In this document: piece by piece, positions 1 through 64,000 of the stretch
How the letters are laid out: every line of letters begins with the position of its first letter
How positions within the stretch are numbered: position 1 is the stretch's first letter
From: Heptranchias perlo
Lineage: Eukaryota
DNA: 64,000 nucleotides
Direction: 5' to 3'
NCBI RefSeq assembly: GCF_035084215.1
Contig: NC_090340.1
Location: 5,022,001-5,086,000 of the forward strand
Made by a program: the position numbers and the translations under genes
The notes under the pieces: generated by a model
What the model saw: the letters and a program-made list of their open reading frames with translations, nothing else
Told to the model about the DNA's origin: nothing
The model's database searches: none

Positions 1-1040
1 GCTGTAATGCTGAAGTCTTGTGCTCCTGAATTAACCACGTCTCTAGCCAAACTGTTTCCGTGCAGCTACAACACTGGCATCGACCCGACAATGTGGAAAA
101 TTGCCCAGATCTGTCCTGTCCACAAAAAGCAGGACAAATCCAATCCAGCCAATTAACACCCAATCAATCTACTTTCAATCATCAGCTAAGTTCTGGAAGG
201 TGTCATCGACAGTTATATCAAGCGGCACTTACTCACCAATAACCTGCTCACCGATGCTCAGTTTGGGTTCTACCAGGACCACTCGGCTCCAGACCTCATT
301 ACAGCCTTGGTCCAAACATGGACGAAAGAGCTGAATTCCAGAGGTGAGGTGAGAGTGACTGCCCTTGACATCAAGGCAGCATTTGATCGAGTGTGCACCA
401 AGGAGCCCTAATAAAATTGGGAATCAGGGGGAAAACTCTCCAGTGACCAGAAACTTAACAGGGCCAGCCACATAAATGCTGTGGCTACAAGAGCAGGCTA
501 GAGGCTGGGTATTCTGCGGTGAGTGACTCACCAAAGCTTTTCCACCATCTACAAGGCACAGGTCAGGAGTGTGATGGAATACTCTCCACTTGCCTGGATG
601 AGTGCAGCTCCAACAATACTCAAGAAGCTCAACACCATCCAGGGCAAAGCAGCCCGCTTGATTGGCACCCCATCCACCACCCTAAACATTCACTCCCTTC
701 ACCACTGGCGCACTGTGGCTGCAGTGTGTACCATCCACAGGATGCACTGCAGCAACTCGTCAAGGTTCCTTCGACAGCATCTCCCAAACCTGCGACCTCT
801 ACCACCTGGAAGGACAAGAGCAGCAGGCACATGGGAACAACACCACCTTCATGTTCCCCTCCCAGTCACACACCATCCCGACTTTGAAATATATCGTCGT
901 TCCTTCATAGTCACTGGGTCAAAATCCTGGAACTCCCTACCTAACAGCACTGTGGGAGAACCTTCACCACACGGACTGCAGCAGTTCAAGAAGGCGGCTC
1001 ACCACCACCTTCTCAAGGGCAATTAGGGTTGGGCAATAAC
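1..1040 (+). mobile_element. LINE family A (CR1-group RT), 3' part with internal deletion
   Basis: RT C-terminal ORF YKAQVRSVMEYSPLAW...KAAHHHLLKGN; the same family recurs many times in the window. Confidence 0.9.
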
Positions 1041-1471
1041 TCCATTTCAATTCCTCACTCCCTTTCAATTCCTCACTCCCTTTCAATTCCTCACTTGCCT
1101 TAACTTGCTCAGTTGCCTTCAACCACTCACTCCCCTTCAGTGCCTCACTAGCCTCCATTCGCTCACTCATCTTCAATCACTTAATATCCTTCAATTGCTT
1201 AATCCCCTTTAATCTCTATCTCCCCTCCAATCCCACATTCTCCTCACACTTTAATCCCTTTTTCCCCTCCAAACCCTCACTCTTCAAACTTTATCTCCCC
1301 TTCAATTACTCATTCCCCATCAATCCCTCAGTCTGCTTCAATCCCTCATTCCCCTTCAAACCCTCACGCCTTCGCAATCCTTCAATTCCACACTCATGTT
1401 CAGTCGCTCACTCCCTTTAATCCATCTTTACGCTTCAATCCCTCACTCGTCTTCAACACTCACCCTACAAG

Positions 1472-2525
1472 TATGCAGTATAACGTGGATAAATGTGAAG
1501 TTATCCACTTCAGAAGGAAAAACAGAAAGGCAGAGTATTATTTAAATGGCGATAGATGGGGAAATGTTGTTGTACAACGGGACCTGGGTGTCCTTGTACA
1601 CCAGTCACTGAAAGCAAACATGCAGGTGCAACAAGCAGTTAGGAAGGCAAATACCATATTGACCTTCATTGCAAGAGGATTTGAGTACAGAAGCAAGGAT
1701 ATCTTACTACAGTTATGCAGGGCCTTGGTGAGACCACACCTGGAGTATTGTGTGCAGTTTTGGTCTCCTTATGTAGGAAAGGATACTTGCCATAGAGGGA
1801 GTGCAGCGAAGGTTCACCGGACTGATTCGTGGGATGGCAGGACTGACGTATGAGAAGAGATTGGGTCGAGTCGGCCTGTATTCACTGGAGTTTATAAGAA
1901 TGAGTGGGGATCTTAGTGAAACATATAAAATTCTGACAGGGTGAGACAGACTGGATGCAGGGAGGATGTTTCCCCTGGCTGAGGGGTCCAGAACGAGGGG
2001 TCATAGTCTCAGGATACGGGGTAGGACAGTTAGGACCGAGGTGAGGAGAAATTTCTTCACTCAGAGGGTGGTGAACTTGTGGAATTCTCTACCACAGAAG
2101 TCTGTGGAGGCCAAGTCACTGAATATATTTAAGATGTGGAGATGCCGGTGATGGACTGGGGTTGACAATTGTAAACAATTTTACAACACCAAGTTATAGT
2201 CCAGCAATTTTATTTTAAATTCACAAGCTTTCGGAGATTTTCTCCTTCCTCAGGCAAATATTGCCTGAGGAAGGAGAAAATCTCCGAAAGCTTGTGAATT
2301 TAAAATAAAATTGCTGGACTATAACTTGGTGTTGTAAAATTGTTTACGAATATATTTAAGAAGGAGATAGATAGATTTCTAGACACAGAAGGCATTAAGA
2401 GGTATGGGGGTGAGCGGGAATATGGTATTGAGATAGAGAATCAGCCATGATAATATTGAATGGCGGAGCAGGCTCGAAGGTCCGAATGGCCTACTCCTGC
2501 ACCTATTTTCACTGTTCCTATGTTT
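1472..2525 (+). mobile_element. CR1 (HER1-like) LINE 3' fragment
   Basis: MQYNVDKCEVIHF, LVRPHLEYCVQFWSP and RNFFTQRVVNLWNSLP motifs; CR1 3' stem-loop tail. Confidence 0.92.
2135..2347. mobile_element. Penelope pLTR-derived palindromic mini-insertion with 14-bp TSD
   Basis: Perfect 87-bp inverted arms (2171-2257 / 2261-2347); TSD GAATATATTTAAGA; shares its 5' start and hammerhead core with the Penelope at 37372. Confidence 0.88.
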
Positions 2526-5500
2526 ACAATCCCTCACACCCCTTCAGTTTCTCACAACTCAATCCCTGAATCTTCTTCAATCCCTCAGTCCACTTCAGTC
2601 CCTCACTCCCCTTCAATCCATCTCACCCCTTCAAACCCTCAGTCCCATTCACTCCCTCACTCCTCTCCAACCTCGGGATCCCTTTCAATCACTCACTCCC
2701 CTTCAATCTCTCACTCCCCTTCATTCCCTCTCTTCTCTTCAATTCCTCACTGCATTTCAATTACTCGCAACCCTTCACCACTTACTCTTCAATCACTCAC
2801 TCTCCTTTGCTCTCTCACTCTCATTCAATCCCTCACTCACTTTAAGTCCCTCACTTCTCTTCAATCCCTTACTTCCTTTCAATCCCAAACTCCCCTTCAG
2901 TCCCTCACTCCTCTTCAACCCCTCACTCCTCCAGTCCATCTCTCCTCTTCAACCTCTTACTCCCCTTCAATCCGTCATTCGCTTTCAAACTCACAGTGTC
3001 CTTCAGTTCCTCACTCCTCTTCAATCCCTCACTACTCTTCAATTACTCACTGCTCTTCAATCCCTTACTACCCTTCAATCCCTCGCTCGTCTTCAATCCC
3101 TCGCTTCAATTCAATCACTAACTCCCCTTCAGTCCATCAAACATCTTCAATCACTTACTCCCTTTCAGTACCTCATTCTCCTTCAATTCCTCACAAACTG
3201 CGAGTCCATCTCTCCCTTTCAATCCTTAACTGCAGCTCAAAACCTCACTCTCCTTTAATGGCTCACTCACCTTCGGTCCCTTATTCTGTTTCCATTCCTC
3301 AGACACATCCTGTAGCTCACAGCCCTTCAATCCCTCCCCTTCAATCTCCCACTCCCGTGAATACCTCACTCTCCTTCAATTCCTCACTCCCCTTCAGTCC
3401 CTCACTCCACTGCAATCCCTCACTCCCTTTCAACACTCACTCTTCAGTCCCTCACTCTACTTCACTCCCTCACTTCACTTCAAGCCATTATTCACTTTCA
3501 ATCCGCAACTCACCTTCAATCCAACACTCCCCTTCAATCCCACAATCTCCACGCCCACACACCCCTTCACTCCCTTACTCCTTTTCAACATCTGGTTCCC
3601 TTTTAATCAATAACTCCCTTCAATCCCTCACTCCCCTTCAGTCTCTCTCTTCTCTACAATATCTCACTGCCTTTCAATCCCTTTCTCCCCTTCAACACTC
3701 ACTCTTCAATCACTCACTCTAATTCACTCCCTCACTCCACAATCCATCACTCTCATTCAATCCTTCACTCCCTTTCAGTCCCTCACTTCTCTTCAACCCC
3801 TCACCTCCTTTCAATCCTTCACTCCTTCAAGCCCTCTCTCCTCTTCAATCTCTCACTCAATTTCAATCCCTCACTCACTTTAAAACCAACAGTTCTTCAC
3901 TCTTCTTCAATCCCTCACTACACTTCAATGACTCACAGTTCTTCAACCCATCACTGCCCTTTCATCCCTCACTCCCCTTCAATCCCTCACTTCTCCTCAA
4001 TCTCTCATTTCCTTTCAATCCCTAACCCCCTTCAGTCCTTCACTCCTCTTCAATCCCTAACTCATTCAGTCACTCTCTCCTCTTCAATATCTCAATCCCA
4101 TTCAATCCATCACTCACTTTACACTCCACAGTCCCATTCAGTTCCTCAGTCCTCTTCAATCCCTCACTACTCTTCAATTATTCACAGCTCTTCAATCCCC
4201 TACACCACTTCAATCCCTCACTCACCTTTAATCCCTCACTTCTCTTCAATCACTAACTCCCCTTCAGTCTATCAAACATCTTCAATCACTTCCTCCCCTT
4301 CAGTACCTCATTCTCCCTCAATTCCTCATGCACCGTTAGTCCTTCACTCCCCATTAATCCCTCACTCCCCATCAACCCCCCACTCCCATTCAATCCCTAA
4401 CTCCACTTCAACAGTCACTCTTCAATCGCACACTCTATTTCACTCCCTCACTCCTCTTCAATCACTCACTTCCCTTCACTCCCTCACTCCTCTTCAATCC
4501 CTCACTTCCCTTCAGTCCCTCACTGCTCTCCAATCACTCATTTCCCTTCAATCCCTCACTTCAATTCACAACATCTCTCCTCTTCGAATCCTCACCCCCT
4601 TAAGTCCCTCATGCATTTTCAACCCCTAATCCCATTCAATCTGTACCTCCCCTTCAGTCCCTCACTCCTCAATCCCTCACACCTTTCAATCCCTCACTCT
4701 TCTTGAAACACTCACTTTCAATCCCTAACTCCCCGTCAATTCTTCACTCCCCTAAAATCATTCACCGCCCTTCAATCCCTCACTCTTCAATCCCTCACTC
4801 GCCTTCACCCCCATAATCCTCTCCAATCTCTGTCTCATTTTCAATCACTCACTCCCCTCCAATCACTTATCCCCTTCAGTCCCTCTCTGTTCTTCAAGCC
4901 GTCCCTCCCTTTCATACCTTATCTAATCTTTGATCCCTCACTCACCTTGAATTCCATAAACCCTTCCGTTCCTCAATTCCTCACTCCTCCAGTCCATAAA
5001 TCCTCTTCAACCTCTCACTTATTTTCAATCCCTAGCTTCCCTTCAACCCCCCACACTCCTTCAGTTCCTCACAACTCAATCCCCAAATCTCCTTCAATCC
5101 CTCACTCCAATTCAGTCCCTCATTCCTCTTCAATCCCTAACTCCTCTTCAATCCATCACTCCCTTTTAGTCCCTCTCTTATCTTCAATTCCTTACTCACT
5201 TTCAATTGCAAACTCCACTTCAACACTCATTCTTCAATCCCTCAATCACTTTCAATCCCGAATGCCCCTTCAATCCCTAACTCTTCAAATCCTCACCCAC
5301 CTTCACTCCTCTCCAACCTGTGTCTCCCTTTCAATCACTCACTCCCCTTCAATCCCTAACTCCCTTCAATCAGTCACACCCCTACATTCCGTCACTCCTC
5401 AATCCTTCACCACCTTCACTCATTCACTCATCTTCAATCCCGCACTCACTTTCAATCCCGCACTCTACATCAATTCTTCACTTCCCTTCAGTCCCTCACT

Positions 5501-5559
5501 CTCCTCCAACTCTTTAGTCCACTTCAACCCCTCACTCCCCTTCAACTTTCACTCTACTA

Positions 5560-6075
5560 CCTGGGGGTTACCATTGACGAGCAACTTAACTGGACTAGCC
5601 ACATAAATACTGTGGCTACAAGACCATCCAGGACAAAGCAGCCCGCTTGAATGGCATCCCATCCACCACCCTAAACATTCACTCCCTTTACCACCGGCGC
5701 ACTGTGGCTGCAGTGTGGACCATCCACAGGATGCACTGCAGCAACTCGCCAAGGCTGCTTAGACAGCACCTCCCAAACCCGTGACCTCTACCACCTAGAA
5801 GGACAAGGGCAGCAGGCACATGGGAACAACACCACCTGCACATTCCCTTCCAATTCACACAATCCCGACATGGAAATATATCGCAGTTCCTTCATCATCG
5901 CTGGGTCAAAATCCTGGAACTCCCTTCCGAACAGTACTGTGGGAAAGCCTTCACCACACGGACTGCAGCGGTTCAAGAAGGCGGCTCACCACCACCTTCT
6001 CAAGGGCAATTAGGGATGGACAATAAATGCTGGCCTTGTCAGCAAAACCCACAACCCTTGAACGAATAAAAATAA
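5560..6075 (+). mobile_element. LINE family A 3' fragment
   Basis: Same sequence as 450-1040, including the 3' UTR tail. Confidence 0.9.
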
Positions 6076-8459
6076 CTTTCAATCCCTAACACTCCTTCAA
6101 ACCTTCGCTTCGCTTCAATCCCTCACCCTTCAGTCCCTCACTCCTCAAACCCACAATCTCCTTCATTGCCACACTCAACTGCACTCCCATACTTCTCCTC
6201 AATCCCTTTCAATGCCTAACTTTCCTTAAATCCCTTCACCACCTCATTCCTTTCCAATCTCTGACTCCTTTAAATCAATTAACCTCTTCAGGCCCTCACA
6301 TCTTTTCAATCACTCCCTCACTTTTGATCCCTAACTACCCTTCAATCCCTAACGTGCCCTGAATACTGCATACACATCAATCCTTCACTCTTCAACTCCT
6401 CACCCCCTTTCCATCCCACATTCCCTTTCAGCCCTTCACGGTACTTCAATCCCCAACACCCCTTCAATCATTCCTTTCCCATAAATCCCTCACTCCCCTT
6501 CAATGCCTCACTCCACATCAAACACTCACTCTTCAATTCCTCATTCCCTTTCAATCCCTTACTACACTTCACCCCTCACTCGCCTTCAATCCCACACTCC
6601 CCGTCAGTCTCACACTGTAATTCAATCGCTCACTGTTCTTCAATTGTTCATTCCTCTTCCTTTCTTCACCCCATTCAGTCGCTCATTTCTCTTCAAACTC
6701 TAACTCACCTTCAATCCCCCAATCCCCTTCAAACAGTCACACCCCTTCAGTCCCTCACACCTGATCCCTCAATCTGCTCCAATCCCTCACTCAACTTCAA
6801 TCCATCACCCCGCCACAATCCCTCACTCCCTTTCAATCCCAAACTTCCCTTAAATCACTCACTCTCCTTCAATCCCTCACTCGCCTTCAATACTACACTC
6901 ACCTTCAGTCCCCAGTGCACTTCAATCCCTCCGTTCCTTTCAGACCCTCATTCCTTTGAGTCCCTCATTCCTCTTCAATCCCTCACTACCCTTCAATCCC
7001 TCACTACCCTTCAATCGCTCACGCCCCTTAAGCCCCCCCACTCCCCTTTAATGCACCACTTTCTGTCAATCTGTCAAACATCTTTGATCCCTCACTCCGC
7101 TTCAAACCATCACTTGCCTTTAACCCCTCACTCTTACATCCCCAACATCCCTTCAATCACTCATTGCCCATAAATCCCTCGCTCCCCATCAATCCCTCAC
7201 TCCCCTTCAATCCCTCACTCCCCTTCAATCCATCACTCCATTTCAAACCCTCACCGCTTCATTCCCTCACTCCCCTTCAATCCCTCACTCCCCTTCAATC
7301 CCTCACTCCATTTCAAACCCTCACCGCTTCAGTCCCTCACTTCGCTTCAATCCCTCACTCAGCTTCAGTCCCTCACTAACCTCTATTCTCTCACTCCAAT
7401 TCAATCCCTCACTCTCCTTCACTCTCTGACACTTCTTCAATCCCTGACTCCCCTCAAATCCCTCACTCCATTTTAGCCCCCAACTCCGCTTCTGATCTAC
7501 CTGGATAGGTCAGGTTGTATTGATTGCTTATCTGTAATGTAATCTCTAGACAGTTGTATTATAAGTAAAATGACTGTCGAATGTAATGTTGAGGACAGTT
7601 GTGGTGCAACTCTGTTGGCTGTCAGTCTATTAAACTTGCTATTTTAAAGCCAACTCGGGCCAGAATCAAGCGGAGGTTATTGTTGATGGGTTAGCAACCC
7701 ATAGTTGAGATAGTAACGGGAGAAAATCTGCTAACAACTGAGGATAGATCACTAATTTCACATCCCACACCATCTCAGGCCTCAGGACAGGTAGAGATAG
7801 AAAATCGTACCATCAAAACGATGTTTGAAAAGGTAGTTGAAGAGTCAGGAAAATGTTAGGATTTTAATGGTTAAAATTATGACTAATTTTAATTAGGACT
7901 GAAAGGTAGTGTGGGATGGAAAGGGAGTGAGGGGTTGAAGAGTGAAGGATTGAACCCCTGATTTTAATGGTTATCCGGAGGAATGTCGCCTCAAGCACGG
8001 GGGTAAAACCATCTGAAGCAATGACAGGTCGCCCAATGCGGCTACCAGAGCACCTTTTCAATACACCCATGACAGAATTACAGAAGAAGGCAGCGACCAC
8101 ATAACAGTGGGTGCATGTAGGGGAAGTATACGGGCAGAGAGCAGGATCGAGTGGTCAGAATCAGAAGATGCAGCTGTACTTTAATAAAGGCGCAGCGCCC
8201 GTAAAGTATAAAGTGGGCGATCGTCTGAAAATTACAACAGACTTGCGAAGACAAATCTTTTCCCAAACCCATATGGGGAGGCCCCCGGTTTACTGTACAG
8301 AAAGCGAGCTCCAGTTTATCGAATGCGTTTAGACAATGGTAGTCAGGCACTGATAAATGGCGCCACCATGTCCAGCTGAAAACATTTAAAGGTTCCGTGA
8401 AAAAAACTCATCAGGGGTTCTTGGAACCGGCGAAGGTTTTACTTTTGGTCTTTTCCAGG

Positions 8460-10770
8460 TATCTGTGGGGATACTGCTCGGCCTAATAGCATCTGTAGTT
8501 TATGGGCAAAGATGCTGAACACTATTCGGAATTAAAGTCATAAGTTTGGAGAGTCCCTGGTTTAATGCAACAAGTGGTAACCCACTGGTCCTAATTTTAA
8601 GATCGTTGGACAAAAATTGCGATAGACCTGGATGTGCGGTTCTTCAGGAAAGGTTCGGAAGGTAAGTCTGAATGGAGCATTGGATGACAACTCATCGGTC
8701 TGTGGGAGTCCCGTATGTGGGCACAATGATGTGCGAGGGAAAGCTCGAATATCAGAATTGGGCACGAACTCTGATCTTTCCATTTTTGTGACAATGTCAT
8801 GAAAGCAGACATTGGTGTCACAGCGACACTGCATTAACTTGTTGATCCTGTGGACTTAACCTGTAAGTTAAGGCTGAAGTAAATAAAGCTGTGAACTGGG
8901 AGACAGGAGAAAAGCAGCAGGTTCAGTGACCCCACCTTCTTGAAGGACCTATAAACGGACTTGTACACATGAAGCTTTGTATAATGATTTACGATTTGAG
9001 ATTGTGCCTGCTCTGTTAAATATTTTAGCTGTATCTTTGCATTCCGCATTATGTAATTGAACTTATGAAGATTTTTATCCTGCAATGTTAAAAGTAATGG
9101 TACACAATTTTACTAAACGCTATTGTGGAAGAGATTTAGATGAACCATGGGCCCCTTTGATGCCAGGTTAGGAAAATACTGTGGTTCGGAGAATTAAGAG
9201 ACGATTAGGAGAATGGCTAGTTACAGGAGCAGGTGGGGTTACAGCAACATGGGACAGGGTTGATATTTGGCGATGTGGGAATACAACAAAACAACGCGTA
9301 AATCAGTTGAAGGGGTGACTTCGTGGAATGAATGAGCAAGAAAGGGAAGTTATTACTGAGGCAACAGACTCCCTGATTTCAATAAAAGATCCAGCAGAAG
9401 GATTGGGACAGGTTACGAATAATGTTAACACGGCAATCAATAAGAACAATGAAAACTATAAGGAACAACTGATCTCAAATGCAATCACTTGCAGCATGTA
9501 TGTGCTGAATCAGATTCAAAAAGAGTTAAACATAATAGAAAACAATCAGATCCCAAATGTTATATTAGACAAACAAATGAAAATTTGGAAATCAGACGGG
9601 AATATGGATTGGTGTAAGGTGCGAAGATTTGGATTGGTGGACTAGGCCAGGAAGCCTTGAAAGCAAAGTGACATCACATGGTGACTGTGATAGTGGCAAT
9701 GCCATTGCTGTCTGTTGGTGAAATCCCGATGGAAGTGTTTAGGGTTGAGTCAATAGGCTTAGTATGTACCATCCACAGGATGCACTGCAGCAACTCGCCA
9801 AGGCTTCTTCGACAGCACCTCCCTAACCCGCGACCTCTACCACCTAGAAGGACAAGAGCAGCAGGTACATGGGAACAACACCACCTGAAAGTTCCCCTCC
9901 AAGTCACACACCATCCCGACTTGGAAATATATCGCCGTTCCTTCATCGTCGTTGAGTCAAAGTCCTGGAACTCCCCACCTAACAGCACTGTGGGAGAACC
10001 TTCACCACACGGACTGCAGCGGTTCAAGAAGGCGGCTCACCACCACCTTCTCAAGGGCAATTAGAGATGGGCAATAAATGCCATCCTCGCCAGCGACGTC
10101 CACATCCCATGAAGGAATAAAAAAATGATATACAGGAGGAATTTGTGAACTATCTGAGGATATTGGTAAAGGGGAAAAGAAGGGATCTGGAAAACACCAA
10201 ACACTTCATACTGTTCCAGGAAAAATGGGGCCTGGTTGGGCAGATTTGAATTTTTACAAAGTCCACTGCCAGCCTGTGGTTTCACCCAGGATGAAGAATT
10301 CCCTAATTGTACTATTCAAATCATTTGATGGAATTCGAAAAGGACCAACATCATTTGTTGAGAGAAAGGGATTGTGTTACAGCTAATGCAAAGCACTACA
10401 CAATCAGGGACACTTCAGGCCCAGCTTGGCAGTCGACATTTTGTCTTACACCAACCATTATGGCTAAAATTTGGGACAAGGTATTGGTGCCTGTCGGAAT
10501 CCACAATGTAACAGATATTCAAGTAAACATTATTCTCCAGGCAAAAGCTGTACAAGCAGTCGTAGGTTTCGGCCAAACACTTTTACACCTTTCCTTGACC
10601 CTTAAATCTTTATTACATTGCTAAATATAGATTTAAGGCTCAATGGTAAATGTGCAACAGCAGAACGATAACATTGAACGGTCCATTTCCACCCCAGGTA
10701 ATCATTCTTGGTGGGAGATAGTGTACAACGTAGGACAACATCCAAGCGTAGTAAAATTCATCTGATAAAC
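8460..10770 (+). pseudogene. env: ERV1 env pseudogene (class I fusion-protein-like), split by a LINE at ~9762-10125
   Basis: Hydrophobic leader; RIKR then LGEWLVTGAGGVTATWDRVD; heptad region; AMPLL..FRVESIG; Cys-rich region; WWEIVYNVGQHP; many stops and frameshifts. Confidence 0.65.
9762..10125 (+). mobile_element. LINE family A 3' end inserted in ERV1 env
   Basis: CTIHRMHCSNSPRLLRQHLP...HHHLLKGN plus tail. Confidence 0.9.
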
Positions 10771-12519
10771 GAAAGCCTGATAGTAAATTGGCTTCAGCAT
10801 GTCTGAAAGAAAAGGACTCTTAAAAGGTTGAAGGACTGTTAAAAGGATTGTTAATTGACACATTGTAAAAGACCACACAGCTGAGGGTAGATCACCATAG
10901 CAACAAGAACGATCCAGGCCGGCTGAAGGTCGCTTGAACACCTGCATACTCAACTTGGTTTACGTTGTGGACACTGAGAGAAAAGAAATGGTGTCAATCA
11001 TAGAGAGTCATAGAGTCATAGAGTCATACAGCATGGATAGAGGCCCTTCGGCCCATCGTGTCCGCGCCGGCCAGTGAGTGGAGAATCAATCGTGGGTTAT
11101 ATTTAGAGGAACGTATTGTTGACAAACCACCGCCCCGGAGGTGTGGTTCTATGTTGAAAGGATCTTTTAGAGCTTGGCAGAAGTTAGAGTGAGGAGAGAC
11201 ACAGCTCCACCGTGACTGCTCCAACCTCGCCCTTCGCTTCCTGGCGGCACCTGCTCACCTGGAATTTTCATGGCTGCTCGCTACCTCATAGCTTCATGCC
11301 TCGATGCAGTATCACAGATTGCCTGTGAAGCAGATAACAGCTTCAGGAGTGTAGTATGCTACACTACAACGGTATCGATCTAAATACTTGCAATCTTTCT
11401 GGCAAATTTGAGCCAACCATGATGGTATAATTTCCGTTATTGTCTAAGATAAAAATTTGATTTTAAATGTTGTGTATTTTGGAAATTCAGAATGTATTAT
11501 TTCATTGTTGTTAAATCAATTCTCAATTCAACATAAATCCAAGATGTTGTTTAAATTCTAATGTCAATTTTTCTAGTGTATTATAAATGATTGTTTTCTT
11601 TATAAAGCCATGGCTTGTGCCTGAAGTTCCTTTAGGAAAAAGAGCCCATTACATTAAATATGACATTAAACCTTGTGGAGATAAAAAGGCATTTCACTAA
11701 ATTAAAGCGTAAAATCACATTGCACCTTTTTGGGCAGACATAGTTTAATTTTTTTTGTTTAACTTTCATATAAATCAGTTTTTACATAATGCCTCTCGCC
11801 TTCCCAATAATCTTCCCAAGGAAAAACGTATGTTGCTTTAATCCTGTCAATTCTAAACCTTTATTTTGGTTAGCGTCCAATTATCTGGTTGGTCTGAGTC
11901 TGATTTAAGAGGAGGAACCTTTGGAATAGATGTTCCATCTTCTTTTCCAATATAGTTTCTAGATCTTGCTCATTGAAATTGTTATGCTGTCTTCTATATG
12001 TCATTTTTGTTAAATTTTGAGCTTCTTTGCTGACTGGAACTCTGCCCATATTGTTAATCTCTCCATCTGGTATAATTTTTGTTTCTCTAATATAAGTTCC
12101 CAGACTACCCATAGTGTTGATTTGACTGGAGAGCCTTGTTCTGTCCATTGTCTGGCCCCCGTTTCCTAAATATTGGAGGTTGAGTAATTAATTCTCCACC
12201 TTCCATTTCAAAGGAAGTCTGTATACTAATCTTACTCACTTTTACATCATGTTCAAATTTTTCTTTTCTTAACCCTCTTACTCTTGAGTATTATCATAAA
12301 GAATTTCAGCTTCTAAAATCATCCGTTCAATAGTCAGGAGAGAGTAAGGAATACAAAGACAGAATAGAGACGTAAGAAAAGGGGATAAGAACGCAAAGTT
12401 CATGACTGATTGGCGAGCTGATCCTAAGGTCATTAGTTATGACAATGATATTCTGCCCATAAAAATAGATCCAAAAATGCATTATCACATTTAAAATAGC
12501 TAAATTTCCTTTAACATGA

Positions 12520-12860
12520 GGGATTTTGATAGGGGGAAACTGTTTCCATTGTCAGGAGGGTCGGTAACCAGAGGACACAGATTTAAGATAATTGGCAAAA
12601 GAACTAAAGGGGCGATAAGAACTTTTTTTATTAAGCAATTTGTTACGATCTAGAATCACTGCCGGAAAGGGCGCTGGAAGCAGATTCAAAATTAACTCTT
12701 AAAAGGGAATTGGATATATACTTGAAAAGGAACATTTTCTGGGCCTATGTGGCAAGACCGGGGAGAATTGGACGAAGTTGGAGAGTTTGGATAGGTCTTA
12801 AAAAAAGAGCCAGCATTGGCACAATGGGCCGAATGGCCTCCGTTTGAACTGTAGGTTTCT
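12520..12860 (+). mobile_element. CR1 LINE 3' fragment (old)
   Basis: Degenerate TRGH-type motif and 3' stem-loop GGGCCGAATGGCCT. Confidence 0.75.
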
Positions 12861-15800
12861 ATGAAATCTTCTCTTAGCCTTCTCTGTACTGCTGTGGAAA
12901 CAGTTCCACTCTCACGTGTTCCCTTATTACTATAGGTTTTCAAAACTGGTATCCTCCTAGTAAATCTGCACTATACGCTATCTCAGGCTTTCATGTTCTT
13001 TCTATAAAACTGAACACAATACTCGAACTGTGGCATAAGCAATACCTGTGATGAATTTTTCATTAGTTGTTTGGTTTTGTACTCCATATCCGTATTTTTA
13101 AAATCTGAAGTGTAATGAGCCCTTTAATGGCTTTATCTACCGACTGTACTTGTATTTTCAAAGAATTTTACATTTGAACACCCTTCAGCATCATTTCATT
13201 GATGTGTTTCATTACTTCTTTTATCTCCAAAAGTGCAATACCCTCATTTTTTTTGCATTAAGTTGCATCTGCCACCTGTTCGCCCATTCTCCTAACCTGT
13301 CATGTATTTTCTTACGACTCACTGTTCGATAACCCTTTGACTTTTGGCAATGGGCTTCCTATGCCCGTTGAAATCATTATATATATAATATATATGTAGG
13401 GTAATTTTCACCTTCTCTGCCTGGCTAGTAAACTGGCAGAGTACAGTCCACCCCTCCCTTCCCCCCACCGTTGGCAACGATGTCATCAGCCGCCTCGGCC
13501 CCACTCTGAAATTCGTTCTGTAATCTCTCCATCCCCCCATCTCCCTTTCCTGCTTTAAGACTATCCTTAAAACCCGTTTCTTTGACCAAACATTTGGTCA
13601 CCCCTCCTAGTCTGCTTCTTTGGCTCAGTGTCCCACATGGCATCAACAGCTGGTTACAATGTAAAATTCTTCATATGCACAGAAAATATCAAGCTGGGAA
13701 TACTGTTCAGGAAACTACAAGTTGAACACCTTCATTTCAGCAAGCTGGCTAATGGTAACGGAGTAAAGGTACAATTTAATGCTCGGTGATAGATCACTGG
13801 GGGAAATCTGACACAAATAGAAAGAAAAGGTGCCCTTCTGTTTGACAGTCCCGCAGCCAACCTAAATAGTGGATGACTGGATAAATGTTCAAACTGGTGT
13901 GGTACTGAGCTGCACAGGAGGAATCATGTTTCATCTGCAGTCTGTGCTGTTAGCTGATGTCAACTGGGACAGCAGTGGGATTCAGTGTCTCAGGCTAGGA
14001 ATTGGAGATGTCAGGCAGGGCTCTCGGGCCAGAGAGATTCATCGACAGTGTGGAGTGATATCTCAGGTCATTTGTCCATTCATGTCCTCAGCGGACATGT
14101 GCAGGGATAAACCTTTAACCAGGAGTCACAGCATGAGGTTGGGAACTTTGACTGACCTCCTCCTTCCAGAGCAGTAGTAACACCTCTACTGTTACCCCGG
14201 CTGATATCAGACTACACAGCACTGGCTGCAGATCGAGCCTGGTCTGTTTGGCTTGGTCAAGCTAATCACAGAGCCACTGAGGTGCCTTCATCCCACTTTC
14301 ACGAGGAATTTTTCGAACAGGAAACATTTGTTGGCGGTGCAGTCTCCATCAAAATGCCCCTTGCTGCTTTTAATCTGATCAGGTTTTGCACAATGGTGTC
14401 TATGCACCACTTGAATGCTGCACAGAACTGTTTGAATTGGCTCTCTTCTAACCAGCATTGTGACAGCAACCTGCTGTCGTGTGACAGAGACTCTCTCTCT
14501 CCAATCTCTCCCACATGCACATGGTATATAGAGACACACATGCACAAATCAAATATAGAAATTCAGAAGCAGAGAAAGCTGCGACCAGATAATATTAACG
14601 GGAAATAAAAGCATAAGTTGGAGAGAGGTCTCCTTCCCCCTCCCTCATTTCTGGAAAAAGAACATAGGAATATTTAGTACCTGTTGGAAAGTGTAATTGA
14701 AATTGTTACCTTACAGCCTCCCAGCAAGTCCAGTTTGCTTCCCTCTCTTGCTCTGGCTATTCGTCTTATTGCTATTCATGGGATCTTGCTATGCACAACA
14801 TAGACGGCATAACAATAGTCAATGCATTTTACTTTAAAATAATTGATTGCATGTGAAAAACTTTGAGGAGTTTCTAAGGGGTGGATGCTATATAAATTCG
14901 AGTCTTTGTTCCACTAATATAGGTTGCTGCATGCAACATGGAACTGGACCTGGAACTGTTGCATCATTTCAATGGAGGCTAAGACTTCGCACTGATACTG
15001 GAGCTTATCTGGGGGAACCTGACCGCAGGAAGCCCGTTATTCGCTAAGGTTACAACAGTTCCCAACCTCTGGTGTGACCTTCAGCAAATGATTCAGTCTT
15101 CGGCTGCTCCCACTGACTGCAATGGTGCTGCTCCAGGATACACACAGTGTCTGTTTGTGTAACAACTTTCCATTTTAACTGTTAGTCGTGTAAACCCAAC
15201 ATTCTAGAACATCTCATAGAAGCTGCCATTTTTCAGTGAGCCCAAGATCTGTGTTGGGAGAGTCTATACTGTTAACTTCAACAGCATGTTCTTTATTTAC
15301 TGTTACTAGTTACCTCAATGTTGTTGTTCAGGCAGAATCTCATTGCTTTCTGACATTCACTGACACTGCAGTACCTAACAATCAACCTCCTTAAGATCTG
15401 CTCAGTAGGTGCTGGGTTTAGCCCAGGTATGACTCAATCCAGCCTGTGTGCAGCCTATGGGACTGGAGTGGTCAGGAGGCATCTTCAAGGACAGCCCACT
15501 GTGCACTTCGCTCTGCAGCAACTCGAGCACACATCATGTCATCGCAGCTGACACTGTGATTGTTTTTTTTTTGTTTCCTATCCGAATGCTTCATCATTTA
15601 GTTCGTGAACAAACCATTCTAGATGTTGCATTGAGGTCACCGAGTAAACTCGCTGCACCAAAGGAACCGGCTGAGGGAGTTTGTATTCTGCTGCAATTCT
15701 CACTGGTGCTTTAATTATTCCTTCATTCTGTTTGTCTGCAATTTCTATATTAATTATCCTCCTGATCCTGAAGTGATAGGGGCTTCAATCATTACCATGA

Positions 15801-17029
15801 ACTTTCCTGCTTTCTATCTGGTGTTCTATCACAGGCTGCTCTGGTACGAATCATCCGGCTGATCCCAAAAAGTACAACTTTTGTTCGGGGTTCAATAGAA
15901 CAGATCTTGAAACAGCTACTGCTGCAATGGGCTCCTGACCTCGGCACCTCTTGTATTAAGCACGTTCAGCCTCTGCCCACCATCCTCAGACTCGGCAGCA
16001 GGTCCTCTTGACACCAGAGCAAGAGACTCTTTGACCTTACTTTTATTGTACAATTCTACATCCATCACTTCTGCGAGTGGATGTTCTTGGATTTTGGGTT
16101 CGTGCTGGGGCAAGTGTAATTTTAGCTATTTATAGAAACCAATAAATTTGGCCCTAATAAGATTCCCTGTAAGACTGCATCTGTCCTATGGTGCACATTA
16201 TGTTAGAGTTTAAAAAACCACGCTATAAAATTCTCTGCTGTCAGACAAGGAACCAAAGTAATGAGTGTGTATTGAATGGAACAGATGAGGAAAGTGACGG
16301 TCAAGGAAATAGTGAGACCAGCGCATTGCTGCAGTGGAAAGGTAAACACTGAACTGGTCTCCACTAGTAACATGAGATGATGTTTTAGTGCATATGGGGT
16401 TGGTCCAAGCCCAGCTGCAGCACTAGTCTCCATAACACAGGGAGATTAATGTCCTCAAGAGTTTAATATGACAGCAGGTAAGACCGATCACTGTGAAACA
16501 GGCTGGGATTTAATCACATAACATTTCTATGGAGGAGGCAGTCAGTGACTTGATCCGTAAACGCTGCATTCATTCAAAAAACGGGTTTAATTAGTCTGCT
16601 GAAGACATAAATGAAGACAGAACAGAGCAGAGTGAATATGGTAATACCACAATTGATACATTGGTTGGGGGTTTGCACGTGTCTGTCCCCGGACGATCGC
16701 AGGCCGCTGAGCGGACGCAAACCCCAAACATCCTGTGATCTAACCCGTTAGCGCTGTAACTGTGATCTTTCTTACAGAGAATCCCTGGAGTTCTCAGTTA
16801 ACACAGCTCTGGAACCCATCCTGGGAAACAATGAGTGACAGGGTACCCAGGGACTAGAAACACCGTCCAGGGAACCGCTTGTGGTGGATTGAGTACTGGG
16901 GAGAGTCACTGTAGGAAAGGAACCGATTCTAAACATCCAAACACTGACATCCTTGGAGGAACCAACTGAAAGAATAATTCATGCAGGAAATTCCAGAACC
17001 TCCAACCTAATCCATTGCGTTCAACACTA

Positions 17030-17552
17030 TTTCTCCATTGTGAATTCACTGGAGCTGGATCTAGTCATTCGACTGGACAAACACTGAACATTACAGCGAT
17101 TTCTGGCTGTTGTGAATTCCGTGACGGCTGGTCAAGCATCCAGATGTATTAATGTGCTTTTTGCACCCTGTACACTCGAACAGTTTCTCTCCGGTGTGAA
17201 CTCGCAGTTGCATTTTCAGAAGGCGGGGCCAGTTGAAGCCGCCCCCTTCCTCAGGGACAGACCCCTACTGGTTGGGTGCAGGATTCTTAACTGAACCAGT
17301 TCCAGGAGTCACCGCTGATCCAGGCTGATCTTTTACTAACATTTCCGCTTCTTTCACTATTTCCACGTTGGTTCTTTGTCCCAGATTCTCTGAGCAATCT
17401 CCGTCTCGCAAACCTGAACACAAAGAACATGTGAATCCGTAAACACCCTGTGGGTTCTCAGGTACGACAAAACCCCAACACTGTGTCGGCACTAGCCTCA
17501 AACAAGCATCCCCTACCATTACTGATAACAGCCGCTCTTGGGGACTATCCAA
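17030..17552 (-). pseudogene. Decayed C2H2 zinc-finger exon
   Basis: One frame reads ...GGGFNWPRLLKMQLRVHTGEKLFECTGCKKHINTSGCLTSRHGIHNSQKSL*CSVF...*IHNGE: HTGEK linker, CxxC, lost ligands and stops. Confidence 0.75.
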
Positions 17553-17829
17553 GGGCTTTACTTACACCACAACTGTAGGCTCTGTGTGAAGCAGCAGTTA
17601 TCGTGTAAATGAAACCTGAATCCAGAGTCAGGGCCCAGCTGACACTGAAACAATGGTGGCCGAGATTCCCTGGAAGAGCGAGTCTCATTCGGCTTTGCTT
17701 CAAATTCATCTTGAGCCTTAATACCCAATTTGTACTTCGCAAGCTTGACATCAGAGGGATGCTAAAACCGATTTGCACTGATGCCAACTTGCAGTGCAAC
17801 TGCACCCTTAAGGAATAAAAAGGCCACAT

Positions 17830-20800
17830 ACTCCTTGGAAAATAAGAGTCTAAATGGGGTAGAGTTGTAAAGGGATCTAGAGATACAGATTCACAATTCA
17901 TTAACACAGGTTAACAATGCCATAAAATTGCAAAGAAAGAACAGGGCTTCATTTCGAAAGGAAGAGAATTGAAAAACAGAGAAGTTATGTTTAACTTGTA
18001 CAGAACTTGGTTGGACCACATTCTGTACAGTCCAGGTCTAAATATTACAATAAGTTATGGAGGCACTGGATAAAGTGCAAAAAAAAGATTTGCAAGGATG
18101 ATACCAGAACTGAGATGGTACAACTATCAGGATTTAATCATGGGCGATGAGCCAGATTTAGCTAACAGCCTAAAGGTGTGCGAACATTTATCTAATGGCG
18201 ATCATAATATAATCAAGCTTAACGTTGTATTTGAAAGGGAGAAACCCGTATCAGCTACTAAGATTCGAAATTTAGGTAAGGCTGATTTTAATGGGATGAG
18301 ACAGAGGCTGTCTACAGCAAACTGGGAAAACCTGTTAATGGGTAAAACTAGAGAAAATCAGTTCGAGGTGTTCAAAAAAGAATTTAACGTGATATCGAAC
18401 CAGTTTATAACCCGAAGGGACAAAAGCTCTACTTGCCAAAAAAAAACAGCAATGGACGACAAAAGAGGTAAGAGACAACATCAAACTAAAAGCAGAAGTG
18501 TACACAAATGCAAAAAAAAAGCACAGATCCTGGCGACTGGGAGAAATACAAAGAGCAGAAAAGGGTGACAAAACAGATAGTAACAGCTACAAAGAGGGAG
18601 TATGAAAAGAAACTTGCAATGGATATCAAAATCAACACAAAAAGTACAATTATATTAGGAAAAAGAGGGTGGTCAAGAGCACTGCGGGCCCCTTAAAAAC
18701 TTATAAAGATGATATTGTAAATGAAAATAAGTAAATGGTGGACATGTTAGGTCATTATTGTGCGTCAGCATTTGCAGTGGAGGAAGAGGATAGCATGCCA
18801 GATATCCCAAGGAAACTAATTTTGAATCAGGGACAGGGACTTACCATAATTAATGTAAGCTAATTAACAGTAATGATGAAAATAATGGCACAAAAGAGTG
18901 GCAAATCCCGAGGACCAGGTGGTTTTCATCCCATGATTTAAAGGAAGTAGGTGAGAACATTGCAGATACCCTAACTATAATTTTCCAACGTTCTATCGAT
19001 TCAGGGACAGTTCCTTTAGATTACAAAATTGCACGTCACTCCGCTATTTAATAAAGGTGAGAGAGGAAAACCAGGGAATTATAGACCAGTTAGCCTAACA
19101 TCTGTTGTCCGGAAATTACTAGAATCTATAATTAAGGATAGAGTGACTGAACAACTTTACATTTTTCAGTTGATCAGAGAGAGCCAGCATGGATTTGTAA
19201 AGGGTAGGTCATGCCTAACGAACCTGATTGAATTTTTTGAACCGGTGACTAAAGTAGTGGACAGAGTAAGTCTATTGATGTTGTTTACATAGACTTCCAG
19301 GAAGCATTCAATAAAGTGCCTCATAAGAGAATGTTAGCTAAAGTTGAAGCTCACAGAATTGAGGGCAAATTTTGGACCTGGTTAGGAAATTGGATATGCA
19401 ACTGGAGACAGAGAGTAAAGATAATGGGCAGATACTCACATTGGCAGGATGTGACTCGTGGTGTCCCACAGGGATCTGTGTTGCGGTGTCAACTGTTCAC
19501 TGTATTTGTTAACGACTTAGATGACGAGATAGAGAGCCTCATATCCAAGTTTGCCGATGACAAAGATAGGCAGCATTGTAAGCAGTGTAGAAAGCAGCAT
19601 TAAATTACAGAGAGATATTAATAGATTAAGTAAATGGGCAAAACTGTGGCAAATGGATTTCAACGTAGGCAAGTGTGAGGTCCTCCACTTTGGATATAAA
19701 AAAAGATAGATCAGAGTACTTTCTAAATGGTGAAAAGCTCGAAACAGTGAAGGTCCAAAGACACGTAGAGGTCCATGTACATAGATCATTGAAATGTCAT
19801 GGACATGTCGAAAATAATCAAAAAGGCTAATGGAATGCTGGCGTTTATATCTAGAAGTCCAGAATACAAAGTGGTCGAAGTTATAGTACAGCTTTTCCAA
19901 AGCCCTGGTTAGAACATAACTGAAGTATTTTATTCAGTTCCAGACACCACACTTTAGGAAGTATATATTGGTCTTGACGGGAGTGCAGCATAAATTTACT
20001 AGAATGATACCTGGACTCCAAGGGCTAAATTACGAGGAAAAATTACAAAAACTAGGGTTGTATTCCCTGGAATTAAAAAAATTAAGGGGTGATCAGATCG
20101 AAGTTTAAGATATTAAAGAGAACTGATAGGGTAAATTTGGAAAAAATGTTTCCGCTGGTTGGGGAGTCCAGGACGAGAGGACATTGCCTAAAAATTAGAG
20201 CCAGTTAGGTGAAGTTAGGAATCACTTCTACACGCAAACGGTGTTAAAAGTTTGGAACTCTCCTTTGCAAACCGCAGTTGATGCTAGCTCAATTGTTAAT
20301 TTTAGATCTGAGGTTGATAGATTTTTATTAACCAAAGATATTAAGGGGATATCGGGCTAAGGCCAATATGGGGTTAGGTCACAGATTAGCCATGATCTCA
20401 CTGAATGGCGGAACAGGCTCGAGTGGTTAACTGGTCTACTACTATTCCTGTGAAAGACTGAACAAGCCGGAGCTCTTCTCTCGAAAAGAGAAGACTGAGA
20501 GGTGACCAGATAGATGTCTTTAAATTATGAAGGGGTTTGAGAGGGTAGACGTAGATAGGATGCGTCCACTTGTGGAGGAGTCCAAAACTTGGGGCCATAA
20601 ATATAAGATAGTCACCAATAAATCCAAAGGTAATTCAGGAGCGACTTCGTTACTCAGAGAATGGTGAGAACGTGGAACTTGCTACCACATGGGATTGGTT
20701 GAGGCGAATAGCTTAAATACATTTAAGGGAAAGCTAGATAAGTACAGGAGGGATAAAGGAATGGAAGGGTATGTTGATAGGATTAGTTGAAAGTGGGAGG

Positions 20801-20870
20801 AAGCTCGTGTGGAGCATATACACCGACATAGACCGTTTGGACTTAATGGGCTGTTGCTGTGCTGTAAATT
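17830..20870 (+). mobile_element. Decayed, composite CR1 LINE(s) (EN end and RT)
   Basis: GNYRPVSLTSVV, SQHGFVKGRSCLTNL, GVPQGSVL, FADD; multiple frameshifts; two tandem 3' ends. Confidence 0.88.
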
Positions 20871-21289
20871 CTATGCAGTAATGACACCATCCATTGCAGA
20901 ACACATATATCTCCCTGATATAATCATGGACACGCTTTAAGCAGGGCCAGTTAATGAAGCTCTGTCACAGTGCTACATCTCTTCCATATACAGTGGGATG
21001 GGGTAAAATCATTCAATGCTTCACTAAATGGAATGAAACCGAATCAGTAAAATTAATGGAGCGAGAATGTAAAGTGAGAGCTCATTCAAGCAGCATCAAC
21101 GTCGACCGGCAGCACCAACACTGGCACTGACCAGCAAAACCAAAATCGACTAGCAGCAACACCGACCAGCTGGGCAGCACCGACAACCGACTGCACACCA
21201 CCAGCACCGACAAGCACACCACCAGCACCGACAATAGACGACCAGCACCACCAGCGAGAGGCCGAACTGTGCTCAGGCGCGATCTCTGC

Positions 21290-21540
21290 CAACAACCAAT
21301 CCGCTCGTCCCTCTCTATCCAGCCTGTTTTCTCTAACGGACGAAGTTAACCCGTGACCGTCCCTGGGCCGGAAGTGTCTGTTCCAGGGGAACCGGCGGCC
21401 TCTCATTGACTCCGGGAGACCGCACCCCAGACCCGCGTTTCTCTTCCAACCCGACAGCGTGCGTCTGACGTCAGCGGTCAGTGCTGCTCACTGATTTGCT
21501 CAGTTGCGCACAATCATTTTAGCCAACCAGCATCGTCGAA
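21290..21540. promoter_or_regulatory. CpG-rich promoter-like island with ETS (CCGGAAGTG), CRE (TGACGTCA) and CCAAT motifs
   Basis: CCAAT at ~21296, CCGGAAGTG at ~21368, TGACGTCA at ~21466; CpG retained in otherwise CpG-poor DNA. Confidence 0.45.
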
Positions 21541-21849
21541 CTTTTTTTCATTCAATGCTTTTGGCGGAGTGGAGGTCGCAGGGACTGGAGTGCATCATCC
21601 AGACAGATAATAACATTTTGGTTTCATTAATTTAGTATTGACCAGTCAAGATGAGATGGGTTAAAGCCCAGTGTCATCGTTGGAGGAGCACGTTTGTGTA
21701 TAACCCTCCCCCTTTTAAGAACATAAGAAATAGGAGCAGGAGTAGGCCACACGGCCCCTCGAGTCTGCTCCACCATTCAATCAGATCATGGCTGATTTTC
21801 GACCTCAACTCCACTTTCCCTCCCAATCCCTATATCCCTTGATTACAGG

Positions 21850-24800
21850 AGAGAACATAAGAACATAAGAAATTGGAGCAGGAGTAGGCCAATCGGCCGC
21901 TCGAGCCTGCTCCGCCATTCAATAAGATCATGGCTGATCTGATCCCAACCACAAATCTAAAGAACACAAGAAGTCGGAGCAGGACCCGGCCACATAGCCC
22001 CTGGGCCCTCTCCGCCACCCACAGGGCATTGACCGATCCGAACTCAGCTTCATGTCCAATTTCCTGCCCGCTCCCCATAACCCCGAATTCCCTTTACTTC
22101 TAGGAAACTGTCTATTTCTGTTTTAAATTTATCTAATGATGTAGCTTCCACAGCTTCCTGGGGCAGCAAATTCCACAGACCTACCACCCTCTGAGTGAAG
22201 AAGTTTCTCCTCATCTCAGTTTTGAAAGAGCAGCCCCTTATTCTAAGATTATGCCCCCTAGTTCTAGTTTCACCCATCTTTGGGAACATCCTTACTGCAT
22301 CCACCCGATCAAGACCCTTCACAATCTTATATGTTTCAATAAGATCGCCTCTCATTCTTCTGAACTCCAATGAGTAGAGTCCCAATCTACTCAACCTCTC
22401 CTCATATGTCCGCCCCCTCATCCCCGGGATTAACCGAGTGAACCTTCTTTGTACTGCCTCGAGAGCAAGTATGTCTTTTCTTAAGTATGGAGACCAAAAC
22501 TGTATGCAGTATTCCAGGTGCGGTCTCACCAATACCTTATATAACTGCAGCAATACCTCCTTGTTTTTATATTCTATCCCCCTAGCAATAAAAGCCAACA
22601 TTCCGTTGGCTTTCTTGATCACCTGCTGCACCTGCATACCAACTTTTTGATTTTCTTGCACTAGGACCCCCAGATCCCTTTGTACTGCAGTACTTTCCAG
22701 TCTCTCGCCATTAAGAAAATAACTTGCTCTCTGATTTTTCCTGCCAAAGTGCATAACCTCACATTTTCCAATATTATATTGCATCTGCCAAATCTCCGCC
22801 CACTCACCCAGCCTGTCTATATCCCCTTGCAGGTTTTTTATGTCCTCCTCACTCTCTACTTTCCCTCCCATCTTTGTATCATCTGCAAATTTTGATATGT
22901 TGCACTCGGTCCCCTCCTCCAAATCGTTAATATAGATTGTAAAGAGTTGGGGACCCAGCACCGACCCCTGTGGAACACCACTGGTTACTGGTTGCCAGTC
23001 CGAAAATGAACCATTTATCCCAACTCTCTGCTTCCTGTTCGATAACCAATCCTCCACCCATGCCAGAATATTACCCCCAATCCCGTGATTTTTTATCTTA
23101 AGTAATAATCTTTTATGTGGCACCTTGTCGAATGCCTTCTGGAAGTCTAAATACACTATGTCCACTGGTTCCCCTTTATCCACCCTATACGTTATATCCT
23201 CGAAGAACTCAAGCAAATTTGTCAGACATGACTTCCCCTTCATAAAGCCATGCTGACTTTGTCCTATTAAATTATGCTTATCTAAATGTTCCGTTACTGT
23301 CTCCTTAATAATAGACTCCAAAATTTTACCCACCACAGATGTTAAGCTAACTGGCCTATAATTTCCAGCCTTCTGCCTACTACCCTTTTTAAATAACGGT
23401 GTTACATTAGCAGTTTTCCAATCTGCCGGGACCTCTCCTGAGTCCAGGGAATTTTGGAAAACTATCACCAAAGCATCCACAATCCCTACTGCCACTTCCC
23501 TCAAGACCCTAGGATGGAAGCCATCAGGTCCAGGGGATTTATCCGCCTTGAGTCCCATTATTTTACTGAGTACCATCTCCTGAGTGATTTTAATCGTATT
23601 TAGCTCCTCCCCCCCGAGAGTCCCCTGTTTGTCCAGTGTTGGGATATTCTTAGTGTCCTCTACTGTAAAGACTGAAACAAAATATTTGTTCAGCATTTTT
23701 GCCATCTCCATGTTTCCCACCATTAATTTCCCGGTCTCATCCTCTAAGGGACCTATGTTTGCCTTAGCCACCCTTTTTCTTTTTATATAACTATAGAAAC
23801 TCTTGCTATCTGTTTTTATATTTTTTGCTCATTTCTTTTCATAATCTAACTTCCCTTTCTTAATCAATCCTTTAGTTACTTTTTGCTGTCTTTTGAAGAA
23901 TTCCCAATCTTCTATCCTCCCACTAAGTTTGGCTACCTTATATGTCCTTGTTTTTAGTCGGATACCATCCTTGATTTCTTTACTTAGCCACGGATGGCTG
24001 TCATTTCTTTTACACCCTTTTTTCCTCAGTGGAATATATTTATTTTGAAAGTTGTAAAATAACTCCCTAAATGAACACCACTGCTCATGCACCGTCTTAC
24101 CCTTTAATCTATTTTCCCAGTCCACTTTAATCAATTCCGCTCTCATACCATCATAGTCTCCTTTATTCAAGCTCAGTACGCTTGTTTGAGAATCAACCTT
24201 CTCACCCTCTAATTGGATATGGAATTCAACCATGTTGTGGTCGCTCGTTCCAAGGGGATCCTTAACTAGGACATTATTAATTAATCCTGACTCATTACAC
24301 AGGACCAGGTCCAAGGTTGCCTGCCCCCTTGTAGGATCAGTTACATACTGCTCAAGAAATCCATCCCTGATGCACTCAATGAACTCGTCCTCAAGGCTGC
24401 TCTGCCCAATTTGATTTGTCCAGTTAATATGATAATTAAAATCCCCCATAATTATGGCTGTTCCCTTATTACATGCCCCGACTATCTCCTGATTAATACT
24501 TCTTCCAGCAGAGTTGCAACTATTAGGAGGCCTATATACTACGCCCACTAATGTTTTTTTTCCCTTATTATTCCTTATCTCCACCCAAACTGTTTCATTA
24601 TCTTGATGCTTTGTCCCAATAGCATTTCTCTGTATTACAGTGATTCCTTCCTTTATTAACATAGCCAGCCCACCTCCCCTTCCTTCCTGCCTGTCCTTCC
24701 TGATTGTTAAATACCCTGGCATATTTAATTCCCAGTCGTTGTCACCCTGCAGCCATGTTTCTGTAATGGCCACAAGATCATACCCATACGTAGTTATTTG

Positions 24801-24910
24801 TGCCGTTAACTCGTCCATTTTATTACGAATGCTACGTGCATTCAGATAAAGAACTTTCAAATCTGTTTTGTGACGCTTAGTTCCTGCTTTTTCCTTTTTT
24901 AACACTTTAC
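21850..24910 (-). mobile_element. Near-intact CR1 LINE ORF2 (APE endonuclease + RT) with a single premature stop
   Basis: ORFs 23829-24905 and 22050-23771 are in the same frame, separated by one TGA; YLNARSIRNK, MGDFNY, SDHN, FADD; (TTCTTATG)n tail. Confidence 0.96.
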
Positions 24911-25759
24911 CAAAAGTCTATCCATATCTCTACCGTGAATATACTCAACGACTTAGCATTTTAAGAGGCTTAAATAATAAAAAAAAAACTTTTGGTGGGA
25001 GGACCGTGTTTGGTGATAGTGCTGAACCATGGAGAGGCTAGCCAATGAGATGGGCTGGTAGGTATTGCTGGAGACTGCAGTGTTTGAATTTGGGCTCCGT
25101 GGAGAATTGAACTGGAGGAGATAGTGATGGAGGCAAAGGCTGTGTGATTGGAAGTCAGCAAAGATCATGTGGAGCACATGGCAATAACAGATAGATGGAA
25201 GCAAAGAAGTTTACATGCAAGTTACACAACGGAAAGAGGCCGTTCGGCCCAACCAGTACATATCGGCGTTTATCCTCCACGCAAGCAAATCGTCCTAATC
25301 ATAGTTACCCGCCCTGTTACCAGATCCCTTCACCCCCCTCTTCTCCAATGTTTTCATCAGCAGAGTGCCAGAGGTGCATAAAATAGGCATGAAGATGCCA
25401 GTAATGGTCAAAGTGTCGTTGCCTGACAGCCCATGAATTTTGTAACTAATGTGATCAGAATGATTTTACCCAAAAGTTATGTGTTTTTTTTAACAAAGTT
25501 TGAGTTATTATTTTGCATTTCTGCGGCTAAAGCCCAATTTGGTTGCTGAATTGTGTCAGCTGGTTTAGGTAGTAGAAACTTCAACATAAGTGCGGGTTCT
25601 CGGAGCAGTTTAGCCAGCCACATATCAGTGTCCAGCTTATCTCTGCTCCAATTTGAATCTGTAATGAATTTAACTAAAGATTTTGTTGCTAACAGCAGCT
25701 TTGCAAAAGCATTCTCATTATATTAATTCCGGTAACATTCTGCTGCGACTGCAATTTTA

Positions 25760-26000
25760 TATTCTTGGTGTATGGGCGTCACTGGCAAGGCCAGCATTTA
25801 TTGCCCATTCCTAGTTGCCTTGAGAAGGTGATAGTGAGCCTTCTTCTTGAACTGCTGCAGTCTGTGTGGCGAGAGTGCTCCCACAGCATTGTTAGGTAGA
25901 GGGTTCCAGGATTTTGAACCAGCGACAATGAAGGAACAGCGATTTCCATCCAAGTGAGGATGGTGTGTGACGTGGAGGGGATCTTGGAGGCGATGGTGAA
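25760..26000 (-). mobile_element. LINE family A 3' end
   Basis: SFIVAGSKSWNPLPN...HHLLK and tail. Confidence 0.85.
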
Positions 26001-26054
26001 TGAACTCATGCAACCAGTCCTTGCATTCAGCACAATTTCTGTCAATTTTGGTCA

Positions 26055-26150
26055 GTACGGTAGTGTACTGTTTATGTTACTGGACTAGTAATCCAGAGAA
26101 CGTAAATTCCAATCTCACTGTGGCAGTTTGAGAATTTTAATTCAGTTTAA
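26055..26150 (+). mobile_element. tRNA-derived SINE head (degenerate)
   Basis: GGTAGTGTACTG...ACTGGACTAGTAATCCAGAG...AATTCCAATCTCAC resembles tRNA A/B boxes; apparent continuation at ~26630-26685. Confidence 0.5.
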
Positions 26151-26630
26151 ACTCTGGTGCCTGTATCCTAACTCGCACCAAGTAACGTTCACCCATCACC
26201 CCTGTGCTCGTTGACTTACATTGGCTCCGGTTCAGCAGCGCCTCGATTTTAAAATTCTCATGCTCGTGTTCAAATCATTTCAGGGTCTCGCCCCTCCTTA
26301 TCTCTGTAACCTCCTCCAGCCCTACAACCCTCCAACAACTCTGCGTTCCTCCAACTCTGGTCTCTTGTGCATCCACACTTCCTTCGCTCCACTACTGGTG
26401 GCGATGCCTTCAGCCGTCTAGGCACTAAGTTCTGGAATTCCCTCCCTAAACCTTTCTGTCTCTCCTTTAAGACGCTGCTTAAAACATATCTCATTGACCA
26501 AGCGTTTGGTCACCTGTCCTAATGTCTCTTTCTTGGCTCGGTGTAAATTTTATTCTAATAATGCTCCTGTGAAGTACCTTGGGACGTTTTAGTATGTTAA
26601 TGGCGCTATAAAAATGCAAGTTGTTGTGAA
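26150..26630 (+). mobile_element. L2 LINE 3' end
   Basis: PITPVLVDLHW; QRLDFKILMLVFKS; APPYL; WNSLP; L2-type tail. Confidence 0.85.
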
Positions 26631-26689
26631 AAAATCTGGAACTAGAAAGCTGGTATCAGTAAAAGTGACCATGAAGCAATCAGATTAAA

Positions 26690-28190
26690 TAGAATTTACA
26701 GCACAGAATCAGGCCATTCGTCCAAACAGGTCTGTGCCGTTATTTATGTTCCACACAAGCCTCTTCCCACCGTACTTCATCTAACCCTATCAGCACATCC
26801 TTCCATTCCTTTCTCCCTCATGTATTTATCTAGCTTCCCCTTAAATGCATCCATGCTATTTGCCTCAACTACTCCTTGTGGCAGCACTTTCCACTTTCTT
26901 ACCTCTCTTTGGGTAAAAAAGTTTCTCCTGCATTCCCTATTTGATTGATTAGCGACTATTTTATATTTATGACCTTTAGTTTTGGACTCCACCACAAATG
27001 AAAATGTTTTCTCTACGTCTACCCTAGCAAACCCTTTTATTATCTGAAAGACCTCGACCAGGTCACCCCTCAGTTTTGGTACATCATTGTTAATCTTTTT
27101 TTGTATACTCTCCAATGGCTCTATATCCTTTCTGTAATATGGAAACCATAACAGCGCACAGTGCTCAAGTGTGGTCTAGCTAAGGTTCTATACAATTTTG
27201 ACATCACCTCTCTGCTTTTCAATTCTACACCTTTAGAAATGAAGCCCGATGCTTGATATGCCATTTTATGGCCTTATTATCCTTTGTCACTTCCTTTAGA
27301 GATTTGTGAATCTGTACCCAGATCCCTTTGCTCCCTTATCCAATTTAGACTCCTATTATCCAAGCAGTACATAACCTTGTTATGCTTCCTACAAAAATAC
27401 TTCACTTCACACATCTTTTTTTCCAATTAATTTGCCAATTACACGCGCATTCTCCAATTTTAATAATGTCCTCTTCCATTTTGACATATACTCGCTTTGT
27501 ATTAACGACAACCCCCAATTTGCTGTCGTCCGCAAATTTTGAAATTATACTTCTGATTCCTGAATCCAAATCGTTAATATAAATTGTGAACAACAGCACC
27601 GATTTCTGTAGAACACCACTTCCCACCATTTCCCACTCTGGGTAGCTACTCACTGTTTTCTGTTTTCTACTCACCCCTACTCACTGTTTTCTGTTTTGTA
27701 GCCAAATTGCTTTCCATTCTGCTACCTGTCCCCGGACTCCATATGCTATGACCTCAGTCATGAGTCTAAAATGCAGTATCCTATCGAAGGCCTTTTGAAA
27801 ATGCAATATATATTATATCTACTGCGTTAAGCAGATGTACTAACATTTGTACAGATATTAAACAAAGGGGGTCCCAAAACAGATCCTTGTGGGGTCCCAT
27901 TGGTATCATTTTCCCTGGCTGATGACAACCCTTGTACCATCACCCTCTGGGTTCTATCGGTCAAGCAATTACAAATCCATTTTAACATATTTGGACTGAC
28001 TTCCACTTTCTTTATTTTCAGTACCAGCCTTTCCAGAGGAACTTACTGAAGGCCTTACTGAAGGCCTTACTGAAATCCAAAGGACTTACTGAAATCCAAG
28101 TATACCACATCCGCTGTCTTAATCTTATCAAGCTCGCCAGCCATGCCTTCAAATAAAACCAGTAAGATTGATTGGAAATACCTCCTCTTC
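26690..28190 (-). mobile_element. Old CR1 LINE RT fragments
   Basis: YINDLD..SKFADD and RRNFFTQR motifs on the minus strand. Confidence 0.8.
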
Positions 28191-29139
28191 ATGAACCATA
28201 TTGGTTCTTTTTAATGGTTTTATTTCTATCCAGAAGCTGCGAACCTGCCGTCCTTACCCAGTCTGGCCTACATGTGACTCCAATCCCATGCCAAAGTTGT
28301 TGGATCTTAACTGCCGTCTGAAATAGCCTAGCAAGCCCCTCGTTTGTAGCAAAAGAGGGCCCCACCACTTTCTCAGGGCAATTTGGAATGGGCAATAAAT
28401 GCTGGCCTTGTCAAAGTCACACAGTGAATTAAAAAAACACGGTTCATGATTTTGGGTAAATTTCCCACACTAACCTTGGATATCAGAGTCGATTTTCAAC
28501 TTGCTGTCCTGGCATAAATCTGGTGTTGCAAATCAGCGGCCTGTTATAAAACCGCCCAATTTTCATTTTGTTACATTAATGAAATAAATACAGTTTCTCT
28601 AACGGGCAGCCGATCTATTACAGGTTTATGTCTGGGCAGCAAGTTGAAACTCTATTCCCATAGGTAGAGAATTACTTACGATGTTTCAAAGCATGATAGA
28701 TACTTGGGAAGTAAGAGACATGGAGAAAGGACAATGATTTGGGACTAAAGAGATAAAGAGCTGTCATGGCACAGCAGCTCCAAGAGTCGAGTTCCTCGCA
28801 CCATTCTTATGTTCTAGAGTCTTTAGATCTTTTTAACTGTCCTGGTTTGATCATCTGTTGATCTTAAATTATATTTACAGCAAACCATTGCACTGAAGAG
28901 TTTACACAATGGCACACAATAAATCTCAACACAGAAAGAATTTATTTGGCAGGTTTAGGTTCCACCTAAACTGGGCATGCGTTCCCATGTCCAAATATTT
29001 ACAAACTTCTTGGAAATTTTAAATTCAAACATATAATTTACTTCAGTTATATTTGCTGATTTCCTTCATTCTTTCACTCCCTGTAACCATAGGGGTTTAC
29101 AGCACAGAAAGAGGCCATTCCGCCCATCGTGTCTGTTCA

Positions 29140-29636
29140 GGCACTTTGCTAGAGCAATCCAAAACTAATCTCACTGGCCTGCTCCATTCCCGTAGCCCTG
29201 TATCAATCCTAAACTAACCCCACTAACCCGCACCCTCCCCATAGCCCTGCATCAATCACAAACTAGTCCCACTGCCCAATTCTTTACGTTTAGCCCAATA
29301 TTGTTTCAAAATTAATTCCAATGAGACGCTCTCCCGATAGTTCTCCATCAACCCCAAGCTAATCCCAATGTTCCATCCTTTCCCCATAGCCCTATATCAA
29401 TCCAAAACTAACCCCAATGCCCCACTCTCTGCCCATAGTCGTGTATCAATCCAAAACTAATCACACTGTCCCCACTTTCCCCATAGCCATGTATCAATCC
29501 CATACTACTGCTGCTGCTCCGCTCTCACCCCTTAGCCCTGCATTAATTCAAAACTAATTCCACTGCCCTGCTCTCCCCTCATAGCCCCTGTCAATCCAAA
29601 ACTAACTCCACTGCATGGATCAATCCCCATAGCTCT
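29140..29636 (+). repeat. ~43-bp tandem repeat (ATCAATCCAAAACTAATCCCACTGCCC..CCCCATAGCCCTGT); resumes at 43081-43285
   Basis: About 11 diverged copies; the array is split by the LTR element. Confidence 0.85.
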
Positions 29637-30326
29637 TGTCACAGAGTTCTACCATCTCGTAACCTTCTCCATACGACAAACGATAATCCTTGACCAATTC
29701 GTAATTCAAAACACTTGTCTTTTAATTCACTCCACAAAAACATCAGACTGCAATACCTTTGGCAACGCCTAGTACACTTCCCAGTCCACGGTACCTTTGG
29801 CAACGCCTATTACACTATCAAAATCGCAGGCTTTTTCAGCTGTCTGAAGCTGCCTTGCAACTGCCCTCAACTGCCTTTTAGCTGATCAGCTTCTTTACAG
29901 GTCTCTGAGCCTAGGCCAGCCCCAGCTGCCTTCCAGCTTAATCTTTAGAGACTCTTTCCGCGACCGATGTGCACCGCTGGGACTGGAGTGCATCCTGGAT
30001 TGTTATAATAAAATTATTATTTGACACTTATTTTGGGTTTATTGATTTACTGCACATAAACACACCCTAAAAAAAAGAAAGAAAAGAAAACTAGACGAAC
30101 TTCAAAAAAAATCTTTAGAGACTCTGTTCAGGGGTGGACCCTTTACTTCTCTCCACATTTCCATTTATTCCGACCTGATTGGGAAGGTCTCCACCGACTC
30201 CAGCCATAATTCTTACTTAAAGGTGAAGTCTCGTAAAAGAGCTATATCCCTCCTCTTAGAAGGGAGGTCTCCTTAAAAGGGCCAAACCCTTATTCGGCAA
30301 TCAGGGTCATTAGTTACACTGCTACA
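29637..30326 (-). repeat. 3' LTR of the gene-capture element
   Basis: Colinear with 42477-43080; on minus it is preceded by the purine tract GGGGGGCGGGGGGATG (~30330-30345). Confidence 0.88.
29956..30110 (+). mobile_element. 5'-truncated Tx1/L1-like LINE end inside the LTR
   Basis: 15-bp TSD ATCTTTAGAGACTCT; FRDRCAPLGLECILD C-terminus; A-rich tail; a similar GGGACTGGAGTGCATC end lies at ~21580. Confidence 0.7.
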
Positions 30327-30864
30327 AATCATCCCCCCGCCCCCCAGCATAGATCCATTGGCTCTAGTGGCCTGCGTTGCGAAGCAGTACGCTCTGGAGA
30401 GGGCATGGAGTATTCTCCTGAGCCTTCCTGGCTCCATGCCCAATAATTGCCGTCTCAATCATTTCACCAAGCTCTAGCTGCTAATTTTCCATGCCCAATG
30501 GACATGTCCCTTCGGCTATTTCAAAGGCCTTTGACGCACCGTCCGAGTTTCCCATCTTTCCTTTTCATGCAGAATCCAGCATCTTCCTTTCACAAGGGTG
30601 CTCACTCCGGATTTTAGCCGTGGAAATTTCCTGCTCGTGTCTGTCGTCTTGTATTTCTGGTGTAACCATCTGTTTGTGGAAGGACATGATCCGACCTGAC
30701 GATAGCCTAATCTTTCAAGCCTTCTTCTCAGTAAAGGAGTATTCTTCATTTTGGCTCTTTCCAAGCTCAATTCATGTGGTCTCTTTTCCAATGCACTTTC
30801 GAAAGACTGCTGGTAGGTGTGTGTGTGTGTGTGGTGGGGGAGGGTCCCGGTGGAGTGAAATCTA

Positions 30865-33860
30865 GAACGCTAAAGAGAAAATACAAAGAAATAGTGCAGG
30901 AAAGTGACTGGGGTAAGGATAACCAGTTTGTGTCAGGAAGGGACAGAGCATACAATCAAAAGAGTGCACTAACAAATAGGGTCCGGATAAGGAAAAAATG
31001 CTAAGAAGACAAATAGGGCCACAGTACAAAAATAATGTTAAGATGTCTAAAAATAATAAGGTGGATGAATTAACAGAGCAAATAGATGTAAACGAATATG
31101 ATATAATTGCAAATACAGAGACATGGCGGCAGGGTGACCAAGGCTGGGAGCTGAATATCCAAGGGTATTCGATATTTCGGAAGGACAGGCAAAAAAGGAA
31201 AACAGGTGGGGCGGCATTGTTCGTTGAGGATGAAATCAGAGCTAAATGAGGAAGGATATTGGCTCAGAAAATCAAGATGTACAATCAGTCTGGGTGGAGT
31301 TAAGAATCACTAAGAGGCAGAAAACATTGGTGGGAGTTGTCTGTAGGCCTCCAAACAGTAATGTAGGGGACGACATCAAACAGGAAATTAGATATGCATG
31401 TAACAAGGCTATTACAGTAATCATGGGTGACTTTAATCTACATATAGACTGGCCAAACCAAATTAGCAATAATACTGTGGAGGATGAATTCCTGGAGTGT
31501 GCACAAGATGGTTTTTTAGACCAGTACGTTGAGAAGCCAACCAGGGAACAGGCTATCCTAGATTGGGTATTGTGCAATGAGAAGGGATTAATTAATAATC
31601 TTGTTGTGCAGGGTTCTTTAGGGAAGTGTAACCAAAATATGATAGAATTCTTCAGTAAGATGGAAAGTGAAGTAGTCCAATCCGAAACTAGGGTCCTAAA
31701 TCTAAACAAAGGAAACTACGAAGGTATGAGGAGTGAGTTGGCTATGGAAGATTGGGAAGCTTCATTAAAAGGCATGACGGTGGATAGAAAATGGCTAACG
31801 TTTAAGGAACGAATGTATGAATTGCACCAATTATACATTCCTTTCTGGCACACAAACACAAAAGGAAAAGCGGCCTAAAATTGGCTAACAAAATAAATTA
31901 AGGATAGTATTAGATCCAAAAAGGAGTCATATAAAGTTGTCAGAAAAAGTAGCAAGCCTGAGGATTGGGAACAGTTTAGAGTTCAGCAAAAAAGGACCAA
32001 GAGATTGATTAAGAGGGGAAAAACAGAGCATGAGAGTAAACTTGCAAGGAACATAAAAGCGGATTGTAAAAGCTTCTACAAGTATGTGAAAAGAAGAAAA
32101 AAAGATTAGTGAAGACAAATGTAGGTCACTTACAGTCAAAAACGGGAGAATTTACAATGGGGAACAAGGAAATGGCAGAGCAATTAAACAAATACTTTGG
32201 TTCTGACTTCACGGAAGAGGACACAAATAACTTCCCAGAAATGCTAGGGAACCAAGGGACTAGTGAGAAGGAGGAATTAAAAGAAATTACTATTAGCAAA
32301 AAATAGTGCTGGAGAAATTAATGGGACTGAAAGCCAATAAATCCCGAGGTCCTGATAATCTGCATCCCAGAGTACTAAAAGAGGTAGCCATGGAAATAGT
32401 GGATGCATTGGTTGTCATCTTCCAAAATTCTGTAGTTTATCGTACAGTTCCTACAGATTGGAGGGTGGCAAATGTAACCCCACTATTTAAAAATGGAGAG
32501 AGAGAGAAAACAAGGAACCACAGACCGGTTAGCCTAACATCAGTAGTAGGGAAAAATGCTAGAGTCGATTACAAAGGATATGATAATACGGCACTTAGAG
32601 AATATCAAAGGGATTAGACAATTTATGAAAGTGAAGTCATGTTTGACAAACCTAATGGAGTTTTTGTGGATGTAACTGGTAGAATAGATAAGGGAGAACC
32701 AGTGGATGTGGTTTATTTGGATTTTCAGAAGGCCTTTGATGAAGTCCCACATAAGAGATTAGTGTGCAAAATTAAAGCACATGGGATTGGTGGTAATATA
32801 ATGGCATGGATTGAAAATTGGTTAACAGGCAGGAAACAGTGAGTAGGAATAAATGGGTCTTTTTCGGGATGGCAGGCAGTGACTAGTGGGGTATCGCAGG
32901 GATCAGTGCTTGGGCCCCAGATATTTCACAATATTAATCAATGATTTGGATGAGGGAACCAAATGTAATATTTCCAAGTTTGCTGACGACAAAAAATATG
33001 TGGAATCATGACTTCTGAGGAAGATGCAATGAGACTTCTAGGTAATTTAGACAAGTTGAGTGAGTGGGCAAATACATGGCAGATGCAGTAAATGTGAATT
33101 TATCCACCTCGGAAGGAAAAAGAGAAAGGCAGCCTATTATTTAAATGGTGATAGATTGGGAAATGTCGTTGTACACCAGTCACTGAAAGCAAACATGCAG
33201 GTGCAGCAAGCAGTTAGGAAGGCAAATGATATGCTGGCCTTCATTGCAAGAGGATTTGAGCATAGGAGCAAGGATGTCTTACTGCAGTTATACAGGGCCT
33301 TGTTGAGACCACATCTGGAGTATTGTGTGCAATTTTGGTCTCCTTATCGAAGAAAGTATATACTTGCCACAGAGTGAGTGCACGGAAGGTTCACCAGACT
33401 GATTCGTGGGATGGCAGGACTGTCCTATGAGGAGAGAATGGGTCGAGTCGGACTGTATTCACTAGAGTTTCGAAGAATGAGAGGGAACCTCATTGAAACA
33501 TATAAAAATCTGACAGGGCTAGACAGCCTGGCTGCAGGGAGGTTTTTCCCCTGGCTGCGGGCGTCCAGAAGAAGGGGTCACAGTCTAAGGATAGGGGGTC
33601 GGACATTTAGGACTGAGATGAGGAGAAATTTCTTCACTCAGAGGGTGAGAAAGCTGTGGAATTCTCTACCACGTGAGGCTGTGGTGGCCAAGTCACTCAA
33701 TATATTTAAGAAGGAGCTAGATAGATTTCAAGACACAAAGGCATCAAGGGGTATGGGGAGAAAGCGGAAATATGATAGAGGATCAGCCATGATCATATTG
33801 AATGGTGGATCAGGCTCGAAGGGCCGAATGGCCTACTCCTATTTTCTATGTTTACATATC
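30865..33860 (+). mobile_element. Decayed CR1 LINE ORF2 (EN + RT) nested in the LTR element
   Basis: VIMGDFNL, GPDNLHPRVLKE, VYLDFQKAFD, RPHLEYCVQFW. Confidence 0.93.
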
Positions 33861-36800
33861 CCATCATAAACAGGCTCATCCAATGGACCACCAAAGATAG
33901 GCGCATGGGAAGGAGTATCCAATTGCTTCCTGGTCTGGAGCGGATTTCTTTTTCTCTTTCCAGTGCTTAACAACCTCTTTTCCTGTTATATCTTTGGACT
34001 TTTCCTCCAATCCTTTCCCCATGTATCCCTTTGACATCGGGGTCTATAGATGTGGAACTCTCCTGCACACACTGCATTCGATCCCATAAGATCGTGAACA
34101 AATCCTGGTGGTGGCCAAGGATCATATTCTTTGGATTTCTCAGAGATTGGAACTTGTTTCTCGGAGTTTCTCATTAACTGCCCCAGCTCCTGCTGCTGCT
34201 CCTCGGCCACACTGCGCAGGATGATGAGCAACTGCGTCGACTTTTCCGACAGTGAGCTGATGGTTTACATTCTCCATTTTGCAGTAAAAACTCTTCACTC
34301 CACATGATTCCAGCGGTTTGCGCCTGCCCATCAATTTGGTCCATCTGACTCTTCTGCGGGTTTTTCCCTTGCTCTTTATTCCTATTCCCCCAGAGGAATC
34401 CCTGTTCTCGTGGTCCTTACTTGGCCTCTGGAGTGCTGATTTTACTTGGCACCCTTCAATTCACGATTTAATGGAGGCCCAATCTCCATGGTTTGCACTC
34501 TTGGGTCAACTACTTCAACACCTATTCCCAAAGACTAATTTCTCTCCACCAATTTCTTTGATTTTGCGTTCAGCCAACCCACCTTCAAACTGCTCCACTC
34601 TGGAACTCTGCAGCTTTTGCACATCAAGAGAAGAGCCGTTTTCATTGACCACAAGATGAATCTCTGACAAGCTACCAGCTGTAGCTTCAATGGCAGCCTT
34701 TGTAATAGCAGCTGTAGCTTCTCAAGGGCAATTCGGGATGGGCAATAAATGCCGGCCTCGCCAGCGACGCCCACATCCCATGAACGAATAGAAGATCACC
34801 GGTCCATGCACAGCGCCTGCATTAGGCTTAGCGGGTTGTAGAACCTAATGTACAGCAGTTAATTCTGGAATCTCTATCTCCATAGATAATACAAACTCTG
34901 CAATAAATTAATGGAGTATTTAAATTTAGTTAATTAAAATAAAATCTGTAATGAAAAGCTAGTATCAGTAATGGTGACCATGAAACTACCGGATGTTGTA
35001 AAAACCCATCTGGTTCACTAATGTCCTTTATGGAAGGAAACCTGCCGTTCTTGCCCAGTCTGGCCAATATGTGACAACTGACCCACAGCAAAGTGATTGA
35101 TTCTTAACTGCCCTCTGAAATGGCCTAGAAAGCCACAATGTTGTACAGTCCTGCTACAAAAAGACATAAGAATAAAACCAAACAGAACATGCTGCAACGG
35201 ACCACTAAGCACCGGACAGAACAAAGGCTAACCCAGCCCAGTCGACCCTGCAATGTCCTCCTCATTAAAATCTGGGGACTTGTGCCAACATTGGGAGAGC
35301 TGTCCCACAAAATAGTCAAGTAACAGCCTGACGTAGCCATACTCACAGAACCATAACTTTCAGCCAAAGTCCCAGACTCCTCCATCACCAACGCTGGGTA
35401 TGTCCTGACCCACCGGCAGGACAGACCCACCAGGGCTGGTGGCACAGTGATATACAGTCAGAAGGGAGTGGTCCTGGGAGTCTTCAGCATGGACTCAGGA
35501 CCCCATGAAGTCTCATGGCATCAGTTCAAACATGGGCTCGGAAAATCTCGTGCACATCACCACCTACCAACCTCCCTCAGCTGATGAATTAGTCCTCTTC
35601 CATGTTGAGCACCACTTGGAGGAAGCACTGAGGGTAGCAATGACAGAATGTATTCTGGGTGGGGGACTTCAATATTTATCATCAAGAATGGCTCGGTAGC
35701 ACCAATACTGACCGAGCTAGCAGAGACCTGAAGGACATAGCTGCCAGACTGGGCCTACGGCAGGTGTTGAGAGAAACAACACGAAGGAAAAACCTAGTTG
35801 ACCTCGTCCTCACCAATCTATCTGTCACAGATGCATTTTTCCATGACATTATTGGTAGGATAGACCAACGTACAGTCCTTGTGGAGACGAATTCCCGAAT
35901 TCACATTGAGAACACAATTCATCGTGTTGTGTGGCACGACAACCGTGCTAAATGGGATAGATGCAAAACGGAATAAGCAGCTCAAAACTGGGCATCCATG
36001 AGGCGCTGTGGGCCATCAGAAGCAGCAAAATTGTATTCCACCACAATGTGTAACCTCATGGCAGGACATATATCACATACTACCATTACCAGCAAGCCAG
36101 GGGTTCAACCCTGGTTCAATAAGCAGTGTCGACGAGCATGCCAGGAGCAGCACCAGGCATACCAAAAAATGAGGTAACAACATGGTGAAATTACAACGCA
36201 GGATTACATGCATGCTAAACAACAGAAGCAGCATGCTAGAGACAGAGCTAAGCAATCCCACAATCAACGCATCAGATCAAAGCTCTGAAGTCCTGTCACA
36301 TCCAGTCGTGAATAGTAGTTGACAATTAAGCAACTAACGGGAGGAGGCGGGTCAGTGAGAAGCCCCATCCTCAATGATGGCAGACCGAGCACATGAGTGC
36401 AAAAGTCAAGCCTCAAGTGTTTGCAACCTCTCCAGCCACAAGTGCTGAGTGGATGATCCATCTTGGCCTCCTCCCGAGATCCCCACCATCACAGAAGCCA
36501 ATCTTCAGCCAATTTGATTCACTCCACGTGATATCAAGAAACGGTTGAGTGCTCAGGGTACAGCAAAGGCTACGGGCCCCAACATCACGGCTGTAGTGCT
36601 GAAGACCTGTGCGCCAGAACTAGCCGCACCTCTAGCCAAGCTATTCCAGTACAGATACAAAACTGGCATCTGTCCAATAAAGTGGAAAATTGCCCAAGTA
36701 TGTCCGGTACACACAAAGCAGGACAATTCAAATCCGACCAATTACCGTCCCATTAGTCGACTCTCAATCATCAGCAAAGTGATGGAACGTGTCGACAGTG

Positions 36801-37474
36801 CTATCAAGCTGCACTTACTCACTAATAACCTGCTCACCGATGCTCAGTTTGGGTTCCGCTAGGACCACTCGGCTCCAGACCTCATTACACCCTTGCCCCA
36901 AACATGGGCAAGGGCTGACTTTCAGAGGTGAATTGAGAGTTTCTGACCTTGACATCAGTGCAACATTTGACCAAGTGTGGTATCAAGGAGCCCTAGTAAA
37001 ATTGAATCAATAGGTATCAGGGGGAAAGCTTTCCATTGGCTGGAGTCAGACCTAGCACAAAGGAAAATGGTAGTGGCTGTTGGAGTCCAATCATCTCAGC
37101 CCCAGCACATTGCTGCAGGAGTTCCTCAGTGCAATGTACTAGGCCCAACCATCTTCAACTGCTTCATCGATAAACTGCCCTCCAAGCTAAGGTCAGAAAT
37201 GGGGATGTTTGCTGATGATTGCACAGTCTTCAGTTCCATTCACAACCCCTCAGATAATGAAGCAGTCCGTGCCTGCAAGCAGCAAGACCTGGACAACATC
37301 TAGGTTTGGACTGATGTGTGAAGCAAATGTTACTTGGCACTTAAATGCCAGGCAATGACCATCTCCAATAATGTATAGATGCCGGTGATGGACTGGTGTG
37401 TTCTTTGGTCGGATCTGCGGGTAACCGTCTGTAGTGTTCCTGGTTGTCCAGTTGTCGGTATGCTTCTTGAAGAC

Positions 37475-39181
37475 ACCCACCAGCTCAACCAACTGATCAA
37501 GACCTTCGATCCAGACCTTCAAAGCATCCTACGCACTCTCATCCCACGTACTCCCCGCGTGGGAGACTTCTACTGCCTCCCAAAGATACACAAAGCCAAC
37601 ACACCCGGACGTCCTATCGTATCAGGCAACGGAACCCTGTGTGAGAACCTCTCTGGATACATCGAGGGCATCCTGAAACCCATCGTACAGGGAACCCCCA
37701 GCTTCTGTCGCGACACTACAGACTTCCTACAAAAACTCAGTACCCACGGACCAGTTGAACCAGGAACACTTCTCACCACGATGGACGTCTCGGCACTACA
37801 CACCAGTATCCCCCACGATGACGGCATCGCTGCGACAGCATCAATACCCAACACCAATAACAGCCAATCTCCGGACGCCATCCTACAACTCATCCGCTTC
37901 ATCCTGGATCACAATGTCTTCACCTTCGATAACCAGTTCTTTACCCAAACACACGGAACAGCCATGGGGACCAAATTCGCACCCCAATACGCCAACACTT
38001 TCATGCACAAGTTCGAGCAGGACTTCTTCACTGCACAAGACCTCCAACCAACACTATACACCAGATACATCGACGACATTTTCTTTCTATGGACCCACGG
38101 CAAGGAATCACTAAAGAGACTACACGATAACATCAACAAGTTCCATCCCACCATCAAGCTCACCATGGACTACTCCTCAGAATCAGTTTCTTTCTTGGAC
38201 ACACGAATCTCCATCAAAGACGGGCACCTCAGCACCTCACTCTACCGCAAGCCCACGGACAACCTCACGATGCTCCACTTTTCCAGCTTCCACCCTAACC
38301 ACGTCAAAGAGGCCATCCCCTATGGACAGGCCCTGCGAATACACAGGGTCTGCTCAGACGAGGAGGAACGCGATGGACACCTACAGACGCTGAAAGACGC
38401 CCTAGTAAGAACGGGATATGACGCTCGACTCATCGATCGACAGTTCCGACGGGCCACAGCAAAAAATCGCATAGACCTCCTCAGGAGACTAACACGGGAC
38501 GCAACCAACAGAGTACCCTTTGTCGTCCAGTACTTCCCCGGAGCGGAGAAACTACGCCATGTTCTCCGCAGCCTTCAACATGTCATCAATGAGGACAAAC
38601 ACCTCGCTATGGCCATCCCCACACCTCCACTACTCGCCTTTAAACAGCCACCCAACCTCAAACAGACCATCGTTCGCAGCAAATTACCTAGCTTTCAAGA
38701 GAACAGCGTCCACGACACCACACAACCCTGCCACGGTAACCTCTGCAAGACGTGCCAGATCATCGACACAGATACCACCATCACACGAGAGGACACCACC
38801 CACCAGGTGCACGGTTCATACTCCTGTGACTCGGCCAACGTTGTCTACCTCATACGTTGCAGGAAAGGATGCCCCAGAGCATGGTACATTGGCGAGACCA
38901 TGCAGACGCTGCGACAACGGATGAACGGACACCGGACAACAATCGCCAAACAGGAGGGTTCCCTCCCAGTCTTGGAACACTTCAGCAGTCATGGACATTC
39001 ATCCACCGACCTTCGGGTAAGCGTACTCCAAGGCGGCCTTCGAGACACACGACAACGCAAAATCGTCGAGCAGAAATTGATAGCCAAGTTCCGCACCCAT
39101 GAGGACGGCCTCAACCGGGATCTTGGGTTCATGTCACGCTACACGTTACCCCACCAGCGAACAAATGTTATCTGTTTTTAA
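37475..39181 (+). CDS. Penelope RT + GIY-YIG endonuclease (N-terminally truncated, otherwise uninterrupted)
   Basis: FYCLPKIHK, GRPIVS, GTAMGT, RYIDDIF, VVYLIRC...WYIGET...RMNGHR. Confidence 0.92.
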   Translation, partial: THQLNQLIKTFDPDLQSILRTLIPRTPRVGDFYCLPKIHKANTPGRPIVSGNGTLCENLSGYIEGILKPIVQGTPSFCRDTTDFLQKLSTHGPVEPGTLLTTMDVSALHTSIPHDDGIAATASIPNTNNSQSPDAILQLIRFILDHNVFTFDNQFFTQTHGTAMGTKFAPQYANTFMHKFEQDFFTAQDLQPTLYTRYIDDIFFLWTHGKESLKRLHDNINKFHPTIKLTMDYSSESVSFLDTRISIKDGHLSTSLYRKPTDNLTMLHFSSFHPNHVKEAIPYGQALRIHRVCSDEEERDGHLQTLKDALVRTGYDARLIDRQFRRATAKNRIDLLRRLTRDATNRVPFVVQYFPGAEKLRHVLRSLQHVINEDKHLAMAIPTPPLLAFKQPPNLKQTIVRSKLPSFQENSVHDTTQPCHGNLCKTCQIIDTDTTITREDTTHQVHGSYSCDSANVVYLIRCRKGCPRAWYIGETMQTLRQRMNGHRTTIAKQEGSLPVLEHFSSHGHSSTDLRVSVLQGGLRDTRQRKIVEQKLIAKFRTHEDGLNRDLGFMSRYTLPHQRTNVICF

Positions 39182-39414
39182 TATAACGGGTCAGTTGCTG
39201 TCTTTTCTATGTTTCTACCTCTCTATCTCTGTTTTTTTTTGTTTGTTGTTTTTTTTTGGTGATTTGTATATTCTGAGACCTGGCAGGTAACACCTGTCTG
39301 TCTGCACACTGATTGCCTTGGCAACGGGCAGTTGAAAAAACTGTCTGTAATCACCAAGCATTGTTCTGTGAATTATAAATGCGATTTCATTTCGAGGATT
39401 TCATTTTCACATCG

Positions 39415-39453
39415 TTCACCTGACGAAGGAGGAAGCCTCCGAAAGCTTGTGAA
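39415..39453 (+). ncRNA. Minimal type I hammerhead ribozyme in the Penelope pLTR
   Basis: TTCAC-CTGACGA-A-GGAGG-AAG-CCTCC-GAAA-GCT-T-GTGAA: helix I TTCAC/GTGAA, CUGANGA and GAAA cores, palindromic AGCT helix III. Confidence 0.8.
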
Positions 39454-40589
39454 TTTAAAATAACATCTCCAATAAGACAGCGTCTAACCACCTCCTCACG
39501 ACATTCAACATCATTACCATCGCTGAATCCCCCACCACCAACATCCTTGGGGTTACCATTGACAAGAAACTTAACTGGACCAGGCACATAAATATAGTGG
39601 CTAGAAGAGCAGATCAGAGGCTGGGTATTCTGTGGCGAGTGACTCACCTCCTTACTCCCGAAAGCCTTTCCACCATCGACAAGGCACAAGTCAGGAGTGT
39701 GATGGAATACTCACCATTTGCCTGGATGAGTGCAGCTCCAACAATACTCAAGAAGCTCAACACCATCCAGGACAAACCTTAATTGACACCCCATCAACCA
39801 CCCTAAACATTCACTCCCTTCACCAACGGTGCACAGTGGCTGCAGTGTGTCCCATCTACAAGATGCCCTGCAGCAACTCGCCAAGGCTTCTTCGACAGCA
39901 CCTCCCAAACCCGCGACCTCTAGCATCTAGAAGAACAAGGGCAGCAGGCACATGGGAATAACACCACTTGCACGTTCCCTTCCAAGTCACACACCATCCT
40001 GACTTGGAAATATATTGCCGTTCCTTCATCGTCGCTGGGTCAAAACCCTGGAACTCCCTCCCTAACAGCACTGTGGGAGAACCTTCACCACACGGACTGC
40101 AGCGTTTCAAGAAGGCGGCTCACCACCACCTTCTGAAGGGCAATTATCGATGGGCATTAAATGCTGGCCTTGCCAGCGACGCCCACATCGCATGAATGAA
40201 TAAAATAAATATATTTCAACCCATCGTTGTCCTTTCCCTCTGAACCTCTCTTTGTCGAGCACCCTCCTCACGAAGCCTCTTTGCCTCTATTGATCTCTTG
40301 CTCTCTTTTTCCAGCCGTCCAATAGTCCCCTGGCAGGAAGTAAATTCCTTGCAGGATCTAGTTATTCCGAGGACTCTGCTCGAGACCAACCACCATGTTC
40401 CTGTACTCTTTCAAGTTGCCTCTAATCTTCTTGAGCACTGTCAGTGGGTCAGAAAAATCAGTCTGCCGTTTTGCAGATCCTTCCATCTGTTCATCGTTGG
40501 ATTGGTTCCTTTGACCTTCAGTCATCTCTCACTTCTATTGAAGAGTTAAAACCGAATCAACCTGGGTTTCACAGATGATTGGAGGCTCT

Positions 40590-41165
40590 GGTTTTGAGAG
40601 GTCAGCACCGCAACCTTGGTGTCCAACTCTTGCACCTTCTGTGCCAGCTTGTTCCTCTATTGCTCTTCGAGGCCCATCTGATTACTTTCCAAAGACTTCA
40701 TCTGTTTAGTGAGCATTTCGAGTTCAGCTTCCTTCTCAACTTTCAATGTATCATACTGCCTACCCACAGAAGCCTTCTCATTGCACATCGGTTCCGTCTT
40801 TTCCTTCAGAGTGGACACTTGCTGCAACTTGCTCTCTCTTTCGGCTTCCAGTTCTCTCTCAAAACTTAGCATTGCATCCTCTTTAGCCCTCAGGGCTCCC
40901 TCGTTGGTCTCCCTATTCCAGCGTAGATCGACGGCAACTTGCTAGGCCGCCCGCTGTTTACTTTGCGAGTCTTCCACCAGCACATGCCTCAGTTTCTTTT
41001 TTTCCCTCCAGATCCACGTTCAATGCGTTGACCTGTCCAGCCAGCCTTTCCTCCTCAATCTACGCAGCTTGCTCGAGCAGCTCCTTCTGATCAACCGTCT
41101 CGTTGACTGACTGCTGGAGGCTGGCGATGGTTGTGGTTAGCTGGCTTTTCTCTTCCTTGTGAAGT
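40590..41165 (-). pseudogene. NUMA1: NUMA1-like coiled-coil fragment within the LTR element
   Basis: HKEEKSQLTTTIASLQQSVNETVDQKELLEQAA*IEEERLAGQVNALNVDL resembles NuMA EEEKQQLSSLITDLQSSISNLSQAKEELEQASQAHGARLTAQVASL; LKVEKEAELEML and KLAQKVQEL also match (from memory). Confidence 0.65.
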
Positions 41166-41635
41166 GCTTTCATGGCCTGCAGGTTGACCTCCAGGCAGAG
41201 CTCAGTATCTTCGATGCCCTGCCGCTTGTTGGCCCGCTCCTCCAACTGGTCCTCATCTCTGCCACGTGCTGCTCCAGCGGTCTCTTCACCTTCTCCAGCT
41301 CGCGCACGCTCTTGCCCACAAGCTCCATGGCACTCATCACGTCCTCCCTCTTGGTCCGATGCTGCTTGTTGAGGCTGTCGAGCTCCTCATGTAGCTCGCA
41401 GACGTGACTTACCAGCACCCATCTCTTTTCACTATTCGCCAACTGAGCCTACAGGGACACCACCTGCTGCTTCTCTTTCAGCCTCTTCCCCTTCTCCTCC
41501 TGGAACAGTGACTGGGTTTCGTTTAGATAGGACTCCAGACTCGACACTACCTTGGCCAGTTTGATGGCTTTGGACTCGGTCCTCCCCAGAGCTCCGGTGG
41601 CCTGTTCCAGCTCAGCCTCCAATTTGAGGACCTGA
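41165..41635 (-). pseudogene. MYH9: Non-muscle myosin II (MYH9-like) tail fragments, intron-less
   Basis: ESKAIKLAKVVSSLESYLNETQSLFQEE and [46 protein letters not shown](fs)LEE...[17 protein letters not shown] match MYH9/10/11 rod segments. Confidence 0.85.
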
Positions 41636-41659
41636 TGCATGCCATTTTCTCCCTGACTT

Positions 41660-42340
41660 ACCACATAAGCACATGTCACTGATCTCCCCCTCATCCTGGA
41701 AAAAAGCCTTCTACAGGACTTTTCTAGTAAGAATGGACTTCCTATAACTTCCTCGGAGACACTTTCTGGACTTCTCCATCTCCTCAGAATGGGCGTAGGT
41801 TTGCTGAAAATTTCCGGTATGCTCCACCAGCAGCTCACTCCAATAGGCTTCCGCTACAGTACCCTCTGTGAATGTGTAATTTTACTTACCCTCAACGTAA
41901 TGTTGGCCACCATCATTTCTTTACAAAGTTCCCAGAACAGAAAGTGTTTGGCAAAAGAATTAAAGGTGACATGAGGAAAAACTTTTTTACACAGCATGTG
42001 GTTAGGATCTGGAATGCACTGCCCGACGTGGTGATAGAGGCAGATTCAATCATGGCCTTCAAGAGGGAACTGGATAAGTACTTGAGAGAAAAAAAATGCA
42101 GGGCGACGGGGATAGGGCGGGGGAGTGGGACTTGCTGGATTGCTCTTGCATCGAGCCGGCGCGGACACGATGGGCCCAACGGCCTCATTCCGTGCTGTAA
42201 CCTTTCTATTATACTATGATTCTAACTCGTCCCCATCATGATCCTCGTTTAGGACATCGACTTCCTTCTCCACAATATCTTGCTTATCGTACACAGCGCG
42301 TTGCTTCCTGTCGCTCAGCAACGCCTGTCCTTTACCAGGA
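41660..42340 (-). pseudogene. DNAJC9: DNAJC9-like fragment (end of J-domain and following region), split by a CR1 insertion
   Basis: GKGQALLSDRKQRAVYDKQDIVEKEVDVLNEDHDGDE|FWELCKEMMVANI versus [44 protein letters not shown]; also EAYW..NFQQTYAHSEE in a shifted frame. Confidence 0.75.
41939..42223 (+). mobile_element. CR1 3' end inserted in the DNAJC9-like segment
   Basis: MRKNFFTQHVVRIWNALP and tail; short AAC duplication at the junctions. Confidence 0.85.
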
Positions 42341-42456
42341 CTCTTGCTGGGCGTCACGGATCAGGAACCAATTGGTCCTCTCTTGAGCGCACAACAATTC
42401 TTCGAGTGTTTCCTCCATACTGGGTTGGTATTTTTCTTTTCTCTCTTAGAGACACG

Positions 42457-42474
42457 TTCCCACTTCTGACAACA
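42457..42474 (-). other. Primer binding site, tRNA-Leu
   Basis: The + strand reads CCCACTTCTGACAACA, matching the tRNA-Leu 3' end CCCACTTCTGACACCA with 1 mismatch, 2 nt from the LTR end. Confidence 0.85.
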
Positions 42475-42476
42475 TA

Positions 42477-43080
42477 TGTCACAGAGTCCTATCATTTTGT
42501 AACCTTCTTCAGATGACAAACGATAGACCTTTACTAATTCGTAATACAAAACAATTGCCTTTTGATTCATTCCACACACAGTCACACTACGGTAACGTTG
42601 GCAACGCCCAGTACACTTTCCCACTCCACCGTACTCTTGGCAACGTCCAGTACACTTTCCCATTCCATGGTGCCTTTGGTAACGCCTAATACACTTTCCC
42701 AGTCCATGGTACCTTCAGCAATGCATTTTACACTTTCCCAGCCACAGGCTCTTTCAGTTGTCCGCAGCAGCGTTGCAACTACTTTCAACGGCCTTTCTGT
42801 TCATCAGCTTCTATCCAGGTCTCAGGGCCCAGGCCAGCCCCAGCTACGTTCGGGCTTCCTCTTCAGGGGCTCTGTTTAGGGGTGGCCCCTCTACTTCTGC
42901 CTCTCGATCTCTCCCTTTTACTCTCAACTGACTGTGGAACGTCTCCACCCACCCGAGTATTAATTGCTTCTTAAAGGTGAGGTCTCTTAAAAGGACCATA
43001 CCCCTCCTCTTAAAGGAGAGGTCTCCTTAAAAGGGCCATACCCTTATTCGGGGATCAGGGCCCTCAGTTACACTGCTACC
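42477..43080 (-). repeat. 5' LTR of the gene-capture element
   Basis: Colinear with 29637-30326; contains about 5 copies of a ~34-bp internal repeat. Confidence 0.88.
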
Positions 43081-43404
43081 CGCTGTATCGATTGAACAAA
43101 AATGTCAATGTCCCGGTCACTCCCCATAGCTTTAATCAATCCCAAAAGAATCTCACTGCCATATTCTGCCCCCATCGCCCTGTTTCAATCCCAAACTAAT
43201 CCCATTACCCCGCTGTTTCGCAAAGCCCTGTATCAATCGTAAACTTATCCCAGGTCCCGCTGTTTCCCCAGAGCCCTGTATCAACAGCTTGCATTTATAT
43301 TGCACTTTTAACGTAAGAAATCCGAAGGCGCTTCACACTAGCTTTATCAGACAAAATTGGACACCGAGCCAAATGAAGAGATATTAGGACAGGTGACTAA
43401 AAGC

Positions 43405-43715
43405 GCTGGGAATGTGTGATGGGACAGCATAGCGGAAGCTTTACTCTGTAGCTAACACATGCTGTACATGTCCTGCGAGTGTTTAGTGGGACACTGCAGA
43501 TGGAGCTTTACTTTGAATCTAACCTTTGCTGTATCTTCCCTGGGAGTGTTTGATGAGACGGTGTAGATGGAGGTTTACACTGTATCTACACTGTGCTGTA
43601 GTTATCCTGAATGTGTTTAATCGGACTGTGTAGATGGAGATTTTTTCTGTATCTAACTCGTGTTGTACGTGACGTGGGAGTATTTGATGGGATAGTGTAG
43701 AGGGAGCATTACATA
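43405..43715 (+). repeat. ~65-bp satellite (GGGACAGTGTAGAGGGAGCTTTACTCTGTATCTAACC...); also at 46325-46565
   Basis: 4-5 diverged tandem copies at each site. Confidence 0.85.
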
Positions 43716-43914
43716 GAATGTACAGCACAGAAACAGGTCGTTTGGCCTAACTGGTATCTACTGGTGTTTATGCTCCACACGAGCCTCTCCCACCCTTCTT
43801 CATATAACCCTTTCCTCATAGGCATCTATTCCTTTCTCGCTCATGTGTTTATCTAGCTTACCTTGAAATGCATCTATGATTTTTCAATAGATATGGGTGG
43901 GGAGGATACACGGA

Positions 43915-44810
43915 AGTGATCAGTGATGGCATTTTCCGTAATCAGTGATGTCATTTTCCGTGATCTGTGTTTCACACAATGGGAGTAGAGAGGCCATGTG
44001 CGATGGCAAGGTGGGAGGGGTAGCGGTGAATATGGTTCGGGAGAGGTTAAGGGAGGATAAGGGGTCAGTGAACTCAGACGAGAGAGAGCATGATGAGTTG
44101 AGATGGAGGTTGAAATCATCGAGGATGAGAACTCGCTCGGTGCAGAGGCTGAGGGAGGAAAGCAATGAAGATATCTCGGTGAGAAACTTGACGTGGTACT
44201 TGGGTGGGCAGTAGAGAACGAGGATTTTAAAGGAGAGGTGAGAAGGGTGAAACAAGGTGAGATGCTCAAAAGAAGAGAAGGTGCCACAGTAGTAGTGGGA
44301 CAGAGCAAAGTGTGATTTGGTGATAAGGGCCACACCAGCATCCCGGCGGCCTAGGCGCGGCAAATGGTGGAAGATTTAGCCAAGTGGGGATGCTTCATTA
44401 GGGGGTAAGGTATAATCACCGGTCAGTCAAGTTTCCGTCAAGGACATGATGTCAATGCAATCAATCATCTACAATATGCTCATGGATGACAAGTGCCTTC
44501 TTCACAAGTGAACTGACATTCTGGAGGGAGATGCGAAGAAGGGCAGTAATAGATGATAGGATGGCAGAGTCCAAAGATTCAGCAGTTGGACGGGTGAGTG
44601 GGAAGGAGATAGGCAAAATTAACACCCGTGCTGGGAGGGACAGTTGGTGAGAGAAGACGTGGAATAAGTTGGGGTTGCTGCTCATAAGGAGGCAGTGACG
44701 AGTGCCTCGATGGGCCCTTCGGAGGATACCAAGCGAGGCACAGAGCGAAGCTGTAGGCTTATTTAAGAGGTAGTCAGGAAGGTCGAGGAGTGGTGAAGGG
44801 TTGGGGTAGG
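43915..44810 (-). mobile_element. L2 LINE 5' region and endonuclease fragment
   Basis: SFEHL, VLYCPPK, LILDDFNLH, DHF motifs. Confidence 0.8.
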
Positions 44811-46865
44811 GATTTGTGGGGGGGGGGGGGGGGTGCAGTGTACCCGAGAGGCGATAAATGAAAGAAGGCATGACCATAGGAAGGAGGGGTCTTGGAAAGT
44901 TAAAGAAAAAAGAAGAAAAAAGGGGAAATAGAAATGATGAGCTCGGGTCCCGAGCTGCATCCAAAACGATCACCCAAATGGAAACAGGGAAAATCAAGAT
45001 ACTTAGGCATGGTTATATAATAAGATTGGGATATATATGCCCTGGTAATCAACAGGGAATAGAGAAGAGAGAATAGGAAGGAGTCCAAGGCTAAAGTCAG
45101 ACGTCCCGTGGTGGGATAAAGTTGACGTTGATAGGTTGGAGTCAGCTTGGAGCATCGACGAACAGACGGAGATTCATCAAAGCACGACATAAAGTTGGTA
45201 TAAACACAACGGAAACATTACAATTAACGATAAATAAACAGTAGAAAGATCAGCATCTGAAAAAGAAAGCTAAGCTGAACTCTTGGATGGAACACCCCAT
45301 GGGGCCATTGATGTCCGATCCTATTGTGTTGTTCTACCATTTCCTAGTCTAATTTGAGACTGTCAGAACTGTCGGATTTTCCTTTATTTTCCCTATATAT
45401 TTAACACGGGTGGATATAGCTCGCAAGGTCCAGTAAAATGTTACATACAAAATCAGCATAATTTCGCTATTTGTTCCTTGAAATGATCCACGTTTTTTTT
45501 TTCCTTTTTGATTGGCTTACGCTTTTCGTTCTCTTTAGGTTTCCGTCTTCGGTTATAACCCACATCGACAGCAATCTATTTTGAACCGTCCCTTCCATAA
45601 TCTGTAAAATCAAAGCGTGCTTCTGACCTGGATTATTCAGCAGAGTGATGCATGGAACAGAGCGCGCTCCGCTGTAACGAAATTAAAGATTCAACAAATA
45701 TGTTATTTAAATTATGAATATATCAATATCGGTATATCATTATTGAAATTGCACAATCATATTCTGCACAATGATTGCTGACTGTTCGGAGCGTCACGGT
45801 GATGTGTGATAAAATGCCATTACAATCCTTTGAACTCAAATCATTCCTAGACACTGAAAAACAGTATAATTTTTATCTACACGGAGTGAGCAATTGTCTT
45901 GTGCCCACAATGTGTGCCTCAGGCACGGGTTGAATGACACACAAATAGGTGTTTTATGGATACTGAGATCATGAGAACTAGATAGCGCAGTGAACTCGTG
46001 CGTTGGACCTGGAGTTTGAGTGTAGCCTGTTCTGATGGATGACTCTCCATTTCTTGGCTCGTCTAGATCTAACTTGTCGTGCTGTGTTTTACAGCATCAA
46101 ATGTACAGTGGATTAAAAATCGTTATCGAAAAAATAGTAATCTAACTCAGAGAAGCCAGTGATGGGTCGGCCTGAGAGTGGGGATAATACGCACGGTCCA
46201 GTTGTCGTGTTTTTCATCAGTTGGAGCTTCAGGCATTTTCTTGAAGCAGAGTAACGGTTAATCAGTCTGTATGTAACTCTACTACACTAGACCTCAGGGT
46301 GTTAAATAAGGCAGGGTCGAGAAAGATCTACCCTGTATCTAACCAGTTCTGTATCTGTCCTGGGAGTGTTTGGCGGGACAATGTAGAGGAAGATTTACTC
46401 TGTATCCAATCCGTGCTGTAGCTGCACTGGGAGTGTTTGATGGGACAGTGTAGAGGAATATTTACTCGGTATATAAAACGTGATGTACCTGCTCTGGGAA
46501 TATTTGATGGAAAAGCGTAGACAGAGATACGTTAGCATCCATCCTTGCTGTACTCGATTGGGAACGTTTAAAGCCGGTACTGGGAATGATGAGAATTTGT
46601 TGATTTTGCTCAGTGGCCCCTCGTGCACATGAACATAAACATTTACCAACAAACGGAATGTACAAAATACGGGGTAATCGTGTAAGGCACAAATTTCAAA
46701 TATGCTGAGTTTTGGATCACATACTTCATACACTTCAAGCATTTTCGAAAATGTACGAGAGAAACGCACCCGTTCTTCGAAGTGTTGAGATCCCTCTTGG
46801 TCTCTGCCTGCGCCTAGTGAAATACAACATTTATCTTTGACCATAAATCAGGAAGTGAACCACCG

Positions 46866-48010
46866 GGGGTAATATTCTGGCATGGGTGGAGGATTGGTTA
46901 TCTAACAGGAAGCAGAGAGTTGGGATAAATGGTACATTCTCGGACTGGCAACCTGCAGCCAGTGGTGTTCCGCAGGGGTCGGTGCTGGGTCCCCAACTCT
47001 TTACAATCTATATTAACGATTTGGAGGAGGGGAACGAGTGTAGCATATCAAAGTTTGCAGATGATATAAAGATGGGAGGGAAAGTAGAGAGTGAGGAGGA
47101 CATAAAAAACCTACAAGGAGATATAGACAGGCTGGGTGAGTGGGCGGAGATTTGGCAGATGCAATATAATATTGGAAAATGTGAGGTTATGCACTTTGGC
47201 AGGAAAAATCGGAGAGCAAGTTATTATCTTAATGGCGAGCAACTGGAAAGTACTGTAGTACAAAGGGATCTGGGGGTCCTAGTGCAAGAAAATCAAAAAG
47301 TTAGTTTGCAGGTGCAGCAGGTGATCAAGAAGGCCAACGGAATGTTGGCTTTTATTGCTCGGGGGATAGAATATAAAAACAGGGAAGTATTGCTGCAGTT
47401 ATATAAGGTATTGGTGAGTCCGCACCTGGAATACTGCATACAGTTTTGGTGTCCATACTTAAGAAAAGACATACTTGCTCTCGAGGCATTACAAAGAAAG
47501 TTCACTCGTTTAATCCCGTGGATGAGGGGGTGGACATATGAGGAGAGGTTGAGTAGATTGGGACTCTACTCATTGGAGTTCAGAAGAATGAGAGGCGATC
47601 TTATTGAAACATATAAGATTGTGAAGGGTCTTGATCGGGTGGATGCGGTAAGGATGCTCCCAAGGATGGGTGAAACTAGAACTAGGGGGCATAATCTTAG
47701 AATAAGGGGCTGCTCTTTCAAAACTGAGATGAGGAGAAACTTCTTCACTCAGAGGGTAGTAGGTCTGTGGAATTTGCTGCCTCTGGAAGCTGTGGAAGCT
47801 ACATCATTAAATAAATTTAAAACAGAAATAGACAGTTTCCTAGAAGTAAGGGGAATTAGGGGTTACGGGGAGCGGGCAGGAAATTGGACATGAATTTAGA
47901 TTTGAGGTTCGGATCAGATCAGCCATGATCTTATTGAATGGCGGAGCAGGCTCGAGGGGCCGATTGGCCGACTCCTGCTCCTATTTCTTATGTTCTTATG
48001 TTCTTATGAG
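46866..48010 (+). mobile_element. Young 5'-truncated CR1 LINE (same subfamily as 21850-24910)
   Basis: Intact 335-aa RT C-terminal ORF nearly identical to 22050-23060; (TTCTTATG)n tail. Confidence 0.95.
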
Positions 48011-48404
48011 AGCAAGGAAATCCAAATTAGCCTCTGTTAATAACCCCTCAAGGATCACAGCTCATGAAAAGTTTAGAAAATTTAATCGCAACTCCACCTT
48101 TCGGTGAACAATCTTGCGTTAAAGTTCCGGCAATGCATTTGGCCCATAACACAGGGAATTACTGATTTGAATCTATGAAAAATGCAAATATCGGTTCTCC
48201 TTAATCAATTATTTTAAGTTCACTTGAATGACTCTTGGGCGAATCTTTTATTTCAGATCGTGCAACCAATTACAACTGTTCAACACATCCACATAATTCC
48301 TTTCCTTTAGCAGCTTTAAAGCGCCTTCCTCTGCCCGGCGTCATGTTGTTCCCTTTCTATTATCACAAATGTATCACAATGAAACTACGTAGCCGGCTCC
48401 TTAA

Positions 48405-48517
48405 ATTTACAGTTACTGAGTTGGCAACACTTCCCAATGCGGCGACGAGGGCTGGAAGTATCAATGCACCCCCTGTACATCCAGAAATCAGTAGGTAAAG
48501 AGCGATGTGTTCATTGC
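48405..48517 (-). pseudogene. Transmembrane pseudo-exon of the IgSF receptor
   Basis: Acceptor aatgtAG; GNEHIALYLLISGCTGGALILPALVA(fs)IGKCCQLSNCK; donor damaged. Confidence 0.6.
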
Positions 48518-50352
48518 CTACATTCATAATAATAATGTTCGTTGTATGATTTATATATTCAATGCCTGCAAAGCTGAGCATGAGGACTGAATCTGTTAAC
48601 TTGGGCAAGCCGATTTACTTCTTTTTATAAAATAGAGTTTTATTGATTCTTGTTTCCCCTTCAGCTGAAGCCGGCACGTAAATTTTCTGCATTACAAGTG
48701 CAAAATATAATGTTTGGATATTCATTGATACGACAATGATGAACTTTGAAGCTAAGAAGACTATGGCGCAAATTGCAGCTGCATTATTTATTCTCGGGTG
48801 ATGTCTCACGTAGAGCGTCAGCTGATAATGGAACCGACCTGTATCAGCAGATTTTCAATAAAGGAAAATATATAAGTACATGTGAAAAGCCATCCAAGTA
48901 TTTGCTCCCTTTATTAAATGACGAGCAAATGAATCTGATAAAGATTAGTTTAATTCAGTTTATAATTATAATCTTTATGGATTACACTCTATAGAGTTCT
49001 GTTGAGACGACAACTGGAGAACAGTATACAGTTTTGGTCTCCTTACCTAAGGAATGATATGCTTGCCTTAGGGGATGCAACGAATGTTCACTAGTTTGAT
49101 TCCTGGGATGTGTAAGGACATTGGACATTGGGTCAGACCACATTTTCTGCTTCTGAACTACTGGACGATTCAACGTAAAGGGTTAAATAGTCCCTTTCAA
49201 GATTTGCATATTCACCTGGACAGTACATTTATAGCACATGTGGAAGCAAGGGCTAACTCGCCCCTTGATATTACCTTTGGACATTTGGACATCATAAATT
49301 CACAAATGCAAAGGCAGTAAAGTGCAGTCAGTTTAAACCGAACATTTGGACATCAGTTTAAGACTGTAAAAGCAGCAGAGTACAGAAACATCCATAAGCT
49401 GCAGTTTTCAATAACAACCGATAAGCACGAAAGACACAAGCTTTTATCGCCTTCCATACGCATGGAGTCTTCGAGAGAGTTTGAAATGGTCTCTGGTTCT
49501 CACCATTAATGCATTGGATAAACAACTGATAAGACAACAACTGTAGAGAAGCTTCGAAATGGTTCTACTGCCGTTGGTTTTCAGGACATGCTCAAAAACG
49601 ACATCGTTCTCAAAACAAAGGAGATCGTGAATGCACCTGGATTCACACGGAGAAGAAGATACAGTGGATTCACACTGTTGTTGAGTGGTGCAACTAACCA
49701 TCCGTCATTATTGCAACGATGGGTGAGTGGAAAAACCTGCCTTCTCATAACTTGGAGCACACCCTATTAGTCAAAAAAATACAAAGATAGAACATCATAG
49801 AAACTTCAACAGTCAACACTTGCTGGAGCAACAGTTGAATAATTACTGCGGTATGAGCTCCACCAAAAACGAGCACTTCGATACTTTGCTTCTGAACTTT
49901 GACAAACAGACTATACTTTTGAACTTTAATAAAAAGATTTTGCTTCTGAACTTTGAAAAAAATACTTCATTTCTGAAGATCGACAACAAGGCAAACTTTG
50001 ATGAGAAGACACAGAACCTTGACACATCATTCAACACAAGACTCGACACATCACTCCTCACATCCCTCAACAACGCACCTGTTACCGCAGAGATCGACAC
50101 CCTACTTCTAGATGGCTGTCTTGATGTTGTATGGAGGTTTCATGTGTTATTTTCTTTCTTTGCTTTATGCCTACTTGTAGAAATCAGGTAAAGTAATCCA
50201 AGTATTGATTGAGTTGCTTCATGTGTATGTAATCCTTTAAATCATTACATAATCACTTTGATTAAAGAAACTATCGCGTATGGGTGTCTTTCTTTGTCTG
50301 AACTATTGTCCAGGTCCACAAATCTCTAAGAAGACCCAGATTTCCCTACAAA

Positions 50353-50370
50353 TGGCGCCCGAACAGGGAT
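50353..50370 (+). other. Primer binding site, tRNA-Lys(UUU)
   Basis: TGGCGCCCGAACAGGGAT, 2 nt after the LTR end. Confidence 0.92.
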
Positions 50371-52492
50371 CCGATATAGTTAAAACAAGCGAACAAGTTC
50401 TTGTGAAATGACCCCGCAGAGCAAAGGTTACATTCCTTGTCCGCCAGAGAGGTGTAGGAGGGTATAACAGGCGGGGTGAAGAAAGAATGCCAGAGCCACG
50501 TTTAGACAGAAAACGGGTTTTGTTACGCAGGAAAGGGTGGAAGTATAGAAATCCTTGTCTAGCGTCAAGGCAAAAACAGTTTTTTTCTGGGAAGAGGCTT
50601 TTAAGGGTTTAACAAACTTATACTGGAACAGTTTAGATAGAAATAGAAGATATCAATTAAAGGACAAGTAATGGTGAGTGGAATGTAAAATGGAAGCAGC
50701 AGTACAAAAATACATTGAAAAGAAGTTAGCAAACAGTGAGGAATGATTCCCAGTTGAGCATCATCAGGTAGACCCCTTCGAAGCACACAATGCTACGTGG
50801 ATACATAAAACAGCAGAGTGGCCGAAATTACAGAAAAAAGATAAAAGCCGTATGATTCCTTGCCTTCAGTAAATAAAAAGAGCGATGAGAAATAAACAGG
50901 CTGTGGCCCTGGTAGGAAAGAGAAACCGACGAGACGGTTGTTAGACATTCTGAAATGGAAGAGGCAGAACAAACAAGATAATAGTCCTGGAATGAAGAAG
51001 AAACCAGCGAGGCAGTTGTTAGAGTATGTCTCTCACATCCATGCGTAGAGGAGTGAGGCCAAAGTGGGTGATCTAATGAAGGATGTCTCAAATAATGAAA
51101 GCAGAAGAAGGGGCAATTGTTGGAGCATCTTATATTAACTTGCACTGTGCAGAGACTTATATACAAAGAAGTCAAATATATAAGTTATTGGCACGAAATA
51201 TACTGAATTACAGAATAATGTTGGTGGGGCCGAATTAAATAGGGATGTCCTGAAGAGTGGCTTTCGACAAACGATGTAAACTCTGTATGAATTAGGGCCG
51301 AAAGGCTCGCAACACGTGGTTACAGTTTTAGATGACGAGCCTGTATCGTTAAAACAGACCATTGTTACGGCTACTGCCTCCATTATCAGTCAAAGGAAGA
51401 GTCAAAGGAAACAGAAAATAAGCAGAAACAGTTTGAAATAGAAGCACAGGAGAAGGAAATCCAGCAATATGGAGATGAGATTGTTGACCAACGAGCAGCA
51501 GCATCTAGTTCAGAACCATTTAAAGTTTCTGTACAAAGGGACTGTCTCAAAAAGTGAAACGGGAAAATGTGAGGGGTATAAAGATGGCCTGGGAGTTGCA
51601 GGAGAGGGTGGAAGTCGTAGAGGTTCTACAAAGTGAACTGAGAAAGAGACTAGAAATCTCAGCTGGTTCGCCACTACCCCCTTTCCATTCACAATACCCA
51701 ATTCTTCCAGCAATGGAGGAGCAGGAGAAAACTATAAATAGGAGAGCCAATGCAAGCTTGACAAAAGGTCTTTCCGACATGAGATGTTAAATCGTTTCAA
51801 AATTGAGTTAAGTAGGAAATATTGGAGATTGAAAATGAAGCTCAGAGGTAATGGATAACGCACGATTTAAATATTTCCTGCTTAACTCAGTTTTGAACCG
51901 ATTTAACATCTCATGTGGGAAACACCTTTTGTTACAAGCGAGCGAATTTTTCTTTAGTTTGAGTGATTATTGTTTTACTTGTTTTAAATCACTTCGACAA
52001 TTTGCAAAACAATTTTATTAATTTGGTTACATCTTAAAAAAAAACTCTAAGAGAAGGACTTGGAGTTGGAGATTCCAAATTCAGCTGTCCGATGTATGTC
52101 CGTGTGTGGGATAGACAGGGTTAATTTCCTTTGAAGATAAGACAGAAAAGCAAGCCAGTCGCTCCCACGTTTTCCTCGACATATTTTGTTGGACTTGTTT
52201 GGGTTAAAACGATAATTCTTTGAAATTTAGTGCTATTGTTGCAGTGCTTTGGTCAGTCAAGCGCATATTGTTTTAAGTTTCCTTATTTAAGTAGATATTA
52301 CCCACCGCGATAGAAGGAAATCTGATGCATCAGGGAGAAAAAGTGTAAGGTGGCCAATTAAAACCACCACGAAGGTCCAATGAAAGCACGAGTGTTGCCT
52401 GACACTCGCGATATCTCTGTAAATAGATCCAGTTGAGTAGAGAATGGACAAAAAAAGACAGGACGGAGTGCAAATGACCCAGAAAAATTTCA

Positions 52493-53830
52493 GTGCATAA
52501 AGTCAAAGCACATATTAAGAACGAGCCTCTATGGGAGGGAAATCAGAAAGCAGACGAATTGGCGAAGAAACGAGGAGAGGAGGGAATGCAATGGGATCCG
52601 GCAGAAATGTTTCCCCCAGTGGAAACTAATCAGCCTGAGAAATTACCCGACCCAATAGATTTGCAACAATTACAAAAAGATCCCGAAATAAAGGCAGTCG
52701 TGGTGATGCTAGAAAAGAAAGAAAGCCCAAGGGGAGAATATGTTAATCAGCCAAATTAAAGGTGAAAGATGGGATCCTGCTTTATGAACAAAAGTGGCTG
52801 GTGCCACAGAATGGGCGCAATGCTTTTCTTTACCAAGCCCATGAGGGACCCACTCCAGGACACCCCAGCCCACGGGGAACGTTAGAAAGGCTCCAGCAAG
52901 TAGCATGATGGTCAGGAATGAAAAGCCAGATAGAGCATTATTGTCACAACTGCTTAATTTGTGTACAATACAACCCAAATGCGAACACCAAGAAGGCACT
53001 GTTGTGGCACACTTGGTCAACAGCAGACCCTGGAACAGACGTACAAATCTATTATTTTGGGCCCACTCCCCCTTCTGTTCGAGGTAATCGGTACGTATTG
53101 GTGGTAGTTAACACATTCTCAAAGTGGGTTGAAGCATTCCAAATCCCCAATGGAAGAGCACAGGCCACTGCTAAAATACTGGTGAACCACGTATTCACCC
53201 GATGGGGACTCCCAAAGAGCCTCGACTCGGACCAGGGTGGTCATTTTAGGGGGAGTTACTAGGAATCAATGCATGATGCCATATTTCACCTCATCAGGCA
53301 TAATGCAGAGAATGAATCAAACATTAAAAAACAATGCTGAAGAAGTTGATTGAACAATCCCGCAAAACATGGGACCAATTGCTGCCCTTGGCGTTATTGG
53401 CTATGCGATCCATTGAGTCAGGTACCACCAAGACTTTGCCCCATGAGTTAATGACAGGGACAGTGATGAGAACTCCTGAACATTTAATGTATCAGGATAT
53501 GTCTGATCTGCAGTATCAGGTCTTCACTCAGGAGCGGTATGTTCACCAATTACGTGACCAGCTGCAACAGACAATGGTCTTTGCAGCCGTTAATATTGGA
53601 CAATCGAAAAAAGCCAGCAAAATGTATTTTGACACCAAATTCAAAGCAGTAGAATGGGATGTGGGACAGGCAGTGATGGTAAAAACATACCAATCAGCAG
53701 GGCCATTCACAGCTCACGTTGCTGGAACATAATCCATTGTCGATAAAACCAGTCCATCTGTGTACAAAGTAGCTCTGAAGAAGGGAAAAGAAAATGGTTC
53801 CTTGTCGACTAACTAAAAGAGTAAAAGGGA
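52493..53830 (+). pseudogene. pol: ERV2 pol remnant (RNase H end + integrase)
   Basis: Frameshifted fragments carrying HHCC and DDE-core motifs; WDQLLPLALLAMRS. Confidence 0.88.
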
Positions 53831-54785
53831 GATGTACATGGGTAAACAACCCAAAGGAGGAAGAGATTGCTCACCTCCATCTTATGCTATGGGACGAGGA
53901 GGGTGACAACATATTACACCCACCTGTGGTAGGACAGAGAGCCCCTTGTCCTAGGCGACTGAGACAAAGGCCGGTCCATTCCCCTGATAGGCACACTCCT
54001 CCATGGGATTACAGACAAAGATGGTTACTATTCTTAAGTGGCAATTGGAGATTTGCATGAAACTGAATAAAATGTATTAACAAATAGCAGACATTACCCA
54101 TAGATTTTGTTTTCTCCTATGTCCTGACTTGATACCAACATCGGGAAAACGAAACGAAACATCAATAAGAATGAAATGACTGTTTGTCATGTTAATATGT
54201 ATGTTAATATTATGTGTAAAAGGATTTCAACTAAAAAGTGAAGAATGTAGCATAACGGCATACCAAGGTAGTGAGGATAAAGGGCAGACTCGAGCAATAC
54301 CATGGAATAGAACACAGACATGGCTCGGATCCTTATGGCTCGACCAGGAAGGAACACGGGTCGGATTACATTGTAGGTACAAAATAGAACATAATACCAA
54401 ACAACTTCCCCTGATCTGGTGGAAGAAGGAAATGGATGACTCGGGGCATGTGATCACACTACGCCCTCTTAATGAAAAGGTGGGACAATTGCTGGGGTGG
54501 GGGGGGGGGGCGGGGGTTGGTGGTGGCTACTCTGTGGAAACCACCCCTGAAAAGAAGAATAGTGTAAAAAATGATCTAATTTGGCTGGCATTTAAACAAA
54601 GATTTTGCCCAGAGAAATGCAGGCAGGGATCTGGATGAGACTTGGCCCCTGCACATTCAAGAACACTTGATTAATTTTGTCTGGGACAATGTGACAACCA
54701 CCCCAATCACCAACAGTAGGGGGCCCACAGTAGAAAAAGGCGAGAATTGGTGCAATGAAGGTACACTAGTTTGATTCCTGGGATG

Positions 54786-55917
54786 TGCAAGGATTTTAGA
54801 CATTGGGTCAGATCCCATTTTACTCTTTTGAACTGCTGGACGATTCAGCGTAAATGGTTAAGTAGTTCCTTTAAGCATTTCGATAGTCACTTGGACAGTA
54901 CATTTATAGTACATGTGAATGCAAGGGTTAACTCGCCCCTTGACATTGCCTTTGAACATTTTGACAGTATAAAGTTACTACTGCAAAGACAGCAAACTGC
55001 AGTCAGTTTAAACCGGACATTTAGACATCAGTTTAAAACTGCAAAAGCAACAGAGTACAGAAATAGCAACAAACTGCGGTTGTCAATATCTTCTGATCAG
55101 CACTAAAGACACAAGCTTTATGTCACGTTCCAGACACGTCAAGAGGCTTTGAGAGAGTTTGAACCGGGTGTTTGGTTCTCACCGTAAACGCAAAGGACTA
55201 GAAGCTTCGAGAAAGTTCTACCGACGTCAGTTCTCAAGACATGCTCAAAACAAAGGAGCACCTAATTGCACCTGGATCCACACGGAGAAGAAGATACAAT
55301 GGATTCACACAGTTGTTGAGTAGGTCAAATAACCATACATCATTTGTGCAAATTTGGGTGAGTGGCCAAACGGGGTCTTCTCATAACTTGGAGCACACCC
55401 TTTTAGTCAAAAAAGCACACAAAGATAGGACATCGTATAAGCTTCAACAGTCAACACTTGCAGGAGCAACAGTTGCATAATTACTGCGGTATGAGCTCCT
55501 CCATCAATGAGCACTTCCAAACTTTGCTTCTGAACTTTGACAACAGGACTTTGGTTCTGAACTTTGACAAAAAGAGAAACCTTGATGAGAAAACACAGAA
55601 ACTCGAAACATCATTCCACACATCATTCGATACATCATTCAACCTGTTACCGCATCGATGGACACCCTACTTTTAGACAGCTGCCTTGATGTTTTATCGA
55701 GGTTGTTTGCATTATTTGATTGTTTTGATTTATGCCTGCTTGTGGGAATCGGGTAGAGTAATCCACTTATTGATTGAGTTGTTTCATGCTTATGTATGCC
55801 TTTTTAATTCATTAAATAATCACTTTGATGAAAGAAAAAAACACATAATCGTGTAATTTTTTGTCTGAACAATTGTCCAGGCTTACGAATCTCCGGAAAG
55901 ATAAAAACTTCCCTACA
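54786..55917 (+). repeat. Second, diverged ERV2 LTR copy; GATG-flanked on both sides within CR1 sequence (solo-LTR-like)
   Basis: Colinear with 49111-50350; preceded by ...TTGATTCCTGGGATG and followed by GATGAGAGGG, the CR1 continuation. Confidence 0.85.
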
Positions 55918-56375
55918 GATGAGAGGGTTGTCCCATGAAGAGAGAAGGAGTAGAATGGGTCTTTTTTCTCTGGAGCTGAGAAGAATAAGAGGTGATCTCA
56001 TTGAAACGTTTAAAATTCTTAAAGGGCTGGACAAGGTAGATGCTGAGAGGCTGTTTGCCCTGGTAGGAGAGTGTCGAGCTAGGTGACATATTCTCAAGAT
56101 AAGGCCCGGCCATTTAGGACCACGATGATGAAGAATTTCTTCATTCAGAGGGTCGTGAAACTTTAATATTTTCTACCCCAGAGGACCGTGGATATTCAGT
56201 CGTTGTGTCGATTCTGAAATCGATAGATTTTTGGACACTAAGGGAATCAAAGGATATGGGTATAGAACGGGAAAGTGCAGCCGAGGTGGAAGATCAGCCA
56301 TGACCTTATTGAATAGCGGAGCCGGCTAGAGGGGTGGAATGGCCTCATTCTGCTCTTATTTCTTATGTTCCTCTG
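55918..56375 (+). mobile_element. CR1 3' end (host of the ERV2 insertion; 5' part at ~48990-49110)
   Basis: Continues the CR1 IPGMRGL..EER sequence across the LTR. Confidence 0.85.
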
Positions 56376-56528
56376 ATGGGAGACGTTTACCTTTTTGATC
56401 CATTTTACAAATCCGCAAATAAAAACACTCTTTAAACGTAAAAGGTTTGAATTAATTGTACGCCACAACCAAAAATGATGGGAGCAAATAATGCAGATTT
56501 AAAGTTAACGGTGGCTGCCAATATCTGT

Positions 56529-56764
56529 AACACATGTATATACAACCGCGCTCTGGGCTGGCTGTGTCGCTTTCAAACTGCTGGGAGCTTCATACATTCC
56601 CTCCGAATTCAGCTTTTTAATGGTGCTGATCCCAGTCACAATGTTGATGTCATTTTTATACCAAGTGAAGTTGAGAGATTCTGGATAGAACACAGCAACA
56701 CAAGAATGAGAGCAGGTGAGTTCGTTCCAGACACTTGGGGACCAGACTCACGTGTTGCGGGTAG
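56529..56764 (-). pseudogene. Ig C1-set domain pseudo-exon
   Basis: Acceptor ttccacAG; ALILV(fs)AVFYPESLNFTWYKN...NSEGMYEAPSSL...YTCV; frameshifted, B-strand Cys disrupted, G strand missing. Confidence 0.85.
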
Positions 56765-57774
56765 CTGTGGAACAGGTTAGAGAATAAACTGAATGTTTGG
56801 ACTCTGCTAATTCAGTCCCGTTTGGCATTCAGTCTTCTAGAATATAACGTCGAGACTCTCAGTTACAGGTTCGTTGAATCCAATTCACACTTTGCTCAAC
56901 AATTTGAAATAAGATTCTTCCTCCTGACTAAAGTGCGGATGATTCACAACCGTGTAGCTGTAAACAGGAGAATGTATTTCAGTGCGAGTAAACGTTCATG
57001 CCGTCGCTGCATTGTGCTTAGTCCATGGAAAGAATTAGATTTAGATTTTAACTCAGCGGCCTTTTGCTCAGTTTTATTATTGTGCAGCTTTTAATAAATA
57101 GGCAAAACTTATTCAGGTAATATTAATTCAAACTGCTCATGTTAAGATTTGCAAATTTGGAACAAAGGGGCACAATTATTACCGTCCAGACAAGCGGTAC
57201 TTTGATCCCGGGTTTATAATCGGGGCCGGAAAAAACATTTTGTCAAAAATTGTGAAGAGAGAAAAAACAAACTTGCTGGAAGTTTGGTTCTGTTGAAATG
57301 GCGGGTAAGAGAAGTTTGAGAGGATCATCGATGGAGCTGAATGAGGAAAGTGGCTGGATGTCCAGTGACAACATCTTCCATCCTGACACATAGCAGACTG
57401 GAAATATATTATCACTGTCAAGAGCCCCCCTCACATTCTTGCTTGTTAAAGTTACAATTCAAATCGAGAGTCACGGTCGGGCCTCAATCCACGAAGCAGC
57501 GCGTGAGATCCCTTTGAGAAGCCTGGCGCTCACTGATTGGTTCGAAACCCATGCCGTATAACTCCGGTCTGGTGTCAAATCTAGTTTTCAAAATTGATCA
57601 AAGTGTCACTTGGACCACATTGTAAACTTACTTGTAGTTTATTCAACTGTGACTAAATTATAGACCCTCGTCTCTCCTCTCTAAATATTTAACCATGTAC
57701 AGAGCTTCCCTCCGCCCCCTCCCCCCACGCAAACACAGACAGACACACACAGGAGAATTATACATCACACCGAC

Positions 57775-58265
57775 ATTCAGTTCTGGGCACCGCACTTCAG
57801 GAAGGGCATATTGGCCTTGGAAGGGGTGCAGCACAAATTCACCACAATGATACCCGGACTAAAGGAGTTAAGTTATGAGAACAGGTTGCATAGACTAGAC
57901 ATGTATTTCCTTGAGTATAGAAAGTTAAGGGGTGATCTAATTGAGGTGTTTAAGATGATTGAGTTATTTATAAGGTAGATAGAGAGAAACGATTTCCTCC
58001 GGTAGGGGAATCCAGAACGAGGGGGACACTTCTGTACACGCAGGGAAAAGGACATCTGGAACTTACTCCACCCAAAGGCTGTTGAAGCAAGGTCAACTGA
58101 AAATTTCAAAACTGAGATTGACAGATTTCTGTTAGGTGAGGTTATTAAGATGAATGGAACTCAGGAGGGCAAATAGAATTAAGATACAGATTAAGCATGA
58201 TCGAATTGAAAGGCGGAACTGTCTCGAGCAGCTGAATGACTTATTCCTGTTCACACGGTCCTATT
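57775..58265 (+). mobile_element. Old CR1 3' fragment
   Basis: QFWAPHFRK and LRGDLIEVFK motifs. Confidence 0.8.
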
Positions 58266-58404
58266 TTTGACCCCATTTCCAACAGTCATAAGTGGTTGCT
58301 GAGCAAAAAACATAATTAAGCGCTTCAGAGAGGGTGCAATCTGTACTCCTTATTTATATACACTGCGTAACTTTGCCTGCATCAAGGTTTCCACGAAGTT
58401 CCTT

Positions 58405-61280
58405 TTTATTCGTTCATTGGATGTGGGCGTCGCTGGCGAGGCTGGCATTTATTGACCATTCCTAAATGCCCTTGAGAAGGTGGTGGTGAGCCGCCTTCTT
58501 GAACCGCTGCAGTCCGTGAGGTGAAGGTTCTCCCAGAATGCTGTTAGGAAGGGAGTTCCAGGATTTCGACCCAGCGACGATGAAGGGACGGCGATATATT
58601 TCCAAGTCGGGATGGTGTGTGACTTGGAGGGGAATGTGCAGGTGGTGTTGTTCCCATGTACCTGCTGCTCTTGTCCTTCTAGGTGGTAGATGTCGCGGGT
58701 TTTGGAGGTGCTGTCGAAGAAGCCTTGGCGAGTTGCTACAGTGCAGCCTGTGGATGGTACTCACTGCAGCCACTGTGCGCCGGTGGTGAAGGGAGTGAAT
58801 GTTTAGGGTGGTGTATGGGGTGCCAATCAAGCGGGCTGCTTTGTCCTGGATGGTGTCGAGCTTCTTGAGTGTTGTTGGAGCTGCACTCATCCAGGCAAAT
58901 GGAGAATATTCAATCACACTCCTGACTTGTGCCTTGTTGAAGGTGGAAAGGTTTTGGGAGTCAGGAGGTGAGTCACTCGCCACAGAATACCCAGCCTCTG
59001 ACCTGCTCTTGTAGCCACAGTATTTATATGGCTGTTCCAGTTAAGCTTGTGGTCAATGGTGACCCCAAGGATGTTGATGATGGGGGATTCGGCGATGGTA
59101 ATTCCATTGAATGTCAAAGGGAGGTGGTTAGCCTCTCTCTTGTTGGAGATGGTCATTGCCTGGCACTTGTCAGGCGCGAATGTTACTTGCCACTTATGAG
59201 CCCAAGGCTGGATGTCGTCCAAGTCTTGCTGCATGTGGGCTCGGACTGCTTCATTATTTGAGGGGTTGCGAGTCGAACTGAACACTGTGCAATCATCAGC
59301 GAACATCCCCATTTCTGACCTTATGGTGGAGGGAAGATCATTGATGAAACAGCTGAAGATGGTTGGGCCTATGACAATGCCTTGACGAACTCCTGCAGCA
59401 ATGTCCTGGGGCTGAGATGATTGGCCTCCAACAACCACCATGTTCCTTTGTGCTGGGTATGACTCCAGCCACTGCAGAGTTTTTCCCCTGATTCCAATTG
59501 ATTTCAACTTTACTCGGGCTCCTTGGTGTCACAATCGGTCAAATACTGCCTTGAATTCAAGGGCAGTCACTCTCACCTCACTTCTGGAATTCAGCTCTTT
59601 TGTCCATGTTTGGACCAAGGCTGTAATGAAGTCTGGAGCCGAGTGGTCCTGGCTGAATGCACACTGAGCATCGTTGAGTAAGTTATTGGTGAGTAAGTGC
59701 CGCTTGATAGCACTGTCGACCACATCTTCCATCACTTTGCTGATGATTGAGAGTAGACTGATGGGGCGGATTGGATTTGTTCTGCTTTTTGTGGACAGAA
59801 CATAGCTGGGCAATTTTCCGCATTTTCGGTTAGATGCAAGTGTTGTAGCTGTACTGGAACAGCTTGCCTGGAGGTGCAGCTAATTCAGGAGCACAAGCCT
59901 TTCGCACGACAGCCGGGATGTTGTCAGGGCCCATGGCCTTTGCTGTATCCAGTGCACTCAGCCGTTTCTTGAAATCACGTGGAGTGAATCGAATTGGCTG
60001 AAGACTGGCTTCTGTGATGGTGGGGATATCGAAAGGCGGCCAAGATGGATCATCCACTCGGCACTTATGGCTGAAGGTGGTTGCAAATGCTTCAGCCTTG
60101 TCTTTTGCACTCACGTGCTTGACTCCGCCATCGTTGAGGATGGGGATGTTTACAGAGCCTCCTCCTCCTGTTAGTTGTTTAATTGTCCATCACCATTCAC
60201 AACTGGATGTGGCAGGACTGCAGAGGTTTGATCTGATCCGTTGGTTGTGGAATCGTTTAGCTCTTTCCATAGCATGTTGCATCCGCTGTTTAGCATGCAT
60301 GTAGTCCTGAGTTGTAGCATCACCAGGTTGGCACCTTGTTTTTAGGTACGCCTGGTGCTGCTCCTGGCATGCTCTTCTACACTCTTCATTGAACCAGGGT
60401 TGATCCCCTGGCTTGTTGGTAATCATAGAGTGAGGAATATGCCGGGCCATGAGGTTACAGATTGTGGTGGAATCCTATTCTGTTGCTGCTGATGGCACAC
60501 AGCGCCTCATGGATGCCCAGTTTTGAGCTGCTAGATCTGTTCTGAATCGAACCAATTTAGCACGGTGGTAATGCCACACAACACGTTGGATGATGTCCTC
60601 AGTGCGAAGACGGGACTTCGTCTCCACGAGGACTGTGCAGTGGTCACTCCTACCAATACTGTCATTGACAGATGCATTTGCGACAGGTGGATTGGTGAGG
60701 ACGAGGTAAAGTAGGTTTTGCCCTCATGTTGGTTCACTCACCACCTGCCGCAGGCCCAGTCCAGCAGCTATGCCTGCTGCCCTTGTCCTTCTCGGTGGTA
60801 GAAGTCGTGGGTTTGGGAGTTGCGGTCGAAGAAGCTTTGGCGAGTTGCTGCATTGCATCATGTGGATGGTACACACTGCAGTCACAGTGCGCCGATGGTG
60901 AAGGGAGTGAATGTTTAGAATGTTGGATAGGGTGCCAATCAAGCGGGATGTTTTGTCCTTGAAGTTGTCGTGCTTCTTGAGTGTTGTTGGAACTGCACTC
61001 ATCCAGGCAAGTGGAGAGTATTCCATCATACTCCTGACTTGTGCCTTGTAGATGTTGGAAAGACTTTGGAGAGTCAGGAGGTGAGTCACTCGCTGCAGAA
61101 TACCAAGCCTCTGACCTGCGCTTGTAGCCACAGTATTTATATGGCTGCTCCAGTTAAGTCTCTGGTCAATGGTGACCCCCAGAATGTTGATGGTGGGGCA
61201 TTCTATTTTTTTTATTCGTTCATGGAACGTGAGCGTCACTGGCGAGGCCAGCATTTATTTCCCATTCCTAATTGCTCTTA
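58405..61280 (-). mobile_element. LINE family A copies (EN-RT-tail), tandem or nested
   Basis: MFADDCT, PELAAP, QPWFNEEC, YSPFAW on the minus strand; a second 3' fragment is fused at ~60770. Confidence 0.9.
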
Positions 61281-61299
61281 AATCTCACGGGATCCAAGT

Positions 61300-62040
61300 T
61301 GGCGTTGGGGAGAGTTATAGAACAAAGAGATCTAGGAGTACAGGTTCATAGCTCCTTGAAAGTCGAGTCACAGGTGGATAGGGTGGTGAAGAAGCCATTC
61401 GGCATGCTTGGTTTCATTGGTCAGAACATTGAATACAGGAGTTGGGATGTCTTGTTGAAATTGTACAAGACATTAGTAAGGCCACACTTGGAATACTGTG
61501 TACAGTTCTGGTCACCCTATTATAGAAAGGATATTATTAAACTAGAAAGAGTGCAGAAAAGATTTACTAGGAAGCTACCGGGACTTGATGGTTTGACTTA
61601 CAGGGAGAGGTTAGACAGACTGAGACTTTTTCCACTGGAAAGTAGTAGGTTAAGGGGTGATCTTATAGAAGTCGATAAAATAATGAGGGGCATCGATGAG
61701 GTAGATAGTCAAAATCTTTTCCCAAAGGTAGGGGAGTCTATAACGAGGGGACATAGATTTAAGTTGAGAGGGGAGAGATACAAAAGGGTCCAGAGGGGCA
61801 ATTTTTTCACTCACAGGGTGGTGAGTGTCTGGAACGAGCTGCCAGAGGCAGTAGTAGAGGCAGGTACAATTTTGTCTTTTAAAAAGCATTTGGACAGTTA
61901 CATGGGTAAGATGGATATAGAGGGATATGGGTCAAGTGCAGGCAATTGGGACTAGCTGAGTGGTATAAACTGGGCGACATGGACATGTTGGGCCGAAGTG
62001 CCTGTTTCCATGTTGTAACTTCTATGATTCTATGATTCTA
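61300..62040 (+). mobile_element. CR1 3' fragment with (ATTCTATG)n tail
   Basis: RDLGVQVH, LVRPHLEYCVQFW, WNELP. Confidence 0.92.
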
Positions 62041-62041
62041 T

Positions 62042-64000
62042 GAGCCGAGTTCTTGAACCGCTGCAGTCCGTGTGGTGAAGGTTCTCCCACAGTGCTGTTA
62101 TGAAGGGAGTTCCAGCATTTTGAACCAGCGGCAATGAAGGAACAGCGAAATATTTCCAAGTTGGGATGGTGTGTGACTTGGAGGGGAATGTGCAGCTGGT
62201 GTTGTTCCCATTTGCCTGCTGCCCTTATCCTTCCAGGTGTTAGAGGCCGCGAGTTTGCAGGTGCTGTCGAAGATGCCTTGGCGAGTTGCTGTAGTGCATC
62301 ATGTGGATGGTGCACACTGCAGCCACAGTGCGCCGGTGGTGAACGGAGTAAACGTTTCGGGTGGTGGGTGGATTACCAATCAATCGGGCTGCTTTGTCCT
62401 GGATGGTGTCGAGCTTCTTGAGTGTTGTTGGAGCTGCACTCATCCAGGCAAGTGGAGAAAATTGCATCACTCTCCTGACTTGTGATTGTAGATGGTGGAA
62501 AGGCTTTGGGGAGCCAGGAGGTGAGTCACTCCCCGCAGAATACGCAGCCTCTGAATTGCTCTTGAACCCACAGTATTTATATGGCTGGTCAAGTTATGTT
62601 ACTTGTCAATGGTGACCCACAGGATCTTGATGGAGGGTGATTCGGCGATGGTAGTGCCGTTGAATGTCAAGGGTAGGTGACTGGACTATCTTTTGTTGCA
62701 GATGGTCATTGCCTGGCACTTCTCTGGCGCATGGTAATGCCGTTGAATGTCAAGTGGAGATTCTCTCTTTTTGGAGATGGTCATTGCCTGACACTTGTCT
62801 GGCGCGAATGTTACTTGCCAGTTATCAGCCTAGGACTAGATGTTGTCCAGGTCGTGGTGCATGTGGGCACTGACTGCTTCATTATCTGAGGGGTTGCGAG
62901 TGGAACTGAATACTGTGCAATCATCAGCGAACATCCCCATTTCTGACCTTATGATGGAGGGAAGGTCATTGATGAAGCAGCTGAAGATGGTTGGGCCTCG
63001 GACACTGCCCTGAGGAACTCCTGCAGCAATTCCCTCGGGCTGAGATGATTGGCCTCCAACAACCATTACCATCTTCCTTTGTGCTAGGTATGACTCCAGC
63101 CAATTGAGAATTTTCCCCCTGTTTCACATTGACTTCAATTTTACAAGGGCTCCTTGGTGCCACACCCTGTCAAATGCTGCCTTGATGTCAAGGGCAGTCA
63201 CTCTCACTTCACCTCTGGAATTCGGCTCTTTTGTCCATGTTTGGACCAAGGCGGTAATGAGATCTGGAGCCGAGTCGTCCTGGCGGATCCCAAACTGAGC
63301 ATCGGTGAGTCGGTTATTGGTGAGTATGTGCTGCTTGATAGCACTGTCGACGACACCTTCCATCACTTTGCTAATGATTGAGAGTAGACTGATCGGGCAA
63401 TAATTGGCCGGATCTGATTTGTCCTACTTTTTGTGGACAGGACATACCTGGGCAATTTTCCACATTGTCAGGTAGATGCCAGCGTTGTTGCTGTACTGGA
63501 ACAGTTTGGCTAGAGGCACGGCTAGTTCTGGAGCACACATCTTCAGCACTACAGCCGGGATGTTTTCGGGGCCCATATCCTTTGTTGCATCCAGTGCACT
63601 CAGCCGTTTCTTGATGTCACGTGGTGTGAATCGAATTGGCTGAAGACTGGATTCTGTGAAGGTGGGGATATCGGGAGATCACCGAGATGGAACATCCACT
63701 CGGCACTTATGGCTGAAGATGGTTGCAAACGATTCAGCCTTGTCTTTTGCACTCACGTGCTGGACTCTGCCATCATTGAGGATGGGTGTGTTTACAGAGC
63801 CTCCTCCTCCCTTTATTTGTTTAATTGTCCACGACCATTCACGACTGGATGTGGCAGGACTGGAGAGCTTTGATCCGATCGGTTGGTTGTGGAATCGCTT
63901 AGCTCTGTCCATAGGATGTTGCTTCTGCTGTTTGGCATGCATGTAATCCTGAGTTGTAGCTTCACCAGGTTAGCATCTCATTTATACGTACGCCTGGTGC
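62042..64000 (-). mobile_element. LINE family A RT region
   Basis: ALDIKAAFDRVWH, GVPQGS, MFADDCT. Confidence 0.9.

Follow-up and report, generated by a model that had tools for sequence, protein, structure and literature searches.

The window, a 64,000-nt stretch of Heptranchias perlo DNA (contig NC_090340.1, positions 5,022,001 to 5,086,000), contains one member, now decayed, of a dispersed LTR family that is non-autonomous and about 4.8 kb long. In this family, sense pieces of spliced host mRNAs stand in place of the element interior, and the LTRs, primer binding site (PBS), polypurine tract (PPT), gag start and pol end have been kept. The family is probably a derivative of Gmr1-like Gypsy elements that was built by stepwise template switching with the aid of a helper, under selection for an open frame and not for particular residues. 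The features of the window copy are listed in Table 1.

The insertion lies on the minus strand between two colinear LTRs with 80.5% identity across 519 aligned columns, and the LTR ends of the family are TG...CA. The PBS adjoins the 5’ LTR, and the genomic gene complementary to it was identified as tRNA-Leu by ARAGORN. The LTR pair, the tRNA-Leu PBS and the PPT had all been proposed in a first-pass annotation and were recovered, as was the degenerate 4-bp target duplication: 3 of 4 bases agree at the window locus, and six of the 12 full-length copies agree at all four. The satellite described as split by the insertion is indeed present on both flanks, but its period is not 43 bp. The ATG at 42418, previously likened to a gag start, is present, with a leader and first codons that align to SCAN-gag elements; all that the element retains of its own coding sequence is this gag start and the end of pol, where a family stop codon is common to 68% of copies. 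Pfam scans of 12 window translations, and of six sibling copies in three frames each, gave no match to protease, reverse transcriptase (RT) or integrase, in agreement with the earlier annotation. Env and other retroviral domains had no match in Pfam scans of family sequences, and the backbone remnants match SCAN-gag Gypsy elements; an origin from an endogenous retrovirus (ERV) was therefore rejected.

In Gmr1-like Gypsy elements, RNase H is last in the gene order. A comparison by coordinates, with 150 scored of 1,793 candidates, placed the end of an RNase H domain (PF17917) 9-80 nt upstream of the tail homologue in 8 of the 55 loci with a tail. At the other end, the PBS, leader and ATG match the SCAN-gag elements L175 and L176 at 71-79% over 70-128 nt in the window subfamily and at 79-85% over 190-280 nt in subfamily C; the protein match of the gag start is weak for the window subfamily. 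The SCAN domain, described as confined to Gmr elements (PMC4131045), occurs in the gag of these two relatives and not in the chimera itself. The homologous PBS, leader, gag start and pol end, together with the 4-bp target duplication and the LTR ends, support the Gmr1-like parentage named in the first-pass annotation. Unlike Gmr1-like elements, however, the chimera has no capsid, protease, integrase or RT, and movement on its own is impossible.

Table 1. Features of the window copy, in the 5’ to 3’ order of the element (window coordinates)
Feature	Position	Strand	Basis or remark
Satellite of right flank, identical in kind to left flank	43137..43284		
5’ LTR	42477..43080	-	Repeat comparison; contains 39-bp repeat x3.6; matches family-wide
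tRNA-Leu PBS	42456..42474	-	16/19 bases complementary to tRNA-Leu gene L180
gag-derived ATG and first ~26 codons	42338..42418	-	Aligned to SCAN-gag elements L175/L176
DNAJC9 exon-2 piece (J domain end onward)	42225..42337	-	77% to host exon, G000:C39
Nested LINE 3’ fragment	41939..42223	+	Missing in sibling copies
DNAJC9 exon-3 piece, limits approximate	41880..41938	-	Translation; adjacency to exon 2
PALB2 piece, starting just past ChAM motif; 3’ limit approximate	41625..41773	-	80% to host exon L179
Myosin II rod piece 1	41485..41634	-	PDB MYH9 residues 1274 onward; Pfam Myosin_tail_1 427-497
Myosin II rod piece 2	41166..41400	-	Pfam Myosin_tail_1 646-731
NUMA1, four rearranged pieces of large exon	40235..41171	-	75-89% to host exon L167
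Nested LINE with second nested element inside	34910..40214	+	600-aa RT frame 37379-39181
AKAP12 pieces, split by 72-bp LINE tail at 34723-34794	34445..34909	-	80-87% to host exon L147
Piece with no donor match, common to all subfamilies	34245..34444	-	Sits before PRKRIP1 piece
PRKRIP1 exons 1-3, joined without introns	33999..34244	-	Pfam DUF1168; host exons L148/L149
RALBP1 piece, 5’ part	33871..34008	-	Host-donor match
Nested LINE splitting RALBP1 piece	30820..33870	+	Sibling comparison, domain matches
Remaining RALBP1 piece and two further AKAP12 pieces	30462..30819	-	Donor match
pol-derived tail and family stop codon	30364..30445	-	Tail homologue adjoins RNase H domain
PPT	30329..30345	-	Adjoins 3’ LTR
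3’ LTR	29637..30326	-	Later insertion within, about 29945-30115
Satellite of left flank (target site), 48-49 bp	29155..29614		

Between the gag start and the pol end, about 17 sense-strand, intron-free host pieces were found, with seven named donors: DNAJC9, PALB2, non-muscle myosin II (MYH9 or MYH10), NUMA1, AKAP12, PRKRIP1 and RALBP1. Charged, coiled-coil or acidic regions were contributed throughout. The first-pass annotation was right in seeing a chimera of host mRNAs, but had named three donors; it overlooked PALB2, AKAP12, PRKRIP1 and RALBP1, and so missed all of the 3’ half. Protein searches upheld its DNAJC9-like segment (E 1.7e-17; 7 of 7 matches are DNAJC9) and its NUMA1 coiled-coil (E 5e-38). 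The two MYH9 rod segments are myosin-tail stretches non-adjacent in the parent, with MYH9 as the best PDB match; either MYH9 or MYH10 may nevertheless be the donor (71.4%, 72.7% and 66.0% identity of family copies to three paralogous myosin exons, which were recovered by protein comparison). A fourth myosin gene may also have been the donor, since the myosin identity (about 72%) is below that of the other pieces. The PALB2 host exon includes the ChAM peptide as printed in PMC9671498. The AKAP12 host exon is a 2200-codon frame with WSK motifs, and 5-6 pieces of this gene are present in all; at the window copy, the AKAP12 region has two deletions of ~250 bp relative to siblings. The gene with the DUF1168 match is taken by us to be PRKRIP1. 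For the piece at 34245..34444, no host exon was found among 89 scored candidates. Pfam scans did not detect the DNAJC9, NUMA1 and AKAP12 fragments, neither the PALB2-region fragment nor the L178 exon had a usable match in the ESM Atlas, and PDB searches put no name on L179, L178 or the pol tail (the tail was queried in another frame). Generic coiled-coil similarity was rejected as an explanation; the pieces match their donors well above coiled-coil background.

Introns are missing at three exon junctions. The DNAJC9 exon-2 and exon-3 pieces adjoin in 30 of the 31 loci with both, the PRKRIP1 exon pairs adjoin in 39/40 and 43/43 loci, and myosin piece 2 spans a host intron position, with host exons L172-L174 starting within the piece. 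At the switch points of five chimeric junctions, the donor matches overlap by a median of 4-25 nt; elsewhere the overlap is about zero or there is a gap, and these are old copies. The nested repeats noted earlier are present and carry RT and endonuclease matches; the LINEs at 41939..42223 and 30820..33870 are presumably CR1-like, and the assignments to LINE-A, Penelope and Tx1, as given in the first-pass annotation, are putative. Abundant LINE insertions at the locus could suggest that processed pseudogenes, each made independently by LINE activity, landed in a pre-existing LTR element. The pieces, however, are internal coding fragments, out of order, all in sense and joined directly, without a poly-A or target duplication of their own. 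This origin is extremely improbable, and was rejected because identical chimeric junctions occur at dozens of unlinked loci.

All 40 scored loci, across 20 contigs, match the family. Block order is identical in 20 of 20 fetched copies, and all seven blocks are present in 12. Two nearby copies on C18 have flanks and nested repeats in common, and are thus segmental duplicates. At least four subfamilies exist, which differ in content, one of them with a different LTR. The piece sets of the sister subfamilies include CHAF1A-like and PGM3-like pieces and one further gene; some of their junctions are in common and others differ, AKAP12 and PRKRIP1 are re-used in different subfamilies, and the gag start is in frame in every subfamily read. 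Every copy seen is decayed, with about one stop per 100 codons over 45 copies; the tree is star-like (mean tip 0.105), and the rate of rare alleles is equal across codon positions 1-3. Dozens of copies came from one old burst and decayed neutrally afterwards. The earlier view of a spliced-mRNA chimera carried in one LTR insertion and spread as a family holds, and none of the outcomes that it had named as refutations was observed.

Apart from one junction, the pieces of about 45 copies form a single frame of some 1,330 codons without a common internal stop. The host frame and the gag ATG are in one phase across the first 1,790 nt, and the frequency of common stops reaches at most 0.38 in the host frame, against more than 0.8 in many bins of the other two. 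In-frame joining was the commonest state in 15 of 17 anchored junction tests (one favoured a shift, 9/11/5, and one was tied). In subfamily C, all five tested chimeric junctions were mostly in frame across several copies (4-7 of 6-7). One junction of subfamily B breaks the frame in 3/3 copies and keeps it in a related copy. The column count runs out of phase at four places, where the spacing is in frame in 16/27, 6/14, 7/17 and 2/9 copies; two of these (6/14 and 7/17) rest on plurality only. Two of the alignments, A4 and A5, brought together fragments that are not related, and A5 was left out.

Such a frame might have arisen without any selection, if purine-rich coding sequences mostly pair in frame and the source was too young for stops. 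With microhomology alone, 33-80% of joins between these coding sequences fall in frame, in most cases more than the one third expected naively; shared 6-10-mers are in frame at 0.44-0.80 for most gene pairs; the four places above are weak spots; and 14 of 17 young fly retrocopies were reported with in-frame ORFs by Tan et al. (PMC5131818). If each of some 14 chimeric junctions has a chance of 0.45-0.75, however, the joint chance falls well under 1%. The source lineage accumulated 7-8% non-synonymous change with no fixed stop, and indels are multiples of three in 5 of 7 family-common cases versus 103 of 496 private cases. No stop was seen where 11-15 would be expected; that expectation is an extrapolation from the three-way-tested pieces, for which only about 2 were expected. 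Absence of selection is accordingly very unlikely.

The reading frame seems to have been kept, and the protein not. Polarised changes on the source branch numbered 39 non-synonymous and 13 synonymous in one case and 43 and 13 in the other (pN/pS 0.84 and 0.90), with a neutral baseline of 0.74. Mid- and high-frequency variants, at 0.48-0.59, give a hint of some protein constraint. Together with the long common frame and the low family-versus-host ratios of the DNAJC9, myosin and NUMA1 pieces (0.12-0.25), this hint would fit a domesticated, LTR-flanked retrogene whose chimeric protein is useful to the host, with the dispersed copies as offspring mobilised by a helper. The low ratios include the host branch, however, and the polarised values are near neutral; the subfamilies with their different contents, and in one case a different LTR, also speak against such a gene. 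No chimeric protein was found in searches of protein collections, which were length-limited and so weak evidence, and the stop-free frames listed for family loci in this genome reach 421 codons at most. No intact copy under purifying selection was seen among the copies examined. Domestication, which had been offered earlier as an alternative, is quite unlikely.

A protein that serves the element could also explain the frame: a coiled-coil or acidic polypeptide, tagged with the Gag N-terminus, might help with entry of the particle, with access to the nucleus or the spindle, or in competing against the helper. The in-frame gag start of all subfamilies read, the charged, coiled-coil and acidic pieces, and the re-use of AKAP12 and PRKRIP1 are in its favour. 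Low-complexity proteins can function despite weak residue-level constraint. Near-neutral pN/pS nevertheless argues against it, as do domains cut mid-way (only the J domain end is present, and ChAM is excluded), the free swapping of content between subfamilies, and a window subfamily with only about 26 gag codons and no capsid domain. This explanation is unlikely.

Under the preferred reading, of frame selection in a helper-dependent Gypsy derivative, known retroelement biology suggests that the pieces would have been gained one step after another, through template switches as the RNA was reverse-transcribed in the particles of an autonomous helper, and that the subfamilies may have recombined among themselves. 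Source elements would have been selected to keep the frame open between gag start and pol end, with amino acids free, as the data indicate. The likeliest reason, a hypothetical one, is that an RNA whose translation ends early, leaving 3.5 kb untranslated, would be degraded or poorly packaged, so that host coding sequence would serve as translatable filler. No RNA dataset was listed for the window copy. When three presumed-RNA runs and one DNA run were compared with one sibling copy at 80% likeness, the deep, long contigs were single-donor stretches, as from host mRNAs; a few low-depth contigs bridge LTR and interior or two donors, with DNA admixture possible.

LTR-mediated retroposition is already known. 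Among the animal LTR-mediated retrocopies described by Tan et al. 2016 (PMC5131818), the mouse 'Super' retrocopy has four genes and one repeat as parents. As in the shark family, the internal ORF of an LTR element is swapped for partial, sense, spliced mRNA pieces, several parents are possible, and secondary retroposition occurs. In the parts of that paper cited here, however, the retrocopies are mostly single young loci, whereas the shark family has dozens of copies in several subfamilies, seven donors, about 17 pieces, and a gag-to-pol frame kept through 7-8% non-synonymous drift. Maize Bs1, reported with pieces of three unlinked genes, one out of frame, in one to five copies (PMC5131818, PMC13317346), is likewise a non-autonomous LTR element with switch points common among copies and a hybrid ORF; it is a plant element, whereas the shark family is from a vertebrate, has more donors with pieces in their own frames, and is far larger. 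Crocodilian ERV lineages that captured KIT-ligand or nectin3 mRNA, with nine and six copies (PMC4299795), are also vertebrate LTR elements that replicate after host-mRNA capture. As described there, they largely keep a retroviral backbone, carry one whole gene each and are under purifying selection, in contrast to the nearly lost Gypsy backbone, many fragments and absence of visible residue-level constraint in the shark.

The shark family thus stands out for its numbers of genes and copies and for its retained frame, and an entry in repeat libraries is possible. Its copies are prone to mis-annotation as paralogues or pseudogenes of myosin, NUMA1, AKAP12, PALB2 and RALBP1. In the published examples cited here, multi-gene LTR chimeras are rare and low-copy, with three or four donors; in the shark, the process was repeated over a long time, and each subfamily has dozens of copies that can be dated and from which the order of capture, the switch points and the type of selection can be measured. 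A kept frame with drifting residues separates the need to be translated from the need for a given protein, which bears on ORF retention in non-autonomous elements and on the birth of chimeric genes. More tentatively, and at somewhat less than an even chance, the family may belong to a long-lived vertebrate lineage of gene-less LTR parasites, with selection for end-to-end translation of the RNA and not for any protein. Such a lineage would act as an engine of in-frame exon shuffling, here with at least ten host genes and at least four subfamilies, each amplified and each with a chimeric ORF of more than 1,000 codons under an LTR promoter, and domestication may have followed for some member, in this species or in another cartilaginous fish.

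The two terminal repeats are the LTRs of a single minus-strand insertion, as the first-pass annotation had claimed: they share 80.5% identity over 519 aligned columns, a purine tract precedes the 3' LTR, and a satellite flanks the element on either side. The proposed tRNA-Leu PBS was likewise recovered; it is complementary at 16 of 19 bases to a tRNA-Leu gene of this genome. The satellite is indeed split by the element; its measured period is 48-49 bp rather than the 43 bp first given. The target duplication, described as a degenerate 4-bp repeat, agrees at this locus in 3 of 4 bases; among full-length copies it is perfect in 6 of 12, and among solo LTRs in 3 of 5. Later insertions, absent from sibling copies, account for about 9 kb of the 13.4 kb. 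In one 3' LTR (locus L084, 5968-6684), the 39-bp repeat of the LTR has grown to about 17 copies.

LTRs of the element and other repeats in the window
Feature	Position	Strand	Remarks
5' LTR	42477-43080	-	pairs with 3' LTR
3' LTR	29637-30326	-	pairs with 5' LTR
LINE ORF2, presumably CR1-like	22050-24917	-	a 362-codon frame and a 592-codon frame in succession, one stop between; looks young
RT frame (Pfam RVT_1), presumably Penelope-like element	37379-39181	+	open, 600 codons; its element is nested in a LINE, the LINE in the LTR element
18-bp satellite	1039-7469		long, degenerate; two arrays, about 170 and 61 copies
67-bp satellite arrays	43419-43712, 46319-46507		adjoin the 48-49-bp satellite

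The suggestion that the chimera propagated as a family holds. A query with interior 40215-41900 gave 109 candidate loci, of which 40 were scored; all 40 matched, spread over 20 contigs, with 70-80% identity except for the window itself and two same-contig copies at 91-92%. The LTR query gave 73 matches (40 scored of 386 candidates). The two same-contig copies are segmental duplicates of the window region, because they have flanks and nested repeats in common with it (contig C18 near 3.45 Mb and 4.24 Mb; loci L002, L003, L022 and L023, about 90% identical to the window region). Block order is identical in the 20 copies fetched whole, 12 of which contain all seven blocks, and copies without interruptions are about 4.8 kb long. 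The star-like tree of 38 copies (tips averaging 0.105 and internal branches 0.006, with 82% pairwise identity), the median LTR-pair identity of 86% (12 copies), the even distribution of rare variants over codon positions (0.076, 0.068, 0.078) and, over 45 copies, a load of about one stop in every 100 codons show that the family arose in one old burst and then decayed neutrally.

Some loci depart from the standard arrangement. Eight near-identical matches to the LTR front at 2.98-4.62 Mb of contig C2 are probably a tandem or segmental array; the two that were read (L015, L017) contain the interior 3' end and a cut LTR. Locus L097 (669-5900) is an LTR-interior-LTR-interior tandem with the middle LTR in common. 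L099 (3127-4410) and L118 have a longer, colinear NUMA1 piece of about 1.3 kb, which may represent an earlier state or have been captured anew from the donor mRNA.

The interior had been described as a chimera of DNAJC9, MYH9 and NUMA1. DNAJC9 (7 of 7 profile matches; host gene of five exons on contig C39) and NUMA1 (sole match, E 5e-38; host exon L167) stand. The myosin II pieces were identified by Pfam and PDB matches, and three paralogous host exons of non-muscle/smooth myosin II were found (L172-L174); the identities of 41 copies to these exons are 71.4%, 66.0% and 72.7%, and private-site votes are equal for the first and third, so the data do not establish MYH9 as the donor. A fourth paralogous exon may be absent or unassembled. 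Four further donors had been overlooked: AKAP12, present as five to six pieces in scrambled order, whose host exon runs to 2,200 codons and contains WSK motifs; a DUF1168 piece, which we take to be PRKRIP1; RALBP1; and PALB2, whose host exon L179 holds the ChAM peptide as printed in PMC9671498. The best database matches of the pieces are shark and ray proteins; for two short interior pieces the donor search found none. One D-type copy, L152, has an additional coiled-coil piece between the myosin pieces, on the minus strand at about 2330-2700 of the element.

The captured pieces came from spliced RNA, since exons are joined directly: among 65 loci examined, PRKRIP1 exons 1 and 2 adjoin in 39 of 40 loci with both and exons 2 and 3 in 43 of 43, and DNAJC9 exons 2 and 3 in 30 of 31. 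Sister subfamilies carry other sets. Subfamily B (4 loci) has a longer DNAJC9, a piece of the gene of host exon L178 (presumably RSF1) and much AKAP12, without myosin or NUMA1; a CAF1-p150-like piece occurs in 1 of 2 copies scanned. Subfamily C (7 loci) has a different LTR and contains the L178 gene, AKAP12, PRKRIP1 and a RALBP1 stretch spanning the RhoGAP and Ral-binding parts, with a PGM3-like piece in 1 of 3 copies scanned. In D-type loci, the piece sets are mixed. The shared and private junctions among subfamilies point to stepwise capture and exchange. At locus L177 (1-901; contig C11, 56.6 Mb), the subfamily C start leads straight into N-terminal AKAP12 pieces, after which that start occurs a second time in inverted orientation.

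As to the parent element, the last codons before the PPT have homologues at 55 loci, and at 8 of these an RNase H domain directly precedes them; RNase H is last in the Gmr1 gene order. When the start of a sister subfamily served as query, elements alike over the first 40 codons only were recovered, of which two of three fetched run on into a SCAN-domain gag, the third into AKAP12. SCAN-gag is given as a mark of Gmr elements in PMC4131045.

In an alignment of 46 copies (omitting 15 other-subfamily loci, two segmental duplicates, one redundant copy and one below 1,200 nt), the gag ATG is in phase, over 1,790 nt, with the frames of DNAJC9, PALB2, myosin and NUMA1. Each stop in the host frame occurs in at most 38% of copies, up to one that lies about 40 nt from the 3' LTR; in the other two frames, many stops are common to over 80%. 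The column count shifts phase at four places, where single-copy spacing is in frame in 16/27, 2/9, 6/14 and 7/17, and the commonest single length is a multiple of three at three, with a tie at the second. In junction tests anchored on donor codons, three of which concern natural exon joins, the in-frame state is commonest at 15 of 17, with one tie and one against. Chimeric junctions of subfamily C are in frame in the majority of copies; in subfamily B, one junction is shifted in 3 of 3 copies, but a related copy has it in frame. Lengths divisible by three make up 5 of 7 family-wide indels and 103 of 496 private ones. Of the short words common to donor coding sequences, 33-80% are in frame; thus, mechanics help, yet are insufficient for about 14 junctions, and we infer that the source elements were under selection for an open frame.

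Changes on the source branch, polarised by donor and sister subfamily, number 39 non-synonymous to 13 synonymous (pN/pS 0.84) and 43 to 13 (0.90) for this subfamily, ratios covering the polarisable pieces, with NUMA1, PALB2 and myosin outside them; private decay, similarly counted, gives 0.74. Stops make up 5.4-5.8% of non-synonymous changes. Extrapolated to the whole frame, 11-15 stops are expected and 0 are shared, the directly tested pieces expecting only about 2. Frequent variants within the family (pN/pS 0.48-0.59) count against free residue drift. Our reading is that the frame was kept under neutral residue drift, without care for the amino acids.

Structure, donors, RNA route, amplification and decay of the family are matters of observation; the host mRNA pieces were probably joined by template switching in helper particles, a route established in retroelement biology (PMC5131818). 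As a possible reason for the open frame, an RNA with an early stop would have a long untranslated tail and might lose stability or packaging, so that coding filler would be favoured. Full-text searches of the main texts of openly available papers found no description of such a family. The family works like maize Bs1 and like the LTR-mediated retrocopies described by Tan et al. (PMC5131818), and it agrees with them in the features tested. It differs from both in donor number, copy number and series of subfamilies, and in a reading frame kept amid neutral residue drift.
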